A stretch of DNA of 64,000 nt from NCBI GenBank assembly GCA_937975645.1, contig CALJTV010000009.1, forward strand, positions 24,850 to 88,849, written 5' to 3'. Every line of letters begins with the position of its first letter. The stretch's first letter is position 1. The DNA is from an uncultured Dehalococcoidia bacterium (GTDB taxonomy: Bacteria; Chloroflexota; Dehalococcoidia; GIF9; UBA5629). Below are positions 1 through 64,000 of this stretch, one piece after another. The notes beneath the pieces were generated by a model, which saw nothing but the letters and a program-made list of their open reading frames with translations, made no database searches and was not told the DNA's origin. The position numbers and the translations under genes were made by a program.

Positions 1-528
1 CGTTTTCGGTCATGAACGACTCAGGGTGGAACTGTACGCCCTCTACGGGATATTCGTGGTGTCTGATGCCCATGATAGTGCCATCTGCCGTCCAGCAGGT
101 TACTTTGAGGCAATCGGGCAGTCCTTCGTTTGCCACCACAAGCGAGTGGTAACGTATAGCGGAGAAAGGGTTTGGCAGCCCCTTAAGTATACCCTGGTTG
201 TCGTGATATATCAGCGACGATTTCCCGTGCATAATCTCTTTTGCCCGCTGTATCGTGGCTCCAAATGTGTAGCCGATGCACTGATGACCCAAGCACACGC
301 CAAGTATGGGCAGCCTCGGAGAGAAGTGTCTGATAACCTCATTACAAATACCAGTGTTCAGTGGGGTCGACGGACCTGGTGATATGACTATAGCGTGTGG
401 TTTTATCTCTTCTATTTTTTCGAGGGTTATCCTGTCGTTGCGTTGTACTATTACCTTGGCACCAAGCTCGCTCAAGTACTGGTACAGGTTAAAAGTGAAG
501 CTATCGTAATTGTCAATTAGCAAAACCA
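1..528 (-). CDS. trpG: anthranilate synthase component II (class I glutamine amidotransferase), partial; the 3' end runs off the window edge
   Basis: Minus-strand translation starts [24 protein letters not shown] at 528 and contains the GATase active-site block [12 protein letters not shown]. It begins 7 nt after the trpE stop. There is no stop codon before position 1, so the CDS is truncated by the window. Confidence 0.85.
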
Positions 529-534
529 TTGTCC

Positions 535-1986
535 TCACCTGTCCCCTTCGAGGTACTCTGCACGATCGATTGCCTGAAGCAAGGCTTTTGCCTTATTCAG
601 TGTCTCAGCAAATTCGCGTTCGGGAATGCTGTCGTAGACTATTCCACAGCCTGCTTGTATGTGGGTTATTCCGTCTTTTACCACCATGCTCCTTATGGTG
701 ATAGCCATGTCCATGTTGCCTGAAAAAGAGAAATAGCCCACTGCGCCGGCATAAGGTCCCCTTTTGTCCGGTTCAAGCTCGGCTATTATCTCCATCGCCC
801 GGATCTTGGGTGCACCGGAGACGGTGCCGGCAGGAAAACAGGCTTCAAGGGCGTGGAAAGGTGTCAAGTCGTGCCTCAGTTTGCCCTGTACATGTGTAAC
901 TAGGTGCATCACATGCGAGTATCGTTCTACCTCCATGAGCCTGCTCACATTCACGGTTCCGGGTTCGCTGATCCGCCCGATGTCATTACGTCCTAGATCG
1001 ACTAACATGATATGCTCAGCTCTTTCTTTTTCGTCGTTCCGCAGCTCCTGTTCCAGGGCGATGTCTTCTGTAGGACTCTTGCCCCGGGGTCTTGTGCCAG
1101 CCAGCGGACGGGTCATCACTATGCCATCTTCCACCCGAACTAGTATTTCAGGGGATGCTCCCAAGAGATGGAAATCCTTAAAGTTCAAAAAGAACATGTA
1201 TGGGGAGGGGTTCAGGGTGCGCAGTGCACGGTAGATTTCAAAGGGCTCGGCACTGGTGGGTCTTGCCAGACGCTGGGAAAGCACAACCTGTATAGCTTCG
1301 CCGGAGGTTATATATTCTTTGGCTTTGACGACACGAGCCTCGAACTGATCTTTAGTGAGGTTTGAGGAAAAACAGCAGCCGTTTGTGCTATGGTGCCGCT
1401 TCGAGTGCGCTTTTGCGCGTGGGAGCGGCTGCTTTAGTCTGTTTACCATGGCTTCAATCTTTTCCACGGCTTCGTTGTACGATTTCTCTCGGTCGCCATC
1501 GAGTTTTACGTGGCTCAGTATTTTGATCTTGTGGGTGACGTGGTCAAAGACGAGTATGGTGTCAACAAATAAAAATATAGATTCAGGCAGCCCTAGGGGA
1601 TCGCTGGTGGGAGAAGGCAGCCTTTCGAAATGTGTTGCCACCTCATAGCCCAAGTAGCCGACAGCGCCACCGCAGAACCTGGGCAGCTCTGGGATTGGCA
1701 CCACTCTGTACCGGTTGAGCTCTGCAGCTAACAGTGGTAGCGGATTAAGGTTGTCCTCCTTTCTAGTGATGAGGACACGGTATGGGTCAGTGCCTATGAA
1801 GCTATATCTCGCCAGTCGTTCAGCCCCTTCGACACTCTCGAGAAGGAATGAGTAATTGCCGCGGTTAATCTTAAGATAGGCAGACACCGGCGTCTCCAAG
1901 TCAGCAACGATTTCGCGGCAAACTGGGATAAGGTTACCTCGGCTTGTATCAAGTTTCTTCAGTTCTTCAAGGGTTGGATAGTACAT
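535..1986 (-). CDS. trpE: anthranilate synthase component I
   Basis: 483-aa ORF with TrpE/chorismate-binding hallmarks ([10 protein letters not shown] ... [20 protein letters not shown]). A GGAGG RBS lies upstream of the ATG at 1986. It sits in a trpE-trpG operon arrangement. Confidence 0.92.
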
Positions 1987-1989
1987 ATC

Positions 1990-2295
1990 CCTCCTTGTGG
2001 CAAATTAAAAACCTCTCGCTCCTAGGGGCGAGAGGTTTTACCTTCGCGGTGCCACCCTACTTAGCCATCTTTTAGTGGCTATCTCGTTTCAGGTACGGCT
2101 TGACTTCTCAAGCGATACCCTGGGCTTGGATAACGGTGCCCCTCCGTCAAAGCCTACTCGGTTCGACCCCTTTCGGTTTGCAGCTCCCGAGTCCATTCAG
2201 CCCCTGCGCCAGCACCGGCTCACACCTAACCCGGCTCTCTGAGCTTCGCTGGAGGCTTACTAGTCTCGTTCCCAGCTTTTGCCCTATTCTTTTGA
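1990..2295 (-). ncRNA. T-box riboswitch leader (tryptophan specifier) with intrinsic terminator/antiterminator upstream of trpEG
   Basis: On the minus strand there is a canonical T-box motif AGGGTGGCACCGCG (plus 2045-2058). Immediately 3' is a GC-rich hairpin AAAACCTCTCGC-loop-GCGAGAGGTTTT (plus 2008-2039) followed by UUUUUAAUUU and then the RBS and ATG of trpE. Upstream leader sequence contains AGAGA (S-turn-like) and a loop with UGG (GAAUGGACUC), consistent with a Trp specifier. Confidence 0.7.
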
Positions 2296-2300
2296 GTTCA

Positions 2301-2329
2301 AGTATAAACCCAACCTGCCAAGTTGTCAA
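2301..2329 (-). promoter_or_regulatory. sigma70-like promoter for the trp T-box leader (-35 TTGACA, 17-nt spacer, -10 TATACT)
   Basis: The minus strand reads TTGACAacttggcaggttgggttTATACT. It is placed right at the predicted 5' end of the T-box leader. Confidence 0.5.
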
Positions 2330-2362
2330 GTGTGTGTTGGCTCTTTGTTAATTTGATATGTC

Positions 2363-2392
2363 TTGTCAGTGGTTACGTTAGCTTGCTATAAT
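2363..2392 (+). promoter_or_regulatory. sigma70-like promoter for the tupABC leader (-35 TTGTCA, 18-nt spacer, -10 TATAAT)
   Basis: Sequence is TTGTCAgtggttacgttagcttgcTATAAT. It lies back-to-back (about 34 bp) with the divergent trp promoter. Confidence 0.5.
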
Positions 2393-2516
2393 GCAGATGC
2401 TCGAAGTTAAGGCTTTCCGAGCCTTTTGTCCTAAAGGTCAAAACCTAGGGACAGTGGCCGATAGGGTATCACTGGAAACGGTGGTACCTCCCGTGTTCGG
2501 AAAGGAGAGCTGGTTT
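2393..2516 (+). ncRNA. candidate molybdenum/tungsten cofactor (Moco/Wco-type) riboswitch in the tupA 5' leader
   Basis: A leader of about 120 nt lies between the promoter and the tupA start. It contains UCCGAGCC and a 3' GGAAAGGAG element overlapping the RBS, which I recall as conserved blocks of the Moco RNA motif. The downstream tungstate-transport genes are the classic context for the Wco variant. Assignment is from memory of the consensus and is not verified by a covariance model. Confidence 0.4.
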
Positions 2517-3374
2517 TTGAATATAAGACTCACCTGCTGTGTCCTGCTGGTCGTCCTGTTCCTTATTCTCTCAATAGCGGTTGGCTGTATTCCCACCAGA
2601 GACGATATAACCCAGCCTAAGCTGAAGGTAGCCAGCACCACGAGCCTGTGCGATTCTGGGCTTTGGGAATGGCTTGAGCCGCTTTTTGAGGCAAAATATA
2701 GGACTGATCTGCAGGTACTATGTGTTGGCACCGGCGTAGCCATGCGCTATGGAGAGAGAGGGGATGTGGATGCGATTGTTGTTCATGACCCAGAAAGGGA
2801 GGAGAAGTTTATTTCTCAGGGGTATGGGGCTGTGCGAATGCCGTTTGCCTGTAATAAGTTTCTCATTGTGGGACCTGAAGATGACCCGGCGCGTATAAGG
2901 GGGCTGAAGCCGGAAGAAGCGTTTGCTAGGTTAGCTGCGTATGGTGATGCTACTTTCGTCTCCCGTGGTGACGAGTCCGGCACACATGTCAGGGAGAAAG
3001 AAATATGGCGGATGGTGGGTATCAATCATGAGCAGATTACGAAGGAACAGTGGTATGTGGAAGTTGGGTCAGGTATGGGCTTAACTTTGCAACTAGCTGC
3101 CGAGAGAAGAGGCTACACGCTTACTGACAGGGCAACTTTTCTAACCTTTAGAAAAAAGCTGGACATTGTGCCTCTGGTTGAGGAGGGCGAGATCATGCTC
3201 AATGTTTATTCAATTATCGTCGTCAATCCTGAGAAATGCCCCGGGGTGAATTATCAAGCTGCAAAGCTGCTTTCAGACTTTTTGCTCTCTAAAGAGGTGC
3301 AAGCTGTGTTGACTGATTACGGGGTGCAAGCATATGGGGAGCGGCTGTTCCTTCCCTGCTGCGATTGTAATTAG
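2517..3374 (+). CDS. tupA: tungstate/molybdate ABC transporter substrate-binding lipoprotein (TupA/WtpA-like)
   Basis: Reading frame of ORF 2391..3374. Likely start is the TTG at 2517, placed 7 nt after the AAAGGAGAG RBS. The N-terminus is a signal peptide with lipobox (LSIAVGC). The PBP-type fold is indicated by conserved blocks (TTSLCDSGLWEWLEPLFE, GDVDAIVVHD). It is followed by permease and ATPase genes. Confidence 0.75.
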   Translation: MNIRLTCCVLLVVLFLILSIAVGCIPTRDDITQPKLKVASTTSLCDSGLWEWLEPLFEAKYRTDLQVLCVGTGVAMRYGERGDVDAIVVHDPEREEKFISQGYGAVRMPFACNKFLIVGPEDDPARIRGLKPEEAFARLAAYGDATFVSRGDESGTHVREKEIWRMVGINHEQITKEQWYVEVGSGMGLTLQLAAERRGYTLTDRATFLTFRKKLDIVPLVEEGEIMLNVYSIIVVNPEKCPGVNYQAAKLLSDFLLSKEVQAVLTDYGVQAYGERLFLPCCDCN

Positions 3375-3422
3375 GAATTTTCACGGTGCTACCCGGATCT
3401 AATTCAGTCGGCTGATAAAGCA

Positions 3423-4109
3423 ATGGAAGAACTAGGGCGTGGCTTCGTTAAGGCGGTAGAGCTCATCGTCTCCCTTGATGCGGAGGTAGTGGAGATAACT
3501 GTGAGGTCACTGATGATCTCAGCGACATCTTGTGGTATTGCTTGTGCCATCTGCTTTCCACTGGGGGGACTGGTGCATTTCAGTTCTTTTCCGGGAAAAA
3601 AGTTGTTCATGAGCTTGGTGCAGACCCTGTACAGTCTGCCTACAGTGCTAGTAGGGCTGTTTGTTTTTGTGCTGCTCTCACGCTCGGGACCGCTTGGTAG
3701 CTTGGGGCTGCTGTTCACTCCAGCAGCCATGGTAATAGGGCAGGTAATTTTTGTCAGTCCGATTGTGCTCGGACTGGCTGTGTCTGCTTTGAATGGCTTG
3801 GACATCGCTTTGTACGACGCAGCCGTGGGTCTTGGTGCCAGCAAGTTTCAGGCTGTTTTACAGGTGATGAGAGAAGCCCGCTATGGCCTGCTTACAGCGG
3901 CGGTGATGGGTTTCGGGAGAGCTATCTCCGAGGTAGGGCTATCATTGATGGTTGGTGGTAATATAAAGGGGTTCACACGTACATTGACCACTGCCATTTC
4001 CCTTGAGACCTCCAAGGGCAACATTGAGCTGTCGATAGCACTGGGAATAGTATTGCTAGTGTTAGCCCTGATGGTGAATCTAGTAACAGGTTGGTTGCAA
4101 CGCAGGTAA
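3423..4109 (+). CDS. tupB: ABC transporter permease (tungstate/molybdate TupB-like)
   Basis: 228-aa polytopic membrane protein with an ABC permease signature region. It lies between the binding-protein and ATPase genes. Confidence 0.8.
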   Translation: MEELGRGFVKAVELIVSLDAEVVEITVRSLMISATSCGIACAICFPLGGLVHFSSFPGKKLFMSLVQTLYSLPTVLVGLFVFVLLSRSGPLGSLGLLFTPAAMVIGQVIFVSPIVLGLAVSALNGLDIALYDAAVGLGASKFQAVLQVMREARYGLLTAAVMGFGRAISEVGLSLMVGGNIKGFTRTLTTAISLETSKGNIELSIALGIVLLVLALMVNLVTGWLQRR

Positions 4110-4110
4110 A

Positions 4111-5202
4111 ATGGCATTGATAGAGGCTATCAAGCTGGAAAAATATTATCAGGGCAGGCAGGTGCTGAGAGGCATAAGTCTACAAATCGATAAAGGGGAA
4201 GTTTTGGCTCTTATAGGTCCCCGTGGTGCTGGGAAAACCACGCTTCTCAGAATCCTAGGCCTCCTGGAGCTACCATCAAGGGGCGAGGTCTATTTTGATG
4301 GTGTCAATGTGACTTCATCTGGACGTTTAAGGCTCTGGGCAAGGCGTAGGATGTCCTTTGTGGCGCAAAAGCCGGTGGTGTTTTCAGGGAGCGTTCGGGA
4401 CAATGTTGCCTGTGGTCTCAAGTGGCGTGGCAGAAACTCAAAGTCGGCGGCGGACAGGATCGAGGCTGCCCTGGGACTGATAGGGATGTCCGAATATGCT
4501 GACCGGGACGCTAAAGCCCTTTCTGTAGGCGAGATGCAGATGATGGCTCTATCCCGGGCACTGGTCGGCGAGCCAGAGGTGCTGTTTTTGGACGAGCCTA
4601 CAGCTAGTCTTGATCCAGTGTCAGCAGCAAGGGTAGAGACGGTTCTAGAGCGGCTAATTAAACTGCGAAATATGACAGTTGTGATGACAACCCATGATAT
4701 GGGGCAAGGACAAAGACTGGCATGGCGCATTGGGGTGTTGATGGCTGGGGAGTTGCTTCAAACAGGTGAACCCCGTGAGATATTCTGCTCGCCGGCGACC
4801 AGAGAGGTGGCAGAGTTCGTCGGTGTGGAGAATATTCTAGCAGGCGAGGTGGTAAGCAAGAGCGATAGCCTGGCGGTGATAGACATTGGTGGAGCTAGGC
4901 TGGAGGCACTCACCGAATGTAGGTTGGGTGACTTGGTGTGGGTAACCATCAGACCAGAGGATGTCACTTTTGCCAGGGTAAGAGAGCAGACCAGTGCAAG
5001 AAATGTGTTTCGGGGTGTTGTAACCAAAGTGGCAGGTGTTGGTGCTCTATTGCGGATTGAGGTTGACTGTGGTTTTCCTTTATTGGGAGTGTTGACTAAG
5101 AAATCGGCTGAGGATATGGGCATTGAGCGAGGTGATGAGGTCTATGTCAGCTTCAAAGCTACTACTGTGCATGTGATCAGGCGCCAGCAGTTAAAGCTCT
5201 GA
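4111..5202 (+). CDS. tupC: ABC transporter ATP-binding protein with C-terminal TOBE/MOP oxyanion-binding domain (TupC/ModC-like)
   Basis: Contains Walker A (GPRGAGKTT), ABC signature (LSVGEMQMMALSRAL) and Walker B (LFLDEPTASLD). A C-terminal extension of about 120 aa is typical of molybdate/tungstate transporter ATPases. Confidence 0.8.
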   Translation: MALIEAIKLEKYYQGRQVLRGISLQIDKGEVLALIGPRGAGKTTLLRILGLLELPSRGEVYFDGVNVTSSGRLRLWARRRMSFVAQKPVVFSGSVRDNVACGLKWRGRNSKSAADRIEAALGLIGMSEYADRDAKALSVGEMQMMALSRALVGEPEVLFLDEPTASLDPVSAARVETVLERLIKLRNMTVVMTTHDMGQGQRLAWRIGVLMAGELLQTGEPREIFCSPATREVAEFVGVENILAGEVVSKSDSLAVIDIGGARLEALTECRLGDLVWVTIRPEDVTFARVREQTSARNVFRGVVTKVAGVGALLRIEVDCGFPLLGVLTKKSAEDMGIERGDEVYVSFKATTVHVIRRQQLKL

Positions 5203-5233
5203 GCGCTAAGACGTTTTTTACAAGGGGAGTTTT

Positions 5234-5896
5234 TCATGTTTTCCTGTGGTTTTGTAACTGCTGAAGGAGCCAGGAACACCAAGCTTCAATCCCATGGCCG
5301 GATTTACAGGACACCTCAAAAATAGTCACTCTGGGGTTCAGGCCAGTGACCTTTTTATGAAAGCCGGCGAGGTCGAATTCCTGTAATGGGAGGAGGTCAA
5401 TTTTGTTTATTACCACCGCATCAGCTAGAGAGAACATAATAGGGTACTTGGCTGGTTTGTCGTCGCCTTCAGCAATACTTGAGACCACTACTTTCCTGTG
5501 CTCGCCAAGGGAAAAACCCGCCGGACAGATCAAATTGCCCACGTTCTCGATAAATAGCAAATCAATAGTCTTCAACGGCAGCTTCTCCAGCGCATTGGTA
5601 ATCATATGGGCTTCTAGGGAGCAGCTACCACCAGTGTTTATCTGGACTACGGGGATCCCCTCTTTGCTGATTCTATCGGCATCTATTTTGGAGGCGATGT
5701 CGCCTTCGATAACAGCCAGCCGTAATTGGTGACGCAGGTGTGCTATCGTGCCCAGGAGGAGGCTGGTCTTACCGGCGCCCGGAGACGACATGAGGTTAAT
5801 GGCTAGGATATTGTATCTGTCAAGCAGTCCTCTGTTTTGGGCAGCTATAGCATCGTTGGCACTGGCAATATTTTTTAGTACTTTTATTCGTTTCAT
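5234..5896 (-). CDS. hypB: hydrogenase nickel incorporation GTPase HypB
   Basis: Contains MKRIKVLKNIASANDA...NLMSSPGAGKTSLL (P-loop) and the CPAGFSLGE metal-binding region. The start is taken at the internal MKRIKV (5896) so it does not overlap hypA. Confidence 0.9.
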   Translation of the reverse strand: MKRIKVLKNIASANDAIAAQNRGLLDRYNILAINLMSSPGAGKTSLLLGTIAHLRHQLRLAVIEGDIASKIDADRISKEGIPVVQINTGGSCSLEAHMITNALEKLPLKTIDLLFIENVGNLICPAGFSLGEHRKVVVSSIAEGDDKPAKYPIMFSLADAVVINKIDLLPLQEFDLAGFHKKVTGLNPRVTIFEVSCKSGHGIEAWCSWLLQQLQNHRKT

Positions 5897-5901
5897 CGCA
5901 T

Positions 5902-6243
5902 CTATTCGACCTCTATGCTTTCGATGAAGCAGCTCTGCCCATTTGTTATCTCCAGATTGGTGCTGCGGCAGCAAGGACATGCCCAGCTAGAGTCTTCAAG
6001 CTTGAAACTGGTCTGGCAATCACGACAGTGCAGCTCGGCAGGCACCGTCTCGAAATCGATGCTCGCATTTTGAGCGATGCTGTCTTTTTTCAAGAAGTCA
6101 AAGTAGAACTGTATGCACTCTCCGACGACCCCAGATAGTTCCCCTATGATGAGTCTAATTTTTGTTATCTGGCTTGCCTGTGCTGCCTTAGCTTCGTTTA
6201 TAGCGATATCAAGTATGTTTTGCGTTATGGCTAGTTCATGCAC
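5902..6243 (-). CDS. hypA: hydrogenase nickel insertion protein HypA
   Basis: 113 aa beginning MHELAITQNIL, with a CRDC...CPCC zinc-finger pair typical of HypA. It is immediately upstream of hypB. Confidence 0.9.
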   Translation of the reverse strand: MHELAITQNILDIAINEAKAAQASQITKIRLIIGELSGVVGECIQFYFDFLKKDSIAQNASIDFETVPAELHCRDCQTSFKLEDSSWACPCCRSTNLEITNGQSCFIESIEVE

Positions 6244-6470
6244 TGCTGTTTGAGGGCTCTATACAGTTTTCCAATCAACCCAGTGATTATAGACTTTTAC
6301 CTTACATATTTCAAAGTACACCCAAATTCCCATTATGGATCTATGCCTGTTGATGCTGTTCCTTAAGATAGAGTCTGTCTTTGTCTCTCCTCCTTGACAA
6401 AAGGCAAGCGAACGGCTAAATTCTGTTACCAACTGTTCTACTTGTGGTTAGTCTAAACTAAGAGGGGGTC

Positions 6471-7469
6471 ATGATAATTGCCGTTGATGCTGAAGGGGGT
6501 GACTATGCCCCTCGTGAAGTAGTGAGGGGTGCCATTGCGGCTGTACGGCAATATCCGATTGAGATAGTGCTTGTGGGCAAAAAGGCGATCCTTGAGATGC
6601 TTCTACGCCGTTATTCCAAGGTGTCCGGAATCTCTATTATTGATGCCAGAGAAGTTGTTCGGGACGACGAAGACCCGGTACAGGCTGTGCAGAGTAAGCC
6701 GGATTCTTCTGTAGTCATTGGTGCTAGACTGGTACACGATAGAGTTGTGGATGGCTTTGTTTCTGCGGGGAGCACAGGTGCTACAGTGGTTGCCTCCTTC
6801 CTCAGCTTGAAGATGATCCCGGGCATCCAGAGGATGGGTATCTGTGCTGTTGCTGACCTCAATCAGCCACAACCAACGCTTATCATCGATGTAGGGGTGA
6901 ATGTGAACTGCAAACCGATATTTCTGGTGCAATTTGCACAGCTTGCAAACATACTGGCAGAACATGTCCTAGAAATAAAGTCCCCAAGGGTGGGACTGTT
7001 AAATGTCGGTGAGGAGGAACTAAAAGGCAGTGCCCTAGCTCGAGAAGCGTACCAGATGTTGAAGAAAACTAATCTGAACTTTATCGGAAATGTGGAGGGG
7101 TTCGATGTACTACGGGGCAAAGCTGACATAATCGTCACCGATGGCTTCACCGGCAATGTGCTTATCAAGACTATAGAAGGATACTCCGAGGTTGTTCAGG
7201 AGCTGCTAGAGCTTGGTGAGCTGGCGGGGATCGATCGGTATTTGACGGGACCGGCGTTAGCACAATACGTACAGCTCACCTCTGTGGTTAGGAAACTGGA
7301 CTACAAACAATATGGTGGTGCCTGTTTACTAGGTCTGGAGGGTAACATCGTCATAGCCCATGGTCGCAGTCGCTCGACAGCTATCAGGAATGCAATCTAT
7401 CTGGCTTACTTGGCTGCAAAGCAAGGCATAGTAGAGGCTCTTAAGGCGAGTGCCTATGCCACGGAGTAG
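6471..7469 (+). CDS. plsX: phosphate acyltransferase PlsX
   Basis: Begins MIIAVDAEGGDYAP...GFVSAGSTGA, over the full PlsX length. A strong AAGAGGGGG RBS precedes the start. Confidence 0.9.
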   Translation: MIIAVDAEGGDYAPREVVRGAIAAVRQYPIEIVLVGKKAILEMLLRRYSKVSGISIIDAREVVRDDEDPVQAVQSKPDSSVVIGARLVHDRVVDGFVSAGSTGATVVASFLSLKMIPGIQRMGICAVADLNQPQPTLIIDVGVNVNCKPIFLVQFAQLANILAEHVLEIKSPRVGLLNVGEEELKGSALAREAYQMLKKTNLNFIGNVEGFDVLRGKADIIVTDGFTGNVLIKTIEGYSEVVQELLELGELAGIDRYLTGPALAQYVQLTSVVRKLDYKQYGGACLLGLEGNIVIAHGRSRSTAIRNAIYLAYLAAKQGIVEALKASAYATE

Positions 7470-7500
7470 ACGGTCTATTGCAAAGCTTCTGGATCTACTA

Positions 7501-10101
7501 TCACGTCGTGGTTACAACAGCCCTACTCTTGGTGAACAGTATCTTACCCTCTTTGGCATCGATTTCGATCTTATCGCCGTCCTTGAACTCCCCTTCGAGT
7601 ACCTTCATGGCTAAGGGATCGAGTATCAATCTCTGAATTGCCCGTCGAAGAGGTCGGGCACCATATGCAGGGTCATAGCCTTCTCTGATCAGAAGTTCCT
7701 TGGCAGTTTCGGAAAGCCTGATATCTATGTGACGGTTGGCGAGCCGCCTTCTAACATTTTCAAGTTGTAAGTCCACGATTTGTTTTATATGTTCGATGCT
7801 TAGGGGATGGAATATTATTATTTCGTCTATGCGGTTGAGGAACTCTGGACGGAACTGCGCCCTAAGCGCTTCTAAAGTTCGGCGCCGTATTTCGTTCTCT
7901 TGCCCCGGACCGAGGTCTACGATCCACTGGCTCCCCAGGTTGCTGGTCATTATCAGGACGGTGTTTTTGAAGTCCACAGTACGCCCGTGACCATCGGTTA
8001 GACGCCCGTCATCCAGTATTTGCAGCAGGACGTTGAACACATCGGGATGCGCCTTTTCTATTTCGTCCAGCAGTACCACGGTATAGGGGCGGCGTCTTAC
8101 TGCCTCGGTGAGTTGACCACCCTCTTCGTAGCCCACGTAACCCGGCGGAGCACCTATAAGCCGTGATACGGTATGTTTTTCCATATATTCTGACATGTCA
8201 AGACGAACCATGGCTCGTTCGTCGTCAAACAGAAATTCAGCCAATGCTCGTGCCAGTTCTGTTTTACCCACGCCGGTAGGTCCAAGGAAGATGAAGCTCC
8301 CTAGCGGGCGGTTCGGATCCTGAATGCCGGCGCGAGCACGTCGGATAACGTTGGCAACGGCTTTAACAGCCTCGTCCTGCCCTACAATGCGCTTATGTAG
8401 GCGTTCCTCCATGTGAACGAGCTTCTGAATTTCGCCTTCCAGCAATCGGCTTACCGGTATTCCTGTCCAGCGGCTGACCACCTCGGCGATGTCTTCTTCA
8501 TCTACCTCTTCTTTAAGCAAGCGCTGTCCCTTTCTGGTGGAAAGTATTTCCTCCTTTCTCTTCAGCTGTTTCTCCAGTTCCACTAGTGTACCATATTTAA
8601 GTTGAGCCGCCTTTTCAAAGTCTGCTGCGCGCTCTGATTTTTCTATCTCGTGCCTCACTTGTTCTAGGTGTTCTTTGAGCTGTTGTAGTTCATGGATGTC
8701 CTTTTTCTCCTCCTCCCACTGCATTCGTAGCCTGCGCTCCTCCTCTTTCAAGTTTGACAGCTCCTTTTCTAGGGCGTTCAGTCTTTCTTTTGAGACGGCA
8801 TCCTGTTCTTTTCTTAAGGCTTCCCTTTCTATCTCGAGCTGCATGATGCGGCGTGTAACTTCATCCAATTCTGCTGGCATACTGTCGATCTCAGTTCTCA
8901 ATTTGGCGGCAGCTTCGTCTACTAGGTCTATAGCCTTGTCCGGCAGGAAACGCTCGGAGATGTAACGGTTTGAGAGCACTGCTGCCGCTACCAGGGCTGA
9001 GTCCTTTATGCGCACCCCGTGATGTACTTCGTAGCGTTCTTTAAGACCACGGAGGATGGAGATGGTGTCCTCCACTGAAGGCTCGTTGACAATTATGGGC
9101 TGGAACCTCCTTTCTAAAGCGGCGTCCTTCTCTATATGCTTGCGGTACTCATCTAGGGTGGTGGCACCGATACAGTGTAGTTCACCACGAGCTAGCATAG
9201 GTTTCAGCATGTTTGAAGCATCTATCGCCCCTTCGGCAGCGCCGGCACCGACTACGGTGTGTAGTTCGTCGATGAACAGGATTATTTCGCCTTCTGATTG
9301 CTGGATTTCCTTAAGGACTGCCTTGAGTCTGTCTTCAAATTCGCCGCGGTACTTGGCTCCGGCTATCAGTGCACCCATATCCAGTGCCACGATGCGCTTG
9401 TTTTTCAGCCCTTCAGGAACATCGCCCCGGACTATACGCTGGGCTAATCCTTCGACGATGGCTGTCTTGCCAACGCCTGGCTCGCCGATAAGGACAGGGT
9501 TGTTCTTTGTCCTCCTGGACAGCACTTGGATCACCCGTCTGATTTCCTCGTCGCGACCTATTACTGGGTCCAGCTTACCCCGGCGGGCGATATCAGTGAG
9601 GTCGCGTCCGTACTTTTCCAACGCCTGGTATTTACCCTCAGGGTTAGGATCGGTCACTCTCTGACTGCCCCTTACGGAAGCCAGCACCTGGTAAACATTG
9701 TCCTTGGTCACGCCATGGACTTTGAGAATTCGTGCTGCGCTGGTATTTTCTGTTTCCAGGATAGCCAGCAATAGATGCTCTGTGCTGATATATTCGTCCT
9801 TAAATCTACTAGCCTCCTTTTCAGCCATATCCAGCACCTGCTTTAGGCGCGGTGATACGTAGACCTGCACTGGTCCATATGCCTTAGCTAAACGCCCCAA
9901 CTCACTTTCAAGCTGGCGTCTTATCGAACTTGTGTCAGCGCCTAGCTTTGACAGAATCTGTGGTACTATTCCACCTTCCTGTTCCACAAGGGTGCAAAGC
10001 AGATGCTCTGTATCGACCTGGGTGTGATTGTGCTCTTCGGCAAGCTTTTGGGCTGCCAGCAGAGCCTCCTGTGCCTTTTCAGTGAACTTGTTTATGTTCA
10101 T
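7501..10101 (-). CDS. clpB: ATP-dependent chaperone ClpB
   Basis: 866 aa with two AAA+ modules ([15 protein letters not shown]; [15 protein letters not shown]), a long coiled-coil middle domain and a Clp N-terminal domain. Confidence 0.95.
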
Positions 10102-10501
10102 TGCTTCTCCTTCCCTCTACGAGTTTGTTGCGAAAAGCCTTAGCTGGGGTACAGGTCTCCAGAATCTGGATGGTCTCGTCCAGGAAGCTGAAAACCTGTT
10201 GCTGGGGGCTATCCTCTGTGCTAATCATCGAGGCAAGCAGCTTTCTGAGCTCCACGAGCCTTTCCCTAATATCTAAGGCGAGGCGTAAGCCTGCCAAATT
10301 CAAGCCGCCCTCTTCAACCAGATGCTTTATCATCCTTAGGCGGGCTATGTCGTCATCAGAGTATAAGCGCAGTCCGTGTTGCCGAGCTGGCAACAATAGC
10401 CCAGCCTTTTCGTACTTGCGCAGCGTCTGCGGATGCATGCCCGTGAGCCTTGCAGCTATTCCCATTATGTACACACCATTACAGGGTTCCTTGACCTCCA
10501 T
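10079..10501 (-). CDS. hspR: MerR-family heat-shock repressor (HspR-like)
   Basis: MerR HTH ([26 protein letters not shown]) followed by a coiled region. It overlaps the clpB start by 23 nt, the classic hspR-clpB pairing. Confidence 0.8.
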
Positions 10502-10557
10502 GTCAGTACCTCGATTATCGGGTTAGAACTTATTTCACAAATATTATAGCAACTGAT

Positions 10558-10582
10558 ATAAATCATGTCAACCATGATTATA
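10558..10582. promoter_or_regulatory. inverted repeat in the hspR/hypF divergent promoter region (candidate operator)
   Basis: ATAAATCATG-tcaac-CATGATTATA has 7-bp perfect arms and 5-bp spacer, and sits in an AT-rich divergent intergenic region. It does not match the canonical HAIR or CIRCE consensus. Confidence 0.3.
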
Positions 10583-10693
10583 TAGTCTGTAGATTTTTGC
10601 TTTGCAACAGGGGGAACATGCTTTGGTCTCGGGTGTTAGCGGGTGATTGCTGTGCTTGCTCAGGGAGATACATTAAAGTAAAATTCGTATGCT

Positions 10694-13006
10694 ATGGTTC
10701 GGGCAAAGAAACTGGAGTCAGCTAGGATCAGTGCTCGCGGTGTCGTTCAAGGTGTTGGTTTCAGACCTTTTGTATATCAGCTAGCGACTAAATACAATTT
10801 GAAGGGATGGGTCTGCAACACCTCGGAGGATGTGAGCATAGAAATTCAGGGAGAGCGCAGTCGGTTGGAGCAGTTTGTTGCTGAACTTCAAAACAATGCT
10901 CCACCGTTAGCGCGTATAGAGGAGGTGGTGGTGACCTATCGTCCCTGTGACGATTGCACCTATACAACGTTTGAAATACGACAAAGCATTGCTCAGGAGG
11001 GCAAGTACCAGCTTGTTTCGCCTGATATTGCGACTTGTGATGCTTGTTTGCGGGAAGTCTTTGACCCAGAGGACAGACGTTATCGCTATCCATTCACCAA
11101 TTGCACCAATTGTGGTCCGCGTTTTACTATCATAGAAGACATCCCTTATGACCGTCCTAAGACAACCATGCGGGCCTTCCGGATGTGCCCTGATTGTGAG
11201 GCTGAATACCATGACCCTCTAGACCGCCGCTTTCACGCGCAGCCCAACGCCTGTCCTAAGTGCGGACCGAGGCTCGAGCTGCTCGATGGTTGTGGCGAGA
11301 CTGTTGAGGTGACTGATGTGATCTCCGAAGCTTGTAAGCTATTGCTTGCAGGCAAAATCGTGGCGGTGAAGGGTCTTGGCGGGTTTTTGCTGGCTTGTGA
11401 TGCCACCAATGAGCAGGCAGTGGAGCTGCTTCGCCGTAGAAAGAGGCGACCTTTTAAACCTTTCGCGGTGATGGTCGCCAGTGTGGAAGAGGCAAAAAAG
11501 CACTGCTATGTATCCGAAGCCGAGGAGAAAATACTCGTGTCACCCCAGTCGCCTATAGTCTTGATGTGGTGGAAGCCAGAGTCGACCATTTGTCATGCTG
11601 TGGCACCGGACTTGAAATATCTGGGGGTAATGCTCCCTTACACTCCTTTGCACCATCTTCTGATGCGGCAGGTGAGGGTGCCTCTGGTGATGACTAGCGG
11701 CAATATCAGCGAGGAGCCAATAGCCAAGGACAACGATGAGGCTTTAAGGCGGCTTTCCGGGATTGCCGATTATTTTGTGACGCATGACCGGGACATCTAT
11801 GCCAGGTATGATGATAGTGTGGTTATTGTTGAAAGGGGGCAGTTTCAATTGTGCCGCCGGGCACGTGGTTATGCCCCCTATCCTATCCACCTCAAGTTCC
11901 GTGCTAGGCAAGTGCTTGGTTGTGGGGCAGAGGAGAAAAATACCTTCTGCCTGATCAAGGACAATTATGCTTTTGTCAGCCAGCATATCGGTGATATGGA
12001 AAACCTGGAGACCTTAGAACATTTTGAAAGCACGCTGAATCTTTATAAAAAATTGTTTCGTGTTCAACCGGAGGTGGTAGCTTATGACCTCCACCCTGAG
12101 TATCTTCCTACCAAGTATGCCATTGAACTTGGTTCAAAGGAAAAGGGTATTACGCTGGTTCCGGTGCAACACCATCACGCACATATAGTTAGCTGCATGG
12201 TAGACAATGGGTTTGACGAACCAGTCATAGGCGTTGCCTTTGATGGTACAGGGTATGGCAGCGATGGTTATATCTGGGGTGGGGAATTCTTGATAGTGGA
12301 CTACAGAAAATCACAGAGAGTGGGACATCTGGAGTATTTGCCTTTACCTGGTGGGGCAACAGCCATAAAGCGTCCTTATCGCGTCGCCATTGGTTATGCC
12401 ATTAAGCTGCTGGGCGAGGAAGCTCTCGCTGGGTTAGAGATATTGGAGCGGGTTGATCCGGTTGAGGTGGATGTCATCAGACATCAGATTAAGAGCGGAT
12501 TTAATTCCCCGCTAACTTCCAGCATGGGGCGCCTTTTTGACGCGGTTTCTGCCCTTCTAGGGGTCAGAAGCACTGTCGATTACGAGGGACAGGCAGCGGT
12601 TGAGTTAGAGATGGTAGCTTATGATGCTGACAGCCGGTTCAGCAAGGGCTGTTATCCGTTCTCCATAGTTGCGCGGGACGGTATTAATGTGGTCTATCTG
12701 AGTGAGCTTTTTGCGGGGATAGTCGCAGACTTGTATAATAAGCTGGATGTACCGACGATTTCGGCAAAATTTCATACCACCGTGGCAAGGTTAATTTTGG
12801 AAATGTGTCAGCTTATCAGGGAACAGACAGGGATAAAGCATGTGGTGCTGAGCGGCGGGGTTTTTCAAAACCGTTTGCTGCTCAGGAAAGTCATACCTTT
12901 GCTGGAAGGTTTCGGCTTTTCGGTATTGACTCACAGGCAAGTACCTTGCAATGACGGTGGGATTTCGCTGGGTCAAGCGGTGGTAGCTAATTTTAGCGCT
13001 AGTTGA
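10694..13006 (+). CDS. hypF: [NiFe] hydrogenase maturation carbamoyltransferase HypF
   Basis: 770 aa containing an acylphosphatase domain (VQGVGFRPFVY), two Zn-finger CxxC pairs, a YrdC domain and a Kae1-like domain. Confidence 0.95.
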   Translation: MVRAKKLESARISARGVVQGVGFRPFVYQLATKYNLKGWVCNTSEDVSIEIQGERSRLEQFVAELQNNAPPLARIEEVVVTYRPCDDCTYTTFEIRQSIAQEGKYQLVSPDIATCDACLREVFDPEDRRYRYPFTNCTNCGPRFTIIEDIPYDRPKTTMRAFRMCPDCEAEYHDPLDRRFHAQPNACPKCGPRLELLDGCGETVEVTDVISEACKLLLAGKIVAVKGLGGFLLACDATNEQAVELLRRRKRRPFKPFAVMVASVEEAKKHCYVSEAEEKILVSPQSPIVLMWWKPESTICHAVAPDLKYLGVMLPYTPLHHLLMRQVRVPLVMTSGNISEEPIAKDNDEALRRLSGIADYFVTHDRDIYARYDDSVVIVERGQFQLCRRARGYAPYPIHLKFRARQVLGCGAEEKNTFCLIKDNYAFVSQHIGDMENLETLEHFESTLNLYKKLFRVQPEVVAYDLHPEYLPTKYAIELGSKEKGITLVPVQHHHAHIVSCMVDNGFDEPVIGVAFDGTGYGSDGYIWGGEFLIVDYRKSQRVGHLEYLPLPGGATAIKRPYRVAIGYAIKLLGEEALAGLEILERVDPVEVDVIRHQIKSGFNSPLTSSMGRLFDAVSALLGVRSTVDYEGQAAVELEMVAYDADSRFSKGCYPFSIVARDGINVVYLSELFAGIVADLYNKLDVPTISAKFHTTVARLILEMCQLIREQTGIKHVVLSGGVFQNRLLLRKVIPLLEGFGFSVLTHRQVPCNDGGISLGQAVVANFSAS

Positions 13007-13019
13007 CAGGAGAAAAACT

Positions 13020-13274
13020 ATGTGTCTAGCAGTGCCTGTACAAGTTATCGGGGTTTATGGTGACGAAGCTGAAGTTGATATCGGTGGTGTGAGGCGGCGT
13101 GTAAGCATTGTGTTGACACCTGAAGTACAGGTGGGCGACTATGTACTGCTTCACACCGGTTATGCTATAAACGTCATTGATGAAGCCGAGGCACAGGAAA
13201 CGTTGCAGATCCTTGCGGAGATGGCGCAAGTGGATGGGGAACTTCCCGATAACGTGTCGGGAAGCAGGAACTGA
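13020..13274 (+). CDS. hypC: hydrogenase assembly chaperone HypC
   Basis: Begins MCLAVPVQVIG... with the conserved N-terminal MC(L/I)A(V/I)P motif. Confidence 0.85.
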   Translation: MCLAVPVQVIGVYGDEAEVDIGGVRRRVSIVLTPEVQVGDYVLLHTGYAINVIDEAEAQETLQILAEMAQVDGELPDNVSGSRN

Positions 13275-13299
13275 GAACAAGTGTCGTAATGTCGCGCCG

Positions 13300-13983
13300 A
13301 TGTTTTTTGCTCTCTTGATTACTCTTTTACTTGTTGGTTGTATTTCTCCAGCGACGTTTTTAGGTGGTGCTGACGTTGCAGACCATGGGAGTGGAACCGA
13401 TCTTGGCTTTGTGTGTGAAGAGGTCTTGCAACACCTGAAGGCGGCCAAGCAAATAGTCTCCCAGATAAGTAGCTTTACCTGGGCAGAGTTTACCACTTTA
13501 GGTGTCGTTCTGCCTCCACCGGGGGTGTGTGCTACCGGGACGACCTATCTTGCAGAGAAGAATTCTGTACCCATCGGGCTTGGTTGGATGCCGCTTACAG
13601 ACAAACTGTCTTTCCGGGCTACTGCCGATAACCTTGCGGTTGTTTGTGACAATTGTCTTTCCCTAGCTGGAAAGGTGTGCTTAGCTGATAAAGGGCTGCC
13701 TCTAGATGAGAGGCAAGAGCTGTGGTACCAGCTAGATTCGGCACTAACTGGTGCTGTGTATCTTGTTTCAGCTCACAAAGATGTTGTAGCGCACCAGGTC
13801 GTTCCGGAAACGGAGTCCCAGTTTGGGCGCTCTAGCGATGATATCAGAAAGAAATATGGTTATAAATTCAAGGCTTGGTGTGATCAGTACTTTATTTTAC
13901 TCGATGGTCTTCAGTATCACCTTGAGAAAGCAAAACAAACAGCTTCAATCATGAGTAGGGAACAAGATGAAGTTTATCGATGA
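13300..13983 (+). CDS. hypothetical cysteine-rich lipoprotein embedded between hypC and hypD
   Basis: Taken from the frame of ORF 13177..13983, with the start chosen at MFFALLITLLLVGC (signal peptide and lipobox). No recognisable domain. It contains 8 Cys. Its 3' end overlaps the hypD start by 17 nt. The RBS is weak, so the exact start is uncertain. Confidence 0.55.
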   Translation: MFFALLITLLLVGCISPATFLGGADVADHGSGTDLGFVCEEVLQHLKAAKQIVSQISSFTWAEFTTLGVVLPPPGVCATGTTYLAEKNSVPIGLGWMPLTDKLSFRATADNLAVVCDNCLSLAGKVCLADKGLPLDERQELWYQLDSALTGAVYLVSAHKDVVAHQVVPETESQFGRSSDDIRKKYGYKFKAWCDQYFILLDGLQYHLEKAKQTASIMSREQDEVYR

Positions 13984-15049
13984 GTTCCGGAATGTCGATC
14001 TGGGCAAGGGTATAATCGCCAAGATCCACAAGTTGTCTACCAGGCCAGTGGCACTGATGGAATTTTGTGGTGGACATACGGTGTCTATTATGAGGAATGG
14101 GATACGGCAATTGTTACCGCCCGCAGTCCGGCTGCTTTCCGGTCCTGGATGTCCAGTATGTGTTACCGCTAATGTAGATATAGACACCGCGATTGCTTTG
14201 GCTGGCTTGCCCGATGTAATAATTACCACCTTTGGAGATATGTTGAAAGTGCCTGGGAGCTACTCTAGTCTGCAGAAAGCCAGAGCCGATGGCGCAGACA
14301 TAAGGGTTGTCTATTCTACTCAGGATGCTCTGCAGATTGCTCGGGCAAACCCGGCGCATAAAGTTGTCTTTATCGGCATCGGGTTTGAGACCACGGCGCC
14401 GACGATCGCTGCTGCGGTGCTTCAGGCTAAAACTGAGGGGATAAGAAACTTTTATGTCCTCTGCCTGTTGAAATTGTGTCCGCCGGTTATGAAGGCATTG
14501 CTCGATTTAGGTGAGATCAAGCTAGACGGCATAATTTGTCCCGGACACGTGAGCGCTATTATCGGTTCCAAGCCTTACGAGTTCATCCCTAAAGAGTATG
14601 GCGTTGCCTGTGTGGTCTCCGGATTTGAACCGCTTGACATATTACTTTCCGTAGCTATGCTAGTAAATCAGATAGAGATGGGAAAGCCCTGTGTGGAGAT
14701 AGCTTACCGTCGTGGGGTCAAACCGGGAGGTAATGTGAGGGCTTTGCAGCTTATCGATACTGTATTCGAAGTTAGCGAGGCTGACTGGCGTGGCATCGGG
14801 AGCGTTCCACTCAGCGGCTTAAAATTTAGGAAGGAGTTTGAGCAATTCGATGCGCGTTCGCAGTTTACGGTCAGTATCCCGCCTGTTAGGGAAGCAAGAG
14901 GGTGTCTATGTGGTGCCATCTTGCGTGGGGTGAACACGCCAGTCGATTGCGCTCTATTTCGTGAAGTGTGCACGCCTGAAAGCCCTGTTGGTCCGTGTAT
15001 GGTGTCGTCAGAAGGTGCGTGTGCCGCCTACTATCAGTACGGGGTGTGA
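13967..15049 (+). CDS. hypD: hydrogenase maturation Fe-S protein HypD
   Basis: Begins MKFIDEFRN... and contains the CGGHT, GPGCPVCV and C-terminal FCxxC motifs. Confidence 0.9.
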   Translation: MKFIDEFRNVDLGKGIIAKIHKLSTRPVALMEFCGGHTVSIMRNGIRQLLPPAVRLLSGPGCPVCVTANVDIDTAIALAGLPDVIITTFGDMLKVPGSYSSLQKARADGADIRVVYSTQDALQIARANPAHKVVFIGIGFETTAPTIAAAVLQAKTEGIRNFYVLCLLKLCPPVMKALLDLGEIKLDGIICPGHVSAIIGSKPYEFIPKEYGVACVVSGFEPLDILLSVAMLVNQIEMGKPCVEIAYRRGVKPGGNVRALQLIDTVFEVSEADWRGIGSVPLSGLKFRKEFEQFDARSQFTVSIPPVREARGCLCGAILRGVNTPVDCALFREVCTPESPVGPCMVSSEGACAAYYQYGV

Positions 15050-15050
15050 T

Positions 15051-16067
15051 ATGAGAGACAGAAACAGGACTATTCTTCTTGCTCACGGCAGTGGAAGCAA
15101 AATCAGCCACGAACTTATAGAGAAAAAACTCGTACCACCTTTAGCCAATCCGATACTCTGCCGGCTTGATGATTCTGCTGTTTTTGAACTTAATGGTTCC
15201 CGTTTTGCTTTTACTACTGATAGCTATGTTGTGAGTCCTATTTTCTTTCCTGGCGGTGACATCGGTCGGCTGGCAGTCTGTGGCACTGTAAACGATTTAG
15301 CTATGAACGGTGCGAGTCCGTTATATCTCAGCCTGTCTTTTATTATCGAGGAGGGGCTTAGCTTTGAGGAGCTTGAACGGGTGCTCGATTCTATCAGAGA
15401 TGCTGCTGTGGAGGCAGGGGTAAGCATAATCACTGGCGATACTAAGGTGGTGAACAGAGGGACTGCCGACAAGTTGTTTATCAACACCTCGGGCATAGGT
15501 GCAGTGATGGATGGGGGGAATATTTCCGGTGCCAATGCCCAAGTCGGGGACAAGATAATTCTTAGCGGGTCTATTGGTGACCATGGTATTGCCGTGATGA
15601 GCCAGCGCGAAGGATTGAGGTTCTCTGTGCCTGTCCAAAGCGATTGCGCTCCATTAAATAAAATGGTAGCAGGAATGCTTGCTGTCTCATCGAAGATACA
15701 CTGTCTCCGCGATCCCACTCGTGGAGGACTTGCTACCACACTTAATGAAATAGCCCAGCAGTCCGACGTTGGCATAAAGATAGAAGAGGAGAAGATAGTT
15801 GTTCATGATGGCGTAAGAGCAGCCTGCGAACTACTTGGTTTCGACCCTCTTTATGTTGCTAACGAGGGTAAGCTGGTCGCCTTTGTTGCTCCCGAGGATG
15901 CAGAGAAGGTTCTGGAGAAGATACGGCAAGACCGCTATGGAGGTGAGGCTGCTATTATTGGGGAGGTGACTGGGGACCATAGGGGCAAGGTGGTGATGAA
16001 GACCAGACTGGGTGCCTCACGTATTGTGGACATGCTCGCTGGGGAGCTCTTGCCCAGAATTTGCTAG
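15051..16067 (+). CDS. hypE: hydrogenase maturation protein HypE (carbamoyl dehydratase)
   Basis: AIR-synthase-like fold ending in the conserved C-terminal PRIC. Start is the ATG at 15051, 1 nt after the hypD stop. Confidence 0.9.
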   Translation: MRDRNRTILLAHGSGSKISHELIEKKLVPPLANPILCRLDDSAVFELNGSRFAFTTDSYVVSPIFFPGGDIGRLAVCGTVNDLAMNGASPLYLSLSFIIEEGLSFEELERVLDSIRDAAVEAGVSIITGDTKVVNRGTADKLFINTSGIGAVMDGGNISGANAQVGDKIILSGSIGDHGIAVMSQREGLRFSVPVQSDCAPLNKMVAGMLAVSSKIHCLRDPTRGGLATTLNEIAQQSDVGIKIEEEKIVVHDGVRAACELLGFDPLYVANEGKLVAFVAPEDAEKVLEKIRQDRYGGEAAIIGEVTGDHRGKVVMKTRLGASRIVDMLAGELLPRIC

Positions 16068-16231
16068 ACTGTCATTTTTTGATACGCAGCTAGTTCGTTT
16101 CTCGGTAGTTGTTGGAGCGGTCATCAACTGTGCCGAGTTGTCCATCTCCGACTATGGTGTTTGCAGTAGCGCCTATAAATGGGTAAAATATGGGCTTGGC
16201 AATCTTGCCTTGTTAAGAGAAAGGAGGCTCC

Positions 16232-17122
16232 ATGGCTAAAGTTAAGGTTCAGGAAGTCCCTGTGGTGTGGATACAAACTGGCAGTTGTACTGGTTGTTCA
16301 GTTTCAGTCTTGAACTCTGTTAGCCCCAGCATCAAAAACGTGCTTATTGACGAAGTTGTTCCCGGAACACATATCAGTCTCAGGTTTCAGGCAACTGTAA
16401 TGGCAGGCCAGGGAGAAGCTGTGCTTAAAGTTCTTGAAGGTACACCGAAGAAGGACAGGGATGGCTATCTTTTGGTGGTTGAGGGTGCTATACCTACAAA
16501 GGACGGCGGGATCTATGGCACTCTAGGGGAGAGAGATGGCAAACCTTTACCGATGGTGGTATGGGTCGAAGAGTTAGTCAAGAATGCTGTGGCGATAGTT
16601 GCTCTAGGCACGTGTGCTGCGTTCGGTGGTATAGCTGCCGGTAGCCCTAATCCCGGTGGCTATTCTGGTGTCGATAGTCTTTTGAAGGAGCGAAGAATCA
16701 ATAAACCACTGATAAACGTGCCAGGCTGTCCGCCTCACCCTGACTGGTTTGTAGGCACCATAGCTGCGATACTGCTCCAAGGTTTGCCTAAACCAGAAGA
16801 CTTGGACGAGTTCAAGCGCCCTAAGGCTTTCTATGGGAAGTTGATCCACGAAAATTGTCCGCGGCGGGCTTATTTTGACGAGGGAAAATTTGCCAGAAAG
16901 TTCGGTGAGCCGGGGTGCCTTAATGAACTTGGTTGTAAGGGGCCAGTGACCTATGCCGATTGTCCTCTCAGACTGTGGAATCACGGGACCAACTGGTGTA
17001 TCGGTGCCGGATCGCCTTGCATTGGCTGCTGTGAACCGGGATTCCCGGACCTGATGGCACCGTTCTATCAGAAACTTACTGATGCCGCATTACCTGCCAT
17101 AGGTGTGGAGCAGAAGAAGTAG
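16232..17122 (+). CDS. [NiFe] hydrogenase small subunit, no Tat signal (cytoplasmic uptake-type)
   Basis: MAKVKVQEVPVVWIQTGSCTGCSVS corresponds to the mature N-terminus of small subunits, with no RRxFxK twin-arginine leader. The C-terminal region carries ligands for medial and distal clusters (CPRRAYFDEG...CIGCCEP). Confidence 0.85.
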   Translation: MAKVKVQEVPVVWIQTGSCTGCSVSVLNSVSPSIKNVLIDEVVPGTHISLRFQATVMAGQGEAVLKVLEGTPKKDRDGYLLVVEGAIPTKDGGIYGTLGERDGKPLPMVVWVEELVKNAVAIVALGTCAAFGGIAAGSPNPGGYSGVDSLLKERRINKPLINVPGCPPHPDWFVGTIAAILLQGLPKPEDLDEFKRPKAFYGKLIHENCPRRAYFDEGKFARKFGEPGCLNELGCKGPVTYADCPLRLWNHGTNWCIGAGSPCIGCCEPGFPDLMAPFYQKLTDAALPAIGVEQKK

Positions 17123-17153
17123 CACATTTGAGAAAGATGCAGGAGGGTTAGAA

Positions 17154-18713
17154 TTGAGCAAGATTACAGTAGATCCGGTCACTCGTATTGAAGGGCATCT
17201 TAAAATAGAGGTTGTTGTGGAGAAAGGCGTGGTCAAGGACGCTTATAGTTCGGGGATGATGTTTCGTGGCATTGAGCTGATTTTGCGAGGAAGAGACCCT
17301 CGTGATGCTCAGAGGTATACTCAGCGAATTTGCGGAGTCTGTCCTACCAGCCACTCCATAGCAGCTGCGTTGAACCTAGACAGTGCTTTTGGTCTCGCTG
17401 ACAAGATACCTGACAACGGGCGTATTGTGCGCAATCTCATTCTCGGAGCAGCCCACATTGCTGACCATATCTTGCACTTCTATCATCTGGCTGCGCTCGA
17501 CTATGTCGATGTGACCAAGGTGGCTAAGTACGATGGTAATGACCCTGCGCTCAACTCGGTAAAGCGGTTTATTGAGCGTGGGGAGCTGGCACCGTTTGTA
17601 CCTCGATATGAGGGAGACTATCGCCTGAGCGACAAGATGAACATAGAGGCTACAGCTCACTATGTGAAGGCGCTGGAGATGAGACGCAAAGCTCAGGAGA
17701 TGCTAACTATTTTTGGGGGCAAGATGCCTCACAATATGGCTGTGGTTCCCGGTGGTGTTACCGAAATTGTTACTGTAGACAAGATAGCCTCTTTCTTATG
17801 GAGGCTCAATGAGCTCAGGGAATTTATCGATAACGTCTATATACCTGATGTTCTTGCTGTAGCCGAGGCTTATTCTGACTACTTTGAGATCGGTACAGGG
17901 TGTGGTAACCTGCTCTCTTATGGGCTGTGGGATCTGGAGGGAAATAACCCCGATTACACCAAACGGAAGAGGTTGATCAAGCAGGGTACGGTATCTATGG
18001 ATCTAAAGGTGGGCAGTCTGGATCCCAATAAGATCGCCGAGTATGTGAAGTACTCGTGGTATGCAGATTCAAGCACAGGGAAGCATCCCACTCAAGGTGT
18101 GACCGACCCGCAGTATGGTAAAAAGGGAGCCTATTCTTGGGTAAAAGCACCGCGGTACGATGGCAAAGTTTATGAGGTAGGACCGCTGGCTGGCATAGCT
18201 GTTACCTATGCAAGCGGCGAGCCAGCAGTAAAGAACCTCGTTGATTCTGTGCTGTCGAAATTTAAAGCGAGCCCGAAGGCGCTATTTTCAGTGCTGGGCA
18301 GGCATGCCGCCCGCGCCTTGATAACTAAATACGTTGCTGATAGTATGCCCGAGTGGCTGCTTCAGCTTAAACCTGGTGAGCCAGCTTATATAGACTATCA
18401 GATACCCGATCAGGCTCTTGGTATGGGGCTCACAGATGCTGCTAGGGGTGCTCTGGGGCATTGGGTGGAGATAAAAGATAAGAAAATTGCCAACTACCAG
18501 TGTGTGGTGCCCAGCACATGGAACATGAGCCCGAGGGATGACCGGGACCAGCCCGGTCCTGTGGAGCAGGCTCTCATTGGCACCAAGATAAAGGACGAAA
18601 AAAATCCGTTTGAAATAGGGCGCATTGTGCGCTCTTTCGATCCCTGCTTAGCTTGCGCTATCCATTTGATTAGACCGAAGGGGGAAATTGTTGGGACGTT
18701 CAGGACCGGTTAG
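17154..18713 (+). CDS. [NiFe] hydrogenase large subunit
   Basis: Contains the L1 motif RICGVCPTSH and the C-terminal L2 motif DPCLACAIH followed by a short extension (protease-processed). The TTG start at 17154 is 6 nt after the AGGAGGG RBS. Confidence 0.9.
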   Translation: MSKITVDPVTRIEGHLKIEVVVEKGVVKDAYSSGMMFRGIELILRGRDPRDAQRYTQRICGVCPTSHSIAAALNLDSAFGLADKIPDNGRIVRNLILGAAHIADHILHFYHLAALDYVDVTKVAKYDGNDPALNSVKRFIERGELAPFVPRYEGDYRLSDKMNIEATAHYVKALEMRRKAQEMLTIFGGKMPHNMAVVPGGVTEIVTVDKIASFLWRLNELREFIDNVYIPDVLAVAEAYSDYFEIGTGCGNLLSYGLWDLEGNNPDYTKRKRLIKQGTVSMDLKVGSLDPNKIAEYVKYSWYADSSTGKHPTQGVTDPQYGKKGAYSWVKAPRYDGKVYEVGPLAGIAVTYASGEPAVKNLVDSVLSKFKASPKALFSVLGRHAARALITKYVADSMPEWLLQLKPGEPAYIDYQIPDQALGMGLTDAARGALGHWVEIKDKKIANYQCVVPSTWNMSPRDDRDQPGPVEQALIGTKIKDEKNPFEIGRIVRSFDPCLACAIHLIRPKGEIVGTFRTG

Positions 18714-19215
18714 TAACAACGAAGGTTTTGCCCGTTGTCCAGAGATCGCCGTGGTTGGCGTCGGTAATGTACTGTTGAGCGACGATGGCGCAGGTGTACA
18801 TTTAGTCCACAGACTAGCTGAAAGGATCGACGATAGCGATGTTGCCATTGTCGATGCTGGCACTGTACCCGAGCTGTTTTTGCTAGCAGATGAGAGGATT
18901 AAGAAATTGATTTTTGTTGACGCTGCTAGGGGAGGGGGACTACCTGGCTCCATATATCGTTTCACTTTGGACGATCTTGAGGCGTCATCTGGGCTACCGG
19001 TTTCGTTGCATGACCTCACTTTGTTGGATAATCTGAGGTTATCGGAGCTTTTGGGTAGGAGACCGGAGTCTGTAATTATCATAGGTATAGAGCCGGCGAC
19101 TACCGATTTTGGTATACAGCTTTCTCTCGAGGTTGAGGAGGCATTGCCTAAAGCAATAGAGTTGGTGCTCAAGGAGATCGAAGAGTTTTCAAAACAGTCT
19201 ACGGAGGTAAAGTGA
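18688..19215 (+). CDS. hydrogenase maturation endopeptidase (HyaD/HybD/HupD family)
   Basis: Contains IAVVGVGNVLLSDDGAGVHLV, the conserved block of the hydrogenase C-terminal proteases. It overlaps the large-subunit gene. The exact start is uncertain. Confidence 0.8.
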   Translation: MLGRSGPVSNNEGFARCPEIAVVGVGNVLLSDDGAGVHLVHRLAERIDDSDVAIVDAGTVPELFLLADERIKKLIFVDAARGGGLPGSIYRFTLDDLEASSGLPVSLHDLTLLDNLRLSELLGRRPESVIIIGIEPATTDFGIQLSLEVEEALPKAIELVLKEIEEFSKQSTEVK

Positions 19216-19216
19216 C

Positions 19217-19900
19217 ATGATAGTGTCTCAGTTAAAGCCGCTACAGGAGATCCTTGGCTATTTGAATGGGGAAAGAAGCGTTTTCATAGTGGGTTGCAAG
19301 GGGTGTGCTGAAGTATGCCATACGGGCGATGAGGCACAAGTATTGGACATGAAGCAAAAGCTAGAACAGGAGGGTAAGGCCGTCACTGGGTATTGTGTGA
19401 TCGACTTTCTCTGTGACAAAGCGCTGGTAAAGATGCGGTTAATGGCTCACCAAAGCGAGATACAGGCTGCGGACTCTCTGTTAGTTATGACTTGTGGGAT
19501 TGGGGTACAGGCTGTAGCTGCAGTGGTCAATAAGCTAGTTCACCCAGCGGCCAACACTATCAATATGGGGGGGAGTAGGGGTGAGTGGCGTGGTGCCGAA
19601 CGTTGTCGTGAATGTGGTGATTGTGTTCTGGATATGACTGCTGGTATATGTCCTTTGACTGCATGTACTAAGGGGCTGCTAAACGGGCCGTGTGGCGGTG
19701 CCAAAGATGGCAGGTGCGAGGTCGAACCGGAGGTCAGGGAATGTGGCTGGCACCTTATTTATGAGAGACTGAATAAGCTTGGCAGACTGGACAAAATGAC
19801 CGGTCGCCCGGTGCTGAAAGACTACAGGAAAATGATGCCGCCAAAAGAACTGAGGTCGACGTTAATGTGGGCGCTGGAACAGCAGGAGACCAAAGTCTAG
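19217..19900 (+). CDS. metV: methylene-THF reductase small, Cys-rich subunit (MetV-like, MTHFR C-terminal-like domain)
   Basis: Cys clusters (CKGCAEVCH; CRECGDCV...CPLTACTKGLLNGPCGG) resemble acetogen MetV. It is directly followed by metF and starts 2 nt after the hydrogenase protease stop. Confidence 0.7.
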   Translation: MIVSQLKPLQEILGYLNGERSVFIVGCKGCAEVCHTGDEAQVLDMKQKLEQEGKAVTGYCVIDFLCDKALVKMRLMAHQSEIQAADSLLVMTCGIGVQAVAAVVNKLVHPAANTINMGGSRGEWRGAERCRECGDCVLDMTAGICPLTACTKGLLNGPCGGAKDGRCEVEPEVRECGWHLIYERLNKLGRLDKMTGRPVLKDYRKMMPPKELRSTLMWALEQQETKV

Positions 19901-19920
19901 CAACCTGTTAAAGGAGGTAA

Positions 19921-20793
19921 ATGTTGATGACTCTACGGGAAAAGCTCGGCAGTGGTAAATTTGTGGTGACTGCGGAAGTCGGTCCAGCTAAGGGGGTGGA
20001 CACCCATGAGTTTCTAGAGAATGTGGAGTTGCTGAAAAACCGTGTGGATGCAATCAATTGTACTGACCAGCAGAGTGCGGTGATGCGACTTGGTTCGCTA
20101 GCAGGTTGCTACCTTATCAGACAGAAGGGGGGCGAGCCCATCTTTCAGATGACATGTCGCGACCGGAATCGCATTGCCTTACAATCTGACTTGCTAAATG
20201 CCTACGTTTTTGGGATAGAGAACGTCCTGTGTCTCACGGGCGATTTTGTTACACTGGGTGACCATCCGGACGCGAAACCTGTGTTTGACCTCGACTCTGT
20301 ATCACTGCTTTATGCTGCTAAGCAGTTAGAGCAGGGGAAGGACTTGGCGGGAAAAGATCTCACTGGTGCCCCCAGGTTCTTCTTGGGTGCCTGCGTGACG
20401 CCTGGTGCTGAACCGTTGGAGCCGCAGCTCTTGAAAATGGAAAGGAAAGTCAAGGCAGGTGCCAAGTTCTTCCAGACCCAAGCGGTCTATGAACCTAAAA
20501 AGTTTGAGACTTTTATGAAGGAGGCAAGGAAATTTGGGGTACCTGTGCTTGTGGGCATAGTGTTACTGCGGTCAGCAGCGATGGCACGGTTCATGAACAA
20601 AAATGTTGCTGGGATACACGTGCCTGATGAGCTGATTGCAGAAATGGACAGAGCAGAGAATAAGCTGCAGAAGGGTGTTGAGATAGCTGCTCGATTGATC
20701 AGAGAGATGAAGGATATGTGTCAAGGTGTGCATATTATGGCGATCGGGCTAGAGTCGAAAGTCCCTGCTATTCTGGATGCAGCTGGGCTGTAG
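19921..20793 (+). CDS. metF: 5,10-methylenetetrahydrofolate reductase
   Basis: 290 aa MTHFR TIM-barrel (VVTAEVGP...INCTDQQSAVMR...CLTGDF). Confidence 0.85.
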   Translation: MLMTLREKLGSGKFVVTAEVGPAKGVDTHEFLENVELLKNRVDAINCTDQQSAVMRLGSLAGCYLIRQKGGEPIFQMTCRDRNRIALQSDLLNAYVFGIENVLCLTGDFVTLGDHPDAKPVFDLDSVSLLYAAKQLEQGKDLAGKDLTGAPRFFLGACVTPGAEPLEPQLLKMERKVKAGAKFFQTQAVYEPKKFETFMKEARKFGVPVLVGIVLLRSAAMARFMNKNVAGIHVPDELIAEMDRAENKLQKGVEIAARLIREMKDMCQGVHIMAIGLESKVPAILDAAGL

Positions 20794-20829
20794 AGGTGCC
20801 AGATATACTAGGCAACGGTGCAGTGACTG

Positions 20830-21609
20830 GTGCGTATCGTCCGTTTTTGCGTGGCAGGGAAAACGAACTATGGTATTCTTCTCGGTGCTGAAGTGCGGCG
20901 TTTGCGTCGTGACCCGTTCCTTCAGTTTGCATATTCAGACAAGATTTCTTACCTAGATAGTGTTTCCTACCGCTTGGACGATATTCGGTTGCTAGCACCT
21001 TGTACACCCTCGAAGATCGTTTGTCTCGGGCTTAATTATCGGGGACATATCGAGGAGATGGGGTTAGCTGTACCTTCTGTGCCTCTTATCTTTTTGAAGC
21101 CCTCCACTGCCGTTATCGGGCCTAACGAAAGCATTGTTTTGCCGTATGGCTGCCGCCGTGTTGATTATGAGGGTGAGCTCGCTGTTGTTATCGGCAAAAG
21201 AGCAAAGAATGTGCCAGCGGCGAAGGCAGCCGAATATATCCTGGGCTATACCTGCTTTAATGATGTCTCTGACCGTGAGGCGCAGACAGTGGATGGGCAG
21301 TGGACTAGAGCGAAGGGTTATGATACCTTTGCACCCTTGGGTCCATGGATAGAGACGGGTATTTCACCCCACAACCTCAGGTTGGAGACATATGTTAACG
21401 GTGAGCTTAGGCAGTCAGCTTCCACTAGGGAGCTGGTTTTCGGCGTACCAGAACTGGTGAGTTTTATCTCAGACATCATGACACTCCTTCCCGGGGATGT
21501 TATTGCCACAGGTACACCTGCTGGTGTAGGATCTCTCAAACCAGGGGATGTGGTGCAGGTCAAGATCGAAGGTATTGGGGCGTTGACAAACCCAGTTGTC
21601 AACGCTTGA
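20830..21609 (+). CDS. fumarylacetoacetate hydrolase (FAH) family protein
   Basis: FAH-fold signature (VCLGLNYRGH...YEGELAVVIGK...FNDVSDRE...GDVIATGTPAGVG). Confidence 0.8.
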   Translation: MRIVRFCVAGKTNYGILLGAEVRRLRRDPFLQFAYSDKISYLDSVSYRLDDIRLLAPCTPSKIVCLGLNYRGHIEEMGLAVPSVPLIFLKPSTAVIGPNESIVLPYGCRRVDYEGELAVVIGKRAKNVPAAKAAEYILGYTCFNDVSDREAQTVDGQWTRAKGYDTFAPLGPWIETGISPHNLRLETYVNGELRQSASTRELVFGVPELVSFISDIMTLLPGDVIATGTPAGVGSLKPGDVVQVKIEGIGALTNPVVNA

Positions 21610-21636
21610 GTGCTCTGCTGATACGAATGACCTGTG

Positions 21637-21679
21637 TGGTGTCAAGTTTGGTGTCAAGCCATGTGGTAAGTGTGGTAAG
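21637..21679. repeat. clustered short direct repeats upstream of the orphan regulator gene (TGGTGTCAAG x2, period 12; GTGGTAAG x2, period 9)
   Basis: Read directly from the sequence at 21637-21658 and 21663-21679. They lie about 120-165 bp upstream of the CDS starting at 21801. Confidence 0.4.
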
Positions 21680-21800
21680 TATAGGTTTCCGGCTCGAGAA
21701 TGGGGGAGCTTTTGACTTATTTACTATTGAGATGTTAGACTTGCGCTAGGGAACATTTATTGGAGAGTAGCGTAGTAGGGGGCTGTGGGACAGGAGAGCA

Positions 21801-22478
21801 ATGCGCGAGATAAAAGTTTTACTGGCTGGTGGCAAGGAGATTTTTCGTGAAGGGCTGACGAGGCTGCTAAAGGAGCAACCGCATATCAGCGTAGTCTCAC
21901 AGTGCAGCAGCAGGCAGGCGCCGACAAAGGTCAAAGAGACCAAGCCTGACGTGATCATTATAGATACTAACCCTGTTGTAGCGGATGCCTTGATGGCTAC
22001 CAGAAAGATCAGTCGGCTATACCCCAAGACGAAGATAGCTGTTCTCACCGAGGAGGGTAATGAAGGAGAACTTCTGTTCGTTATGGAGCAAGGTGCTCAA
22101 GGATATTTGACTAAGGGTATTTCGGTGGAAGACCTGATCAAGTGTATTGAGCTTATAGCCCGTGGTGAAATTGTGATCACTCCTTTAGCTTCTGCAAGCC
22201 TCCCTAAGGATTTAATTTCTCGGCGTAATGCCAAGGGACGTAAAGATACAGAAGGCAAGCCTTGTCTTTCTAATAGAGAGTTGGAGATTGTAGGTCTGGT
22301 AGCAAACGGGTTGACGAACAAAGAAATAGCCCAAAAGTTGTCCATAACTGACAATACGTCCAAAGTCCATATTAAAAACATCCTTAGCAAACTGCAGTTG
22401 AGGAATCGGCAGCATCTAGCTGCTTATGCTGTGCAGCATGGTCTGGCTACTACATTAAGCGGATCAGACTCCGAATAG
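21801..22478 (+). CDS. LuxR/NarL-family regulator with an atypical receiver domain (acidic pocket DD replaced by GG)
   Basis: C-terminal LuxR HTH (LSNRELEIVGLVANGLTNKEIAQKLSITDNTSKVHIKNILSKL). The N-terminal REC-like fold retains the phospho-acceptor position (IIIDTNP), T (IAVLT) and K (YLTKG), but the N-terminal acidic pair is GG (VLLAGGKE). No kinase gene is adjacent. Confidence 0.8.
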   Translation: MREIKVLLAGGKEIFREGLTRLLKEQPHISVVSQCSSRQAPTKVKETKPDVIIIDTNPVVADALMATRKISRLYPKTKIAVLTEEGNEGELLFVMEQGAQGYLTKGISVEDLIKCIELIARGEIVITPLASASLPKDLISRRNAKGRKDTEGKPCLSNRELEIVGLVANGLTNKEIAQKLSITDNTSKVHIKNILSKLQLRNRQHLAAYAVQHGLATTLSGSDSE

Positions 22479-22632
22479 ATTCAAGCTACCTCTGTACGGG
22501 ATAAGTTTTTGGCAGCGCCGTATGCTAAATTCTCGGTATCCTATCCGAGTATAATTACGGTTGACTGTCATATGATGTAATGCTACAATACGTACTCGGT
22601 TTGCTTTGAGTAATGCGACAAAGGGGGCTCCT

Positions 22633-23511
22633 ATGGTTCTGATCGGTGAAAGTATACACATAATTTCTCGGCGTGTCAGCGAGGCTGTTAGAGACAGGAA
22701 TGCCAGTGTGATTCAAGAGTTAGCTAAGGCGCAGGCTGAGGCGGGAGCTGATTACATAGATCTAAACCTCGGACCAGCGAAGAAAGACCCAGTAGGGATG
22801 ACGGAGTGGTTGGTGAACGTAGTTCAAGAGGTCACTAATTTGCCATTATCTATTGATACACTGAACCCTATAGCGATGGAAGCTGGTTTGAGACTTTGTA
22901 AAAAGCGTCCTTTGCTGAATTCAGCTTCTGGAAGGACTGACAGCAAGGCTGAGATGCTACCCCTGGCTAAAAAATACAATTGCGATGTGGTCATATCGGT
23001 GCTTACTGATAAAGGTTGCCCGCCCGATGTAGATTCCAGAACTGAGAGCATTATGGAGACGGTGGCTTACGCGAATGAGCTTGGAATCCCCAATGAAGAC
23101 ATCTGGGTTGATCCTATTATTCTACCTGTAAGCGCCGACCAGAAGCAGGTGCGAGAAGCACTTGAGTTTATCAAGATACTCCCTGACCTGTTGCCGGGTG
23201 TGAAATCCACGGTAGGTTTGTCGAACGTGTCAAATGGTACCCCAGAGGAGCTCAGGGGTATTCTCAACCGGACTTATATGGTCATGCTGGGGCGGTATGG
23301 ACTTTATTCTGCGATTGCTGACACGTTAGATCATGAGCTGGTCAAGTTGAACAGAGGCGAGCTACCGCACATAGTTGACCTCATTTATAAGGCTATGGAC
23401 AGCGAGCCAATAGACATGTCCTCTCTCTCCAAGCAGGAACAGGACTATGTCAAGACTACCAGGGTATTGATGGGAGAGACACTCTACTCCCATGCCTGGT
23501 TGGAAGCATAA
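22633..23511 (+). CDS. acsE: methyltetrahydrofolate:corrinoid/iron-sulfur protein methyltransferase (AcsE, pterin-binding)
   Basis: Pterin-binding barrel (MVLIGESIHIISRR...GADYIDLNLGP...) like Moorella AcsE. ATG at 22633 follows an AAGGGGG RBS. Confidence 0.85.
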   Translation: MVLIGESIHIISRRVSEAVRDRNASVIQELAKAQAEAGADYIDLNLGPAKKDPVGMTEWLVNVVQEVTNLPLSIDTLNPIAMEAGLRLCKKRPLLNSASGRTDSKAEMLPLAKKYNCDVVISVLTDKGCPPDVDSRTESIMETVAYANELGIPNEDIWVDPIILPVSADQKQVREALEFIKILPDLLPGVKSTVGLSNVSNGTPEELRGILNRTYMVMLGRYGLYSAIADTLDHELVKLNRGELPHIVDLIYKAMDSEPIDMSSLSKQEQDYVKTTRVLMGETLYSHAWLEA

Positions 23512-23533
23512 ATCTTTGAAAAGGAGCTGAGCC

Positions 23534-24439
23534 ATGGAATATAAGGCACCGGTAGAAAGTTATTCTGGAAGGGTGGTGGAGGTAGTTATTGGGAGGGGCG
23601 AAAAGGCACTCAAGATCGGTGGCGAAAATGTTCTACCATTTCATTTTTTTGAGGGGGCGATTGCCAACCCTCCCAGATTAGCCCTGGAGGTGCTCGATAG
23701 TGTTCCGGTGGGCTGGTCGCAATGGGAAGTCAACCCTTATAAAGATGTTGTTTCTGAGCCGGTTCAGTGGGCAAACAGAGCACTAGAACTCGGGGCTGAC
23801 CTCGTCTGCTTGCGTCTAGTGGGCACCGACCCAACAGGTCAGAATGTACCTGGGGATAAGGCTGCTGAGCTGGTGAAAAGTGTGGCTTCAGCAATACGGT
23901 CACCACTCATTGTGTATGGCTCTGGAGACGAGGTCAAGGATGTCGAGGTGCTGACAAAGGTAGCAGAAGTGTGTGCAGGCGAAGCCCTGCTTCTGGGGCC
24001 AGTGGTAAAGGAAAACTATGAGCCTATAAGCAAAGCAGCTCTGGATTATGGTCACTGCATAATTGCGCAGAGTCCACTTGATATAAACCTGGAAAAAGAA
24101 CTGAATGTAAAGCTCCTGAAATCGTTTCCTAGAGAGCGCATAGTGATCGACCCCTTGAGTTCAGCCCTCGGCTACGGTATGGAGTACAGTTTCACCATTA
24201 TGGAGAGGACAAAGCACATCGGCATCATGTTCGGTGATAGCACCATGCAGATGCCCATCATAGCTGACCTTTCTAGTGAGTGTGCCAAGACCAAACAAGC
24301 GAAAGAGAGTGAGAAACAGGGGTTACTCTGGGAGCTCGTCACAGCTATAAGCCTCTTGCTTGCTGGCGCCAATATCGTAGTACTCAGGTTGCCACAGAGC
24401 TTAAAAATATTGAGAGAGGTCCTTGAAGGTAAGTTATAA
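23534..24439 (+). CDS. acsD: corrinoid iron-sulfur protein small subunit (AcsD/CdhD)
   Basis: 301-aa TIM-barrel-like CFeSP small subunit with conserved blocks (LVGTDPTGQ...IVYGSGD...IDPLSSALGYG). Confidence 0.85.
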   Translation: MEYKAPVESYSGRVVEVVIGRGEKALKIGGENVLPFHFFEGAIANPPRLALEVLDSVPVGWSQWEVNPYKDVVSEPVQWANRALELGADLVCLRLVGTDPTGQNVPGDKAAELVKSVASAIRSPLIVYGSGDEVKDVEVLTKVAEVCAGEALLLGPVVKENYEPISKAALDYGHCIIAQSPLDINLEKELNVKLLKSFPRERIVIDPLSSALGYGMEYSFTIMERTKHIGIMFGDSTMQMPIIADLSSECAKTKQAKESEKQGLLWELVTAISLLLAGANIVVLRLPQSLKILREVLEGKL

Positions 24440-24506
24440 AATTGATAATCATTTCTGATTCTGCTAGAATATAATCAGCCCAACCACTGTGGAAAGGAGC
24501 CTCAGC

Positions 24507-26813
24507 ATGAAAGTTGTTGAAAAAAAGAGAACGCGGAAGGACGAGGTATACAAGGTTATTAAGGCTGATGACAAGTGGGAACCGATTGGTCACACACCGA
24601 TGCCCGAGATTCCGGACTTGAGGAACTGGGATCTAAGGTTGCTGAAGACATACAAGCCATTTTACGCTCCGTTCTGTGACTTGTGCTGTTTTTGTACTTA
24701 TGGCAAGTGTGACCTTACTGGTGATAAAAGGGGTGCCTGTGGCATCGACATATCAGCCCAGCAGGCGAGGATAGTATTGTTAGCTTGCTGTATGGGCATG
24801 TCTGCACATGGGGGGCATGCCAGACATGTTCTGCACTACCTCATAGAGAGGCTTGGACCAGATTATAAGATCAATCTGGGCGACCAAATACTCGTGGAGG
24901 CGCCCCATATCCGCACTGTGCTGGGAATGAAACCGGAGACCCTCGGTGATTTGGAAAAGGTGATGGAGTATGCAGAGAGTCAACTTATCCAGTGTGTTTC
25001 CTCGTTGCACACTGGACAGGAGGGCTCGGCACTGGACTACGAGTCTAAGGCGCTGCACATCTCAATGCTTGACCACGTGGTCATGGAGGTTGCTGACATT
25101 GCCCAGATAGTTGGTTTTGGCTACCCCACATCTAAAGCGGACACCCCGCTTGTCGGTCTTGGCTGGGGTGCAGTAGACAGGACAAAACCAGTCATCCTTT
25201 TAGTTGGGCACAATCCGGTGACAGCTGTCCCGATCGTTGATTACCTAAATGAGCATGGACTCGCAGACAAGGTTGAGGTGGCAGGTATTTGTTGTACCGC
25301 CCTTGAGGTGACCCGGTATAGTGAGAGAGCCAAAGTGGTGGGTCCCCTCTCTCGTCAATTATTCTTTGTGCGTTGTGGCATCGCCGATGTAATAGTTACT
25401 GATGAGCAGTGCATCAGGACAGATATGCCGATAGAGGCGGCTAAGGTGGGCTCGGCTTTGATTGCTACTTCAGAGAAGGTTTGTTATGGGCTCGAAGATG
25501 CCAGTAAGAAGGCGGTTGATGAGATAGTTAGTGATATGCTCAACCACAGCAAGCAGGTACTGATACTCGACCCGGAGAAGGCGGCTGAAGTTGCAGTCAG
25601 AGTCGCGCTGGGACTGGCACCAAAAAGGAACAAGGTCCTAGTGAAGCCGGAAGAGGTGCCAGAGCTGGCTAAGGGCCACAGGCTGTGCAATATGTGCAGC
25701 CAGGTGTGCCCGAACCTTCTGCCGGTGGGCGATGCCATCGAGGCAGCCAAGAACGGTAATATTCAGCCGCTTGTAGAGGTCTTTGAAAAGTGTATTGGCT
25801 GTGGCAAATGCGAGCAGGAATGTCCAAGGCACGTGCCCATCTTTAAAATGATGCAGGCAGCAGCAAGCTGGGAGGAGTGGAAGATAAGGGCAGGACGCGG
25901 ACCCATCATGGACACAGAGATCCGGAAAGTGGGTGCCCCGATTGTTCTAGGTACCATCCCCGGCGTTATTGCTATTGTTGGTTGTTCCAACTTTCCGGAG
26001 GAGATTGAGGAGATAGCCGAGATAGCTGAGGAGTTTGCCAAGCGAAAGTATATCGTGGTATTGAGCGGCTGTTCGGCTATGGTGGCGGGGATGAAGAAGG
26101 ACAAGGAAGGCAAGACCCTTTATGAGAAGTACCCCCCCGACTTCGATGCCGGCGGCATAGTCAATGTGGGCTCTTGTGTGGCGAACGCGCACATAACCGG
26201 CGCAGCTATCAAGATTGCCAACATCTTTGCGACGCTTCCACTCAGGGGTAATTATGAGGTTATTGCTGACTACATTCTGAACCGCGTGGGCGCTTGTGGA
26301 CTTGCCTGGGGTGCTTATTCTCAGAAGGCAGCCTCAATTGCCACTGGATGCAACCGTCTGGGTATTCCCGTGGTGGTGGGTCCACATTCCTCCAAATATC
26401 GCAGGCTGTATTTAAGCCGCAAGGAAGAAGATGACTGGACAGTCATGGACGGCAGAGAGAAAAAGTTGGTGGACACCCAGGAACCCTCTCCCGAGCATCT
26501 GATCACAGTTGTGGAATCTAAAGAGAGGGCAATGGTAACGCTGGCTAAACTGTGCATCCGGAAAAACGATACGCCTCAGGGGCGTCAGATCAAATTGACC
26601 CATTATATCGGCCTTCACAAACAGTATCTTGGCACACTGCCCGATGACCTTCATCTTTACATAAGAAGAGCCTCTGATATTCCCATCTTCTTTAAGAAGG
26701 AGGTAACGGCTTATCTGGAAAAGGTGGGCTGGAAGGAGAAACCGGTGCTCAGTCTGCCGACTTTGATCGGGACATATCCTTCCGAGGTGCCCATCGATGC
26801 TGTAGTGCATTAA
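24507..26813 (+). CDS. cdhA: acetyl-CoA decarbonylase/synthase complex alpha subunit (Ni-CODH catalytic subunit, archaeal Cdh type)
   Basis: About 770 aa with N-terminal Cys clusters (CDLCCFCTYGKCDL), an inserted 2x[4Fe-4S] ferredoxin-like domain (CIGCGKCEQECP) and a C-cluster region (VGSCVANAH). An epsilon-subunit gene follows downstream. Confidence 0.9.
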   Translation: MKVVEKKRTRKDEVYKVIKADDKWEPIGHTPMPEIPDLRNWDLRLLKTYKPFYAPFCDLCCFCTYGKCDLTGDKRGACGIDISAQQARIVLLACCMGMSAHGGHARHVLHYLIERLGPDYKINLGDQILVEAPHIRTVLGMKPETLGDLEKVMEYAESQLIQCVSSLHTGQEGSALDYESKALHISMLDHVVMEVADIAQIVGFGYPTSKADTPLVGLGWGAVDRTKPVILLVGHNPVTAVPIVDYLNEHGLADKVEVAGICCTALEVTRYSERAKVVGPLSRQLFFVRCGIADVIVTDEQCIRTDMPIEAAKVGSALIATSEKVCYGLEDASKKAVDEIVSDMLNHSKQVLILDPEKAAEVAVRVALGLAPKRNKVLVKPEEVPELAKGHRLCNMCSQVCPNLLPVGDAIEAAKNGNIQPLVEVFEKCIGCGKCEQECPRHVPIFKMMQAAASWEEWKIRAGRGPIMDTEIRKVGAPIVLGTIPGVIAIVGCSNFPEEIEEIAEIAEEFAKRKYIVVLSGCSAMVAGMKKDKEGKTLYEKYPPDFDAGGIVNVGSCVANAHITGAAIKIANIFATLPLRGNYEVIADYILNRVGACGLAWGAYSQKAASIATGCNRLGIPVVVGPHSSKYRRLYLSRKEEDDWTVMDGREKKLVDTQEPSPEHLITVVESKERAMVTLAKLCIRKNDTPQGRQIKLTHYIGLHKQYLGTLPDDLHLYIRRASDIPIFFKKEVTAYLEKVGWKEKPVLSLPTLIGTYPSEVPIDAVVH

Positions 26814-26834
26814 GTGGAGTTCGAGAGGTAAGTA

Positions 26835-27536
26835 GTGCGTATTTTGATTGCAATCCAGGGGCATTACGGTCAGCGGATTGCCGATAATATTAAAAAGTAT
26901 GCGCCGGCAGACTGGAAGATGTTTGTCCATACCTTGCCGGCTGAGCTACCAAGTATTATTGATGACGCAGAGCAGTTCTTGCCTAAGGAGCTACCTCAGG
27001 TTGATCTGCTGATATCTTTGGGAGAACATCCTGGCGTTGCCCAGATGATCCCAGACCTAGTTATTAGAAGCGGCGCCAAGGCAGTCATCGCACCTGCGGA
27101 CAATCGTGCCTGGTTGCCCCCGGGGTTAGCCAAACAGATAAAGAAAAAACTGGTTTCCCTGGGAACAGAGATGGTGTATCCGGTGCCGTTTTGTACGTTA
27201 ACAGAAAGGGATGCTCAGAGTCCCTACATCCGTGAGTTTGCCAGGTATTTTGGTAGACCGGTGGTGGAGATTGAGATGGATAGGGATAGGGTGAGGCATA
27301 TGAGTGTAGTCAGGGGGGCTCCCTGTGGCTGTACGCCGTATGTAACGGAGGGGTTGGTCGGGGTCTGGGAAAGAGACGCAGTAGAGAAAGCGGGGCTTTT
27401 ACACCATCAATATCCCTGCTTGGCGACGATGGCCATGGATCAGGAATTTGGTGATACTTTAATGCACCGTGCTGGTTTAATGACCAAGCTGGCGGTTGAG
27501 AATGCCTTGAAAGCTGCCAAGGTAGCACAATTATAG
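26835..27536 (+). CDS. conserved hypothetical protein embedded between cdhA and cdhB (possibly DUF166-like)
   Basis: 233 aa. GTG start at 26835 after a GAGAGG RBS. Contains CGC and PC motifs (RGAPCGCTPY, HHQYPCLA). It is tightly packed in the operon (21 nt after cdhA, 11 nt before cdhB). The family assignment is tentative and from memory. Confidence 0.6.
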   Translation: MRILIAIQGHYGQRIADNIKKYAPADWKMFVHTLPAELPSIIDDAEQFLPKELPQVDLLISLGEHPGVAQMIPDLVIRSGAKAVIAPADNRAWLPPGLAKQIKKKLVSLGTEMVYPVPFCTLTERDAQSPYIREFARYFGRPVVEIEMDRDRVRHMSVVRGAPCGCTPYVTEGLVGVWERDAVEKAGLLHHQYPCLATMAMDQEFGDTLMHRAGLMTKLAVENALKAAKVAQL

Positions 27537-27547
27537 TAAGGAGGCTT

Positions 27548-28105
27548 GTGATGACTATGACTTTGCCGTATCACCGGGTCAATGTATTGACTGGCACCAA
27601 GGCAGCCAGGATTATCGAGGACCCGAGTGAGTATGCCCATTTGATCAAGCGCGCCAGCAGGCCGCTGCTTGTCCTCGGACCCAGAATTTTGACCATGTCT
27701 CTCGGTGAAAGACTGCTTGCGGAGTATGCAGTGGAAATTGCCAAGGCTGCAGACATACCTATCTGTGCTACGGCTCATACCCAGAAGAAATTACTGGAGC
27801 TGGGTGTACAGCCAGCCAGCAACTATGACCTTATTGAGATAATCAATCATCTTAAAGACCCTGAATGGCGCGGGGTCAAGAAAGAGGGTAACCACGATCT
27901 TGTCATATTCCTCGGTGTTAGGACCGATCTTGGTGAGCAGGGGCTATCCACATTGAAACATTTTGCGCCACACCTCAAAACGATGACGTTATGCAAGTAC
28001 TACTATCCAAATGCCAGTTACTCCCTTCCTAACTTCCGCAAGGACGAGCAATGGAAGGAGTTCTTGGACAAATTGATAGAAAATCTCAAAACGAAGGAGG
28101 CGTAA
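27548..28105 (+). CDS. cdhB: acetyl-CoA decarbonylase/synthase complex epsilon subunit
   Basis: 185 aa with size and position typical of CdhB. A strong AAGGAGG RBS precedes the start. It is directly followed by cdhC, whose start (28108) is 2 nt after the cdhB stop. Confidence 0.75.
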   Translation: MMTMTLPYHRVNVLTGTKAARIIEDPSEYAHLIKRASRPLLVLGPRILTMSLGERLLAEYAVEIAKAADIPICATAHTQKKLLELGVQPASNYDLIEIINHLKDPEWRGVKKEGNHDLVIFLGVRTDLGEQGLSTLKHFAPHLKTMTLCKYYYPNASYSLPNFRKDEQWKEFLDKLIENLKTKEA

Positions 28106-28107
28106 AG

Positions 28108-29334
28108 ATGGCAGGTATTTTCCCCGTAGATGTTGGTCCTCAGTATGAGGGCGAGGTTATCAGAAAAGCTGACCTTTATGTTGAGTTCGGAGGGCCGAAC
28201 GTAAGGAGCAAGTTTGAGCTGGTCACTTTGAAGGGGCTGGATGAGGTGGACAATGAAAAAATAGAGGTAATCGGTCCAGATATGAAGGATATGCAGGAAG
28301 GTGGTAGTTATCCCCTAGGTTTGATGATAGACGTCGCTGGCGAGAAGCTAGAAAAAGATATGGAACCGGTTCTGGAGAGGCGGATACACCTCTATGCTAA
28401 CTATATCGAAGGCTTGTACCATATGAACCAGAGGGACGACATTTGGGTTAGGATAAGCAAGGATTCTTATAACAAGGGGCTCAATTCGCTGGAGGAGATA
28501 GGCAAGATATTGATGTTCCTCTTTACCTCCGAGCTCGATGTAATTGAGAAAATCTCTATAACTTTTGTCACCGATGAGAAGAAGGTCGAAGAACTCATAA
28601 CCAAAGCCAGAGAGATCTATAAGGCTAGAGACGAAAGGGCAAGAGGTTTAAGGGAGGAAGATGTGGAGGAGTTTTACAGTTGTGCCCTTTGCCAGAGCTT
28701 TGCCCCTACTCATATATGCATCGCTACTCCGGAGCGCGTGGCAAACTGTGGTGCGATAAGCTGGTTTGATGGCAGGGCTGCTTATAAGCTCGACCCCGAG
28801 GGACCGGTGCAGGAGGTCAAGAAGGGCGACTGTCTTGACCCGATAAGGGGCGAATATAGCGGTTGCAACGAGCTGGCAGCGGTGAAGTCCATGGGGACCT
28901 ACAACCGCGTCTATCTGCACAGTGCTTTTGAGCATCCGCACACGTCCTGTGGTTGTTTTCAGGCTATCTGGTTCTATATCCCTGAGGTCGATGCTTTTGG
29001 GCTGGTGCACCGCGATTTTGCTGGTCCTACTGTGGTCGGTGTGCCTTTTTCTACCATGGCGGCAGATACCAGTGGTGGCAGACAGGTTGAAGGGTTCCTC
29101 GGTATGGCTCTAGAGTATTTGAGGTCACCGAAATTCCTTCAGGCTGACGGGGGTATCAGGCGGTGTGTCTGGATGCCCAAGGAGATAAAAGAGAAGTATC
29201 GGGATGCCATCCCGGAGGATCTTTTCGATAAAATAGCTACCGAGGAGGATGTCAAAAACGTTGATGAACTGGTGGAGTTCCTCAATCGAGTAGAACATCC
29301 TTGGGTAAAGGGTGAAGTTGAGCTACCCACATAA
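28108..29334 (+). CDS. cdhC: acetyl-CoA synthase catalytic (A-cluster) subunit, short archaeal-type CdhC
   Basis: Carries the A-cluster ligand region (ALCQSFAPTHICIATPERVANCG ... HTSCGCFQAIWFY). It is about 410 aa, the length of archaeal CdhC rather than the roughly 730-aa bacterial AcsB. Confidence 0.9.
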   Translation: MAGIFPVDVGPQYEGEVIRKADLYVEFGGPNVRSKFELVTLKGLDEVDNEKIEVIGPDMKDMQEGGSYPLGLMIDVAGEKLEKDMEPVLERRIHLYANYIEGLYHMNQRDDIWVRISKDSYNKGLNSLEEIGKILMFLFTSELDVIEKISITFVTDEKKVEELITKAREIYKARDERARGLREEDVEEFYSCALCQSFAPTHICIATPERVANCGAISWFDGRAAYKLDPEGPVQEVKKGDCLDPIRGEYSGCNELAAVKSMGTYNRVYLHSAFEHPHTSCGCFQAIWFYIPEVDAFGLVHRDFAGPTVVGVPFSTMAADTSGGRQVEGFLGMALEYLRSPKFLQADGGIRRCVWMPKEIKEKYRDAIPEDLFDKIATEEDVKNVDELVEFLNRVEHPWVKGEVELPT

Positions 29335-29366
29335 TGTGTAAGTTTACGTAACACTAGGAGGTAGAT

Positions 29367-30734
29367 ATGCCGCTCAAAGGTACTGATATTGTAAAGAAGC
29401 TGCCTGATGGAGGGAAGAAGAATTGCAAGGAATGTGGGTTCCCGACTTGTTTTGCCTTTGCGATGAAGCTGGCAGCGGCTGGCACCACGCTGGACAAGTG
29501 TCCTTACCTCGCTGCCGATGTCAAAGCTGAACTTGAGGAGGCACTGGCGCCACCCATAAAGTTGGTGACCATTGGCAAAGGAGGCGCTGCACTTCAAATT
29601 GGGAATGAAGAGGTGATCTATCGCCACGAGAAGACTTTTATTCACCCACCTGGTATCGGCTTGCTCATCTCGGACAAAGAACCGGAAACCACGGTTGGTG
29701 ACAAATTAGCAAAAGTGAAGGAGCTGCAGTTCCCTTGGGTGGGACGCGTTCTGAAAGCAGATGTTCTGGCTTTACAGTCCCAGTCCGGAGACAAAAGCAA
29801 ATTTGAGGCTCTGGTGAAACGTGCCTGCGATACCACTGATTTGCCGCTGGTGCTGATTTCAGAGGATGTCGATGTCCTGCTCTCTGGATACCAGCTTTGT
29901 AGTGAAAGGAAGCCGTTACTTTACCCGGTCACCAAGGAAAATATAGAAAAGATTATCGCAGCTGTCAAAAATAAACCGACCCCTCTAGCGGTCAGGGGTA
30001 GTAGCGTCGAAGAGTTGGTGCCATTGACGATTAAACTTAAGGAAGCTGGGCTTGAGGAGATTGTTCTTGACCCCGGTTCGAGAAACTTTAGAGATGCTGT
30101 GCGGGATCAGACGTTGATAAGACGGGCAGCCCTAAAACAGAACTTCAAACCACTGGGTTATCCCACAATCGGTTTCCCGTGTTTCATGAGCAACGATGAA
30201 GTGAAGCAGGTTCTTCTGGCTGCCATGTTTGTTATCAAGTACCCGGGCATTATTATTCTTTCGGATTTTGACCAGTATTCGCTGTTGCCCTTACTGGTGC
30301 AGAGACTAAATATCTACACTGATCCTAGAATTCCAATGTCGGTGGAGCAGAAGATCTACGAAATAGGTGAGCCGACTTCTGAATCCCCTGTGTTGATCAC
30401 CAGCAACTGGGCATTGACCTATTTCATCGTTGCCTCTGAGATTGAAGGCAGCAAAGTCCCGTCGTGGTTGCTGGTTAAGGACACAGAGGGGCTGGGTGTG
30501 CTCACTGGTTGGGCTGCAGGTAAATTCTCGGGAGATTCTATAGGGCCATTTGTCAAAAAGAGTGGAATAGAAGAGAAAGTGAGACACAGGCGGCTTGTCA
30601 TCCCTGGCAAAGTGGCACGGATCAAAGGTGAACTGGAGGAGGCTTTGCCCGGCTGGGAGATAATTGTTGGTCCCAGGGAGGCAAGTGAAATACCAGCTTA
30701 TTTGCCCAACCTAGTTCAGAAGTGGAAGAACTGA
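29367..30734 (+). CDS. acsC: corrinoid iron-sulfur protein large subunit (AcsC/CdhE)
   Basis: N-terminal [4Fe-4S] motif CKECGFPTCFAFAMKLAAAGTTLDKCP followed by TIM-barrel and B12-binding domains. Confidence 0.9.
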   Translation: MPLKGTDIVKKLPDGGKKNCKECGFPTCFAFAMKLAAAGTTLDKCPYLAADVKAELEEALAPPIKLVTIGKGGAALQIGNEEVIYRHEKTFIHPPGIGLLISDKEPETTVGDKLAKVKELQFPWVGRVLKADVLALQSQSGDKSKFEALVKRACDTTDLPLVLISEDVDVLLSGYQLCSERKPLLYPVTKENIEKIIAAVKNKPTPLAVRGSSVEELVPLTIKLKEAGLEEIVLDPGSRNFRDAVRDQTLIRRAALKQNFKPLGYPTIGFPCFMSNDEVKQVLLAAMFVIKYPGIIILSDFDQYSLLPLLVQRLNIYTDPRIPMSVEQKIYEIGEPTSESPVLITSNWALTYFIVASEIEGSKVPSWLLVKDTEGLGVLTGWAAGKFSGDSIGPFVKKSGIEEKVRHRRLVIPGKVARIKGELEEALPGWEIIVGPREASEIPAYLPNLVQKWKN

Positions 30735-31207
30735 AGGCAGAACTGGCTGATATTCTGGAACCGAGCAAAAGGGACAGGCGGTTTCTGATTTCGCTCCTTC
30801 AGGAAATCCAGCAGAGGCTAGGTTATCTACCCGAAGATGCGATGTTAGCCCTGGCTGATTTTTTAGGTGTGCCGGGGAGCACGGTCTATGGTGTAGCCAC
30901 TTTTTACAACCAGTTCCGTTTCGCACCCCAGGGCAAGCATCAGGTAAAAGTGTGTATGGGCACTGCCTGCCACCTTGCTGGTGGGCAGCTTGTTCTTGAG
31001 GCTATGTCACGCGAGCTGCAGGTGGATGTCGGCGGGGTTACTCCTGACAGAACGTTTGGCTTGGAAAGGGTTGCTTGTGTTGGCTGTTGCGCACTGGCTC
31101 CAGTGGTGGTCATAAACGGTGCTGTTTACCCCAGGATGAGCCCTCCGAAAGTGGAGGAGGTTCTGGTGAACATAAAGTTAGGCAATCGGGAACATACGAT
31201 CGAGTAG
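30722..31207 (+). CDS. NuoE/HoxE-like thioredoxin-fold [2Fe-2S] protein
   Basis: Cys ligands in the C(x4)C...C(x3)C arrangement (CMGTACHLAGG...CVGCCALAP). GTG start overlaps acsC by 13 nt. Confidence 0.8.
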   Translation: MEELKAELADILEPSKRDRRFLISLLQEIQQRLGYLPEDAMLALADFLGVPGSTVYGVATFYNQFRFAPQGKHQVKVCMGTACHLAGGQLVLEAMSRELQVDVGGVTPDRTFGLERVACVGCCALAPVVVINGAVYPRMSPPKVEEVLVNIKLGNREHTIE

Positions 31208-31253
31208 TGTTGACTCCGCCCACAGCATGTAGTTCTTCTGTGTAAATTTTTCA

Positions 31254-33134
31254 ATGGTCTTCGATGAGATTCTGAGACGTGCCAAACAAGAATGGGAGTC
31301 GTTCTGTTGTGGTGATGTTCCCAGGATTCTTGTTGGTACAGCCACCTGTGGTCGTGCTGCTGGTGCCCTAGCTGTTGTTGAAGCTCTAAAAAAAGAGCTG
31401 GAGAGATGCAAACTCCAGGCAACTATAACAGAGGTGGGGTGTATAGGTCTTTGTTCGTTCGAGCCTTTGGTAACCATTATTAAGCCGAATTACTTCACCG
31501 TTTGTTACCACAATGTAACTCCTCAGAAAGTCCCGGTGCTTATTGAAAGCTGTATTGCTAATGATGACCCGTGTCTTGATTTAGCTCTTGGGACGGTTGA
31601 CAGAGATGAACGAGGGGCAGTCTACATCCCTGAGTTACCGCGTTTTGAGCATGAGTACCGTGTTCTTTTGCGGAATTGTGGCTATATTGACCCAAGTAAT
31701 CTAAGTCACTATGTTGCCAACGGCGGTTATGGAGGGCTGAAAAAAGCGTTGGGAATGGCACCAGAGGCTGTCATTGAAGAAGTCAAACTCTCCGGGCTGC
31801 GAGGGCGGGGAGGTGCTGGCTTTCCTACGGGTAGGAAATGGGAGCTATGCCGAAAAGCTTCGGATGAGCCCAAATATGTCATCTGTAATGCTGATGAAGG
31901 AGACCCAGGTGCCTTTATGGACAGAGTGCTTCTAGAGAGCGACCCTTATGCGGTGGTGGAAGGCATGACCATCGCTGCATATGCTGTCGGAGCCAAACAG
32001 GGGTTTGTGTATATTCGGGCTGAGTACCCTTTGGCTGTTGAGCGTTTGGAGGCTGCTTTGCATCAGGCGGAAGAATTGGGGCTATTGGGGGAAAATATAC
32101 TTGGCAAGGGATTCGATTTCAGCATTGAGATTGCTAAGGGTGCAGGTGCATTTGTTTCAGGCGAAGAAACTGCGTTAATACATGCAATTGAAGGCAGAAG
32201 AAGCGTACCGCGTGTGAGGCCCCCTTACCCGGCTGAGAAAGGCTTATGGGGCAAACCTACATTGATCAACAATGTCAAAACCTTTGCTTCTGTGCCGCCA
32301 ATTATTGATAAGAGCGCAGGCTGGTTTTCCAGCATAGGCACAGAGAGCAGCAAGGGCACTGCCATGTTTGCCTTGGCTGGCAAACTGGTTAATACTGGTT
32401 TGGTGGAGGTGGCGATGGGGACGACCCTGCGAAAACTCATCTTCGACATTGGCGGTGGCATCCGTGGTGGCAAAAGATTTAAAGCAGTCCAAATTGGAGG
32501 ACCATCTGGCGGTTGTCTGCCAGAGTCTATGCTTGATGTCCCGGTGGATTTTGACTCCTTGCGGCAGGCGGGGGCGATCATGGGTTCCGGGGGTATCATC
32601 GTCATGGATGAAGACAACTGTATGGTGGACACTGCCAAATTTTTTCTTGACTTTATCCAGAAAGAGTCTTGTGGTAAGTGTTCTACCTGCCGTATTGGCA
32701 CTAAACACTTGCTAAACATACTCGAGGATATTACAGCGGGGCGGGGAAAAATCGATGACCTGAACCTGCTGGCCGAACTATGTGAAGATATAAGAGGGGG
32801 TTCTCTGTGTGGTCTTGGTCGCACTGCACCGAATCCAGTGTTAACCACGTTGAGGTATTTCAGGGGCGAATATGAGGCACACGTCTTGGAAAAGAAGTGC
32901 TCGGCGCTGGTGTGCAAGGACTTAATTGCTTACTATATATTACCGGATAAATGCGAACGTGGCTGCGAGCATTGTGTGCTCGCATGTCCAGCAAAGGCGA
33001 TAAGCCCTGGCAGGGGGGGTGTGAAGGTTATAGACCAGAGCAAGTGTACCAAGTGTGGTAGTTGCCAGCTTGTTTGTCCCCCAGAGTACAGCGCGGTGGT
33101 AAAGGTCTCACCGGTGAGTTCATTACCTCGATAG
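31254..33134 (+). CDS. NuoF/HoxF-like NAD(P)H-binding flavoprotein with N-terminal [2Fe-2S] domain and C-terminal 2x[4Fe-4S] domain
   Basis: FMN/NADH site (GRGGAGFPTGRKWE), [4Fe-4S] N3 motif (ESCGKCSTCRIG) and C-terminal ferredoxin motifs (CERGCEHCVLACP; CTKCGSCQLVCP). Confidence 0.9.
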   Translation: MVFDEILRRAKQEWESFCCGDVPRILVGTATCGRAAGALAVVEALKKELERCKLQATITEVGCIGLCSFEPLVTIIKPNYFTVCYHNVTPQKVPVLIESCIANDDPCLDLALGTVDRDERGAVYIPELPRFEHEYRVLLRNCGYIDPSNLSHYVANGGYGGLKKALGMAPEAVIEEVKLSGLRGRGGAGFPTGRKWELCRKASDEPKYVICNADEGDPGAFMDRVLLESDPYAVVEGMTIAAYAVGAKQGFVYIRAEYPLAVERLEAALHQAEELGLLGENILGKGFDFSIEIAKGAGAFVSGEETALIHAIEGRRSVPRVRPPYPAEKGLWGKPTLINNVKTFASVPPIIDKSAGWFSSIGTESSKGTAMFALAGKLVNTGLVEVAMGTTLRKLIFDIGGGIRGGKRFKAVQIGGPSGGCLPESMLDVPVDFDSLRQAGAIMGSGGIIVMDEDNCMVDTAKFFLDFIQKESCGKCSTCRIGTKHLLNILEDITAGRGKIDDLNLLAELCEDIRGGSLCGLGRTAPNPVLTTLRYFRGEYEAHVLEKKCSALVCKDLIAYYILPDKCERGCEHCVLACPAKAISPGRGGVKVIDQSKCTKCGSCQLVCPPEYSAVVKVSPVSSLPR

Positions 33135-33294
33135 TAAGGATGTGCTATATCTGTAAAACGGCCGGACAAAGAAATTTGCTAGCTTTTTCAGATTAGGCAG
33201 AAGCACTTTTTCTGGATATAATACCTAATTGGTTTTGGGTTGTGCTGGTGATTACAGCATAGTTACTAATTTCTTAAACGGAAAGGAGGCCATT

Positions 33295-34050
33295 ATGGCG
33301 GTGACTATTGTAGTGGCGGGGAAGGGTGGGGTGGGCAAGACAGCAGTGGCTGCATTGCTTATAGAGTCTTTGTCGAAAAAGGGGGTGGTACTGGCTATAG
33401 ATGCCGACCCGAGCACAAATTTGAATCTTGCCTTGGGGCTACCTCTAGGCGAGACGGTGGGTAAGGCTAGGGAAGATATTACCGAAGCGATTCAGAAGGG
33501 TACCCTCTCGCCGACTGTTTCCAAACAGGATGTGCTGGACATGAAGATACGAGAGGCGCTGGTCGAGTCGAATAAGATCGACCTGCTAGCAATGGGTAGA
33601 CCTGAGGGGCCGGGATGTTATTGTGCCGCTAATCATATGCTACGGCTTACTATAGACAGACTAGCCAAAAGTTATGATTACACTGTCATTGATTCAGAGG
33701 CAGGGATGGAGCATATAAGTCGTCAGACGACTCGAGATGTGGATGTACTAATCATAGTTTCGGATGTTACCATACGAGGCATAATGGCAGCTGCCAGGAT
33801 GAAGGAGCTCATAAAGGAGCTGAGGACCAAAGTGGGCAAAATAGTTCTGGTGGTCAACAGGTCAAGAGATGGCTTGCCCCAAGAGATACAAGATGCTATT
33901 CAGAAATACGGGCTGGAGCTAATTGGTGTCATTCCCGAAGACCCATATATAGGTGAGCTTGATATGAAGGGGAGTCCTTTGATCGAGCTTCCAGGAGAAT
34001 CCCCCTTAAGACGTGGGGTTGAGGATATAATTACTAAACTTGGTCTATGA
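33295..34050 (+). CDS. cooC: CODH nickel-insertion accessory ATPase (CooC/AcsF, MinD-family)
   Basis: Begins MAVTIVVAGKGGVGKT (deviant Walker A). About 250 aa. Own promoter-like TATAAT upstream; the ATG follows a GGAAAGGAGG RBS. Confidence 0.85.
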   Translation: MAVTIVVAGKGGVGKTAVAALLIESLSKKGVVLAIDADPSTNLNLALGLPLGETVGKAREDITEAIQKGTLSPTVSKQDVLDMKIREALVESNKIDLLAMGRPEGPGCYCAANHMLRLTIDRLAKSYDYTVIDSEAGMEHISRQTTRDVDVLIIVSDVTIRGIMAAARMKELIKELRTKVGKIVLVVNRSRDGLPQEIQDAIQKYGLELIGVIPEDPYIGELDMKGSPLIELPGESPLRRGVEDIITKLGL

Positions 34051-34087
34051 TCGGTTTCCATTTTCATATCTTGAGAGGTTCTGTTCC

Positions 34088-34501
34088 ATGGGTTCTAAAG
34101 GAAAGAAATTGGTCAGCTTGCGTGAGATAGAGGGGGTAGTAAGCCCTCATCAGCGCCAGATAGATTCTGCGCTGGCAGCACGAAAAGAGGCTCTGGAGTA
34201 CGTCAAAGATGTGGCCGGGCTAGCAAAGTACATTGGAGGTAAAGTTGAGTCGCTCGGGATCGGCGAAGACTGGGCTTTGTGTAAGCGGATATTTCCGGGT
34301 GTAACGGTGTATTTCGTCTTCACCAAGTCTGACGAAGAATTTCCTAGTAGCTTGAAGGTCCTTTTTTCGGGCAGAAGAATAAGCGTTATGAAAGGCGAGG
34401 ACCTCGCGGGGTTCGTCATACTCTATGTAAATCACATGCTCAGGTATATTAGAGAAACGATGGCAAACGAGACGCTGCCTGAAGTATGCTACAGAGTATA
34501 A
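34088..34501 (+). CDS. DUF3786-like protein commonly found in CODH/ACS gene clusters
   Basis: About 138 aa immediately after cooC. My recollection of this family co-occurring with acs genes supports the call. Start chosen at the ATG after a GAGAGG RBS; an alternative start at 34040 is possible. Confidence 0.5.
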   Translation: MGSKGKKLVSLREIEGVVSPHQRQIDSALAARKEALEYVKDVAGLAKYIGGKVESLGIGEDWALCKRIFPGVTVYFVFTKSDEEFPSSLKVLFSGRRISVMKGEDLAGFVILYVNHMLRYIRETMANETLPEVCYRV

Positions 34502-34553
34502 AATTACAGGCAGTTTATGAAAATAGATGGCATAGCAATCCCTTCCCGATTCA

Positions 34554-36188
34554 CTAGCCGGCTCTACCAAACTCTTTTTCCAACTCGTGAGAGCTCAGGT
34601 GGACCATGGTTGGTCTACCATGGGGACATGTTTGTGGTTGTGATGTCCTCTCCAATTGTCTGATCAGCCCTATCATCTCTTCAAAGGAAAGGTTGTCTCC
34701 AGCTTTAACTGCGCTATGGCAAGCTATGGCTAGCGCTATCCTCTCGGCAAGTCTTTCAAGCCCCGTTTCGCTCTCTAGCGATTCTATCAGGTTATGAACT
34801 GTCTCAATAAAGCTTGTTCCTTTCATCATCGCAGGCACCGCTCTCAACAGGTAAACTCTTATTCCAAAGGGTTCTAGTTTTATGCCGAACTGTTCCAGTA
34901 ACTTACCATGAGCTTTAACAAGTTGGTCATGTTTGGAGTCTAGCTCTAGACAGACTGGCTCTAGAAGCCCTTGTATTTCCACCTTTTGTCGCGAGTGCTG
35001 TTCCAGTATCCTTTCGAATAAGACCCGTTCGTGAGCGGCATGCTGGTCTATCAGGAAAAGACCGTTAACTCCTTCGGCAATTATGTAGGTATTCGCTAGT
35101 TGTCCTATTACTCTGAGGATGTGAATACCGGGCATATCGTTCTGTGAGGTCAGCAGATATCGTGTCGATGATCCTGGTTGTATGTATAGCATTTTAGCGC
35201 CGGAAACTGTCTCCAGTCTCCTCCGCACAGAGTGGCGAACGAATGTGAATATGGCATGACTGTCATGGAATTTGACCTCTGCCTTCGCGGGGTGGACGTT
35301 CACGTCCATTTCTTGTGGAGGCAAGGAAAGGTTCAAAATCACAATAGGATATCTCTCAGACATTAACCAGCCGTGATAGGCTTCTTCTGTAGCGCGGGTG
35401 AGAATGTTGCTGTGAACCCAGCGACGGTTGACAAAAAAGTCCATATGACTTCGTGTAGAGCGGCTCAGTGAAGGTGGGCTGAGAAAGCCAGAGATAAGCA
35501 AAGAGCCTTGCTTTTCCCGGATCTCGATCATTTGTTTCACAAAGTCGGAGCTGTAAATAATGGAGAGCACATCTTGGAGCTCTCCATTGCCAGGCGTTGA
35601 TAGAACTTCGTGCCCCTCGAGCAGAAGACGGAACTTCACTTCAGGAAAAGCTAGCGCATAGTGATAGACGGTGTCTGCTATATGCCCGTTTTCAGTAGCT
35701 GCCGACTTCAGAAACTTCAGTCGAGCCGGGAAATTTCGGAACAGGTGACGTACGGTAACGGATGTACCTCGGCGATAGCTTCGAGTCTCTTTTTTAATTA
35801 TGGCTCCGTTTTCTACCAGAACAAAGGTGCCAGTATCATCTTCTTCAGTTTTGGTCACCATCTCCACCTGTGATACTGCTGCTATGCTTGGCAAAGCTTC
35901 GCCGCGGAACCCAAGCGTAACTATTCTCTGCAGGTCGTCCAGTGTGCTGATCTTGCTAGTGGCGTAACGTTCAAAAGCGAGGTTTATTTGGCTTTTGGGG
36001 ATGCCGCTACCATTGTCGCTGACCCTGATTAGTTTCAGCCCACTGCCTTGTGCTTCTACCAAGACCTCTGTGGCACAGGCGTCAAGAGAGTTTTCTATCA
36101 GTTCTTTGACCACCGATGCAGGGCGTTCCACAATTTCGCCAGCAGCAATCTTGGCGATTACCTCTTGTGGCAGTACCTTAATTGGCAT
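34554..36188 (-). CDS. mutL: DNA mismatch repair protein MutL
   Basis: GHKL ATPase N-terminus (IAAGEIVERPASVVKELIENSLDA ... DNGSGI) and C-terminal dimerisation domain. Confidence 0.9.
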   Translation of the reverse strand: MPIKVLPQEVIAKIAAGEIVERPASVVKELIENSLDACATEVLVEAQGSGLKLIRVSDNGSGIPKSQINLAFERYATSKISTLDDLQRIVTLGFRGEALPSIAAVSQVEMVTKTEEDDTGTFVLVENGAIIKKETRSYRRGTSVTVRHLFRNFPARLKFLKSAATENGHIADTVYHYALAFPEVKFRLLLEGHEVLSTPGNGELQDVLSIIYSSDFVKQMIEIREKQGSLLISGFLSPPSLSRSTRSHMDFFVNRRWVHSNILTRATEEAYHGWLMSERYPIVILNLSLPPQEMDVNVHPAKAEVKFHDSHAIFTFVRHSVRRRLETVSGAKMLYIQPGSSTRYLLTSQNDMPGIHILRVIGQLANTYIIAEGVNGLFLIDQHAAHERVLFERILEQHSRQKVEIQGLLEPVCLELDSKHDQLVKAHGKLLEQFGIKLEPFGIRVYLLRAVPAMMKGTSFIETVHNLIESLESETGLERLAERIALAIACHSAVKAGDNLSFEEMIGLIRQLERTSQPQTCPHGRPTMVHLSSHELEKEFGRAG

Positions 36189-36238
36189 TTTAATCCATTC
36201 TGCAGGTTGAAGAGTGTGTGTAAGTAAAAAACAGGACT

Positions 36239-38398
36239 CTAAAGTTTTTCAATCGGCGCCAAGCTAGCCAGCAATTTCTTGACCCCTGTGGTTGTGAAGG
36301 CTACAGTTATCTCCTGGTCATTGTCTGAAGTCAAACAGTCTATGACTATCCCGTCCCCGAACAATCTGTGGTGGATCCGATCCCCAACTTCAAGTTTTAT
36401 GAAATTGTCTGCCTTAGCTGGTTTCACTGAATAGATACTGGTTACTGGAGTAAACGCATCTTCTTTTTCTTGCCAGCTTGTTTTATGTATTGCGAGTTCT
36501 GATGGTATGTCTTTCAAAAACCTCGAAGGTGTAGTCCGAGAGCTACCACCGAATAAACTGCGTCGCAAGGCGTACGACAGATAGGCTCTTTTTTGGGCGC
36601 GGGTTATGCCTACATAGCATAGACGTCGTTCTTCTTCCACCTCGTCGGGACTGGCTGATTTGCGATGGGGCAAAAGTCCTTCTTCCATACCGGTAATGAA
36701 GACTACTGGAAATTCTAGTCCCTTTGCTTGGTGGAGTGTTATTAAGGTGACAGCATTTGTTCGTTCGTCCAGCTCGTCTGTATCTTGCACCAAGCTCACC
36801 TTTTCTAAAAACTGAGCCAGTCCTTCGGGGGGATCCAGAGAATCGTATTCTCTGGCTACAGCAGTGAGTTCCATAATATTTTCCCAACGTTCATCGCCGT
36901 TTTCTTGTTCGCAGATGTAAGCTTTGTATCCGGTCTTCCGAAGTAGCTCCTCTATAAGTGCTGAGAGCTTTAGCTCACGGCTCCGGACAGTGAGTTCCTC
37001 AATTAAATCTACAAAGCAAGAAACTGCGTAACTGGAGCGTGGCGTTAACACAATCCCATCTCTTTGTGCAGCTTTTTTCACGGCATGGTAGAGAGGGGTA
37101 TTCTCTTTCTTAGCCCAGGCTGATATTTCGGCTGATGTTCGCTGCCCAATTCCCCTGGCAGGCACATTTATTATGCGCATAAGACTTATGCTGTCGTTTT
37201 GATTGTATATCACCCTCAAGTAAGCAATAATGTCTTTAATCTCTTGCCTCTGATAGAACCTGATGCCACCAACCAGCTTGTATGGTATACCATAGCGTAT
37301 AAGTGTCTCCTCGAGGGCTCTTGATTGGGCGTTGACCCGGTACATGACAGCGCAACCGCTAAATTTTGTGATGTTTTCGCTGACAAGTTGCTCTATTTCT
37401 CTGGCAACGAACCGTGCCTCGTCTTCTTCATCGAAGGTTTCGATTATGGTTATCGGTGTTCCTATTTCATTCTCTGTCCACAGCCTTTTGGGCTTTCGCT
37501 GGAAGTTAGCCGAAATGATATTTGAAGCTACGTCCAAAATGATCTTGGTGGAACGGTAGTTTTGTTCCAAGTAAGCGACAGTCGTATCAGGGTAGTCTTT
37601 CTCAAAGCTCAAGATATTGCGCAGGTCGGCGAATCGCCAGGAGTAGATGGACTGGTCGGGATCGCCGACAACGCAGATGTTGCGGTGTTTCTCACCGATT
37701 TGTTTTATGAGCATGTACTGAGTTAAATTGGTATCTTGAAACTCGTCCACCAGGATGTGCTTATATCGGGACTGATATCGCGATAGCACCTCTTTATGTT
37801 CAGTGAAGAGCTGCACTGTTTTCATCAGCAGGTCGTCAAAGTCTACCCCGTGGCTTTGGTCAAGAGACTGCTGATACCGCTCGTAGACTCGCTGGACAAT
37901 TTCTTCGTAGTAGTTACTGATCTGTTTGGCGTAATCGGCTGGGGTCAACAGCCGGCTTTTGGCATACTTTATGGCCGACTGGATAGCTCTCGGGCTAAAT
38001 TGTCTCGGATCGAGGTTGAGTTCTTGCAGGCTCTGCTTGATCATGTTGAGTTGATCATCTTCATCGTGGATTACAAACCTCGGACTAAGTCCGATGGCAC
38101 TGCCATCCTGGCGAAGGATACCAGCGCATATAGCGTGGAAGGTGCCCACTGTGAGTGACCGAGAAACCTGTCCTAGAAGTGTTTCCAGACGGTACTTCAT
38201 CTCCTTTGCTGCCTTATTGGTGAAGGTGACTGCCATAATATGGCGAGGACTGATACCACAAACTTTTACCAGATACGCGATGCGGTGCGTAATGACACGA
38301 GTTTTGCCACTGCCAGGTCCAGCGATGATAAGCAAAGGTCCGCTTATTACCTCTACAGCCCGTCTCTGAGCTGGATTGAGTCCATCCAGTATGTCCAT
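36239..38398 (-). CDS. uvrD: ATP-dependent DNA helicase (UvrD/PcrA family)
   Basis: Superfamily-1 helicase motifs (AGPGSGKTRVITHRIAYL; VDEFQDTN; VGDPDQSIY). 719 aa. Confidence 0.9.
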   Translation of the reverse strand: MDILDGLNPAQRRAVEVISGPLLIIAGPGSGKTRVITHRIAYLVKVCGISPRHIMAVTFTNKAAKEMKYRLETLLGQVSRSLTVGTFHAICAGILRQDGSAIGLSPRFVIHDEDDQLNMIKQSLQELNLDPRQFSPRAIQSAIKYAKSRLLTPADYAKQISNYYEEIVQRVYERYQQSLDQSHGVDFDDLLMKTVQLFTEHKEVLSRYQSRYKHILVDEFQDTNLTQYMLIKQIGEKHRNICVVGDPDQSIYSWRFADLRNILSFEKDYPDTTVAYLEQNYRSTKIILDVASNIISANFQRKPKRLWTENEIGTPITIIETFDEEDEARFVAREIEQLVSENITKFSGCAVMYRVNAQSRALEETLIRYGIPYKLVGGIRFYQRQEIKDIIAYLRVIYNQNDSISLMRIINVPARGIGQRTSAEISAWAKKENTPLYHAVKKAAQRDGIVLTPRSSYAVSCFVDLIEELTVRSRELKLSALIEELLRKTGYKAYICEQENGDERWENIMELTAVAREYDSLDPPEGLAQFLEKVSLVQDTDELDERTNAVTLITLHQAKGLEFPVVFITGMEEGLLPHRKSASPDEVEEERRLCYVGITRAQKRAYLSYALRRSLFGGSSRTTPSRFLKDIPSELAIHKTSWQEKEDAFTPVTSIYSVKPAKADNFIKLEVGDRIHHRLFGDGIVIDCLTSDNDQEITVAFTTTGVKKLLASLAPIEKL

Positions 38399-38404
38399 AG
38401 GTGT

Positions 38405-38752
38405 TTACTTACTCTGGTTGGTGTCGCGCCATTCAATTTTTACTTTCTGTGCGTCGACGCCGCTTATTGAGACTCCATCGGATTTTACTATAATGGTGGC
38501 ATCGCTGGGTTTTAGTTTTATGGTTGTCTCTGTCCCTGTGGAGCTTATACTTATTTCACTCAAAGGAACTTTGAGCACAACGTCGGCCTTTTGGGATGGT
38601 AGTCCGGAAATCACTTTGCCATCTAAGTACATGGATACGCCTTCTAGCCGTACTGTCGTCCCAATTCCAGCAGCCTCACAGCTACAAACAAGGAGCAATG
38701 CCACGGCGGAAAGTATGAATGTGCAAACCTGCCCGGCCTTTTTTCTAGTCAT
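38405..38752 (-). CDS. small lipoprotein with internal beta-rich repeat, co-oriented directly upstream of uvrD
   Basis: Signal peptide and lipobox (LLLVCSC). Two similar halves (...VRLEGVSMYLDGKVISG... / ...IIVKSDGVSISGVDAQKV...). 6 nt before the uvrD start. Confidence 0.5.
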   Translation of the reverse strand: MTRKKAGQVCTFILSAVALLLVCSCEAAGIGTTVRLEGVSMYLDGKVISGLPSQKADVVLKVPLSEISISSTGTETTIKLKPSDATIIVKSDGVSISGVDAQKVKIEWRDTNQSK

Positions 38753-38938
38753 TTCTTAGCCTCCTTGGTTTTTGTTGCTGTCCTTGAAGTAAAGGAGCCA
38801 GTTTGAGTACGAATATCGAAGGACATTTCTATGCAGATTATAACATCACGGTTGAAGAGGTCTCAAAATCGGTTGTAACTTTACCGGAATCTGGTTTTTA
38901 CCTATAATGTTCACTACTTTTTGTTGTCGGCTCTGCTC

Positions 38939-39484
38939 ATGAGGAAACTGGTGGCAATAGTGGGTATGGCTGGTGCAGGTAAATCGGAAATAGCACGCAT
39001 ATTCGAGCAAGAAGGTTTTAAGCGGGTCCGGTTTGGCGACATTACTGACGAGGAGATCAAAAAGCATGGTCTGGAGCTGACAGAGGAAAACGAGCGTTTT
39101 GTCAGAGAACGATTGCGGAAAGAGCATGGCATGGCAGCTTATGCCAAACTGAATTTGGCTCGGATTGACGCTCTACTTGAAGTTTCAGATGTTGTTGTTG
39201 ATGGCCTCTATTCGTGGGAAGAATATGTGTTGCTAAAAAAACACTATGGAGACAGTCTCTATGTTGTGGCTGTATGGTCTTCACCGAAGACAAGATATGA
39301 AAGATTGACTCGAAGGTCGGTTCGTCCTCTTACAAAGGAGATGGCGGCTGAAAGGGATGTTACGGAGCTGGAAAACACCAACAAAGGCGGACCCATTGCC
39401 ATGGCTGATTTTACCGTTATCAATGAGTCCACACTCGAGAACTTGGCAGCAGAGGTGAAGAAAATCATCAGGATTTTGGAGTGA
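38939..39484 (+). CDS. P-loop nucleotide/nucleoside kinase-family protein (dephospho-CoA-kinase/adenylate-kinase-like)
   Basis: Walker A GMAGAGKS near the N-terminus. About 180 aa. Its stop overlaps the start of the dCMP deaminase gene. Confidence 0.55.
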   Translation: MRKLVAIVGMAGAGKSEIARIFEQEGFKRVRFGDITDEEIKKHGLELTEENERFVRERLRKEHGMAAYAKLNLARIDALLEVSDVVVDGLYSWEEYVLLKKHYGDSLYVVAVWSSPKTRYERLTRRSVRPLTKEMAAERDVTELENTNKGGPIAMADFTVINESTLENLAAEVKKIIRILE

Positions 39485-39963
39485 AAAAGTTGGCTCGCCC
39501 TGGTGTTGATGAATACTTTCTAAAAATAGCTTTAGTAGTGGCTGAGCGTTCGACTTGCCGCCGCCATCATGTCGGAGCGGTAGCAGTGAGGGACAAGCAC
39601 ATACTAGCTACCGGCTATAACGGTGCTCCTGCAGGGCTTAAGGATTGTCTGGAGCTTGGTTGTCTTCGAGATGAATTGAACATTCCGTCAGGTACAAGAC
39701 ATGAAGTGTGCCGTGGCATTCATGCTGAGCAAAATGTAATCATTCAGGCATCACTGCATGGTGTTAGTCTTGAAGGTGCAACAGTCTATTGTACACACAG
39801 CCCTTGTGTGCTTTGTGCCAAGATGCTCGTTAACGCTCGCATTAAGCGTTTCGTTACTTTTGGAAGGTACGCGGACGATGCCTTTTTGAAATTGTTCGGT
39901 GACGCCGACGTGGAGTTCGAAGTCAAAAAAAGACCTTCGTCTAGGATAACATATCTAGATTAA
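39481..39963 (+). CDS. dCMP (cytidine/deoxycytidylate) deaminase, zinc-binding
   Basis: Contains the HAEQNVI and CTHSPCVLCAKML zinc-ligand motifs. GTG start overlaps the upstream gene by 4 nt. Confidence 0.85.
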   Translation: MKKLARPGVDEYFLKIALVVAERSTCRRHHVGAVAVRDKHILATGYNGAPAGLKDCLELGCLRDELNIPSGTRHEVCRGIHAEQNVIIQASLHGVSLEGATVYCTHSPCVLCAKMLVNARIKRFVTFGRYADDAFLKLFGDADVEFEVKKRPSSRITYLD

Positions 39964-40016
39964 CTTGATGCTATCCGGTGAGCTAGAGGTTTTGGTGAGA
40001 CCGATGTCTTTTGTCC

Positions 40017-40298
40017 CTATTCTGTTTCGGGTCTTAGCACTATCAGTCTGGGGCCGTCTTCCGTGTCTCTGACATCAATAGTGACACCGTCCACAACGAA
40101 AGCTAGTTCAGCACCGACCAGTAGTACTTTGGAGCCCTCGTGCTCTACCACTTGGTCACCCTCAGCCTCTTTATCCAGGACTAGGGCGAGTTGACCACCT
40201 GGACCCAGCGCTAGCCTTAGTCCAACTTCTGGGTCGTCTGTATTTGCTAGCAGCGCTTCGAGCAACAGTTGCTTTGCCCCATTCGTTACTGTCAACAT
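40017..40298 (-). CDS. HesB/IscA-like fold protein lacking the conserved cysteines
   Basis: 93 aa. The pattern ...LTVTNGAKQLL...GLRLALGPGG... resembles A-type carrier proteins, but there are no Cys. It is the only ORF in an otherwise empty 560-bp gap. Confidence 0.45.
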   Translation of the reverse strand: MLTVTNGAKQLLLEALLANTDDPEVGLRLALGPGGQLALVLDKEAEGDQVVEHEGSKVLLVGAELAFVVDGVTIDVRDTEDGPRLIVLRPETE

Positions 40299-40525
40299 TT
40301 TTGTCCTCCTTAATCAAGCATCAGGGAATGAATTTCAGCACTTCACTCCAATAGCATTGTAACTCCATCTCAGCTGAGGTAACATACTCCTTTAGAGTTA
40401 TTATTGCAGCAAAAAAGGGGTTATTTTCAAAGGCAGTTAACTGGTTTCTTAAGCTTGCAAGATTCGGCTTGGCTTTGAAATGCCGCTAAAGTTCAACTAA
40501 AATTGGCAAAAAGGAGGTTTGTCGG

Positions 40526-41398
40526 ATGGAAATCAAAAAGGTCTGTATAGTGGGTGCGGGTACAATGGGGAGCGGAATTACTCAGGTGGTGGCGCAGGCT
40601 GGCTATAGGGCAACGATGGTCGATTTGAAGCAAGAACTGCTTGACAAGGGTGTATCTGCGATAAGAGAGAGTCTAGATAAGTTTGTGGCGAGAGGTAAGA
40701 TGCATCGGGAAAATATGGAGGCTGCTTTAGCCAACATCGAGACCACGACAGATCTGAAGGCTGCGGCTGTGGACGCAGACTATGTCATTGAAGCAGTCTT
40801 CGAGAGGGTTGAAATTAAAATGCCTCTGTTCCGGCAACTTGACGAGCTTTGTCCAGAGCATTCGGTCTTGGCATCCAATACATCAGGCATACCAATAGCC
40901 TTGCTTGCCTCGGTGACCAAGCGCCCCGATAGGGTGATCGGTATGCATTTTTTCAGTCCTGTGCCTCTCATGAGAGGGTTGGAAGTGGTCAGATCGCTTT
41001 TGACCTCGGAGGAGACGGTCAGAGTAAGTTTAGATTTCGGTAAATCCATTGGCAAGGAAGCCGTGGTAGTGAAGGACTCACCCGGGTTTGTTACTAACAG
41101 GATTATACCTCTAGTTATGAACGAAGCAGCCAAACTTTTGGAGGAGAACTTAGCCAGTATGGAAGATATTGACAAGATTGTCAGGCTCTCTTTCAATTGG
41201 CCCATGGGCCCATTTGAGCTGTGTGACCTAGTAGGCGTAGATGTGGCTGTTGATCTTCTAGAGGGTATATATCAGCAGACCGGATGGGAGCGATATAAGC
41301 CTGCCAGATTGCTCAAGAGGATGGTGGAGATAGGCTATCTGGGCCGAAAGGTAGGCAGGGGGTTCTATACTCTGTTCGCTGAGAAGCAAATACCCTAA
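40526..41398 (+). CDS. hbd: 3-hydroxyacyl-CoA (3-hydroxybutyryl-CoA) dehydrogenase
   Basis: Rossmann motif VCIVGAGTMGSGI plus a C-terminal 3HCDH domain. 290 aa. Confidence 0.9.
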   Translation: MEIKKVCIVGAGTMGSGITQVVAQAGYRATMVDLKQELLDKGVSAIRESLDKFVARGKMHRENMEAALANIETTTDLKAAAVDADYVIEAVFERVEIKMPLFRQLDELCPEHSVLASNTSGIPIALLASVTKRPDRVIGMHFFSPVPLMRGLEVVRSLLTSEETVRVSLDFGKSIGKEAVVVKDSPGFVTNRIIPLVMNEAAKLLEENLASMEDIDKIVRLSFNWPMGPFELCDLVGVDVAVDLLEGIYQQTGWERYKPARLLKRMVEIGYLGRKVGRGFYTLFAEKQIP

Positions 41399-41433
41399 AG
41401 TTGCGGAGAAACTGAGCATTAGAGAATGGTATT

Positions 41434-42450
41434 CTAGCGAGCAAACCTTCGCGTTGGTGGTTTGTCGCCGACACGGTTTCTCAGAATACCTATACCTTCT
41501 ACTTCCAATTCAATAACGTCGCCCGGCTGCAGCCAGCGGTTCAGTTCAGCGCCACAGCCCCTTTCCACAGTCCCTGAACCTAAGAAATCACCAGGATGTA
41601 AAGTCTCCTCCCAGGAGGCAAACTCGATAATATGTGCCCATGTCCAGTAGCTGGTGCCGCTGTTACCCTCCGACCATACTTCGCCATTGACCCGTGCTAC
41701 CATTCTTAGATTGGAAGGATCTATTTCGTCTGGTGTCACTAGGCACGGCCCCATAACGCTACAAAAGTCCTTCCCTTTGGCTGGTCCTAAGCGGGCTGTC
41801 ATCTCGAGTGCCTGAATGTCTCTAGCACTTATATCGTTAAAAATGGTATATCCGGCAATATATTCTACCGCTTGCTCTCGAGGGATGTTTTTCCCCTTTT
41901 TCCCGATATAAATGCCATATTCTAGTTCGTAGTCCAAGAGGTCTGTATAGCTGGGCCAGGGGATGACATCCTCCGGTCCGATAACTGTATCAGGATTACC
42001 TTTATAACAGACCGGCATTTGGTACCATGCTTCAGCCAGCTCCCTTTGTCCTGAAAAGCTAGCATGTCCCTCGAAGGCAAGATAGTCGCGGATTGAATTA
42101 GGTCGTGGTACCGGTGCCTTCAGTTTGACCTCGTCCATAGTGAAGGTCAGCCTTTCGCCGTTAGGTCCGAAAACGGTACCTTTTGCTAGTTGGCGGACGA
42201 CAAAATCGATCGCCACTGCGGCTGCTTCCTTTCCTTCCCTTCCGCTGTTGAAAAAGGCAACCATATCTGGTGGCAATATGAGAGAAGCTATTTCGCGGGC
42301 GCGATTTGCATCATATTTGGTGGCGAGGTAACAGGCGTAGGCGAAATTGAGGTCTATGATCGTTCGTTCACCTTTAAGAGCACCGATCCGCTGCATCCGC
42401 CCCACGACTGTGGTAACCTCGAATGTTACTAGTTTCATACGCGCCTCCAC
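41434..42450 (-). CDS. fumarylacetoacetate hydrolase (FAH) family protein, longer paralogue
   Basis: FAH-fold conserved blocks (GYTIFNDISARD ... GDFLGSGT). 338 aa. Confidence 0.8.
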   Translation of the reverse strand: MEARMKLVTFEVTTVVGRMQRIGALKGERTIIDLNFAYACYLATKYDANRAREIASLILPPDMVAFFNSGREGKEAAAVAIDFVVRQLAKGTVFGPNGERLTFTMDEVKLKAPVPRPNSIRDYLAFEGHASFSGQRELAEAWYQMPVCYKGNPDTVIGPEDVIPWPSYTDLLDYELEYGIYIGKKGKNIPREQAVEYIAGYTIFNDISARDIQALEMTARLGPAKGKDFCSVMGPCLVTPDEIDPSNLRMVARVNGEVWSEGNSGTSYWTWAHIIEFASWEETLHPGDFLGSGTVERGCGAELNRWLQPGDVIELEVEGIGILRNRVGDKPPTRRFAR

Positions 42451-42691
42451 GCTTTAATTATGGAGAGCTTAACAAACCCGGCTGCTGGTTGACAAGATTA
42501 AATTTTCCTGAACATTTTGCCTGATGGTGAGTTGAGGATAGAGGTATAGTCGGCTACAATCAAGGTAGTTTGGTAATTGCTAACTTCGGTGAAGTGTATT
42601 TGGCTGGCTTGTTTTTCTAGGTGGGTTCCCTTTATTCTAAGCAGATGCAGTCGATAGTCGATGGAATTAATCTTCTCGCAGAGGTGAAAAA

Positions 42692-42901
42692 ATGAGAGAA
42701 TGCAGTATGGAGAGCAACAGGTTGCAATGCAATTGTACCTATGAGCTTTGTCCCAGGAAAGGCATTTGCTGTGAATGTGTGAAATATCACCGCCAAGCTG
42801 GAGAATTACCAGCATGTTATTTCCCGCCCGAGGTGGAACGGACTTATGATCGTTCTATCAACAGGTTTATCGCTACACATGGCGGGCGAGCCAAACTATA
42901 A
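42692..42901 (+). CDS. small cysteine-rich protein (about 69 aa, CxC...CPxxGxCCxCV...H pattern)
   Basis: Seven Cys in 30 residues. An RBS-like GAGGTG lies upstream. Conservation is unknown; recalled as DUF-type cytosolic Cys-rich proteins. Confidence 0.4.
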
Positions 42902-42942
42902 TTGCTGTCGGGCTTACAATATCGCTTGAAAGTCTAGGGCGA

Positions 42943-43476
42943 TCATCCTCTTTGCTCTCTAATGCTATAGATGCAACCACAATAGTTCTGTCGGTAAATT
43001 CCTTGCTCTTTGGCTATTTGTATGGCTCGTTTGAACCCTTCGTGCTTCTTGAAATCGTGCACAAGGAACCGGTCACTGCTGATGCCTATCCCTATTTTGT
43101 TTACTACAGACGCTTTCTTGTGCGGACTTACAGTCAAGGTGGTGGTGAAAAAATCTGCGCCACAATGCAGCATGTGATGGTATGTTCTTTCCAGCCGCAA
43201 ACGGTAGCAGATCTCGCATCTTTTACCACCTTCCGGTTCATCCATGAGCAAGCTTGTCTTTTCGAACCATTCTTCGGGTGAATAAGGTGCTACATCCAAG
43301 TGAAATTGAAAAAGCTTGGCGATGTGGTGTACAGCTTGGAGCCTTTTGTGGAATTCAGCCTCAGGATAAATGTTAGGGTTGAAGAAAAACCCGGTGATCT
43401 TGTATCCTTCGTTTAGCAATACAGTAATTGCACCGGCAGCGCAAACTCCGCAGCATATGTGCAGCACCACTTTCAT
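42943..43476 (-). CDS. queH: epoxyqueuosine reductase QueH (DUF208)
   Basis: Begins MKVVLHICCGVC... and ends ...CGCIYS, the Cys pattern characteristic of QueH. Confidence 0.85.
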   Translation of the reverse strand: MKVVLHICCGVCAAGAITVLLNEGYKITGFFFNPNIYPEAEFHKRLQAVHHIAKLFQFHLDVAPYSPEEWFEKTSLLMDEPEGGKRCEICYRLRLERTYHHMLHCGADFFTTTLTVSPHKKASVVNKIGIGISSDRFLVHDFKKHEGFKRAIQIAKEQGIYRQNYCGCIYSIREQRG

Positions 43477-43655
43477 CTGTCTCGTTTGCTCTTTTGTTAC
43501 ATCGGTCTGGTTGCACTATAGCATGGTTAAGATTCTGGGTTCAAGTGGTACAAACTTCCGTTCAAACTAGGTGGCTAAGCCGGTTTTCCAAGTGCGTTGG
43601 GATCATATTGGAGAAAAGGGGCTATAGAGGTTGATGCTTAGTCACGAGATGGTAG

Positions 43656-43705
43656 CCTCTATTCTCTCCTGCTGTAGTATCCTCTATTCTCTCCTGCTGT
43701 AGTAT
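43656..43705. repeat. perfect 25-bp tandem duplication (CCTCTATTCTCTCCTGCTGTAGTAT x2); the second copy creates or joins a TATAAT -10 box
   Basis: Read directly: 43656-43680 equals 43681-43705. Located 108 bp upstream of the malic enzyme start. Confidence 0.9.
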
Positions 43706-43812
43706 AATGTAGGTAGCTGAGTTTATCGAAAACTCGGGTTGATAAGGTTAGTCAAATATATGTTCAAGGACAGATTGTGCTGTTGAATTAATGCCTCAGG
43801 AGGAAACTTGAC

Positions 43813-45195
43813 ATGGCAGGTAACAGCTACGAGATTTCTAGGACATTACGGTGCAAGAACCTCAACGTACCGGGAACTTTAAGCAAGCTAACATCAGCAA
43901 TTGCTAAAGTTGGCGGGAATATCGGGAATATCACCACCGTACATTTGGGGCACCACTACACAGTTCGGGATATCGAGGTGTTTGTAAGCAGCAGGGAGCT
44001 GCTTGCTGATCTACTGAATGAGATATCGAAGCTAAAAGAAGTGACGATATTGGAGGTCAGGGATAGTATACTTGATTTCCACGAAGGCGGAAAGATCAGG
44101 ATGGTCAATGCTGTGTCTATTAACTCGCTGGACGATCTACGAAAGGTATACACACCAGGAGTGGCTGAGGTTTGTAGCCTGATCAAAGAGAATCTGGCTT
44201 GGAAGGACAAGTATACCAGCATCCCGTATTCGGTAGCCATTGTTACCGATGGGACTGCAGTCCTAGGGTTGGGGGATATCGGACCTCTTGCCGGAATGCC
44301 TGTCATGGAAGGAAAGGCAGCGTTGATCTACCATCTGACCGGCGTAAGCATGGTGCCCATTTTACTCGACACAACTGATCCTGATGAGATCGTTAATATC
44401 ATTAAGCGCATCGCTATCACGTTCAGTGGTATACAACTTGAGGACATATCCTCGCCGCGCTGTTTCGTCATCCAGCAGAAGTTAGAGCAAGTGCTTGATG
44501 TCCCAATCATGCATGATGACCAACAAGGGACCGGTGTTGTTGTATTGGCAGCTTTGATCAATGCTTGCAAGATCACCGGTATTTCCCTTGAAAAAGCAAA
44601 GGTGGGCCTGATAGGTCTAGGTGCCGCCGGTATGTGTATCGGGGATTTCCTGCTACAGTATACAGGCAATCCGCCGTTGGGTACGGCGAGGACTGAAGCG
44701 ACTATCAAACGCTATGCTGACCGGGGGGGTATCCCTTCCACATTGAAAGAAATCATGGAAAAAGCCGATATTGTTGTTGCTACTTCGACTGTTTCCGGAC
44801 TGATTGAACCAAGCATGGTCAGGAAAGGGCAGATCATTTTCGCGCTATCAAACCCTGTTCCAGAGATTGAACCACAGCTTGCCCTTGCTGCTGGCGCTGC
44901 TCTGGCTGCTGATGGGAAGACGATAAATAACTTGCTTGCCTATCCTGGCATATGGCGGGGGGTGTTGGATGCTAAAGCTAGGCGGATTAACTTTGAAATG
45001 TATAAAGCGGCTGCTATCGCTATCGCCAGCTCTGCAAGTGAGGGCGAACTAGTGCCGAGCCCGTTAGAGCCCAAAGTGCACCTAGCGGTGACTCACAGTG
45101 TTGCTAAAGCAGCTATGGAAACAGGCGTAGCTCAGAGAGAGCTGGACAACGACTATTTTGAAAACACCAACATTAAAGAACCGCTCTGGAGCTGA
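43813..45195 (+). CDS. malic enzyme (oxaloacetate-decarboxylating malate dehydrogenase) with N-terminal ACT regulatory domain
   Basis: N-terminal stretch of about 80 aa is ACT-like (NVPGTLSKLTSAIAKVGGNIGNI), followed by malic-enzyme N and NAD-binding domains (GLGDIGP...GAAGMCIG). Confidence 0.85.
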   Translation: MAGNSYEISRTLRCKNLNVPGTLSKLTSAIAKVGGNIGNITTVHLGHHYTVRDIEVFVSSRELLADLLNEISKLKEVTILEVRDSILDFHEGGKIRMVNAVSINSLDDLRKVYTPGVAEVCSLIKENLAWKDKYTSIPYSVAIVTDGTAVLGLGDIGPLAGMPVMEGKAALIYHLTGVSMVPILLDTTDPDEIVNIIKRIAITFSGIQLEDISSPRCFVIQQKLEQVLDVPIMHDDQQGTGVVVLAALINACKITGISLEKAKVGLIGLGAAGMCIGDFLLQYTGNPPLGTARTEATIKRYADRGGIPSTLKEIMEKADIVVATSTVSGLIEPSMVRKGQIIFALSNPVPEIEPQLALAAGAALAADGKTINNLLAYPGIWRGVLDAKARRINFEMYKAAAIAIASSASEGELVPSPLEPKVHLAVTHSVAKAAMETGVAQRELDNDYFENTNIKEPLWS

Positions 45196-45280
45196 TTGGT
45201 TCCTTAGGCTTTTGCGTCAATGGACTCCTTCTATATGGATCCATATTCGGTGGCATGGTTGACCATTTTGGTATGTGCAC

Positions 45281-46381
45281 TCAAATATTGAACAGGAATG
45301 TGATAATGTCGCCGTCCTCGACAATGTAGTTCTTACCTTCCATTCTGAGGAGACCCTGTCTACGGGCTTCGGCGAGGCTACCACATCTGTGCAGGTCTGT
45401 GAAGCTCAATACTTCTGCCTTGATAAACCCCTTTTCTATGTCTGAATGTATCTTGCCAGCGGCTTTCAAGGCAGTAGTACCTTTGGGAATTGCCCATGCT
45501 CTTAGGTCATCTGAGACAATGGTGAAAAAAGAGACCAGTCCTAATAACTCGTATGAAGCCCTAACTATACGGTCAAGTGCCGGTTCGCTCAGACCCATGG
45601 CAGTACGGAATTCCCTGGCTTCGCTTTCGTTCAACTGGGTCAGCTCCATTTCCAGCTTACCGCAGATTGCCAGAATCCGGAAGTGTGTCTTGGGGTAGCG
45701 GCGGCAGAGCTCAGCCTCTATGGTCGAGCACTGGGTTATTTGACTTTCGTCAATGTTGACCACCACGAGCACAGGCTTGGCAGTTAAGAACTGAAAGTTG
45801 GCGAGATTGCGCATTTCCTCCGGGGTCAGCTCCTGCTCCCAGATCGGTCTTTCCTTTTCCAGACATTCTTTGACTTTGTGCAGAAGTGCTTGCTCCTTGA
45901 CAATTAAGTCGCGCTCTTGTGGCTTTGCACCTTTTAGAATCTCCTGGATTCGCTGTAATCTTCGTTCGATTATTGATAGGTCCGAAAAAATTAATTCGAG
46001 ATTTAGTGTTGCTATGTCCCGTTCTGGGTCGACGCTCCCTTCTATGTGGGGAATACGGTCGTCTTTAAATGCCCTTACCACGTGAAGCAATGCATCAGCC
46101 TTGCTTAGATAGTTCAGTAACTGACCTCCAATACCTTCAGTTTTGCCCAAGCCTTTTGTGAGACCTGCAATGTCGACGTATCGTATTTCGGCAGAGGTGA
46201 CCTTCTTTGGATGGAAAATTCTCTCTAGAACCTCCAGCCTTGGTTCAGGTACTTTAGCTATACCAATGTTAGTGGTTAGCTTTGTTGGTATGGAAGGTTC
46301 GGTGGTTATACTGCGTCTAGTTAAGGCATTAAATATAGTGGTCTTGCCACTTTTGGGTAGACCGATGATGCCGATCTCCAA
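45281..46381 (-). CDS. ychF: ribosome-binding ATPase YchF
   Basis: MEIGIIGLPKSGKTTIFNALT G1 motif, TGS C-terminal domain, 366 aa. Confidence 0.9.
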   Translation of the reverse strand: MEIGIIGLPKSGKTTIFNALTRRSITTEPSIPTKLTTNIGIAKVPEPRLEVLERIFHPKKVTSAEIRYVDIAGLTKGLGKTEGIGGQLLNYLSKADALLHVVRAFKDDRIPHIEGSVDPERDIATLNLELIFSDLSIIERRLQRIQEILKGAKPQERDLIVKEQALLHKVKECLEKERPIWEQELTPEEMRNLANFQFLTAKPVLVVVNIDESQITQCSTIEAELCRRYPKTHFRILAICGKLEMELTQLNESEAREFRTAMGLSEPALDRIVRASYELLGLVSFFTIVSDDLRAWAIPKGTTALKAAGKIHSDIEKGFIKAEVLSFTDLHRCGSLAEARRQGLLRMEGKNYIVEDGDIITFLFNI

Positions 46382-46511
46382 GTGTAACTCCCACTTCTCA
46401 ATATAGGGCAGATGCGACGAAAATGCAAGGTTTCTGTCTTATAACTTGTTGTAGCTATGCAGGACGATGTGCTATAATGTGGCAAATTGTTTGTCTGTTT
46501 ATAGAGCTACG

Positions 46512-46799
46512 ATGGCATATTATGAACTTGTGATTATACTCAGCCCTGAGTTGGCGGATGACGGGGTGCATGGATTTATAGATAGGCTTAAAGGGCTAGT
46601 TAGTAGTGTTGGTGGGAGCGTAGAGGAGACGGTTGAATGGGGAAAACGGAGACTAGCTTATCCGATAAAGCGGCGTACCGAGGCTAATTATGTGCTTGCT
46701 AAGGTTAACCTTCAGCCATCGTTGACCAAGGAGTTGGAAAATAGTCTCAGGTTAAGGGAAGAGGTTTTGCGCCATCTGCTGGTGAAAGTCGATAAGTAG
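46512..46799 (+). CDS. rpsF: 30S ribosomal protein S6
   Basis: Begins MAYYELVIILSP..., S6 length. Promoter-like TATAAT upstream. Confidence 0.9.
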   Translation: MAYYELVIILSPELADDGVHGFIDRLKGLVSSVGGSVEETVEWGKRRLAYPIKRRTEANYVLAKVNLQPSLTKELENSLRLREEVLRHLLVKVDK

Positions 46800-46812
46800 C
46801 CTGGGGGTTGGG

Positions 46813-47223
46813 ATGGTAAGTCTAAACAAGATCATATTGATAGGTAATGTAGGTACTGATCCTGAGATGCGTTTTACACCGAGTGGCAATCCTGTTACCT
46901 CATTTCGCCTGGCGACCAACCGTGTCTATACTACTGCCGACGGCGAAAGGAAGCAGGAGACTGAGTGGTTTACTATTGTCACTTGGCGAAAGCAGGCTGA
47001 AAGCTGTAACCAGTTTCTTACCAAAGGACAACGGGTATACGTGGAGGGTAGCTTGCGGACCCGTGCCTGGGAGGGTCGAGATGGGCAAAGGCGGGTGACT
47101 GCTGAAGTTATAGCCAGCAGGGTTTTGTTTCTAGATAGACAGACTGTTGCATCTCTTCCCGGGGATGAGCTGCCGAATGATATGATTAGCGAAGAGGTTG
47201 AGCCGGAAGACCTGCCTTTTTGA
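46813..47223 (+). CDS. ssb: single-stranded DNA-binding protein
   Basis: OB-fold (NKIILIGNVGTDPEMRFTPSGNPVTSFRLATN) and acidic C-terminal tail ending DLPF. Confidence 0.9.
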   Translation: MVSLNKIILIGNVGTDPEMRFTPSGNPVTSFRLATNRVYTTADGERKQETEWFTIVTWRKQAESCNQFLTKGQRVYVEGSLRTRAWEGRDGQRRVTAEVIASRVLFLDRQTVASLPGDELPNDMISEEVEPEDLPF

Positions 47224-47250
47224 ACTGCTAGTGGAAAGCGAGGCTGAATA

Positions 47251-47541
47251 ATGAGTGAAACAGAAGGCGCAGTTAAGGAAGTAAAAGAGAAGGGAAGGCG
47301 TTTTGTTTTTAAGCCAAAGGTCTGCCCCTTTTGTAGGGAAAAGGTTGAAATAGATTATAAAGATATTTCCAGATTACAACGTTATATCTCCAACAGGGCA
47401 AAGATTGAGGGACGCCGGCGGACTGGGGCTTGTGCCAAGCACCAGCGAAAGTTGGCTCTGGCGATAAAGAGGGCTCGTTTTTTGGCTTTATTACCCTATA
47501 CTCCAGAACATCTTCGCCCGAGCGATATCTCGGAAGGGTAA
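47251..47541 (+). CDS. rpsR: 30S ribosomal protein S18
   Basis: Contains [23 protein letters not shown]...[14 protein letters not shown]. Confidence 0.85.
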
Positions 47542-47558
47542 CAGACAAGTGGTTTATT

Positions 47559-47699
47559 ATGCCTAAGAGGACATATCAGCCTAAAAGGATGGCGAGGAAA
47601 CGCAAGCATGGTTTCCGGGCGAGGATATCTGCCCGTGGTGGGCGACGGGTTTTAAAAGCGCGGCGTCTTAAGGGAAGGTGGGAACTTACTCCTGTCTAA
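47559..47699 (+). CDS. rpmH: 50S ribosomal protein L34
   Basis: [40 protein letters not shown]. Start is the internal ATG at 47559 of ORF 47430..47699. Confidence 0.9.
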
Positions 47700-47703
47700 C
47701 ACT

Positions 47704-48063
47704 ATGCGAGGACTGGGGGCTCTGAAGACCAGAGCCCAATATTCTTTAATATATAGTTCGGGTAGGACCTGGGTAAATGACCTCGTGGTAATGAAGGCTT
47801 TACCTAACCAACTTGGTGCTACCAGGCTGGGGTTCTCGGTAGGCAAGAAGATTGGCAATGCAGTGGTGCGCAACAGGGTACGCCGCCTGATGAAAGAGAG
47901 TGTGCGTACGTTACATATAAAGCCTGGGTGGGATATAGTGTTTATCGCCCGGACAGGAGCAACTAGTGCTGATTATCACAAGCTGAAGGAAGCGATCGGC
48001 GGGATTTTGAAGGAAGCCCGGTTAGTGGACGAGAATGAGACAGCTAGCGTTATGGCTGATTAG
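47704..48063 (+). CDS. rnpA: ribonuclease P protein component
   Basis: Basic protein of 119 aa with the conserved RNase P protein block (NRVRRLMKE), directly after rpmH. Confidence 0.8.
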
Positions 48064-48244
48064 GTTCTATCAGCTGACAATATCGCGGGTCACCCCATCT
48101 TTTTGCCGTTTTGTTCCCACCTGCTCCCAGTATGCCTATGAGGCTATATGGAAGTATGGCTTGGTCAAAGGTGCCTGGTTTGCTGTAAAGCGTATATCGC
48201 GTTGCCACCCTTGGTCAGAGGGTGGCTATGACCCTGTGCCCTGA
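48035..48244 (+). CDS. yidD: membrane protein insertion efficiency factor YidD
   Basis: Contains [35 protein letters not shown]. Confidence 0.8.
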
Positions 48245-48278
48245 TGGGCGCTTTAATTTATGCTTGGGTGTACTGTTG

Positions 48279-49490
48279 ATGTTTAGTCTTTCAAATCTTC
48301 CAAAACTGATCAGAATGGTGATCCTACTGGTTGTTGTCCCAGTAATAGTGTCTGTCGCTGGCTGTGCCAGTCCAGAGTGGCAAGGTTGGTCTGGCGTTGC
48401 TTATTATGAAGGGACCCTTTTTGTCGGTTCTACAGATGGTAAACTGTTGGCAATGAACCCGTCTGCGCGCAGCGGGGATCTGTCATTTCCCGCTGCTGAT
48501 GAATGGGTATTTCCGATTCCCACTTTCGGGTTGGCAAGGCCGGTTTGTGGGCCTGCTTGTGCTTCACCATCACCGGTGGTTAATATCTACGCTACACCGC
48601 GGATAGCAGACGACCTGGTCTATATCGCTACTTACTCCGGTGAGAGTGGCAGAATATTAGCAGTTAACAGGGTTGCTCCCGGCTATACCGAAGGTGCACC
48701 CATGAGATCTAAAGGAGAGTGGGTCTATCCCAGTGTTCTGGAGTCGATAGGTGCTATCGTGGGCAGCCCAGTGCTGTACGATGGTATGCTGTTCTTTGGT
48801 AGTTCTGATGGTAAAGTTTATGCCCTAGATGCTACATACGGTGAGAAAAAATGGGTATATGACACCGGTGGGAAAATATGGACATCACCAGCAATTGCAG
48901 ATAGCGTATTATACGTCAGCAATTACGAGCGTAGGCTTTGTGCCCTATCTATCCAGGACGGCACGTTGCTGTGGCAGAAGGAGTTCCCCGCCTCAATTGC
49001 CTCATCGCCAGTGGTCTCGAATGGCAAGTTGTTTTTTGGCACATTTGACCACTATTTCTATGCTCTGGATGCAACAAGTGGCGATGTGAAGTGGAGGTTC
49101 AAAGGAGGAGGTTGGTTCTGGGCCACGCCGGTCGTTAAAGACGGAGTTGTCTACGCGGGTTGCCTGAACGGGAAGGTCTACGCTCTGAAGGCTGACACAG
49201 ATGTAGTTGCGGGTGAGAAGTTGTGGGAGTTCTCTGCTGATGCCCCGATAATAGCTGGCCCTGTTTTGACTGCTGGCGGGCTTGCAGTAGCTTCGAAATC
49301 GGGGAAAATATATGTGCTTAGAGTTGAAGATGGTGATCTAGTTAGAACCGTCGCTATTGGTTCTCAAATCGTAGCACCTTTGTGTGCGGTTGGAGACATG
49401 ATTTATATACATGCCAGAGACAGGTGTATCTATGGTGTCAACATAGAGCTGGGTGAAGTGGTCTGGAAATTCTCAACGCTTATCAAGTAG
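48279..49490 (+). CDS. PQQ-like (BamB-type) beta-propeller repeat lipoprotein inserted between yidD and yidC
   Basis: Signal peptide and lipobox (VSVAGCAS), then repeated G-x-L/V-Y-A-L/F-D/N-A-x-x-G...W motifs (GKVYALDATYGEKKW; YFYALDATSGDVKW; GKVYALKAD). The start is uncertain (48222, 48279 or 48315 possible). Confidence 0.7.
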   Translation: MFSLSNLPKLIRMVILLVVVPVIVSVAGCASPEWQGWSGVAYYEGTLFVGSTDGKLLAMNPSARSGDLSFPAADEWVFPIPTFGLARPVCGPACASPSPVVNIYATPRIADDLVYIATYSGESGRILAVNRVAPGYTEGAPMRSKGEWVYPSVLESIGAIVGSPVLYDGMLFFGSSDGKVYALDATYGEKKWVYDTGGKIWTSPAIADSVLYVSNYERRLCALSIQDGTLLWQKEFPASIASSPVVSNGKLFFGTFDHYFYALDATSGDVKWRFKGGGWFWATPVVKDGVVYAGCLNGKVYALKADTDVVAGEKLWEFSADAPIIAGPVLTAGGLAVASKSGKIYVLRVEDGDLVRTVAIGSQIVAPLCAVGDMIYIHARDRCIYGVNIELGEVVWKFSTLIK

Positions 49491-49498
49491 GATCAGTC

Positions 49499-50359
49499 AT
49501 GGCTGAGTTATGGAATACTTTAATCCTCGAGCCAATATTAAATAGCCTGATTGCGTTATGTTCTATTCTAGGTGGCAATTTCGGGTTAGCCATCATTGTT
49601 TTCACTGTAGTCGTCCGTATGGCATTGTTGCCGCTTACTCTGCGCCAGACTAGGTCGACAAAGGCAATGCAGGAATTGCAACCCAAGCTTCAGGAGCTGC
49701 AGAAAAAATATGCTAAAGACCAGCAGAAGTTGCAGCAAGAAATGGTAAAGCTATATCGGGAAGCTGGTGTAAATCCCCTGGGTTGCTTGTGGCCATTGCT
49801 TATTCAGCTTCCTATTTGGATCGCCTTATATCAATCAATAATGCAGGCGCTGGCAGCCACTCCGGAGAATCTATTGAACCTCGCTCAGCACCTTTATTCC
49901 TGGGAACCGATAGTGCGTGCTATACCCCTAGACGAAAAATTCCTGTGGCTTCGGCTGTCCAAGCCCGATCCTAATCTGATACTGGCCTTGCTTGTGGGGG
50001 CGACAATGTGGGTACAGCAGAAAATGGTGACACCGCCTGCTGCCGACCCCCGCCAGCAGTCTGTGAACAGTATGACGCTAATGATGATGCCCCTGATGTT
50101 TGCTCTTTTCACCCTTTCTTTCCCTAGCGGGCTAGCATTGTACTGGGTGGTCTCGAACGTGGTGGGGATAGTCATCCAGTATTTTATTGGTGGGGGTTGG
50201 GGCTACTTGCGCAGGTCGTCTCTTAGTGATAAGCCAGTCCCAAGCCGTGATGTCACTGTGACGAAGTCACCATCGAAAGTGCTGAAGAAGGGGACTGAAG
50301 AATCTAAAGTTGTGAGCAAAGCAACTGAAACCAGAAAAAAGGGGTTCTTTCAGAGATGA
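49499..50359 (+). CDS. yidC: membrane protein insertase YidC (short, Gram-positive/Oxa1-like form)
   Basis: 286 aa with five TM segments and conserved blocks (PLTLRQ...MQELQPKLQELQKKY...GCLWPLLIQLPIW). Confidence 0.9.
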   Translation: MAELWNTLILEPILNSLIALCSILGGNFGLAIIVFTVVVRMALLPLTLRQTRSTKAMQELQPKLQELQKKYAKDQQKLQQEMVKLYREAGVNPLGCLWPLLIQLPIWIALYQSIMQALAATPENLLNLAQHLYSWEPIVRAIPLDEKFLWLRLSKPDPNLILALLVGATMWVQQKMVTPPAADPRQQSVNSMTLMMMPLMFALFTLSFPSGLALYWVVSNVVGIVIQYFIGGGWGYLRRSSLSDKPVPSRDVTVTKSPSKVLKKGTEESKVVSKATETRKKGFFQR

Positions 50360-51003
50360 AAGAGCTAGAGGTTGGTGGTAGAACCGTTGAGGAAGCTGTT
50401 CGCAAGGCATTGGAGCAACTAGGAGTTGGGGAGGATGAAGTTGAGGTCATTGTTCTGAAAAAGGGTAGAGCTGGTCTTTTAGGCGTTGGCGCAGAAGAGG
50501 CTAGGGTAAAGGTTAAGTTGCTGCGACAACAACCTGAACGGGTAGATATATCCACTCTCGCTAGAGACGTCCTGACCAGTCTTCTTAAGTACATGGATAT
50601 AAAAGCGGAAGTTACTGTGGTATCTCCGGCTGGTGGTGATTTGCCCATAAGCCTCGATATTGACGGTGACGACCTTGGTGTATTGATAGGGCGTCGAGGT
50701 CAGACGCTCGCCAGCTTACAATATCTAGTCAGGCTTATTGTTTCTGAGAAACTCAAAATCTGGGTGCCAATCAATGTTGACGTCGCTGGCTATAAAAAGC
50801 GCCGCTATGAGTCGCTGCGTAGTCTGGCTCTTCGTTTGGCTGAGCAGGTAAAACGGGGACGGCGAGTTATAACCTTGGAGCCAATGCCTGCAGATGAACG
50901 GCGTGTGATCCATCTTGCTCTCGCTAATCATCCTGATGTCACCACCCAGAGCATGGGTGAGGGTGAAGAACGAAAGGTGGCTATTTTCCCGAAGAAGCGC
51001 TGA
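50356..51003 (+). CDS. jag: RNA-binding protein Jag/KhpB (Jag-N, KH, R3H)
   Basis: N-terminal Jag_N domain, KH-like block (GRRGQTLASLQYLV) and C-terminal R3H block (MPADERRVIHLAL). It overlaps the yidC stop. Confidence 0.85.
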   Translation: MKELEVGGRTVEEAVRKALEQLGVGEDEVEVIVLKKGRAGLLGVGAEEARVKVKLLRQQPERVDISTLARDVLTSLLKYMDIKAEVTVVSPAGGDLPISLDIDGDDLGVLIGRRGQTLASLQYLVRLIVSEKLKIWVPINVDVAGYKKRRYESLRSLALRLAEQVKRGRRVITLEPMPADERRVIHLALANHPDVTTQSMGEGEERKVAIFPKKR

Positions 51004-51005
51004 AG

Positions 51006-54000
51006 ATGTTCCGCCCAGTAAGTAGCAAAGCAAACTTCGCACAACTGGAAAGTAGCATCCTCGGGTTCTGGCGGGACCGCCAAATTTTTGAAAAAAGCCT
51101 ACTTATCAGAGAAGGCTGCCCTCAGTTTACCTTGTATGAGGGGCCACCGACTGCCAACGGTAGACCGGGAATTCATCATGTACTGTCCCGCGTGTTCAAA
51201 GATGTCATTCCTAGATACAAGACGATGAAGGGTTACTATGCGCCCCGCAAGGGTGGGTGGGATACCCACGGTCTGCCTGTGGAGCTGGAGGTGGAAAAAG
51301 CCCTTGGCTTTACCAGTAAAGCGCAGATTGAAGATTTTGGTGTGGCGGAGTTCAACAAGCTCTGTCGTGAAAGTGTGTTCAGCTATATTGATGACTGGGA
51401 GGCTCTCACTGAGCGCATTGGCTTCTGGCTCGACCTGAAGAATGCTTATAAAACCCTTGACAATGGCTATATTGAGTCCTGCTGGTGGGCGTTGAAGCAA
51501 CTGTGGGACAAGGGTCTAATCTACCAGGGGTACAGGGTGACCCCACATTGTCCTAGATGCGGCACCTCTTTGAGCTCGCATGAGGTGGCACTGGGCTACA
51601 GGGACGATGCCGATGACCCCTCTGTTTACATAAAGTTTAGACTCATTCGTGGCTCGAAAGTCTGCGGTAAAGGGCTACCCTCCCAGTTGAGTGATATCCC
51701 CGCAGACAAGCCTGTCTTTTTCCTTGTCTGGACAACGACACCATGGACACTGCCAGGCAACACTGCTTTGGCTGTGGCTTCGGGTGCCAAATACGGTCTA
51801 TTTAGCAACGGGACTGAATATCTCATTGTGGCTGAAGCTCTGGCACCCAAAGTCGGGCTTGAGGGGTATGAAATGAAGGGAAGCGTTTCAGGCGCTGAGC
51901 TTGTAGGGCTGTATTATGAGCCTCTTTTTAACCCACACCATTTTGGCGTGGAGAGGCGGCGCTTTAATGTTCAAGGTGCTGAAGAGTCTTTCTCGTATGA
52001 AATACTCAGTCTGCAGCAGGTGGAGGGGGACCTGGCATACTGGGTGATCTCCGGTGATTTTGTGTCTTTAGATGAAGGTACAGGGATAGTCCATATTGCC
52101 CCGGCGTTTGGAGAGGTCGATTTTGAAGCTGGTAAGGAAAACGGGCTGGACTTTGTACAACCGGTGGATCTTGATGGGCGTGTCACAGGCACGTACCCGT
52201 TTTCGGGTAAGTTTGTTAAAGAGGCTGACCCTCTGGTGCTCGAGAACCTCAAGTCGCGCCATCTGCTTTATCGCAGCGAGCGCATAGTACATACCTATCC
52301 ATTCTGCTGGCGGTGCGAGTCGCCTCTCCTTTACTATGCCAAAAGGAGCTGGTATATCAGGACCTCGGCAAGGAAGACTGCTCTGATTGAAAGGAATGAA
52401 GAGATCAACTGGTACCCCGAATATATAAAGCACGGGCGTTTCGGTAACTGGCTGGAAAGTAACGTAGACTGGGCATTTTCACGCGAGCGCTACTGGGGGA
52501 CACCGCTGAATATCTGGAGTTGTGAGAGCTGCGGAAAGTATGAATGTATTGGCAGCGTTGCTGAACTCCAAGGTAAGCCAGGTATAAACGGAATCACAGA
52601 GCCGCTGGATTTACACCGTCCCTATGTTGACAACATCACTTTTTCCTGCAGCCAGTGCAGTGGTAGGATGAGTAGGCTGAACGAGGTTATCGATTGCTGG
52701 TTTGACTCCGGAGCCATGCCTTTTGCTCAGTGGCACTATCCTTTTGAAAACCAAGATATCTTCGCACGAAGTTTTCCAGCTGACTATATCTGTGAAGCGG
52801 TTGACCAGACGCGAGGATGGTTTTATAGTCTGCACGCAATATCCACTTTGCTTTTCGACCGACCCAGTTTTAGGAATGTCATCTGTTTGGGACATATTCT
52901 CGATGCACAGGGAGAGAAGATGAGCAAGGCCAAGGGCAACGTGGTCGACCCTTGGTCTGTGCTCAATAGCTATAGCGCTGATGCCTTGCGCTGGTATTTG
53001 TTCACGTCGTCTCCCCCCGGCAACGTTCGCCGGTTTTCCAGCGATGCGGTGGCTGAGGTGCTGCGCAATTTTTTGCTTACTCTGTGGAACACATACTCTT
53101 TCTTCATCATGTATGCCAACATAGACCGCTTTGACCCGACAGCAAGGTCAGAGGTGTCGTTGTCTGACTTAGACAGGTGGATACTATCCCGACTCAACCA
53201 GCTAATTGCCGAGGTCGACACTGCTTTAGATCACTATGACCCCACAACTGCTGCCCGGAAGATCGAAGTTTTCGTCGACGAGCTTTCTAATTGGTATGTA
53301 AGGCGGAGCAGACGTCGCTTTTGGAAGAGCCAGAATGATGCTGATAAACAGGCTGCTTATACGACCCTATATCGGTGTTTGACTACTTTGTGCAAACTGC
53401 TGGCTCCGTTTGTCCCCTTTGTCGCCGAGGAAATATATCAGAACTTGGTGCGGTCTGTTGATCATGAGGCACCGGAAAGCGTGCACTTGACCGACTTTCC
53501 TGTGGCGCAGGCCACTGAGATCGAAGAAGACCTGATCGAAGCCACTCGTCTCGCTATGCTTATTTGCAGCTTGGGGCGTGCTGCCAGAGCCAAGGCTGGG
53601 ATAAAGGTGCGGCAGCCGCTTGCCAAGGTGGTAGTTGGCGTGAGCTCGGAAGCTGATAGGAAACGCATAACAAAATTGTGCAGCCAGATTCTCGATGAGT
53701 TGAACGTCAAGGAATTGGAGTTTTCCTCTCAGGCGGAAACCTTCAGAGATAGGGACGACTTCTCTTTGGCGGCAGAAGGGGACTATTGGGTTGCGGTGGC
53801 TACTCAGCTCTCCCCTGAGCTGGAGGCTGAAGGTATGGCTAGGGAGGTGGTACGGCGCCTACAGACAATGCGACGCTCGGCTGGGTTCGAGGTCACCGAT
53901 TCCATAGTTGTGTACTATCAGGGCGACGATTTTGTTCAGGATGTGGTGAACAGGTTTGCTCAGTATATTAAACAGGAAACGCTTTCCAAGAGACTGGTTA

Positions 54001-54089
54001 AAGATATGCCACCTCTTGACAGCTATAGGGAAAGACACCGCATTTCTGGGCATGAAGTTCTCCTCGGCATAGCACGCCACACGCAATAA
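51006..54089 (+). CDS. ileS: isoleucyl-tRNA synthetase (type 2, about 1027 aa)
   Basis: Class I HIGH-region (PPTANGRPGIHHV), IleS-specific WTTTPWTLPGN editing-domain motif and KMSKAKGN. Confidence 0.9.
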   Translation: MFRPVSSKANFAQLESSILGFWRDRQIFEKSLLIREGCPQFTLYEGPPTANGRPGIHHVLSRVFKDVIPRYKTMKGYYAPRKGGWDTHGLPVELEVEKALGFTSKAQIEDFGVAEFNKLCRESVFSYIDDWEALTERIGFWLDLKNAYKTLDNGYIESCWWALKQLWDKGLIYQGYRVTPHCPRCGTSLSSHEVALGYRDDADDPSVYIKFRLIRGSKVCGKGLPSQLSDIPADKPVFFLVWTTTPWTLPGNTALAVASGAKYGLFSNGTEYLIVAEALAPKVGLEGYEMKGSVSGAELVGLYYEPLFNPHHFGVERRRFNVQGAEESFSYEILSLQQVEGDLAYWVISGDFVSLDEGTGIVHIAPAFGEVDFEAGKENGLDFVQPVDLDGRVTGTYPFSGKFVKEADPLVLENLKSRHLLYRSERIVHTYPFCWRCESPLLYYAKRSWYIRTSARKTALIERNEEINWYPEYIKHGRFGNWLESNVDWAFSRERYWGTPLNIWSCESCGKYECIGSVAELQGKPGINGITEPLDLHRPYVDNITFSCSQCSGRMSRLNEVIDCWFDSGAMPFAQWHYPFENQDIFARSFPADYICEAVDQTRGWFYSLHAISTLLFDRPSFRNVICLGHILDAQGEKMSKAKGNVVDPWSVLNSYSADALRWYLFTSSPPGNVRRFSSDAVAEVLRNFLLTLWNTYSFFIMYANIDRFDPTARSEVSLSDLDRWILSRLNQLIAEVDTALDHYDPTTAARKIEVFVDELSNWYVRRSRRRFWKSQNDADKQAAYTTLYRCLTTLCKLLAPFVPFVAEEIYQNLVRSVDHEAPESVHLTDFPVAQATEIEEDLIEATRLAMLICSLGRAARAKAGIKVRQPLAKVVVGVSSEADRKRITKLCSQILDELNVKELEFSSQAETFRDRDDFSLAAEGDYWVAVATQLSPELEAEGMAREVVRRLQTMRRSAGFEVTDSIVVYYQGDDFVQDVVNRFAQYIKQETLSKRLVKDMPPLDSYRERHRISGHEVLLGIARHTQ

Positions 54090-54098
54090 CCACGTGGT

Positions 54099-55253
54099 CT
54101 AACGTCTGGTGGGTGGGCTCTGGGCTAAACGGGCATGCACAGTCTGTCTTTCGTTGCCTCTGACAAAGGTTATTTCAACATCCTCGCCGACTTTCGACGA
54201 ACGTATTGCTTCGACAACTTCCTGGGCTGTGACTACATCTTTGCCTTTAAAACGGATGATGACATCAAGCTGGCGCAGTCCCGCCTTTTCAGCTGGACTA
54301 CCGGGCGCTACGTATGTGATAACTACTCCTTTGTCCACCGGCAATCGGTTTGCCATGGCAATATAGCGGTCTACTGTATACAGACTCACCCCGAGCCAAG
54401 GGCGAATAACGTACCCTTGCCTGATAAGCTGTTCAATTATGGGCATAGCAGCATTGGTGCTTATGGCATAGCCCATGCCCTCCACGCCGACTCCAGATAT
54501 CTTGGCACTGGTGATCCCTACTACTTCTCCTTTCATGTTGACCAGGGGACCACCGCTATTGCCAGGATTAATGGCTGCGGAGGTCTCTATAAGGTCGTCA
54601 AGCGTTTGCCCTCGGTCGACCTCTAGAGAGACCTTCAGCCCACTAACTGTCCCCTCTTTGGCTCTTATTCCTTTTCCCAGCGGGTTGCCAATGGCTACCA
54701 CCCAATCACCCACCCGGAGTTTTGTGGAATCGCCCACGGTGGCTACAGGCAAGTTGGAGGCATTGATCTTGACCACTGCCAGATCGGTAAGTGGATCTGT
54801 GTATATGTTGCTCGGGTCTGTTTCAAAAATCCTGCCATCATACAGTTCTACGGTGACCTTCTTAGCCCCCTCAACCACGTGGTTGTTGGTGACGATGATA
54901 CCGTTGCTGTCTATTATCCATCCTGAGCCAGCGCCTGATTGGCTCCGTGGTGTCAGAAATATGTCTAAGGTTACGACCTCAGTGGTTATAGCTACCACTG
55001 AAGGGTAGACTTTTTCTACCACATCGGCGATGCTCGGCAGTGCTGGCGATTCCTCCCTTGGTCGCGGCAATGACCAAGATGGGTTCAGCCCTCTTCCAAC
55101 CACTTCGTACTCTGCCTCTGGCGTTTGTGGCTGGGATGGTGCTGGTAAGGAAGGGACTGGTGAAAGACAACTCCATAAGCTGGCTAGAAGGCACAAAGCC
55201 ACCAGCGCTAGAGCGCAGTGTTTTATCTTAACGAAAATATAATACTGCTGCAT
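54099..55253 (-). CDS. htrA: HtrA/DegP-family serine protease (trypsin domain and PDZ)
   Basis: Contains the GNSGGPLVN active-site block and a C-terminal PDZ domain. N-terminal TM/signal segment present. Confidence 0.9.
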   Translation of the reverse strand: MQQYYIFVKIKHCALALVALCLLASLWSCLSPVPSLPAPSQPQTPEAEYEVVGRGLNPSWSLPRPREESPALPSIADVVEKVYPSVVAITTEVVTLDIFLTPRSQSGAGSGWIIDSNGIIVTNNHVVEGAKKVTVELYDGRIFETDPSNIYTDPLTDLAVVKINASNLPVATVGDSTKLRVGDWVVAIGNPLGKGIRAKEGTVSGLKVSLEVDRGQTLDDLIETSAAINPGNSGGPLVNMKGEVVGITSAKISGVGVEGMGYAISTNAAMPIIEQLIRQGYVIRPWLGVSLYTVDRYIAMANRLPVDKGVVITYVAPGSPAEKAGLRQLDVIIRFKGKDVVTAQEVVEAIRSSKVGEDVEITFVRGNERQTVHARLAQSPPTRR

Positions 55254-55436
55254 ATCAGGTCATTAGCTCCTTAACGCAAAATTTTATCATAAAAGCTGGA
55301 GATGCCAAAGCTCTGATTGGGATCAATTTGCCTTCGGGTTGTGGAGTTGCTGTTTACCGTCAGCGATTGAAATATAATAGTCTGAGGTAAGGTCGCTTTC
55401 AGAGACTCTGCCCTTTGGTCTCTCCTGTGAGGGCTG

Positions 55437-56207
55437 CTACTTCCCTTTGAACGCAGGCCTCCTTTTTTCTATGGCTGCCCTGCATCCCTCCTCGAAGTCC
55501 TCTGTGGTTAGCAGAGAATCGTTCAATTGCCTCTCTAAGGCAATGCCATCTTCCAAAGTAACCTCTATGCCTTGCAGGATGGCTTGTTTAGCTGCGCGTA
55601 CCGCTAGAGGGGCTGGCTTGCATAGCAGCTCCGCCAGTTGTCTGGCTGCAGACATCAACTGTGGTAGGGGCACAACCCGGTTGACCAACCCCACGCGATA
55701 AGCCTCCTGAGCGTTGATGGGACGACCTGTGAGCAGCATCTCTTCTGCTTTAGCTAACGGGATAGCTCTAGGTAGTCTTTGTGTCCCTCCCCAGCCCGGT
55801 ATCAGCCCGAGTGTCACCTCCGGCATACCAAAGGTGGCATTTTCGGAGGCTATGCGCAGGTCACAGGCAAGAGCCAGTTCCAGTCCTCCACCGAGGCAAG
55901 CGCCATTTATAGCGGCGATCAGTGGTTTCCATGTGGTTAGCCCGCACATTATGGTTGGCGGTTCCGGTAGTTTTTGTACCCTTGCCTTTTTCATCTCAGG
56001 TAGCATCGTTTCTATATCAGCCCCGATGGAAAAAGCTTTTTCTCCCGCCCCGGTAATGATGCCGACCATAAGCTGCTCGTCGTCCCTAAAGTCCACGAAT
56101 GCTTCACTTAGCTGGCGGAGCATCTCCGGAGTAATCGCATTCAACGCTTCGGGGCGATTCAAAATGATGGTGGCGATTTTACCTTCCTTTACATAATCAA
56201 TGCCCAC
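55437..56207 (-). CDS. enoyl-CoA hydratase/isomerase (crotonase) family protein
   Basis: Crotonase fold (IILNRPEALNA...GAGEKAFSIGADI...GLELALACDLRIA). The ORF extends to 56240; the start was trimmed to the GTG at 56207 to reduce overlap with fabD. Confidence 0.8.
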   Translation of the reverse strand: MGIDYVKEGKIATIILNRPEALNAITPEMLRQLSEAFVDFRDDEQLMVGIITGAGEKAFSIGADIETMLPEMKKARVQKLPEPPTIMCGLTTWKPLIAAINGACLGGGLELALACDLRIASENATFGMPEVTLGLIPGWGGTQRLPRAIPLAKAEEMLLTGRPINAQEAYRVGLVNRVVPLPQLMSAARQLAELLCKPAPLAVRAAKQAILQGIEVTLEDGIALERQLNDSLLTTEDFEEGCRAAIEKRRPAFKGK

Positions 56208-57168
56208 TGTTGCCTCCGTATTGCGTCTTTTCCAACACATCTGCCAGTCGGACTAGGTCTTCAAGGTTGCTGATATTGTATATTTGTGCAGAGGGGTCTA
56301 TGCGTCTCAGCAGTCCGGCGAGCACCTCACCTGGACCTATCTCGAAAAACAGGGTGGTACCGGCGTGCAATATGGTTCTGATGCAGTCAAGCCACCGTAC
56401 GCACTGTGTAAGCTGCTCTAATAGTTCTTGTCTTATTTCCGTTGCCCTAGTGAGTATTTTCCCGCTGGTGTTAGCCACTAGGGGGACTATAGGGTCATTT
56501 ATAGTAGTCTCCTGTATAGCGCGTTTTAGCCCTTCCGCCGCTCTAGTCATAAGCTTCGAGTGGAAAGCGCCGCTCACTTTAAGCGGGATCACCCGCCGGG
56601 CACCCATCGCTATAGCTAGTTCCTTGGCTTTAACTAATTTCTCCTCTGCCCCACTGATGACGATTTGTTCCGGGGAGTTGATGTTGGAAATTTCCACATC
56701 AGCAGCCTGGCAGACCTCCCTTACCGCCTGCTCGTCAAGGCTAAGTATTGCTAGCATTCCTCCAGGATATTGCTTACTGGCTTCATTCATCAGTTGTCCC
56801 CGCACCCGGACAAGACGCAAGGCGTCAGCGAAGCTGATCGAGCCGGCGGCAACCAAAGCAGTATATTCACCCAGGCTATGTCCGGAGACAAAGGCTGGCT
56901 GTAGTAGGGCCGTGCCGTACATTTCTTGGGTGGCTTTAAGGCAGGCGACGCTGACGGTCAATACTGCTGGCTGGACATTCTGCGTCTGAATAAGTTCGTC
57001 TTCAGGACCTTCAAAACACAGGCGGGACAATGGCAGACCAAGTATCTGGTCAGCTTCATCGAAGACCTCTCTAGCGGAGTCGCAGTTGAGCCAGAGGTCC
57101 TTTCCCATACCGACCCTTTGCGAACCCTGTCCAGGAAACAGGAAGGCCACCTTTGTGCTCAATCTCAT
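56197..57168 (-). CDS. fabD: malonyl CoA-acyl carrier protein transacylase
   Basis: Contains FLFPGQGSQ and GHSLGEYTALVAAG active-site motifs. Confidence 0.9.
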   Translation of the reverse strand: MRLSTKVAFLFPGQGSQRVGMGKDLWLNCDSAREVFDEADQILGLPLSRLCFEGPEDELIQTQNVQPAVLTVSVACLKATQEMYGTALLQPAFVSGHSLGEYTALVAAGSISFADALRLVRVRGQLMNEASKQYPGGMLAILSLDEQAVREVCQAADVEISNINSPEQIVISGAEEKLVKAKELAIAMGARRVIPLKVSGAFHSKLMTRAAEGLKRAIQETTINDPIVPLVANTSGKILTRATEIRQELLEQLTQCVRWLDCIRTILHAGTTLFFEIGPGEVLAGLLRRIDPSAQIYNISNLEDLVRLADVLEKTQYGGNSGH

Positions 57169-57171
57169 TTT

Positions 57172-58125
57172 CTAGCCTTCAGTCTTGAACCTGTACAGGC
57201 TCTTGATGATTTCTTCAGCTTCGGTCATTATAGACTCGATGATCTCTTTAACAGGTTTTATATCTTTTATCAGTCCGGCTATCTGTCCTGCCATGAGTGA
57301 GCCCTCCTCCACATTACCATCGATGATGCCTAATTTTAGCCTGCCTCTGCCAAATGCCTCCAGCTCCTCTACAGATACTCCGGCTTTCTCGCGTGCTCTG
57401 AACTCTCTGGTCAGTCTGTTTTCCAGACAGCGGACAGGGTGCCCGGTTGATTCGCCGGTGACCACAGTAGACCGGTCGGTTGCTTGGATGATCTGTTCCT
57501 TGAACTTGGGGTGAGCGATACATTCCTCGGAGCAGATGAAACGCGTTCCCATCTGGACACCCTGGGCACCCAGGGCAAGCGCTGCTACTAGACCATGCCC
57601 GTCGGCTATCCCACCAGCCGCGATGACCGGCAATTTCACGCTCTGTACTACCTGGGGCACCAAAGCCATAGTGGTCGTCTCGCCAATGTGCCCACCTGAC
57701 TCCATGCCTTCGGCGATTATGGCATCTGCTCCTACCCTTTCCAGACGTCGTGCCAGTGCCACACTGGAGACCACAGGCAGTGTTTTGGTTCGAGCTTCTT
57801 TCAGTGTGGGGATATATGGTCCGGGGTTACCGCCACCGAAGGTGACGATTTTCACCCCTTCCTCAATCACCACTTGGAGGTTTTCCTTCACAAACGGTGA
57901 CATCAACATAATGTTGACGCCGAAGGGGTGGTCTGTCCGCTCTCGAGTGGCCCTGATCTGCTCTCTCAGCCACTCAGGGGGTGCATCCCCACTGCCGATC
58001 ACCCCCAAGCCGCCAGCGTTGGATACCGCTGACACCAGTTCAAAGGTCCCTAGCCATGCCATCCCGCCTTGAATGATTGGATATTTGATGTCCAGCAACT
58101 CGCAGATGGCGAAGTTAGCTAACAT
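57172..58125 (-). CDS. fabK: enoyl-[acyl-carrier-protein] reductase FabK (FMN-dependent, nitronate monooxygenase fold)
   Basis: Contains PIIQGGMAWLG...GGLGVIG and other TIM-barrel flavoprotein motifs. It sits within the fab cluster. Confidence 0.85.
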   Translation of the reverse strand: MLANFAICELLDIKYPIIQGGMAWLGTFELVSAVSNAGGLGVIGSGDAPPEWLREQIRATRERTDHPFGVNIMLMSPFVKENLQVVIEEGVKIVTFGGGNPGPYIPTLKEARTKTLPVVSSVALARRLERVGADAIIAEGMESGGHIGETTTMALVPQVVQSVKLPVIAAGGIADGHGLVAALALGAQGVQMGTRFICSEECIAHPKFKEQIIQATDRSTVVTGESTGHPVRCLENRLTREFRAREKAGVSVEELEAFGRGRLKLGIIDGNVEEGSLMAGQIAGLIKDIKPVKEIIESIMTEAEEIIKSLYRFKTEG

Positions 58126-58207
58126 CGGTAACCTCCCTCAGGGCAGACCTTGGTCATTTCTACTGGACATTGTTCCAACGGGGCCTGCCCCAGTTTACTT
58201 ATCGCTG

Positions 58208-59440
58208 TCATGGTTCGAACCTACTTATTGCTAGGACAGAGTTATGTCCTCCGAACCCGAAAGAGTTGGACAGGGCAAGCCGCACATTTTTCTCCCTTGC
58301 CTTTCTGGGCACATAGTCCAGGTCGCATTCAGCGTCTGGGTATTCGAGGTTTATAGTCGGTGGGATTATGCCTTCGGCTATCACTTTACAGCAGATGATG
58401 GCTTCTACCGCACCGGCGGCGCCAAGCATGTGCCCTACCATCGATTTTGTTGAGCTCACAGGTATTTCATAAGCCTTTTTGCCGAAGACCTTCTTAATTG
58501 CCCTAGTCTCGGTGACGTCGTTCAACGGCGTTGATGTGCCATGGGCGTTTATGTAGTCAACGTGGTCGCAGTCCAGCCCCGCCAGCGAAAGCCTTATTGC
58601 TCTGGCAGCCGCCTCTGCATCTTCAGCAGGCTGTGTTATGTGGAAAGCATCCGATGTGGCACCGTAGCCAACTATTTCAGCGAGTATAGGGGCGCGCCTT
58701 GCCAGTGCGTATTGCAAGCTTTCTAGCACTATGATCCCAGCGCCTTCTCCAATGACGAAACCATCGCGCTTGGCATCAAATGGCCTTGACGCCTTTGCCG
58801 GGTCGGGGTTTTTTGACAATGCGCCAGCTTGGGCGAAACCGGCGATACCGATAGGGGTTATCGTGGCGTCTGTCCCACCTGCGATCATCACTTTGTAAGC
58901 ACCGCATCTGATTAGCTGGTAGGCCAGTCCTATAGCGTCGGCACCGGTAGAACAAGCGGTGGCCAGGCTGAAATTGACCCCCTTGATTCCAGAGATGATC
59001 GATAGACGGCTTGGAGCATTGTCAGCTATCATCATGGGAATCAGGTAAGGGCTGACCCTGCTTGGACCCCTAGTGTACAGGACCTCCATCTGCCGTGACA
59101 GCGTGGCTAAACCACCGATGCCGCTTCCAATAACGATGCCGATATCGTACCTGTTGTTATCGTCCACTTTGAGTTTGGCATTGTCCATAGCCTGCAGGCT
59201 AGCAGCGACAGCAAAGTGAGTGAACCTGTCAGTGTATTTGGCAGTCGATGGGTCAAGATATTTGAGCGGGTCGAAGTCCTTTACCTCTGCTGCTATCCTG
59301 ACGGGAAAGTTAGTGGCGTCAAACAAGGAGATGTAGCCCACCCCGCAGTTGCCGGTTATCAGGTTTTGCCAGGTGTCCTCAACGTTCGTGCCCAGAGGGG
59401 TGACCGCCCCATACCCGGTTATTACCACTCGGTTCTCCAT
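58208..59440 (-). CDS. fabF: beta-ketoacyl-ACP synthase II
   Basis: KAS active-site Cys (ATACSTGA), His residues (YINAHGTSTPLND) and GHMLGAAG. Confidence 0.9.
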   Translation of the reverse strand: MENRVVITGYGAVTPLGTNVEDTWQNLITGNCGVGYISLFDATNFPVRIAAEVKDFDPLKYLDPSTAKYTDRFTHFAVAASLQAMDNAKLKVDDNNRYDIGIVIGSGIGGLATLSRQMEVLYTRGPSRVSPYLIPMMIADNAPSRLSIISGIKGVNFSLATACSTGADAIGLAYQLIRCGAYKVMIAGGTDATITPIGIAGFAQAGALSKNPDPAKASRPFDAKRDGFVIGEGAGIIVLESLQYALARRAPILAEIVGYGATSDAFHITQPAEDAEAAARAIRLSLAGLDCDHVDYINAHGTSTPLNDVTETRAIKKVFGKKAYEIPVSSTKSMVGHMLGAAGAVEAIICCKVIAEGIIPPTINLEYPDAECDLDYVPRKAREKNVRLALSNSFGFGGHNSVLAISRFEP

Positions 59441-59450
59441 ATCGACAGCG

Positions 59451-60710
59451 CTATATTCCCTCTAGCTTTTTTAGTACCAGGACAGCGTTGACGCCGCCGA
59501 AGCCGAAAGAATTGGAGACAACGATGTCCACATTAGCCCTTCGTGCTTTGTTGGGCACGTAGTCAAGATCGCACTCTGGGTCTGGGGTCTCATAGTTAAT
59601 GGTGGGTGGGATCACCCCGTCCCTGATAGTGAGGAGTGAAAAGATAACTTCTACGGCACCGGAACCTCCCCACATGTGTCCTGTCATGGACTTATTGGAG
59701 CTGACCGCCAGTTTTCTAGCGTGGCTAGCGAAGACCTTTTTAATAGCCTTAGTCTCGGCAACGTCATTGAGCACCGTGGAGGTACCGTGTGCGTTTATAT
59801 AGTCTACATCTTCGGGGGCTATGCCAGCGTCTCTGAGTGCCAGGCGTATACATTCCGCTTGACCTTCCCCGTTCGGTGTCGGTGAAGTATAGTGGTAGGC
59901 ATCGCAGTTCCTGGCAAATCCGATGACTTCACCGTATATTTTGGCGCTTCTCCTCAGCGCTGTATCCAATGCTTCTAGTACGACTACCCCACTTCCCTCG
60001 CTGGTTACGAAGCCGTCTCGTTTGGCATCGAAAGGCCGGCTGGCCTTTTCCGGCTCATTGTTCCACCTGGTGGCGAGCGCACCCAGGTTGTCAAGAGAAG
60101 CGATACAGGTGGGTGTGACGCCGGCGTCAGCGCCACCGGCGATGACCATATCAGCCTCTCCGTTCTGGATGAGCCTAAAGGCGATGCCTATGGCACTTGT
60201 CCCTGCGGCACAGGCCTCCATAGGACAATGGTTGGGACCTTTAGCCCCGAACCTGATAGCCACCACTGCTGAGACCATATTTCCCGAGTCGTTGAGCAGG
60301 AAAAACGGTGGTACCTTATTCAATTTTCCCTGTAGCACCAGCCTGTGGGCATTTTCAAAGTATGAGTTGGTGCCACACGCTGTCCCGATCACCACTCCTA
60401 CACGATTTGGGTCATACTGCCCCGGTCTAAACTCAGCATCCTGTAAAGCCATTACAGACGCCGCCATGGCATACTGAATGAATGGGTCGAACCGCTTGAC
60501 AAATTTTTCGTCCATAAAGTCTCTGGCATGGAAGTCCTTAACCTCACCAGCTATTTGGCACCTTAGAGATGAAGCGTCAAAACGAGTGATTGGTCCGATG
60601 CCAGATTTTCCTTTGCAGAGGGCTGACCAGTTACTGTCTACATCTGTACCCAGAGGGGTCACCATCCCCACACCTGTTATGACCACCCGTCGTTTTTCCA
60701 CCTGAGCCAA
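59451..60710 (-). CDS. beta-ketoacyl-ACP synthase II paralogue
   Basis: 419 aa with the same KAS motif set (ACAAGTSA; YINAHGTSTVLND; GHMWGGSGA). It is tandem to fabF. Confidence 0.9.
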   Translation of the reverse strand: MAQVEKRRVVITGVGMVTPLGTDVDSNWSALCKGKSGIGPITRFDASSLRCQIAGEVKDFHARDFMDEKFVKRFDPFIQYAMAASVMALQDAEFRPGQYDPNRVGVVIGTACGTNSYFENAHRLVLQGKLNKVPPFFLLNDSGNMVSAVVAIRFGAKGPNHCPMEACAAGTSAIGIAFRLIQNGEADMVIAGGADAGVTPTCIASLDNLGALATRWNNEPEKASRPFDAKRDGFVTSEGSGVVVLEALDTALRRSAKIYGEVIGFARNCDAYHYTSPTPNGEGQAECIRLALRDAGIAPEDVDYINAHGTSTVLNDVAETKAIKKVFASHARKLAVSSNKSMTGHMWGGSGAVEVIFSLLTIRDGVIPPTINYETPDPECDLDYVPNKARRANVDIVVSNSFGFGGVNAVLVLKKLEGI

Positions 60711-60715
60711 CTGAC

Positions 60716-60967
60716 CTAACTCGTTTTCTCTACCTTCAGTTTTGATTCAATCAGTGCCACTATGTCCCCCACAGTGAAAATATCCCCCATCTCCTCGTCC
60801 TGAAGGTAGAGTCCTAGTTCGTCTTCAAGCGCCAGCGCCAGTTCCACCCTGTCCAGGGAGTCGAGGTCCAGGTCTTCCTTCAGCAGGGCAGCTGGGACTA
60901 TCTTGCTTTCGTCAAGCCCCGGTTCCACCTTACAGATTGCTTTTTTGACCAGCTCAAATACATCCAT
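60716..60967 (-). CDS. acpP: acyl carrier protein
   Basis: 83 aa with phosphopantetheine attachment motif LDLDSLDRVEL. Confidence 0.9.
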   Translation of the reverse strand: MDVFELVKKAICKVEPGLDESKIVPAALLKEDLDLDSLDRVELALALEDELGLYLQDEEMGDIFTVGDIVALIESKLKVEKTS

Positions 60968-61184
60968 TCTTCGCTCACCTCCGGACAGGTCCTGATATGC
61001 GTTTATTTAGCTTATCCTGTTTTTCTTGTGTCCACAAGGCACTTCTGAGCCCGTGCTCCGGTCCGTCTGGCTGTACAAAAGTTGGGGGACTTGCGTCCTT
61101 TGTGCTATGAGAATACAATTTAGGCGGTAAGGGCGTGCATTCTTGTCAATGCTGGTGTAGCTGTCGGGAAACGAGTGGGCATAG

Positions 61185-61856
61185 ATGGACCAGGGAAAGA
61201 TTACTGTTTTGATAGTGGACGACCATCCTCTCATGTGTCAGGCACTCCGCGCTGTCTTGGAAAAGGAGTCTGATATCGAGGTTGTGGGTGAGGTGGGAGA
61301 CGGAGCTAGCGCTTTGGCATTGGCTGAGAAGTTGCGTCCTGATGTGGTGATTATGGATATAAGCCTTCCCGGAATGGACGGTGTCGAGGTGACACGGCAG
61401 CTGAGAATGGTCTCCCCTGATACAGCGGTGCTGGCGCTGACCGTCCATGATGATGACGCCACCATCGCTGAGGTATTACTTGCTGGTGCGCTAGGGTATT
61501 TGACCAAGGGTGTCTTCGATGTAGAAGTAGTGCGGGCAGTGCGCACGGTCGCCGCCGGTGATATGGTGCTGTCACGACCAATCGGCAGGTCGCTGTTGCG
61601 GCATGTACCCCGGTACCGACCGCCCCGTCTGTCCCTGGACTCGGGCGAGGTACTGACACCTAGAGAGCTGGAGGTCCTAAGGTTGGTGGCTTGTGGACTG
61701 CCCAATAGCGATATAGCTACCACCCTGGGCCTGAGCGTAAGGACTGTGAAGGGATACCTGACAGCTATTTTTTCCAAACTGGGAGTGGGCAGCCGTACTG
61801 AGGCGGTGGCTTTTTGTTTGCAGAAGGGCATTATATCGATGGACGATATTCGATGA
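61185..61856 (+). CDS. NarL/FixJ-family response regulator (REC domain and LuxR HTH)
   Basis: Canonical REC (LIVDDHPLM...VIMDISLPGMDG...YLTKG) and LuxR HTH (LTPRELEVLRLVACGLPNSDIATTLGLSVRTVKGYL). Confidence 0.85.
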   Translation: MDQGKITVLIVDDHPLMCQALRAVLEKESDIEVVGEVGDGASALALAEKLRPDVVIMDISLPGMDGVEVTRQLRMVSPDTAVLALTVHDDDATIAEVLLAGALGYLTKGVFDVEVVRAVRTVAAGDMVLSRPIGRSLLRHVPRYRPPRLSLDSGEVLTPRELEVLRLVACGLPNSDIATTLGLSVRTVKGYLTAIFSKLGVGSRTEAVAFCLQKGIISMDDIR

Positions 61857-62965
61857 AGGCGAAAGAACCGCGTATCTGGCTGGCTACAGAGGTTTTCGGT
61901 GACAGGGCGAAGCAGGTGCTGTTGACGCCCCACTTCTGGGGCATTGTCTTCATAATGGCGGGGCTTATCACGCTGTACAATGCCAGCTCGCTGGGAGTGG
62001 AAAGGTGGTTCCCGCTATTCACCGATGTTTTCAAGTTTAGAGGCGTTTACGCATTTGTGCTCAGCTTTCTCTTCTTGTTCCCCATCCTCTATGCTGGCGC
62101 GGTATTTCGCGTCCGTGGTGTTTTCGGTACTTGGGCAGCATCTATTGCAGCCACTTTACCGCAACTATTGAAGGAGGCCCCGGACCTAGCATTCTGGCTC
62201 GGTGTGGGGCTTTTCCATCTGGCTTCTCTACTGCTGGGCTTGCTGGTGGCGCTGGACTACAACCCAGTCTCAACTCGCTCGGTGACAAGGGCCGCGAGGA
62301 CTGTCGGGCGCCTGCCCATAAGCCAGATCGTCAAGGTCCATGAGTACCAACGGAGGCACTTGGCAAGGGAGCTACATGACCGAGTGATCCAGTCGTTGCT
62401 GGTGATTGCTAACCGTATACATGCACTGGAGACTGGTAACCATGGGGAAGTACCTCCGGAGGCTAAAAGGCAGATGGAAGAGGTCTTGGTCATGCTCCTA
62501 CGCACTGTGGATGATATTCGGAGGTTGAGCTACGGGCTTGGTTCCAGGATACTGGACAATGCTGGGTTATTGCCGGCATTGCGCTGGCTAGCTGACCAGG
62601 TGAGCAATCAGAGTGGAGTCAGGGTCGAGGTGAGGGTAAATGGTAGGGAGCACAGGTTGCCGCCGGAGCTGGAACTCGTCCTGTTCCGTGTAGTGCAAGA
62701 GGTATTGCGCAATGTGGTCACTCATTCCAAAGCTTCCCTGGCTGTGGTCACGCTCGACTTTCTTTCCAGCGAGTTCCAGGTGACTGTTGAGGACAATGGC
62801 TGCGGCTTCTCCGTGCCGGAAAGGTTGGGCGACCTGGTATCGCGTGGCAAGTTGGGCTTGGCAAGGATTGAGCAGGAGGTGAGGTTGTTGGGTGGGGTCT
62901 TTGATCTCCGTTCTACCCCTGGCAAAGGGACTGTGGTAAAAATCCAGATAAAAGCCTGGCCCTGA
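61853..62965 (+). CDS. sensor histidine kinase (HisKA_3/HATPase_c, NarX/DesK-like) with N-terminal membrane domain
   Basis: H-box ARELHDRVIQSL and ATPase domain (GFSVPE...GLARIEQEVRLLGG). Four or five TM helices at the N-terminus. Start ATG overlaps the regulator stop (ATGA). Confidence 0.8.
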   Translation: MKAKEPRIWLATEVFGDRAKQVLLTPHFWGIVFIMAGLITLYNASSLGVERWFPLFTDVFKFRGVYAFVLSFLFLFPILYAGAVFRVRGVFGTWAASIAATLPQLLKEAPDLAFWLGVGLFHLASLLLGLLVALDYNPVSTRSVTRAARTVGRLPISQIVKVHEYQRRHLARELHDRVIQSLLVIANRIHALETGNHGEVPPEAKRQMEEVLVMLLRTVDDIRRLSYGLGSRILDNAGLLPALRWLADQVSNQSGVRVEVRVNGREHRLPPELELVLFRVVQEVLRNVVTHSKASLAVVTLDFLSSEFQVTVEDNGCGFSVPERLGDLVSRGKLGLARIEQEVRLLGGVFDLRSTPGKGTVVKIQIKAWP

Positions 62966-62975
62966 GCGCTGGGGG

Positions 62976-63875
62976 CTAATGCTCTTCTTTCGGCAAGCAG
63001 ACTTTTCTCCCCACGGTCTTGGCTATTCGCGCCAGCTCTCTGATCAGCAGCACAAGTTCACTTGTTGATATGGTCTGTTTTGCATCGCTTACCGAGTCCG
63101 GCGGTGAATAATGGGTCTCGATGATGACGCCGTCGGCACCACACGCTATGGCTGCCCGGCTCATCGCCGGCACCAAGCGGGCATTACCTGTGCCGTGGCT
63201 AGGGTCAACAATTATGGGTAGATGCGTCATCTCTTTAAGGTAGGGGACGGCGTTCAGGTCGAGCGTGAACCGCAGTTCACTGGGCAGCCCCCGTATACCC
63301 CGTTCGCAGAGTATAACCTGTCTGTTCCCTTCAGCCATTATGTATTCCGCTGCCAATAAGAACTCCTCATAGGTGGCAGACAGCCCTCGCTTGAGCAAAA
63401 TGGGCTTATTAATTTTTCCCACCTCGCGGAGCAGTGGGTAGTTCTGCATGTTTCGGGAGCCTATCTGGAGGCAGTCAGCATACCTTGCTACGAGTTCGAC
63501 ATGGCGTGGGTCGAGCACCTCGGTGACCACCTTCAGTCCCGTTTCCCTTGCTGCTTCCCTAAGGTATTGCAGTCCAGTTTCCCCAAGCCCCTGAAAATCA
63601 TACGGCGAGGTGCGTGGCTTGAAGGCGCCGCCACGCAGCAAGTTGGCACCTGCAGCCTTTACCTCGCGGGCGATGCGCAGTATCTGCTCAGCGCTTTCCA
63701 CAGAGCAGGGACCAGCGATTATTGCTAGCTCCTTGTTGCCCACCTTCACGCCATCTATGTCAACTATTGTCCTAAAGCTCTCACAGTTTCTGGTATGCAG
63801 GTATGCAGTGCCCCTGCTTCTGGTGGCGGTGAGTACCGCCGGTTGTTTTGAGCTGGCATTTTTCTGGGTAATCAT
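62976..63875 (-). CDS. 3-deoxy-7-phosphoheptulonate (DAHP) synthase, class I-beta
   Basis: Contains IAGPCSVES...LRGGAFKPRTSPY...GSRNMQN blocks of the AroA(I-beta)/KDO8PS-like family, with an N-terminal extension of about 55 aa. Confidence 0.85.
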   Translation of the reverse strand: MITQKNASSKQPAVLTATRSRGTAYLHTRNCESFRTIVDIDGVKVGNKELAIIAGPCSVESAEQILRIAREVKAAGANLLRGGAFKPRTSPYDFQGLGETGLQYLREAARETGLKVVTEVLDPRHVELVARYADCLQIGSRNMQNYPLLREVGKINKPILLKRGLSATYEEFLLAAEYIMAEGNRQVILCERGIRGLPSELRFTLDLNAVPYLKEMTHLPIIVDPSHGTGNARLVPAMSRAAIACGADGVIIETHYSPPDSVSDAKQTISTSELVLLIRELARIAKTVGRKVCLPKEEH

Positions 63876-63891
63876 TTTCCCCTCCTGGGAC

Positions 63892-63927
63892 TAAAAACTA
63901 AGGACCCTCCTGCTTAGGAGGGTCCTT
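63892..63927 (-). terminator. GC-rich hairpin plus U-tract (intrinsic terminator or leader attenuator) about 17 nt upstream of the DAHP synthase RBS
   Basis: The minus strand reads AAGGACCCTCC-uaagca-GGAGGGTCCTT followed by AGUUUUUAG, then the GGAGG RBS and ATG at 63875. Confidence 0.5.
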
Positions 63928-64000
63928 TCGTGCTTCTAGACTATCAGGGTATATTAGGCTGATGCCCTCCCAAGCCCGGGGAAAGGCGGGCTAAACCAGA

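Follow-up and report, generated by a model that had tools for sequence, protein, structure and literature searches.

Organization of the CODH/ACS locus

What is a 233-aa open reading frame (ORF) doing between cdhA and cdhB, the genes for the alpha and epsilon subunits of an archaeal-type CODH/ACS, in a bacterium of the Dehalococcoidia? This arrangement is found in the window (the whole stretch of DNA analysed here, 64,000 nucleotides), where the order on the + strand is acsE, delta, cdhA, the 233-aa ORF, cdhB, cdhC (408 aa) and gamma. The features of the region are as follows.

22561-22589: promoter-like site before the acsE-like gene (consensus match)
22606-23511, + strand: acsE-like methyltetrahydrofolate:corrinoid methyltransferase (Pfam Pterin_bind, E 9e-20)
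23534-24439, + strand: CODH/ACS delta subunit (AcsD/CdhD, short 301-aa form; NF003376, 349 bits, cut-off 280; Pfam CdhD)
24442-24470, + strand: promoter-like site before cdhA (TTGATA-17-TAGAAT, extended TG; consensus match only)
24507-26813, + strand: cdhA, archaeal-type CODH alpha subunit (TIGR00314, 1120 bits, cut-off 781)
26814-26834, + strand: 21-nt spacer with the RBS GAGAGG (direct sequence reading)
26835-27536, + strand: DUF166 gene, 233 aa (Pfam DUF166 match)
27537-27547, + strand: 11-nt spacer with the RBS AAGGAGG (direct sequence reading)
27548-28105, + strand: cdhB, epsilon subunit (TIGR00315, 146 bits, cut-off 101; Pfam CO_dh)
28108-29334, + strand: cdhC, short archaeal-type ACS subunit, 408 aa (TIGR00316, 618 bits, cut-off 356)
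29367-30734, + strand: gamma subunit (AcsC/CdhE), large corrinoid Fe-S protein subunit (NF003195, 569 bits, cut-off 306)
30722-31207, + strand: NuoE/HydC-like [2Fe-2S] protein (Pfam 2Fe-2S_thioredx, E 1e-46)
31254-33134, + strand: NuoF/HydB-like flavoprotein (the counterpart in surveyed locus L001 has Complex1_51K and NADH_4Fe-4S)
33295-34050, + strand: CooC-like P-loop maturation ATPase (Pfam CbiA, ParA and Fer4_NifH; L001 homologue 251 aa)
34088-34501, + strand: DUF3786 protein, paired with cooC (Pfam DUF3786, E 3.6e-10)

All three oxidoreductase subunits, alpha, epsilon and beta, matched at equivalog level (TIGR00314, TIGR00315 and TIGR00316, all above their cut-offs), which bears out the archaeal-type CdhA-CdhB-CdhC module with a short CdhC that the initial annotation had described. 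CdhA combines a Prismane domain with an inserted two-[4Fe-4S] ferredoxin domain (Fer4, residues 400-448), and its gene starts with ATG just downstream of the RBS GGAAAGGAG. For cdhC, the most likely start is the ATG at 28108, which follows AAGGAGG, and relatives are also called at 408 aa; a Pfam scan of this 408-aa protein found no bacterial N-terminal domain CODH_A_N (PF18537). The flanking genes, read previously as acsE, acsD and acsC, were confirmed by Pfam and NCBIfam as acsE-like, delta and gamma, the first of them scoring slightly under the cut-off of NF005719 (232 against 259 bits). Downstream, the first 13 nt of the NuoE/HydC-like gene lie within the gamma gene, and this gene order is kept in relatives. 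The starts of the CooC-like and DUF3786 genes (33295 and 34088) were inferred from relatives of 251 and 137 aa, the ORFs themselves opening at 33229 and 34040; the same pair occurs in five other surveyed loci (L001, L004, L005, L016 and L017). The number of promoter-like sites across the region showed no clear excess over shuffled sequence.

The ORF in question begins with GTG, 7 nt 3′ of GAGAGG and 21 nt after the cdhA stop, and ends 11 nt before the GTG of cdhB (27548), the latter start being preceded by AAGGAGG. Its coordinates, both spacers and its own RBS thus hold as initially described.

This mixture of subunits has precedents, as a hybrid enzyme of CdhABC and AcsCDE in Chloroflexi was described earlier (PMC6305446, citing Adam et al. 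2018). The hybrid six-subunit CODH/ACS of Ca. Desulforudis audaxviator, Chloroflexi RBG_13_51_36 and NPL-UPA2 “Unc8” joins archaeal subunits for the oxidoreductase to bacterial-type subunits for the methyl branch, as in the window, but DUF166 is not mentioned in these descriptions (PMC6305446). Unc8 does carry a 225-aa “thyA” gene, probably a DUF166 member, located between acsE and acsD instead of cdhA and cdhB.

The ORF encodes a DUF166 family protein

The initial annotation had named DUF166 as the family to check, and a Pfam search of 26835-27536 returned a full-length match to DUF166 (PF02593; E 2.7e-56, 191 bits, cut-off 24.4) spanning residues 6-226 of 233 and profile positions 3-220 of 221. 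A total of 874 homologues were found, the nearest 120 being 71-100% identical; judged by this match and these homologues, the ORF is a real gene. It is conserved in close relatives and had no confident match to an unrelated housekeeping enzyme, so that the earlier proposal of a CODH/ACS-related component stands on both points. A third homologue search with a family profile recovered mostly the same Dehalococcoidia proteins and little new diversity. Archaeal-looking representatives were about 30% identical to the window protein, and no second DUF166 copy was found in the window.

In a family alignment of 46 sequences, reaching down to 27% identity, C120, G140, C164 and G165 were invariant, and C195 and H211 were conserved in at least 90%. 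The window protein has all of the family-wide residues, namely PFC (C120), FG.P, PCG (C164), YPC (C195) and the histidine of the last helix (H211). The Cys motifs PCGC and YPC noted at first sight therefore survive in part, since C164 and C195 are conserved and C166, the second Cys of PCGC, is not. A large subfamily carries an additional CxxCxxCxxC motif in the N-terminal domain, an insert that is absent from the window protein.

Selenoprotein members of the family are known (PMC1976440), and DfsP, a DUF166 family (seleno)protein (NCBIfam NF041372), belongs to the same Pfam superfamily as the window protein. The latter differs in scoring 83.3 bits against NF041372, under the cut-off of 200, and in lacking an in-frame UGA. 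No in-frame TGA was present in the window ORF, and a read-through scan of the surveyed loci found no DUF166 gene with one. Fragments breaking near residue 120 were considered as selenocysteine sites and rejected, as they corresponded to contig ends or frameshifts.

Many database entries for close homologues read “thymidylate synthase”, and the likely orthologue in the Unc8 MAG bears the KEGG label “thyA”. These source names are what speaks for such an enzyme. Neither ThyA (PF00303) nor ThyX (PF02511) of Pfam matched the window protein, a fold search found no such fold, and both Pfam and NCBI now name the family DUF166; moreover, the gene's surroundings are those of CODH/ACS or of Fe-S biogenesis, and a deletion mutant of M. 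maripaludis (see below) is defective only under autotrophic conditions. A thymidylate synthase identity is effectively refuted.

Predicted structure and possible resemblance to IscU

The AF2 model of the protein (pLDDT 94.9) predicts two domains, a Rossmann/flavodoxin-like N-domain (approximately residues 1-115) and a putatively IscU-like C-domain (approximately 116-233). The N-domain has a conserved G-x-Y-G-x-R loop; the protein lacks a classical GxGxxG motif or a flavin motif, as well as a P-loop and a His-rich tail. No sequence relative was found in the PDB, and a Foldseek comparison of the N-domain with solved structures gave generic Rossmann matches only.

Profile alignment of DUF166 with IscU by hhalign gave a score of 27.7 (E 4.7e-4, probability 32%), against 19.1 for a reversed-profile control, and none of 200 column shuffles reached the score. 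The alignment pairs C164 with IscU Cys63 and H211 with IscU His105. Of the four ligand positions of IscU, two are in register; C37 and C106 lack equivalents, and their place is taken by C120 and C195, which come from other segments. The window protein had no match to Pfam NifU_N (PF01592) at E <= 0.01, and the resemblance of the C-domain to IscU is weak at the sequence level. Scaffolds of the IscU/NifU N-terminal type (PF01592; A. fulgidus IscU, PDB 4eb5 chain C) also lack the extra Rossmann-like N-domain of DUF166.

Genomic context of DUF166 genes

We surveyed the loci of 80 species-level genomes, a sample biased towards Chloroflexota by a narrow query alignment. Core CODH/ACS genes were present in 34 of these loci, and five more had cooC only. 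The exact order cdhA-DUF166-cdhB occurred in 20 of the 80, from Dehalococcoidia, Ca. Psychracetigena and Coprothermobacterota. Other arrangements were cdhABCDE-cooC-DUF166-DUF166 (Bathyarchaeia and Nitrososphaeria), cooC-acsD-acsE-DUF166 (Spirochaetota and Planctomycetia) and DUF166-cooS-acsB (Anaerolineae). The gene-neighbourhood survey suggested at the outset thus shows a DUF166-CODH/ACS linkage that recurs in several bacterial and archaeal phyla. Alpha and epsilon genes, said beforehand to be normally adjacent in archaea, were indeed so in the archaeal loci L069, L070 and L080, and also in some Bacillota clusters (L038, L090 and L091).

Another 34 of the 80 loci had neither CODH/ACS genes nor NifS/NifU/Suf-like matches within the stretch examined, and a Pfam scan of 77 neighbours in non-CODH loci, covering two genes to each side, revealed no family that recurred. 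Targeted searches of non-CODH loci detected NifS/NifU in some; “SufC” matches there were probably generic ABC ATPases and were left uncounted. DUF166 paralogues and more distant members were found in the orders NifS-NifU-DsrE-TusA...SufC-SufBD...DUF166, NifS-NifU-DsrE2-TusA-DUF1858-DUF166 (also L056) and SufC-SufBD-DUF166 (gap of 9 nt), and NifS-NifU lay near DUF166 in L095. The family is therefore not CODH-specific, as close paralogues reside in NifS-NifU and SufCBD operons, a linkage that favours assembly over electron transfer. The Dehalococcoidia paralogue has rubrerythrin, desulfoferrodoxin, peroxiredoxin and flavodiiron genes around it and is located directly upstream of a heavy-metal P-type ATPase gene and a YHS-domain gene.

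The latter neighbourhood, and the cooC gene adjoining DUF166 in M. maripaludis and Bathyarchaeia together with the cooC-only contexts, would suit a chaperone for nickel (or another metal), whose Cys3His site, a plausible Ni/Zn/Cu site, would bind Ni and, with CooC, insert it into the C-cluster. In Rhodospirillum this Ni-insertion role is filled by CooJ and CooT. The C-domain, however, resembles IscU and no known Ni chaperone, the His-rich tail is absent, and the recurring association with NifS/NifU/SufBD speaks for Fe-S over Ni. We regard a Ni chaperone as improbable.

Natural fusions of DUF166 to CODH

In some Bacillota, DUF166 is permanently fused to a CODH subunit. Fourteen protein clusters of DUF166-AcsA/CooS fusions (877-907 aa) were found, with DUF166 at the AcsA N-terminus; each is a single continuous ORF, and they were seen on independent contigs. 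The CODH part reached 712 bits with TIGR01702 (cut-off 478), and a model of a DUF166-CooS fusion had a pLDDT of 83.6 and a pTM of 0.72. In CODH structures, the N-terminus is near the D-cluster end of the protein.

Given these fusions and the position of the window gene between two structural genes with strong RBSs, a stoichiometric redox domain is no worse a fit than a transient chaperone. DUF166 would then be a redox partner or reductive activator, equipped with either a stable cluster or a redox-active pair of cysteines, and would pass electrons to CODH or reactivate oxidised clusters, as RACo does for the corrinoid protein; the window bacterium would have it as an additional, semi-permanent subunit, flanked in the operon by alpha and epsilon. 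The N-domain CxxCxxCxxC, which the fused forms share, the Rossmann-like N-domain with its conserved Gly-rich loop, the rubrerythrin-containing neighbourhood described above and the selenocysteine-containing members (DfsP), which suggest redox chemistry, are consistent with this. Against it, the window protein has no CxxCxxCxxC insert, there is no classical GxGxxG or flavin motif, NifS-NifU/SufCBD linkage is typical of cluster biogenesis and not of electron carriers, the archaeal gene adjoins cooC outside the cdh operon, and native archaeal ACDS is fully active with five subunits and without DUF166, the M. acetivorans complex purifying with these five only (10.64898/2026.07.07.736967). A redox role is, on balance, unlikely, if slightly less so than nickel delivery.

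Discussion

Both the link of DUF166 to CODH/ACS and the hybrid archaeal/bacterial enzyme are already in the literature. The phyletic pattern of COG1810 is that of CdhB, specific to all methanogens and A. fulgidus (PMC1852104). In M. maripaludis, the DUF166 gene MMP_RS05055 (MMP0976, COG1810) shares a divergent operon with just cooC2, apart from the cdh operon, and is cofit with cdh genes (r 0.94-0.99), and its deletion abolished CO2 fixation, was complemented and caused a defect under autotrophic conditions only (10.1101/2024.03.05.583561; 2024 preprint). This gene of the same Pfam family is thus tied genetically to CODH/ACS, whereas in the window the DUF166 gene is part of a bacterial hybrid cluster, inserted between its cdhA and cdhB. 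The initial proposal of an uncharacterised CODH/ACS assembly or electron-transfer component gains from gene order, the fusions, archaeal cooC adjacency and the M. maripaludis knock-out; two corrections to it are that the link, like the hybrid enzyme, is already published and that the family extends beyond CODH.

The chances are about even, in our view, that DUF166 helps the CODH catalytic subunit to mature or be repaired, as an accessory factor and not as a stable catalytic subunit. It would share its apparent job, as an accessory for active Ni-Fe-S CODH, with CooC (and AcsF), CooJ and CooT, and, as with these known CODH maturation factors, its gene lies within or next to CODH clusters, in many cases alongside cooC; the protein differs from them in sequence and fold, without a P-loop or a His-rich tail. 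Our preferred reading is that it serves CdhA, a protein with five metal clusters, among them the Ni-Fe-S C-cluster, as a scaffold, carrier or repair factor for metalloclusters. DUF166 would be co-transcribed with cdhA and cdhB, and its C-terminal domain would be a divergent IscU/NifU-like scaffold, in which C120, C164, C195 and H211 may hold a labile Fe-S cluster or another metal centre. This cluster would be built on DUF166 or received from NifS/NifU or Suf machinery and then handed to CdhA, probably together with the CooC ATPase encoded downstream.

A bolder version, which we consider a long shot on a par with the redox role, makes DUF166 a dedicated scaffold that pre-assembles the Fe-S core of the C-cluster before CooC-dependent Ni insertion, analogous to NifU/NifEN of nitrogenase. 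It would pair an IscU-derived domain with a nucleotide-binding Rossmann-like domain, and the paralogues would be general repair scaffolds for oxygen-damaged clusters in strict anaerobes.

Apart from the CooC ATPase, little is established about the assembly of the C-cluster and the other CODH/ACS clusters. The DUF166 family, small and ancient, follows CODH across archaea and bacteria, and the single organism tested so far cannot grow autotrophically without it; the persistent misannotation of its members as “thymidylate synthase” is flagged here. To this the window adds the tightest possible placement, between alpha and epsilon, and the natural fusions to a CODH subunit add a second kind of evidence. 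The putatively IscU-like Cys3His domain and the paralogues in NifS/NifU/Suf operons turn an unknown accessory into a specific hypothesis for protein chemistry.

The CODH/ACS gene cluster

The carbonyl branch of the Wood-Ljungdahl pathway is encoded at 22.6–34.5 kb of the window, on the + strand.

Genes of the CODH/ACS cluster (window coordinates, strand, product)
22606–23511, +, acsE-like methyltransferase
23534–24439, +, delta subunit
24507–26813, +, cdhA (TIGR00314, 1120 bits; cut-off, 781)
26835–27536, +, 233-aa ORF (DUF166)
27548–28105, +, cdhB (TIGR00315, 146 bits; cut-off, 101)
28108–29334, +, cdhC, 408 aa (TIGR00316, 618 bits; cut-off, 356)
29367–30734, +, gamma subunit
within 30722–33134, +, NuoE-like and NuoF-like genes, after gamma
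within 33295–34501, +, CooC-like ATPase, then a DUF3786 gene

The initial annotation, made from the sequence only, agreed with these data in all details of coordinates, gene order and spacers, and its archaeal-type CdhA-CdhB-CdhC was borne out by scores above all three TIGRFAM cut-offs and by the 408-aa CdhC, from which the bacterial N-terminal domain is absent. The 233-aa ORF begins with GTG, seven bases 3′ of the sequence GAGAGG, and lies 21 nt from the cdhA stop codon and 11 nt from the cdhB start codon. These spacers leave too little room for a promoter or terminator, and a site scan found no terminator-like site between cdhA and cdhB.

The NuoE-like gene overlaps the gamma gene by 13 nt, and the order gamma-nuoE-nuoF is kept in loci of Dehalococcoidia, Ca. 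Psychracetigena and Coprothermobacterota, suggesting that the pair serves the hybrid CODH/ACS as an attached NAD(P)H-linked electron module that may be bifurcating. The CooC-like ATPase gene and the immediately adjoining DUF3786 gene recur as a pair in five other loci (L001, L004, L005, L016 and L017), and DUF3786 is a candidate for a further uncharacterised accessory of CODH/ACS. The region 5′ of the cluster (16232–22478) contains, in this order, genes for the small and large subunits of a NiFe hydrogenase, a HycI-like protease, a DUF5981/MetV-like protein with MTHFR, an FAA-hydrolase-family protein and, directly before acsE, a REC+LuxR response regulator; the order from MetV-MTHFR to the regulator and acsE is also kept in L001.

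The inserted gene encodes a DUF166 protein

A Pfam search identified the ORF product as a full-length DUF166 member (E = 2.7e-56), as had been suspected from the sequence. It fell short of the cut-off of DfsP, an NCBIfam selenoprotein equivalog (83 against 200 bits). A search of 5.8 billion proteins yielded 874 homologues, the best 120 of which were 71–100% identical and, where named, came from Dehalococcoidia/Chloroflexota. The family is small, with 396 clusters at 50% identity. In a 46-sequence alignment with identities down to 27%, C120, G140, C164 and G165 were invariant, and F135, P142, P163, P194, C195 and H211 were at least 90% conserved. Of the cysteine motifs first taken as conserved, the first Cys of PCGC (C164) and the Cys of YPC (C195) are indeed so, whereas the second Cys of PCGC is not.

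Many homologues still bear the legacy name "thymidylate synthase". This annotation was rejected, as no support for it was found. One published gene table (PMC6305446 supplement) gives the KEGG "thyA" label K22882 to a 225-aa gene between acsE and acsD, whose in situ transcription is similar to that of acsE; this gene is probably DUF166.

In a large subfamily of DUF166, to which the CODH-fused forms belong, the N-domain contains a CxxCxxCxxC insert (residues 7–17 of the representative protein P0222; also P0187 and P0230; family alignment A2), possibly a further site for a metal or cluster. The insert is missing from the window protein.

Association of DUF166 with CODH/ACS across genomes

The genomic neighbourhood was surveyed in 80 loci, with one genome per species and neighbours labelled by phmmer searches. 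Core CODH/ACS genes were present within the retrieved stretch in 34 of the 80 loci, and cooC only in five more. The exact arrangement cdhA-DUF166-cdhB occurred in 20 of the 80, from Dehalococcoidia, Ca. Psychracetigena and one Coprothermobacterota MAG; in relatives on long contigs the order acsE, delta, cdhA, DUF166, cdhB, cdhC, gamma, nuoE, nuoF was identical. Other lineages showed cdhABCDE-cooC-DUF166-DUF166 (Bathyarchaeia and Nitrososphaeria), cooC-acsD-acsE-DUF166 (Spirochaetota and Planctomycetia), a longer DUF166 followed by cooS-acsB (Anaerolineae), or a tandem DUF166 pair inside the cluster (one Bacillota MAG). The association with CODH/ACS persists although the position of the gene varies. 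As the initial annotation had held, the alpha and epsilon genes are neighbours in the surveyed archaeal clusters, and the insertion of DUF166 between them is therefore a trait of one bacterial lineage group.

Several loci deviate further. In Anaerolineae and related bacteria, DUF166 proteins of 370–390 aa (L057, 2192–3373; L078, 9569–10723; P0136, P0151 and P0188), encoded just 5′ of cooS-acsB, have an N-terminal receiver-like domain with a weak Pfam Response_reg match (23 bits, below the cut-off) and apparently degenerate phospho-acceptor residues; other long forms (P0127, P0130 and P0131) have an N-terminal extension without a Pfam match. Where two tandem genes follow cooC in Bathyarchaeia/Nitrososphaeria (L066, L068, L069, L070 and L080), the second encodes a protein of about 311 aa that is extended at its C-terminus (e.g., L069, 10771–11706), and some second copies have lost the invariant PCG cysteine (PGG), suggesting a putative heterodimer with one degenerate partner. 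The Chloroflexota MAG CAVSBU01 has cdhA-DUF166-cdhB clusters on two separate contigs (L007 and L010), each with cdhA as two ORFs, which may reflect frameshifts, strain variants or assembly errors.

DUF166 is also found fused to CODH. P0222 (878 aa) joins DUF166 to a genuine anaerobic CODH catalytic subunit, which scores 712 bits on TIGR01702 (cut-off, 478), and a search aimed at such fusions yielded 14 clusters (877–907 aa, 66–100% mutually identical) from independent samples. Two contigs carry the fusion as one uninterrupted ORF with acsB, acsC, RACo, (cooC,) acsD and acsE behind it; immediately 5′ of the ORF stands a complete archaeal-type cluster (acsE-delta-cdhA-cdhB-cdhC-gamma), where no gene separates alpha from epsilon. 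The fusions tie DUF166 physically to the CODH subunit, archaeal or bacterial type. In these Bacillota loci (L090, 650–18724; L091, 571–18225), complete archaeal-type and bacterial-type clusters stand in tandem, and DUF166 is fused to AcsA of the second, bacterial-type one.

Permanent fusion to CODH also favours the main rival explanation, in which DUF166 would act as a redox partner or as a reductive activator, as do the CxxCxxCxxC insert of many members and the selenoprotein forms in which DUF166/COG1810 is also found (PMC1976440, PMC9312934).

Paralogues in Fe-S biogenesis operons

Dehalococcoidia also carry DUF166 paralogues with 63–72% identity to the window protein in a separate cluster, and one MAG has both copies (L014 and L019). 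This cluster encodes NifS, NifU, DsrE-like, TusA, rubrerythrin, SufC and SufBD, then flavodiiron protein, desulfoferrodoxin, peroxiredoxin and DUF166; an unknown 101-aa protein, a heavy-metal P-type ATPase, a YHS protein and ferritin follow 3′. Elsewhere, a 45%-identical member closes a NifS-NifU-DsrE2-TusA-DUF1858-DUF166 operon, an order repeated in L056; a 53%-identical member lies 9 nt 3′ of SufC-SufBD; and a 270-aa form adjoins a divergent NifS-NifU-MnmA unit.

DUF166 paralogues with NifS-NifU-DsrE-TusA or SufC-SufBD (45–72% identical to the window protein)
L084, 8001–8708
L087
L088
L089 (= L019)
L092, 7001–7765
L093, 7001–7696
L095, 7001–7813
L056, 5739–6497

Oxidative-stress genes surround the paralogues of these operons, a context that again speaks for a redox role. 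In a neighbour-joining tree without support values, the Dehalococcoidia paralogues outside CODH loci grouped next to the cdh-linked clade of Dehalococcoidia, and the outgroups were also cdh-linked, which suggests that these paralogues arose by duplication of a CODH-linked ancestor. Taken with the CODH loci, the paralogue contexts identify CODH/ACS with cooC, on the one hand, and Fe-S biogenesis, on the other, as the recurrent partners of the family.

Predicted structure and alignment with IscU

The AlphaFold2 model of the window protein (pLDDT 94.9, pTM 0.91; 44-sequence alignment) comprises a five-stranded Rossmann/flavodoxin-like N-domain (about residues 1–115) and an alpha+beta C-domain. 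Profile-profile alignment of DUF166 with a small IscU profile (five NifU genes from retrieved loci plus four further sequences) scored 27.7 over 103 columns (E = 4.7e-4, probability 32%), as against 11.4 ± 2.2 (maximum 22.3) for 200 column shuffles and 19.1 for the reversed profile. C164 was paired with Cys63 and H211 with His105; the beta-hairpin matched strands 2–3, the helix after C164 and its G...EA motif were in register, and the C-terminal helices aligned with each other. The remaining two IscU ligands are out of register: in DUF166, C120 comes from the inter-domain linker and C195 from an inserted loop.

Proposed function of DUF166

In Methanococcus maripaludis, the DUF166 gene MMP_RS05055 and cooC2 are in one operon, which diverges from that of CODH/ACS, and MMP_RS05055 was cofit with every cdh gene (r = 0.94–0.99) in a randomly barcoded transposon study; a clean deletion abolished CO2 fixation and was complemented in trans, showing a requirement for autotrophy, and the study suggested that the protein assists CO2 assimilation as an accessory (10.1101/2024.03.05.583561). 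COG1810 (MMP0976) and CdhB were listed as specific to all methanogens plus Archaeoglobus (PMC1852104). Native Methanosarcina acetivorans ACDS has five subunits, with metal contents that fit this stoichiometry (10.64898/2026.07.07.736967), which is evidence against DUF166 being a stable subunit in that organism. Chloroflexi, Ca. Desulforudis and NPL-UPA2 have already been described as having the hybrid CdhABC + AcsCDE enzyme (PMC6305446). Since both this enzyme and the DUF166-CODH link are already known, the window gene joins a known, functionally uncharacterised family.

Membership of the family, conservation of the operon, the fusions, the conserved residues, a predicted resemblance in fold and the Fe-S biogenesis contexts were all observed in this analysis. 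The best-supported reading is that this DUF166 protein is an accessory factor that would hold, at a putative Cys3His site, a labile Fe-S cluster or some other metal centre. This site would sit on an IscU-derived domain, and we infer that DUF166 binds metal and transfers it, delivering the metal centre to CdhA or repairing CdhA clusters, probably in concert with CooC. A Ni chaperone working with CooC is a possible alternative. The operon position in the window, between alpha and epsilon, is unusually intimate, and the value of the window gene lies in a sharper, testable hypothesis on CODH cluster assembly.
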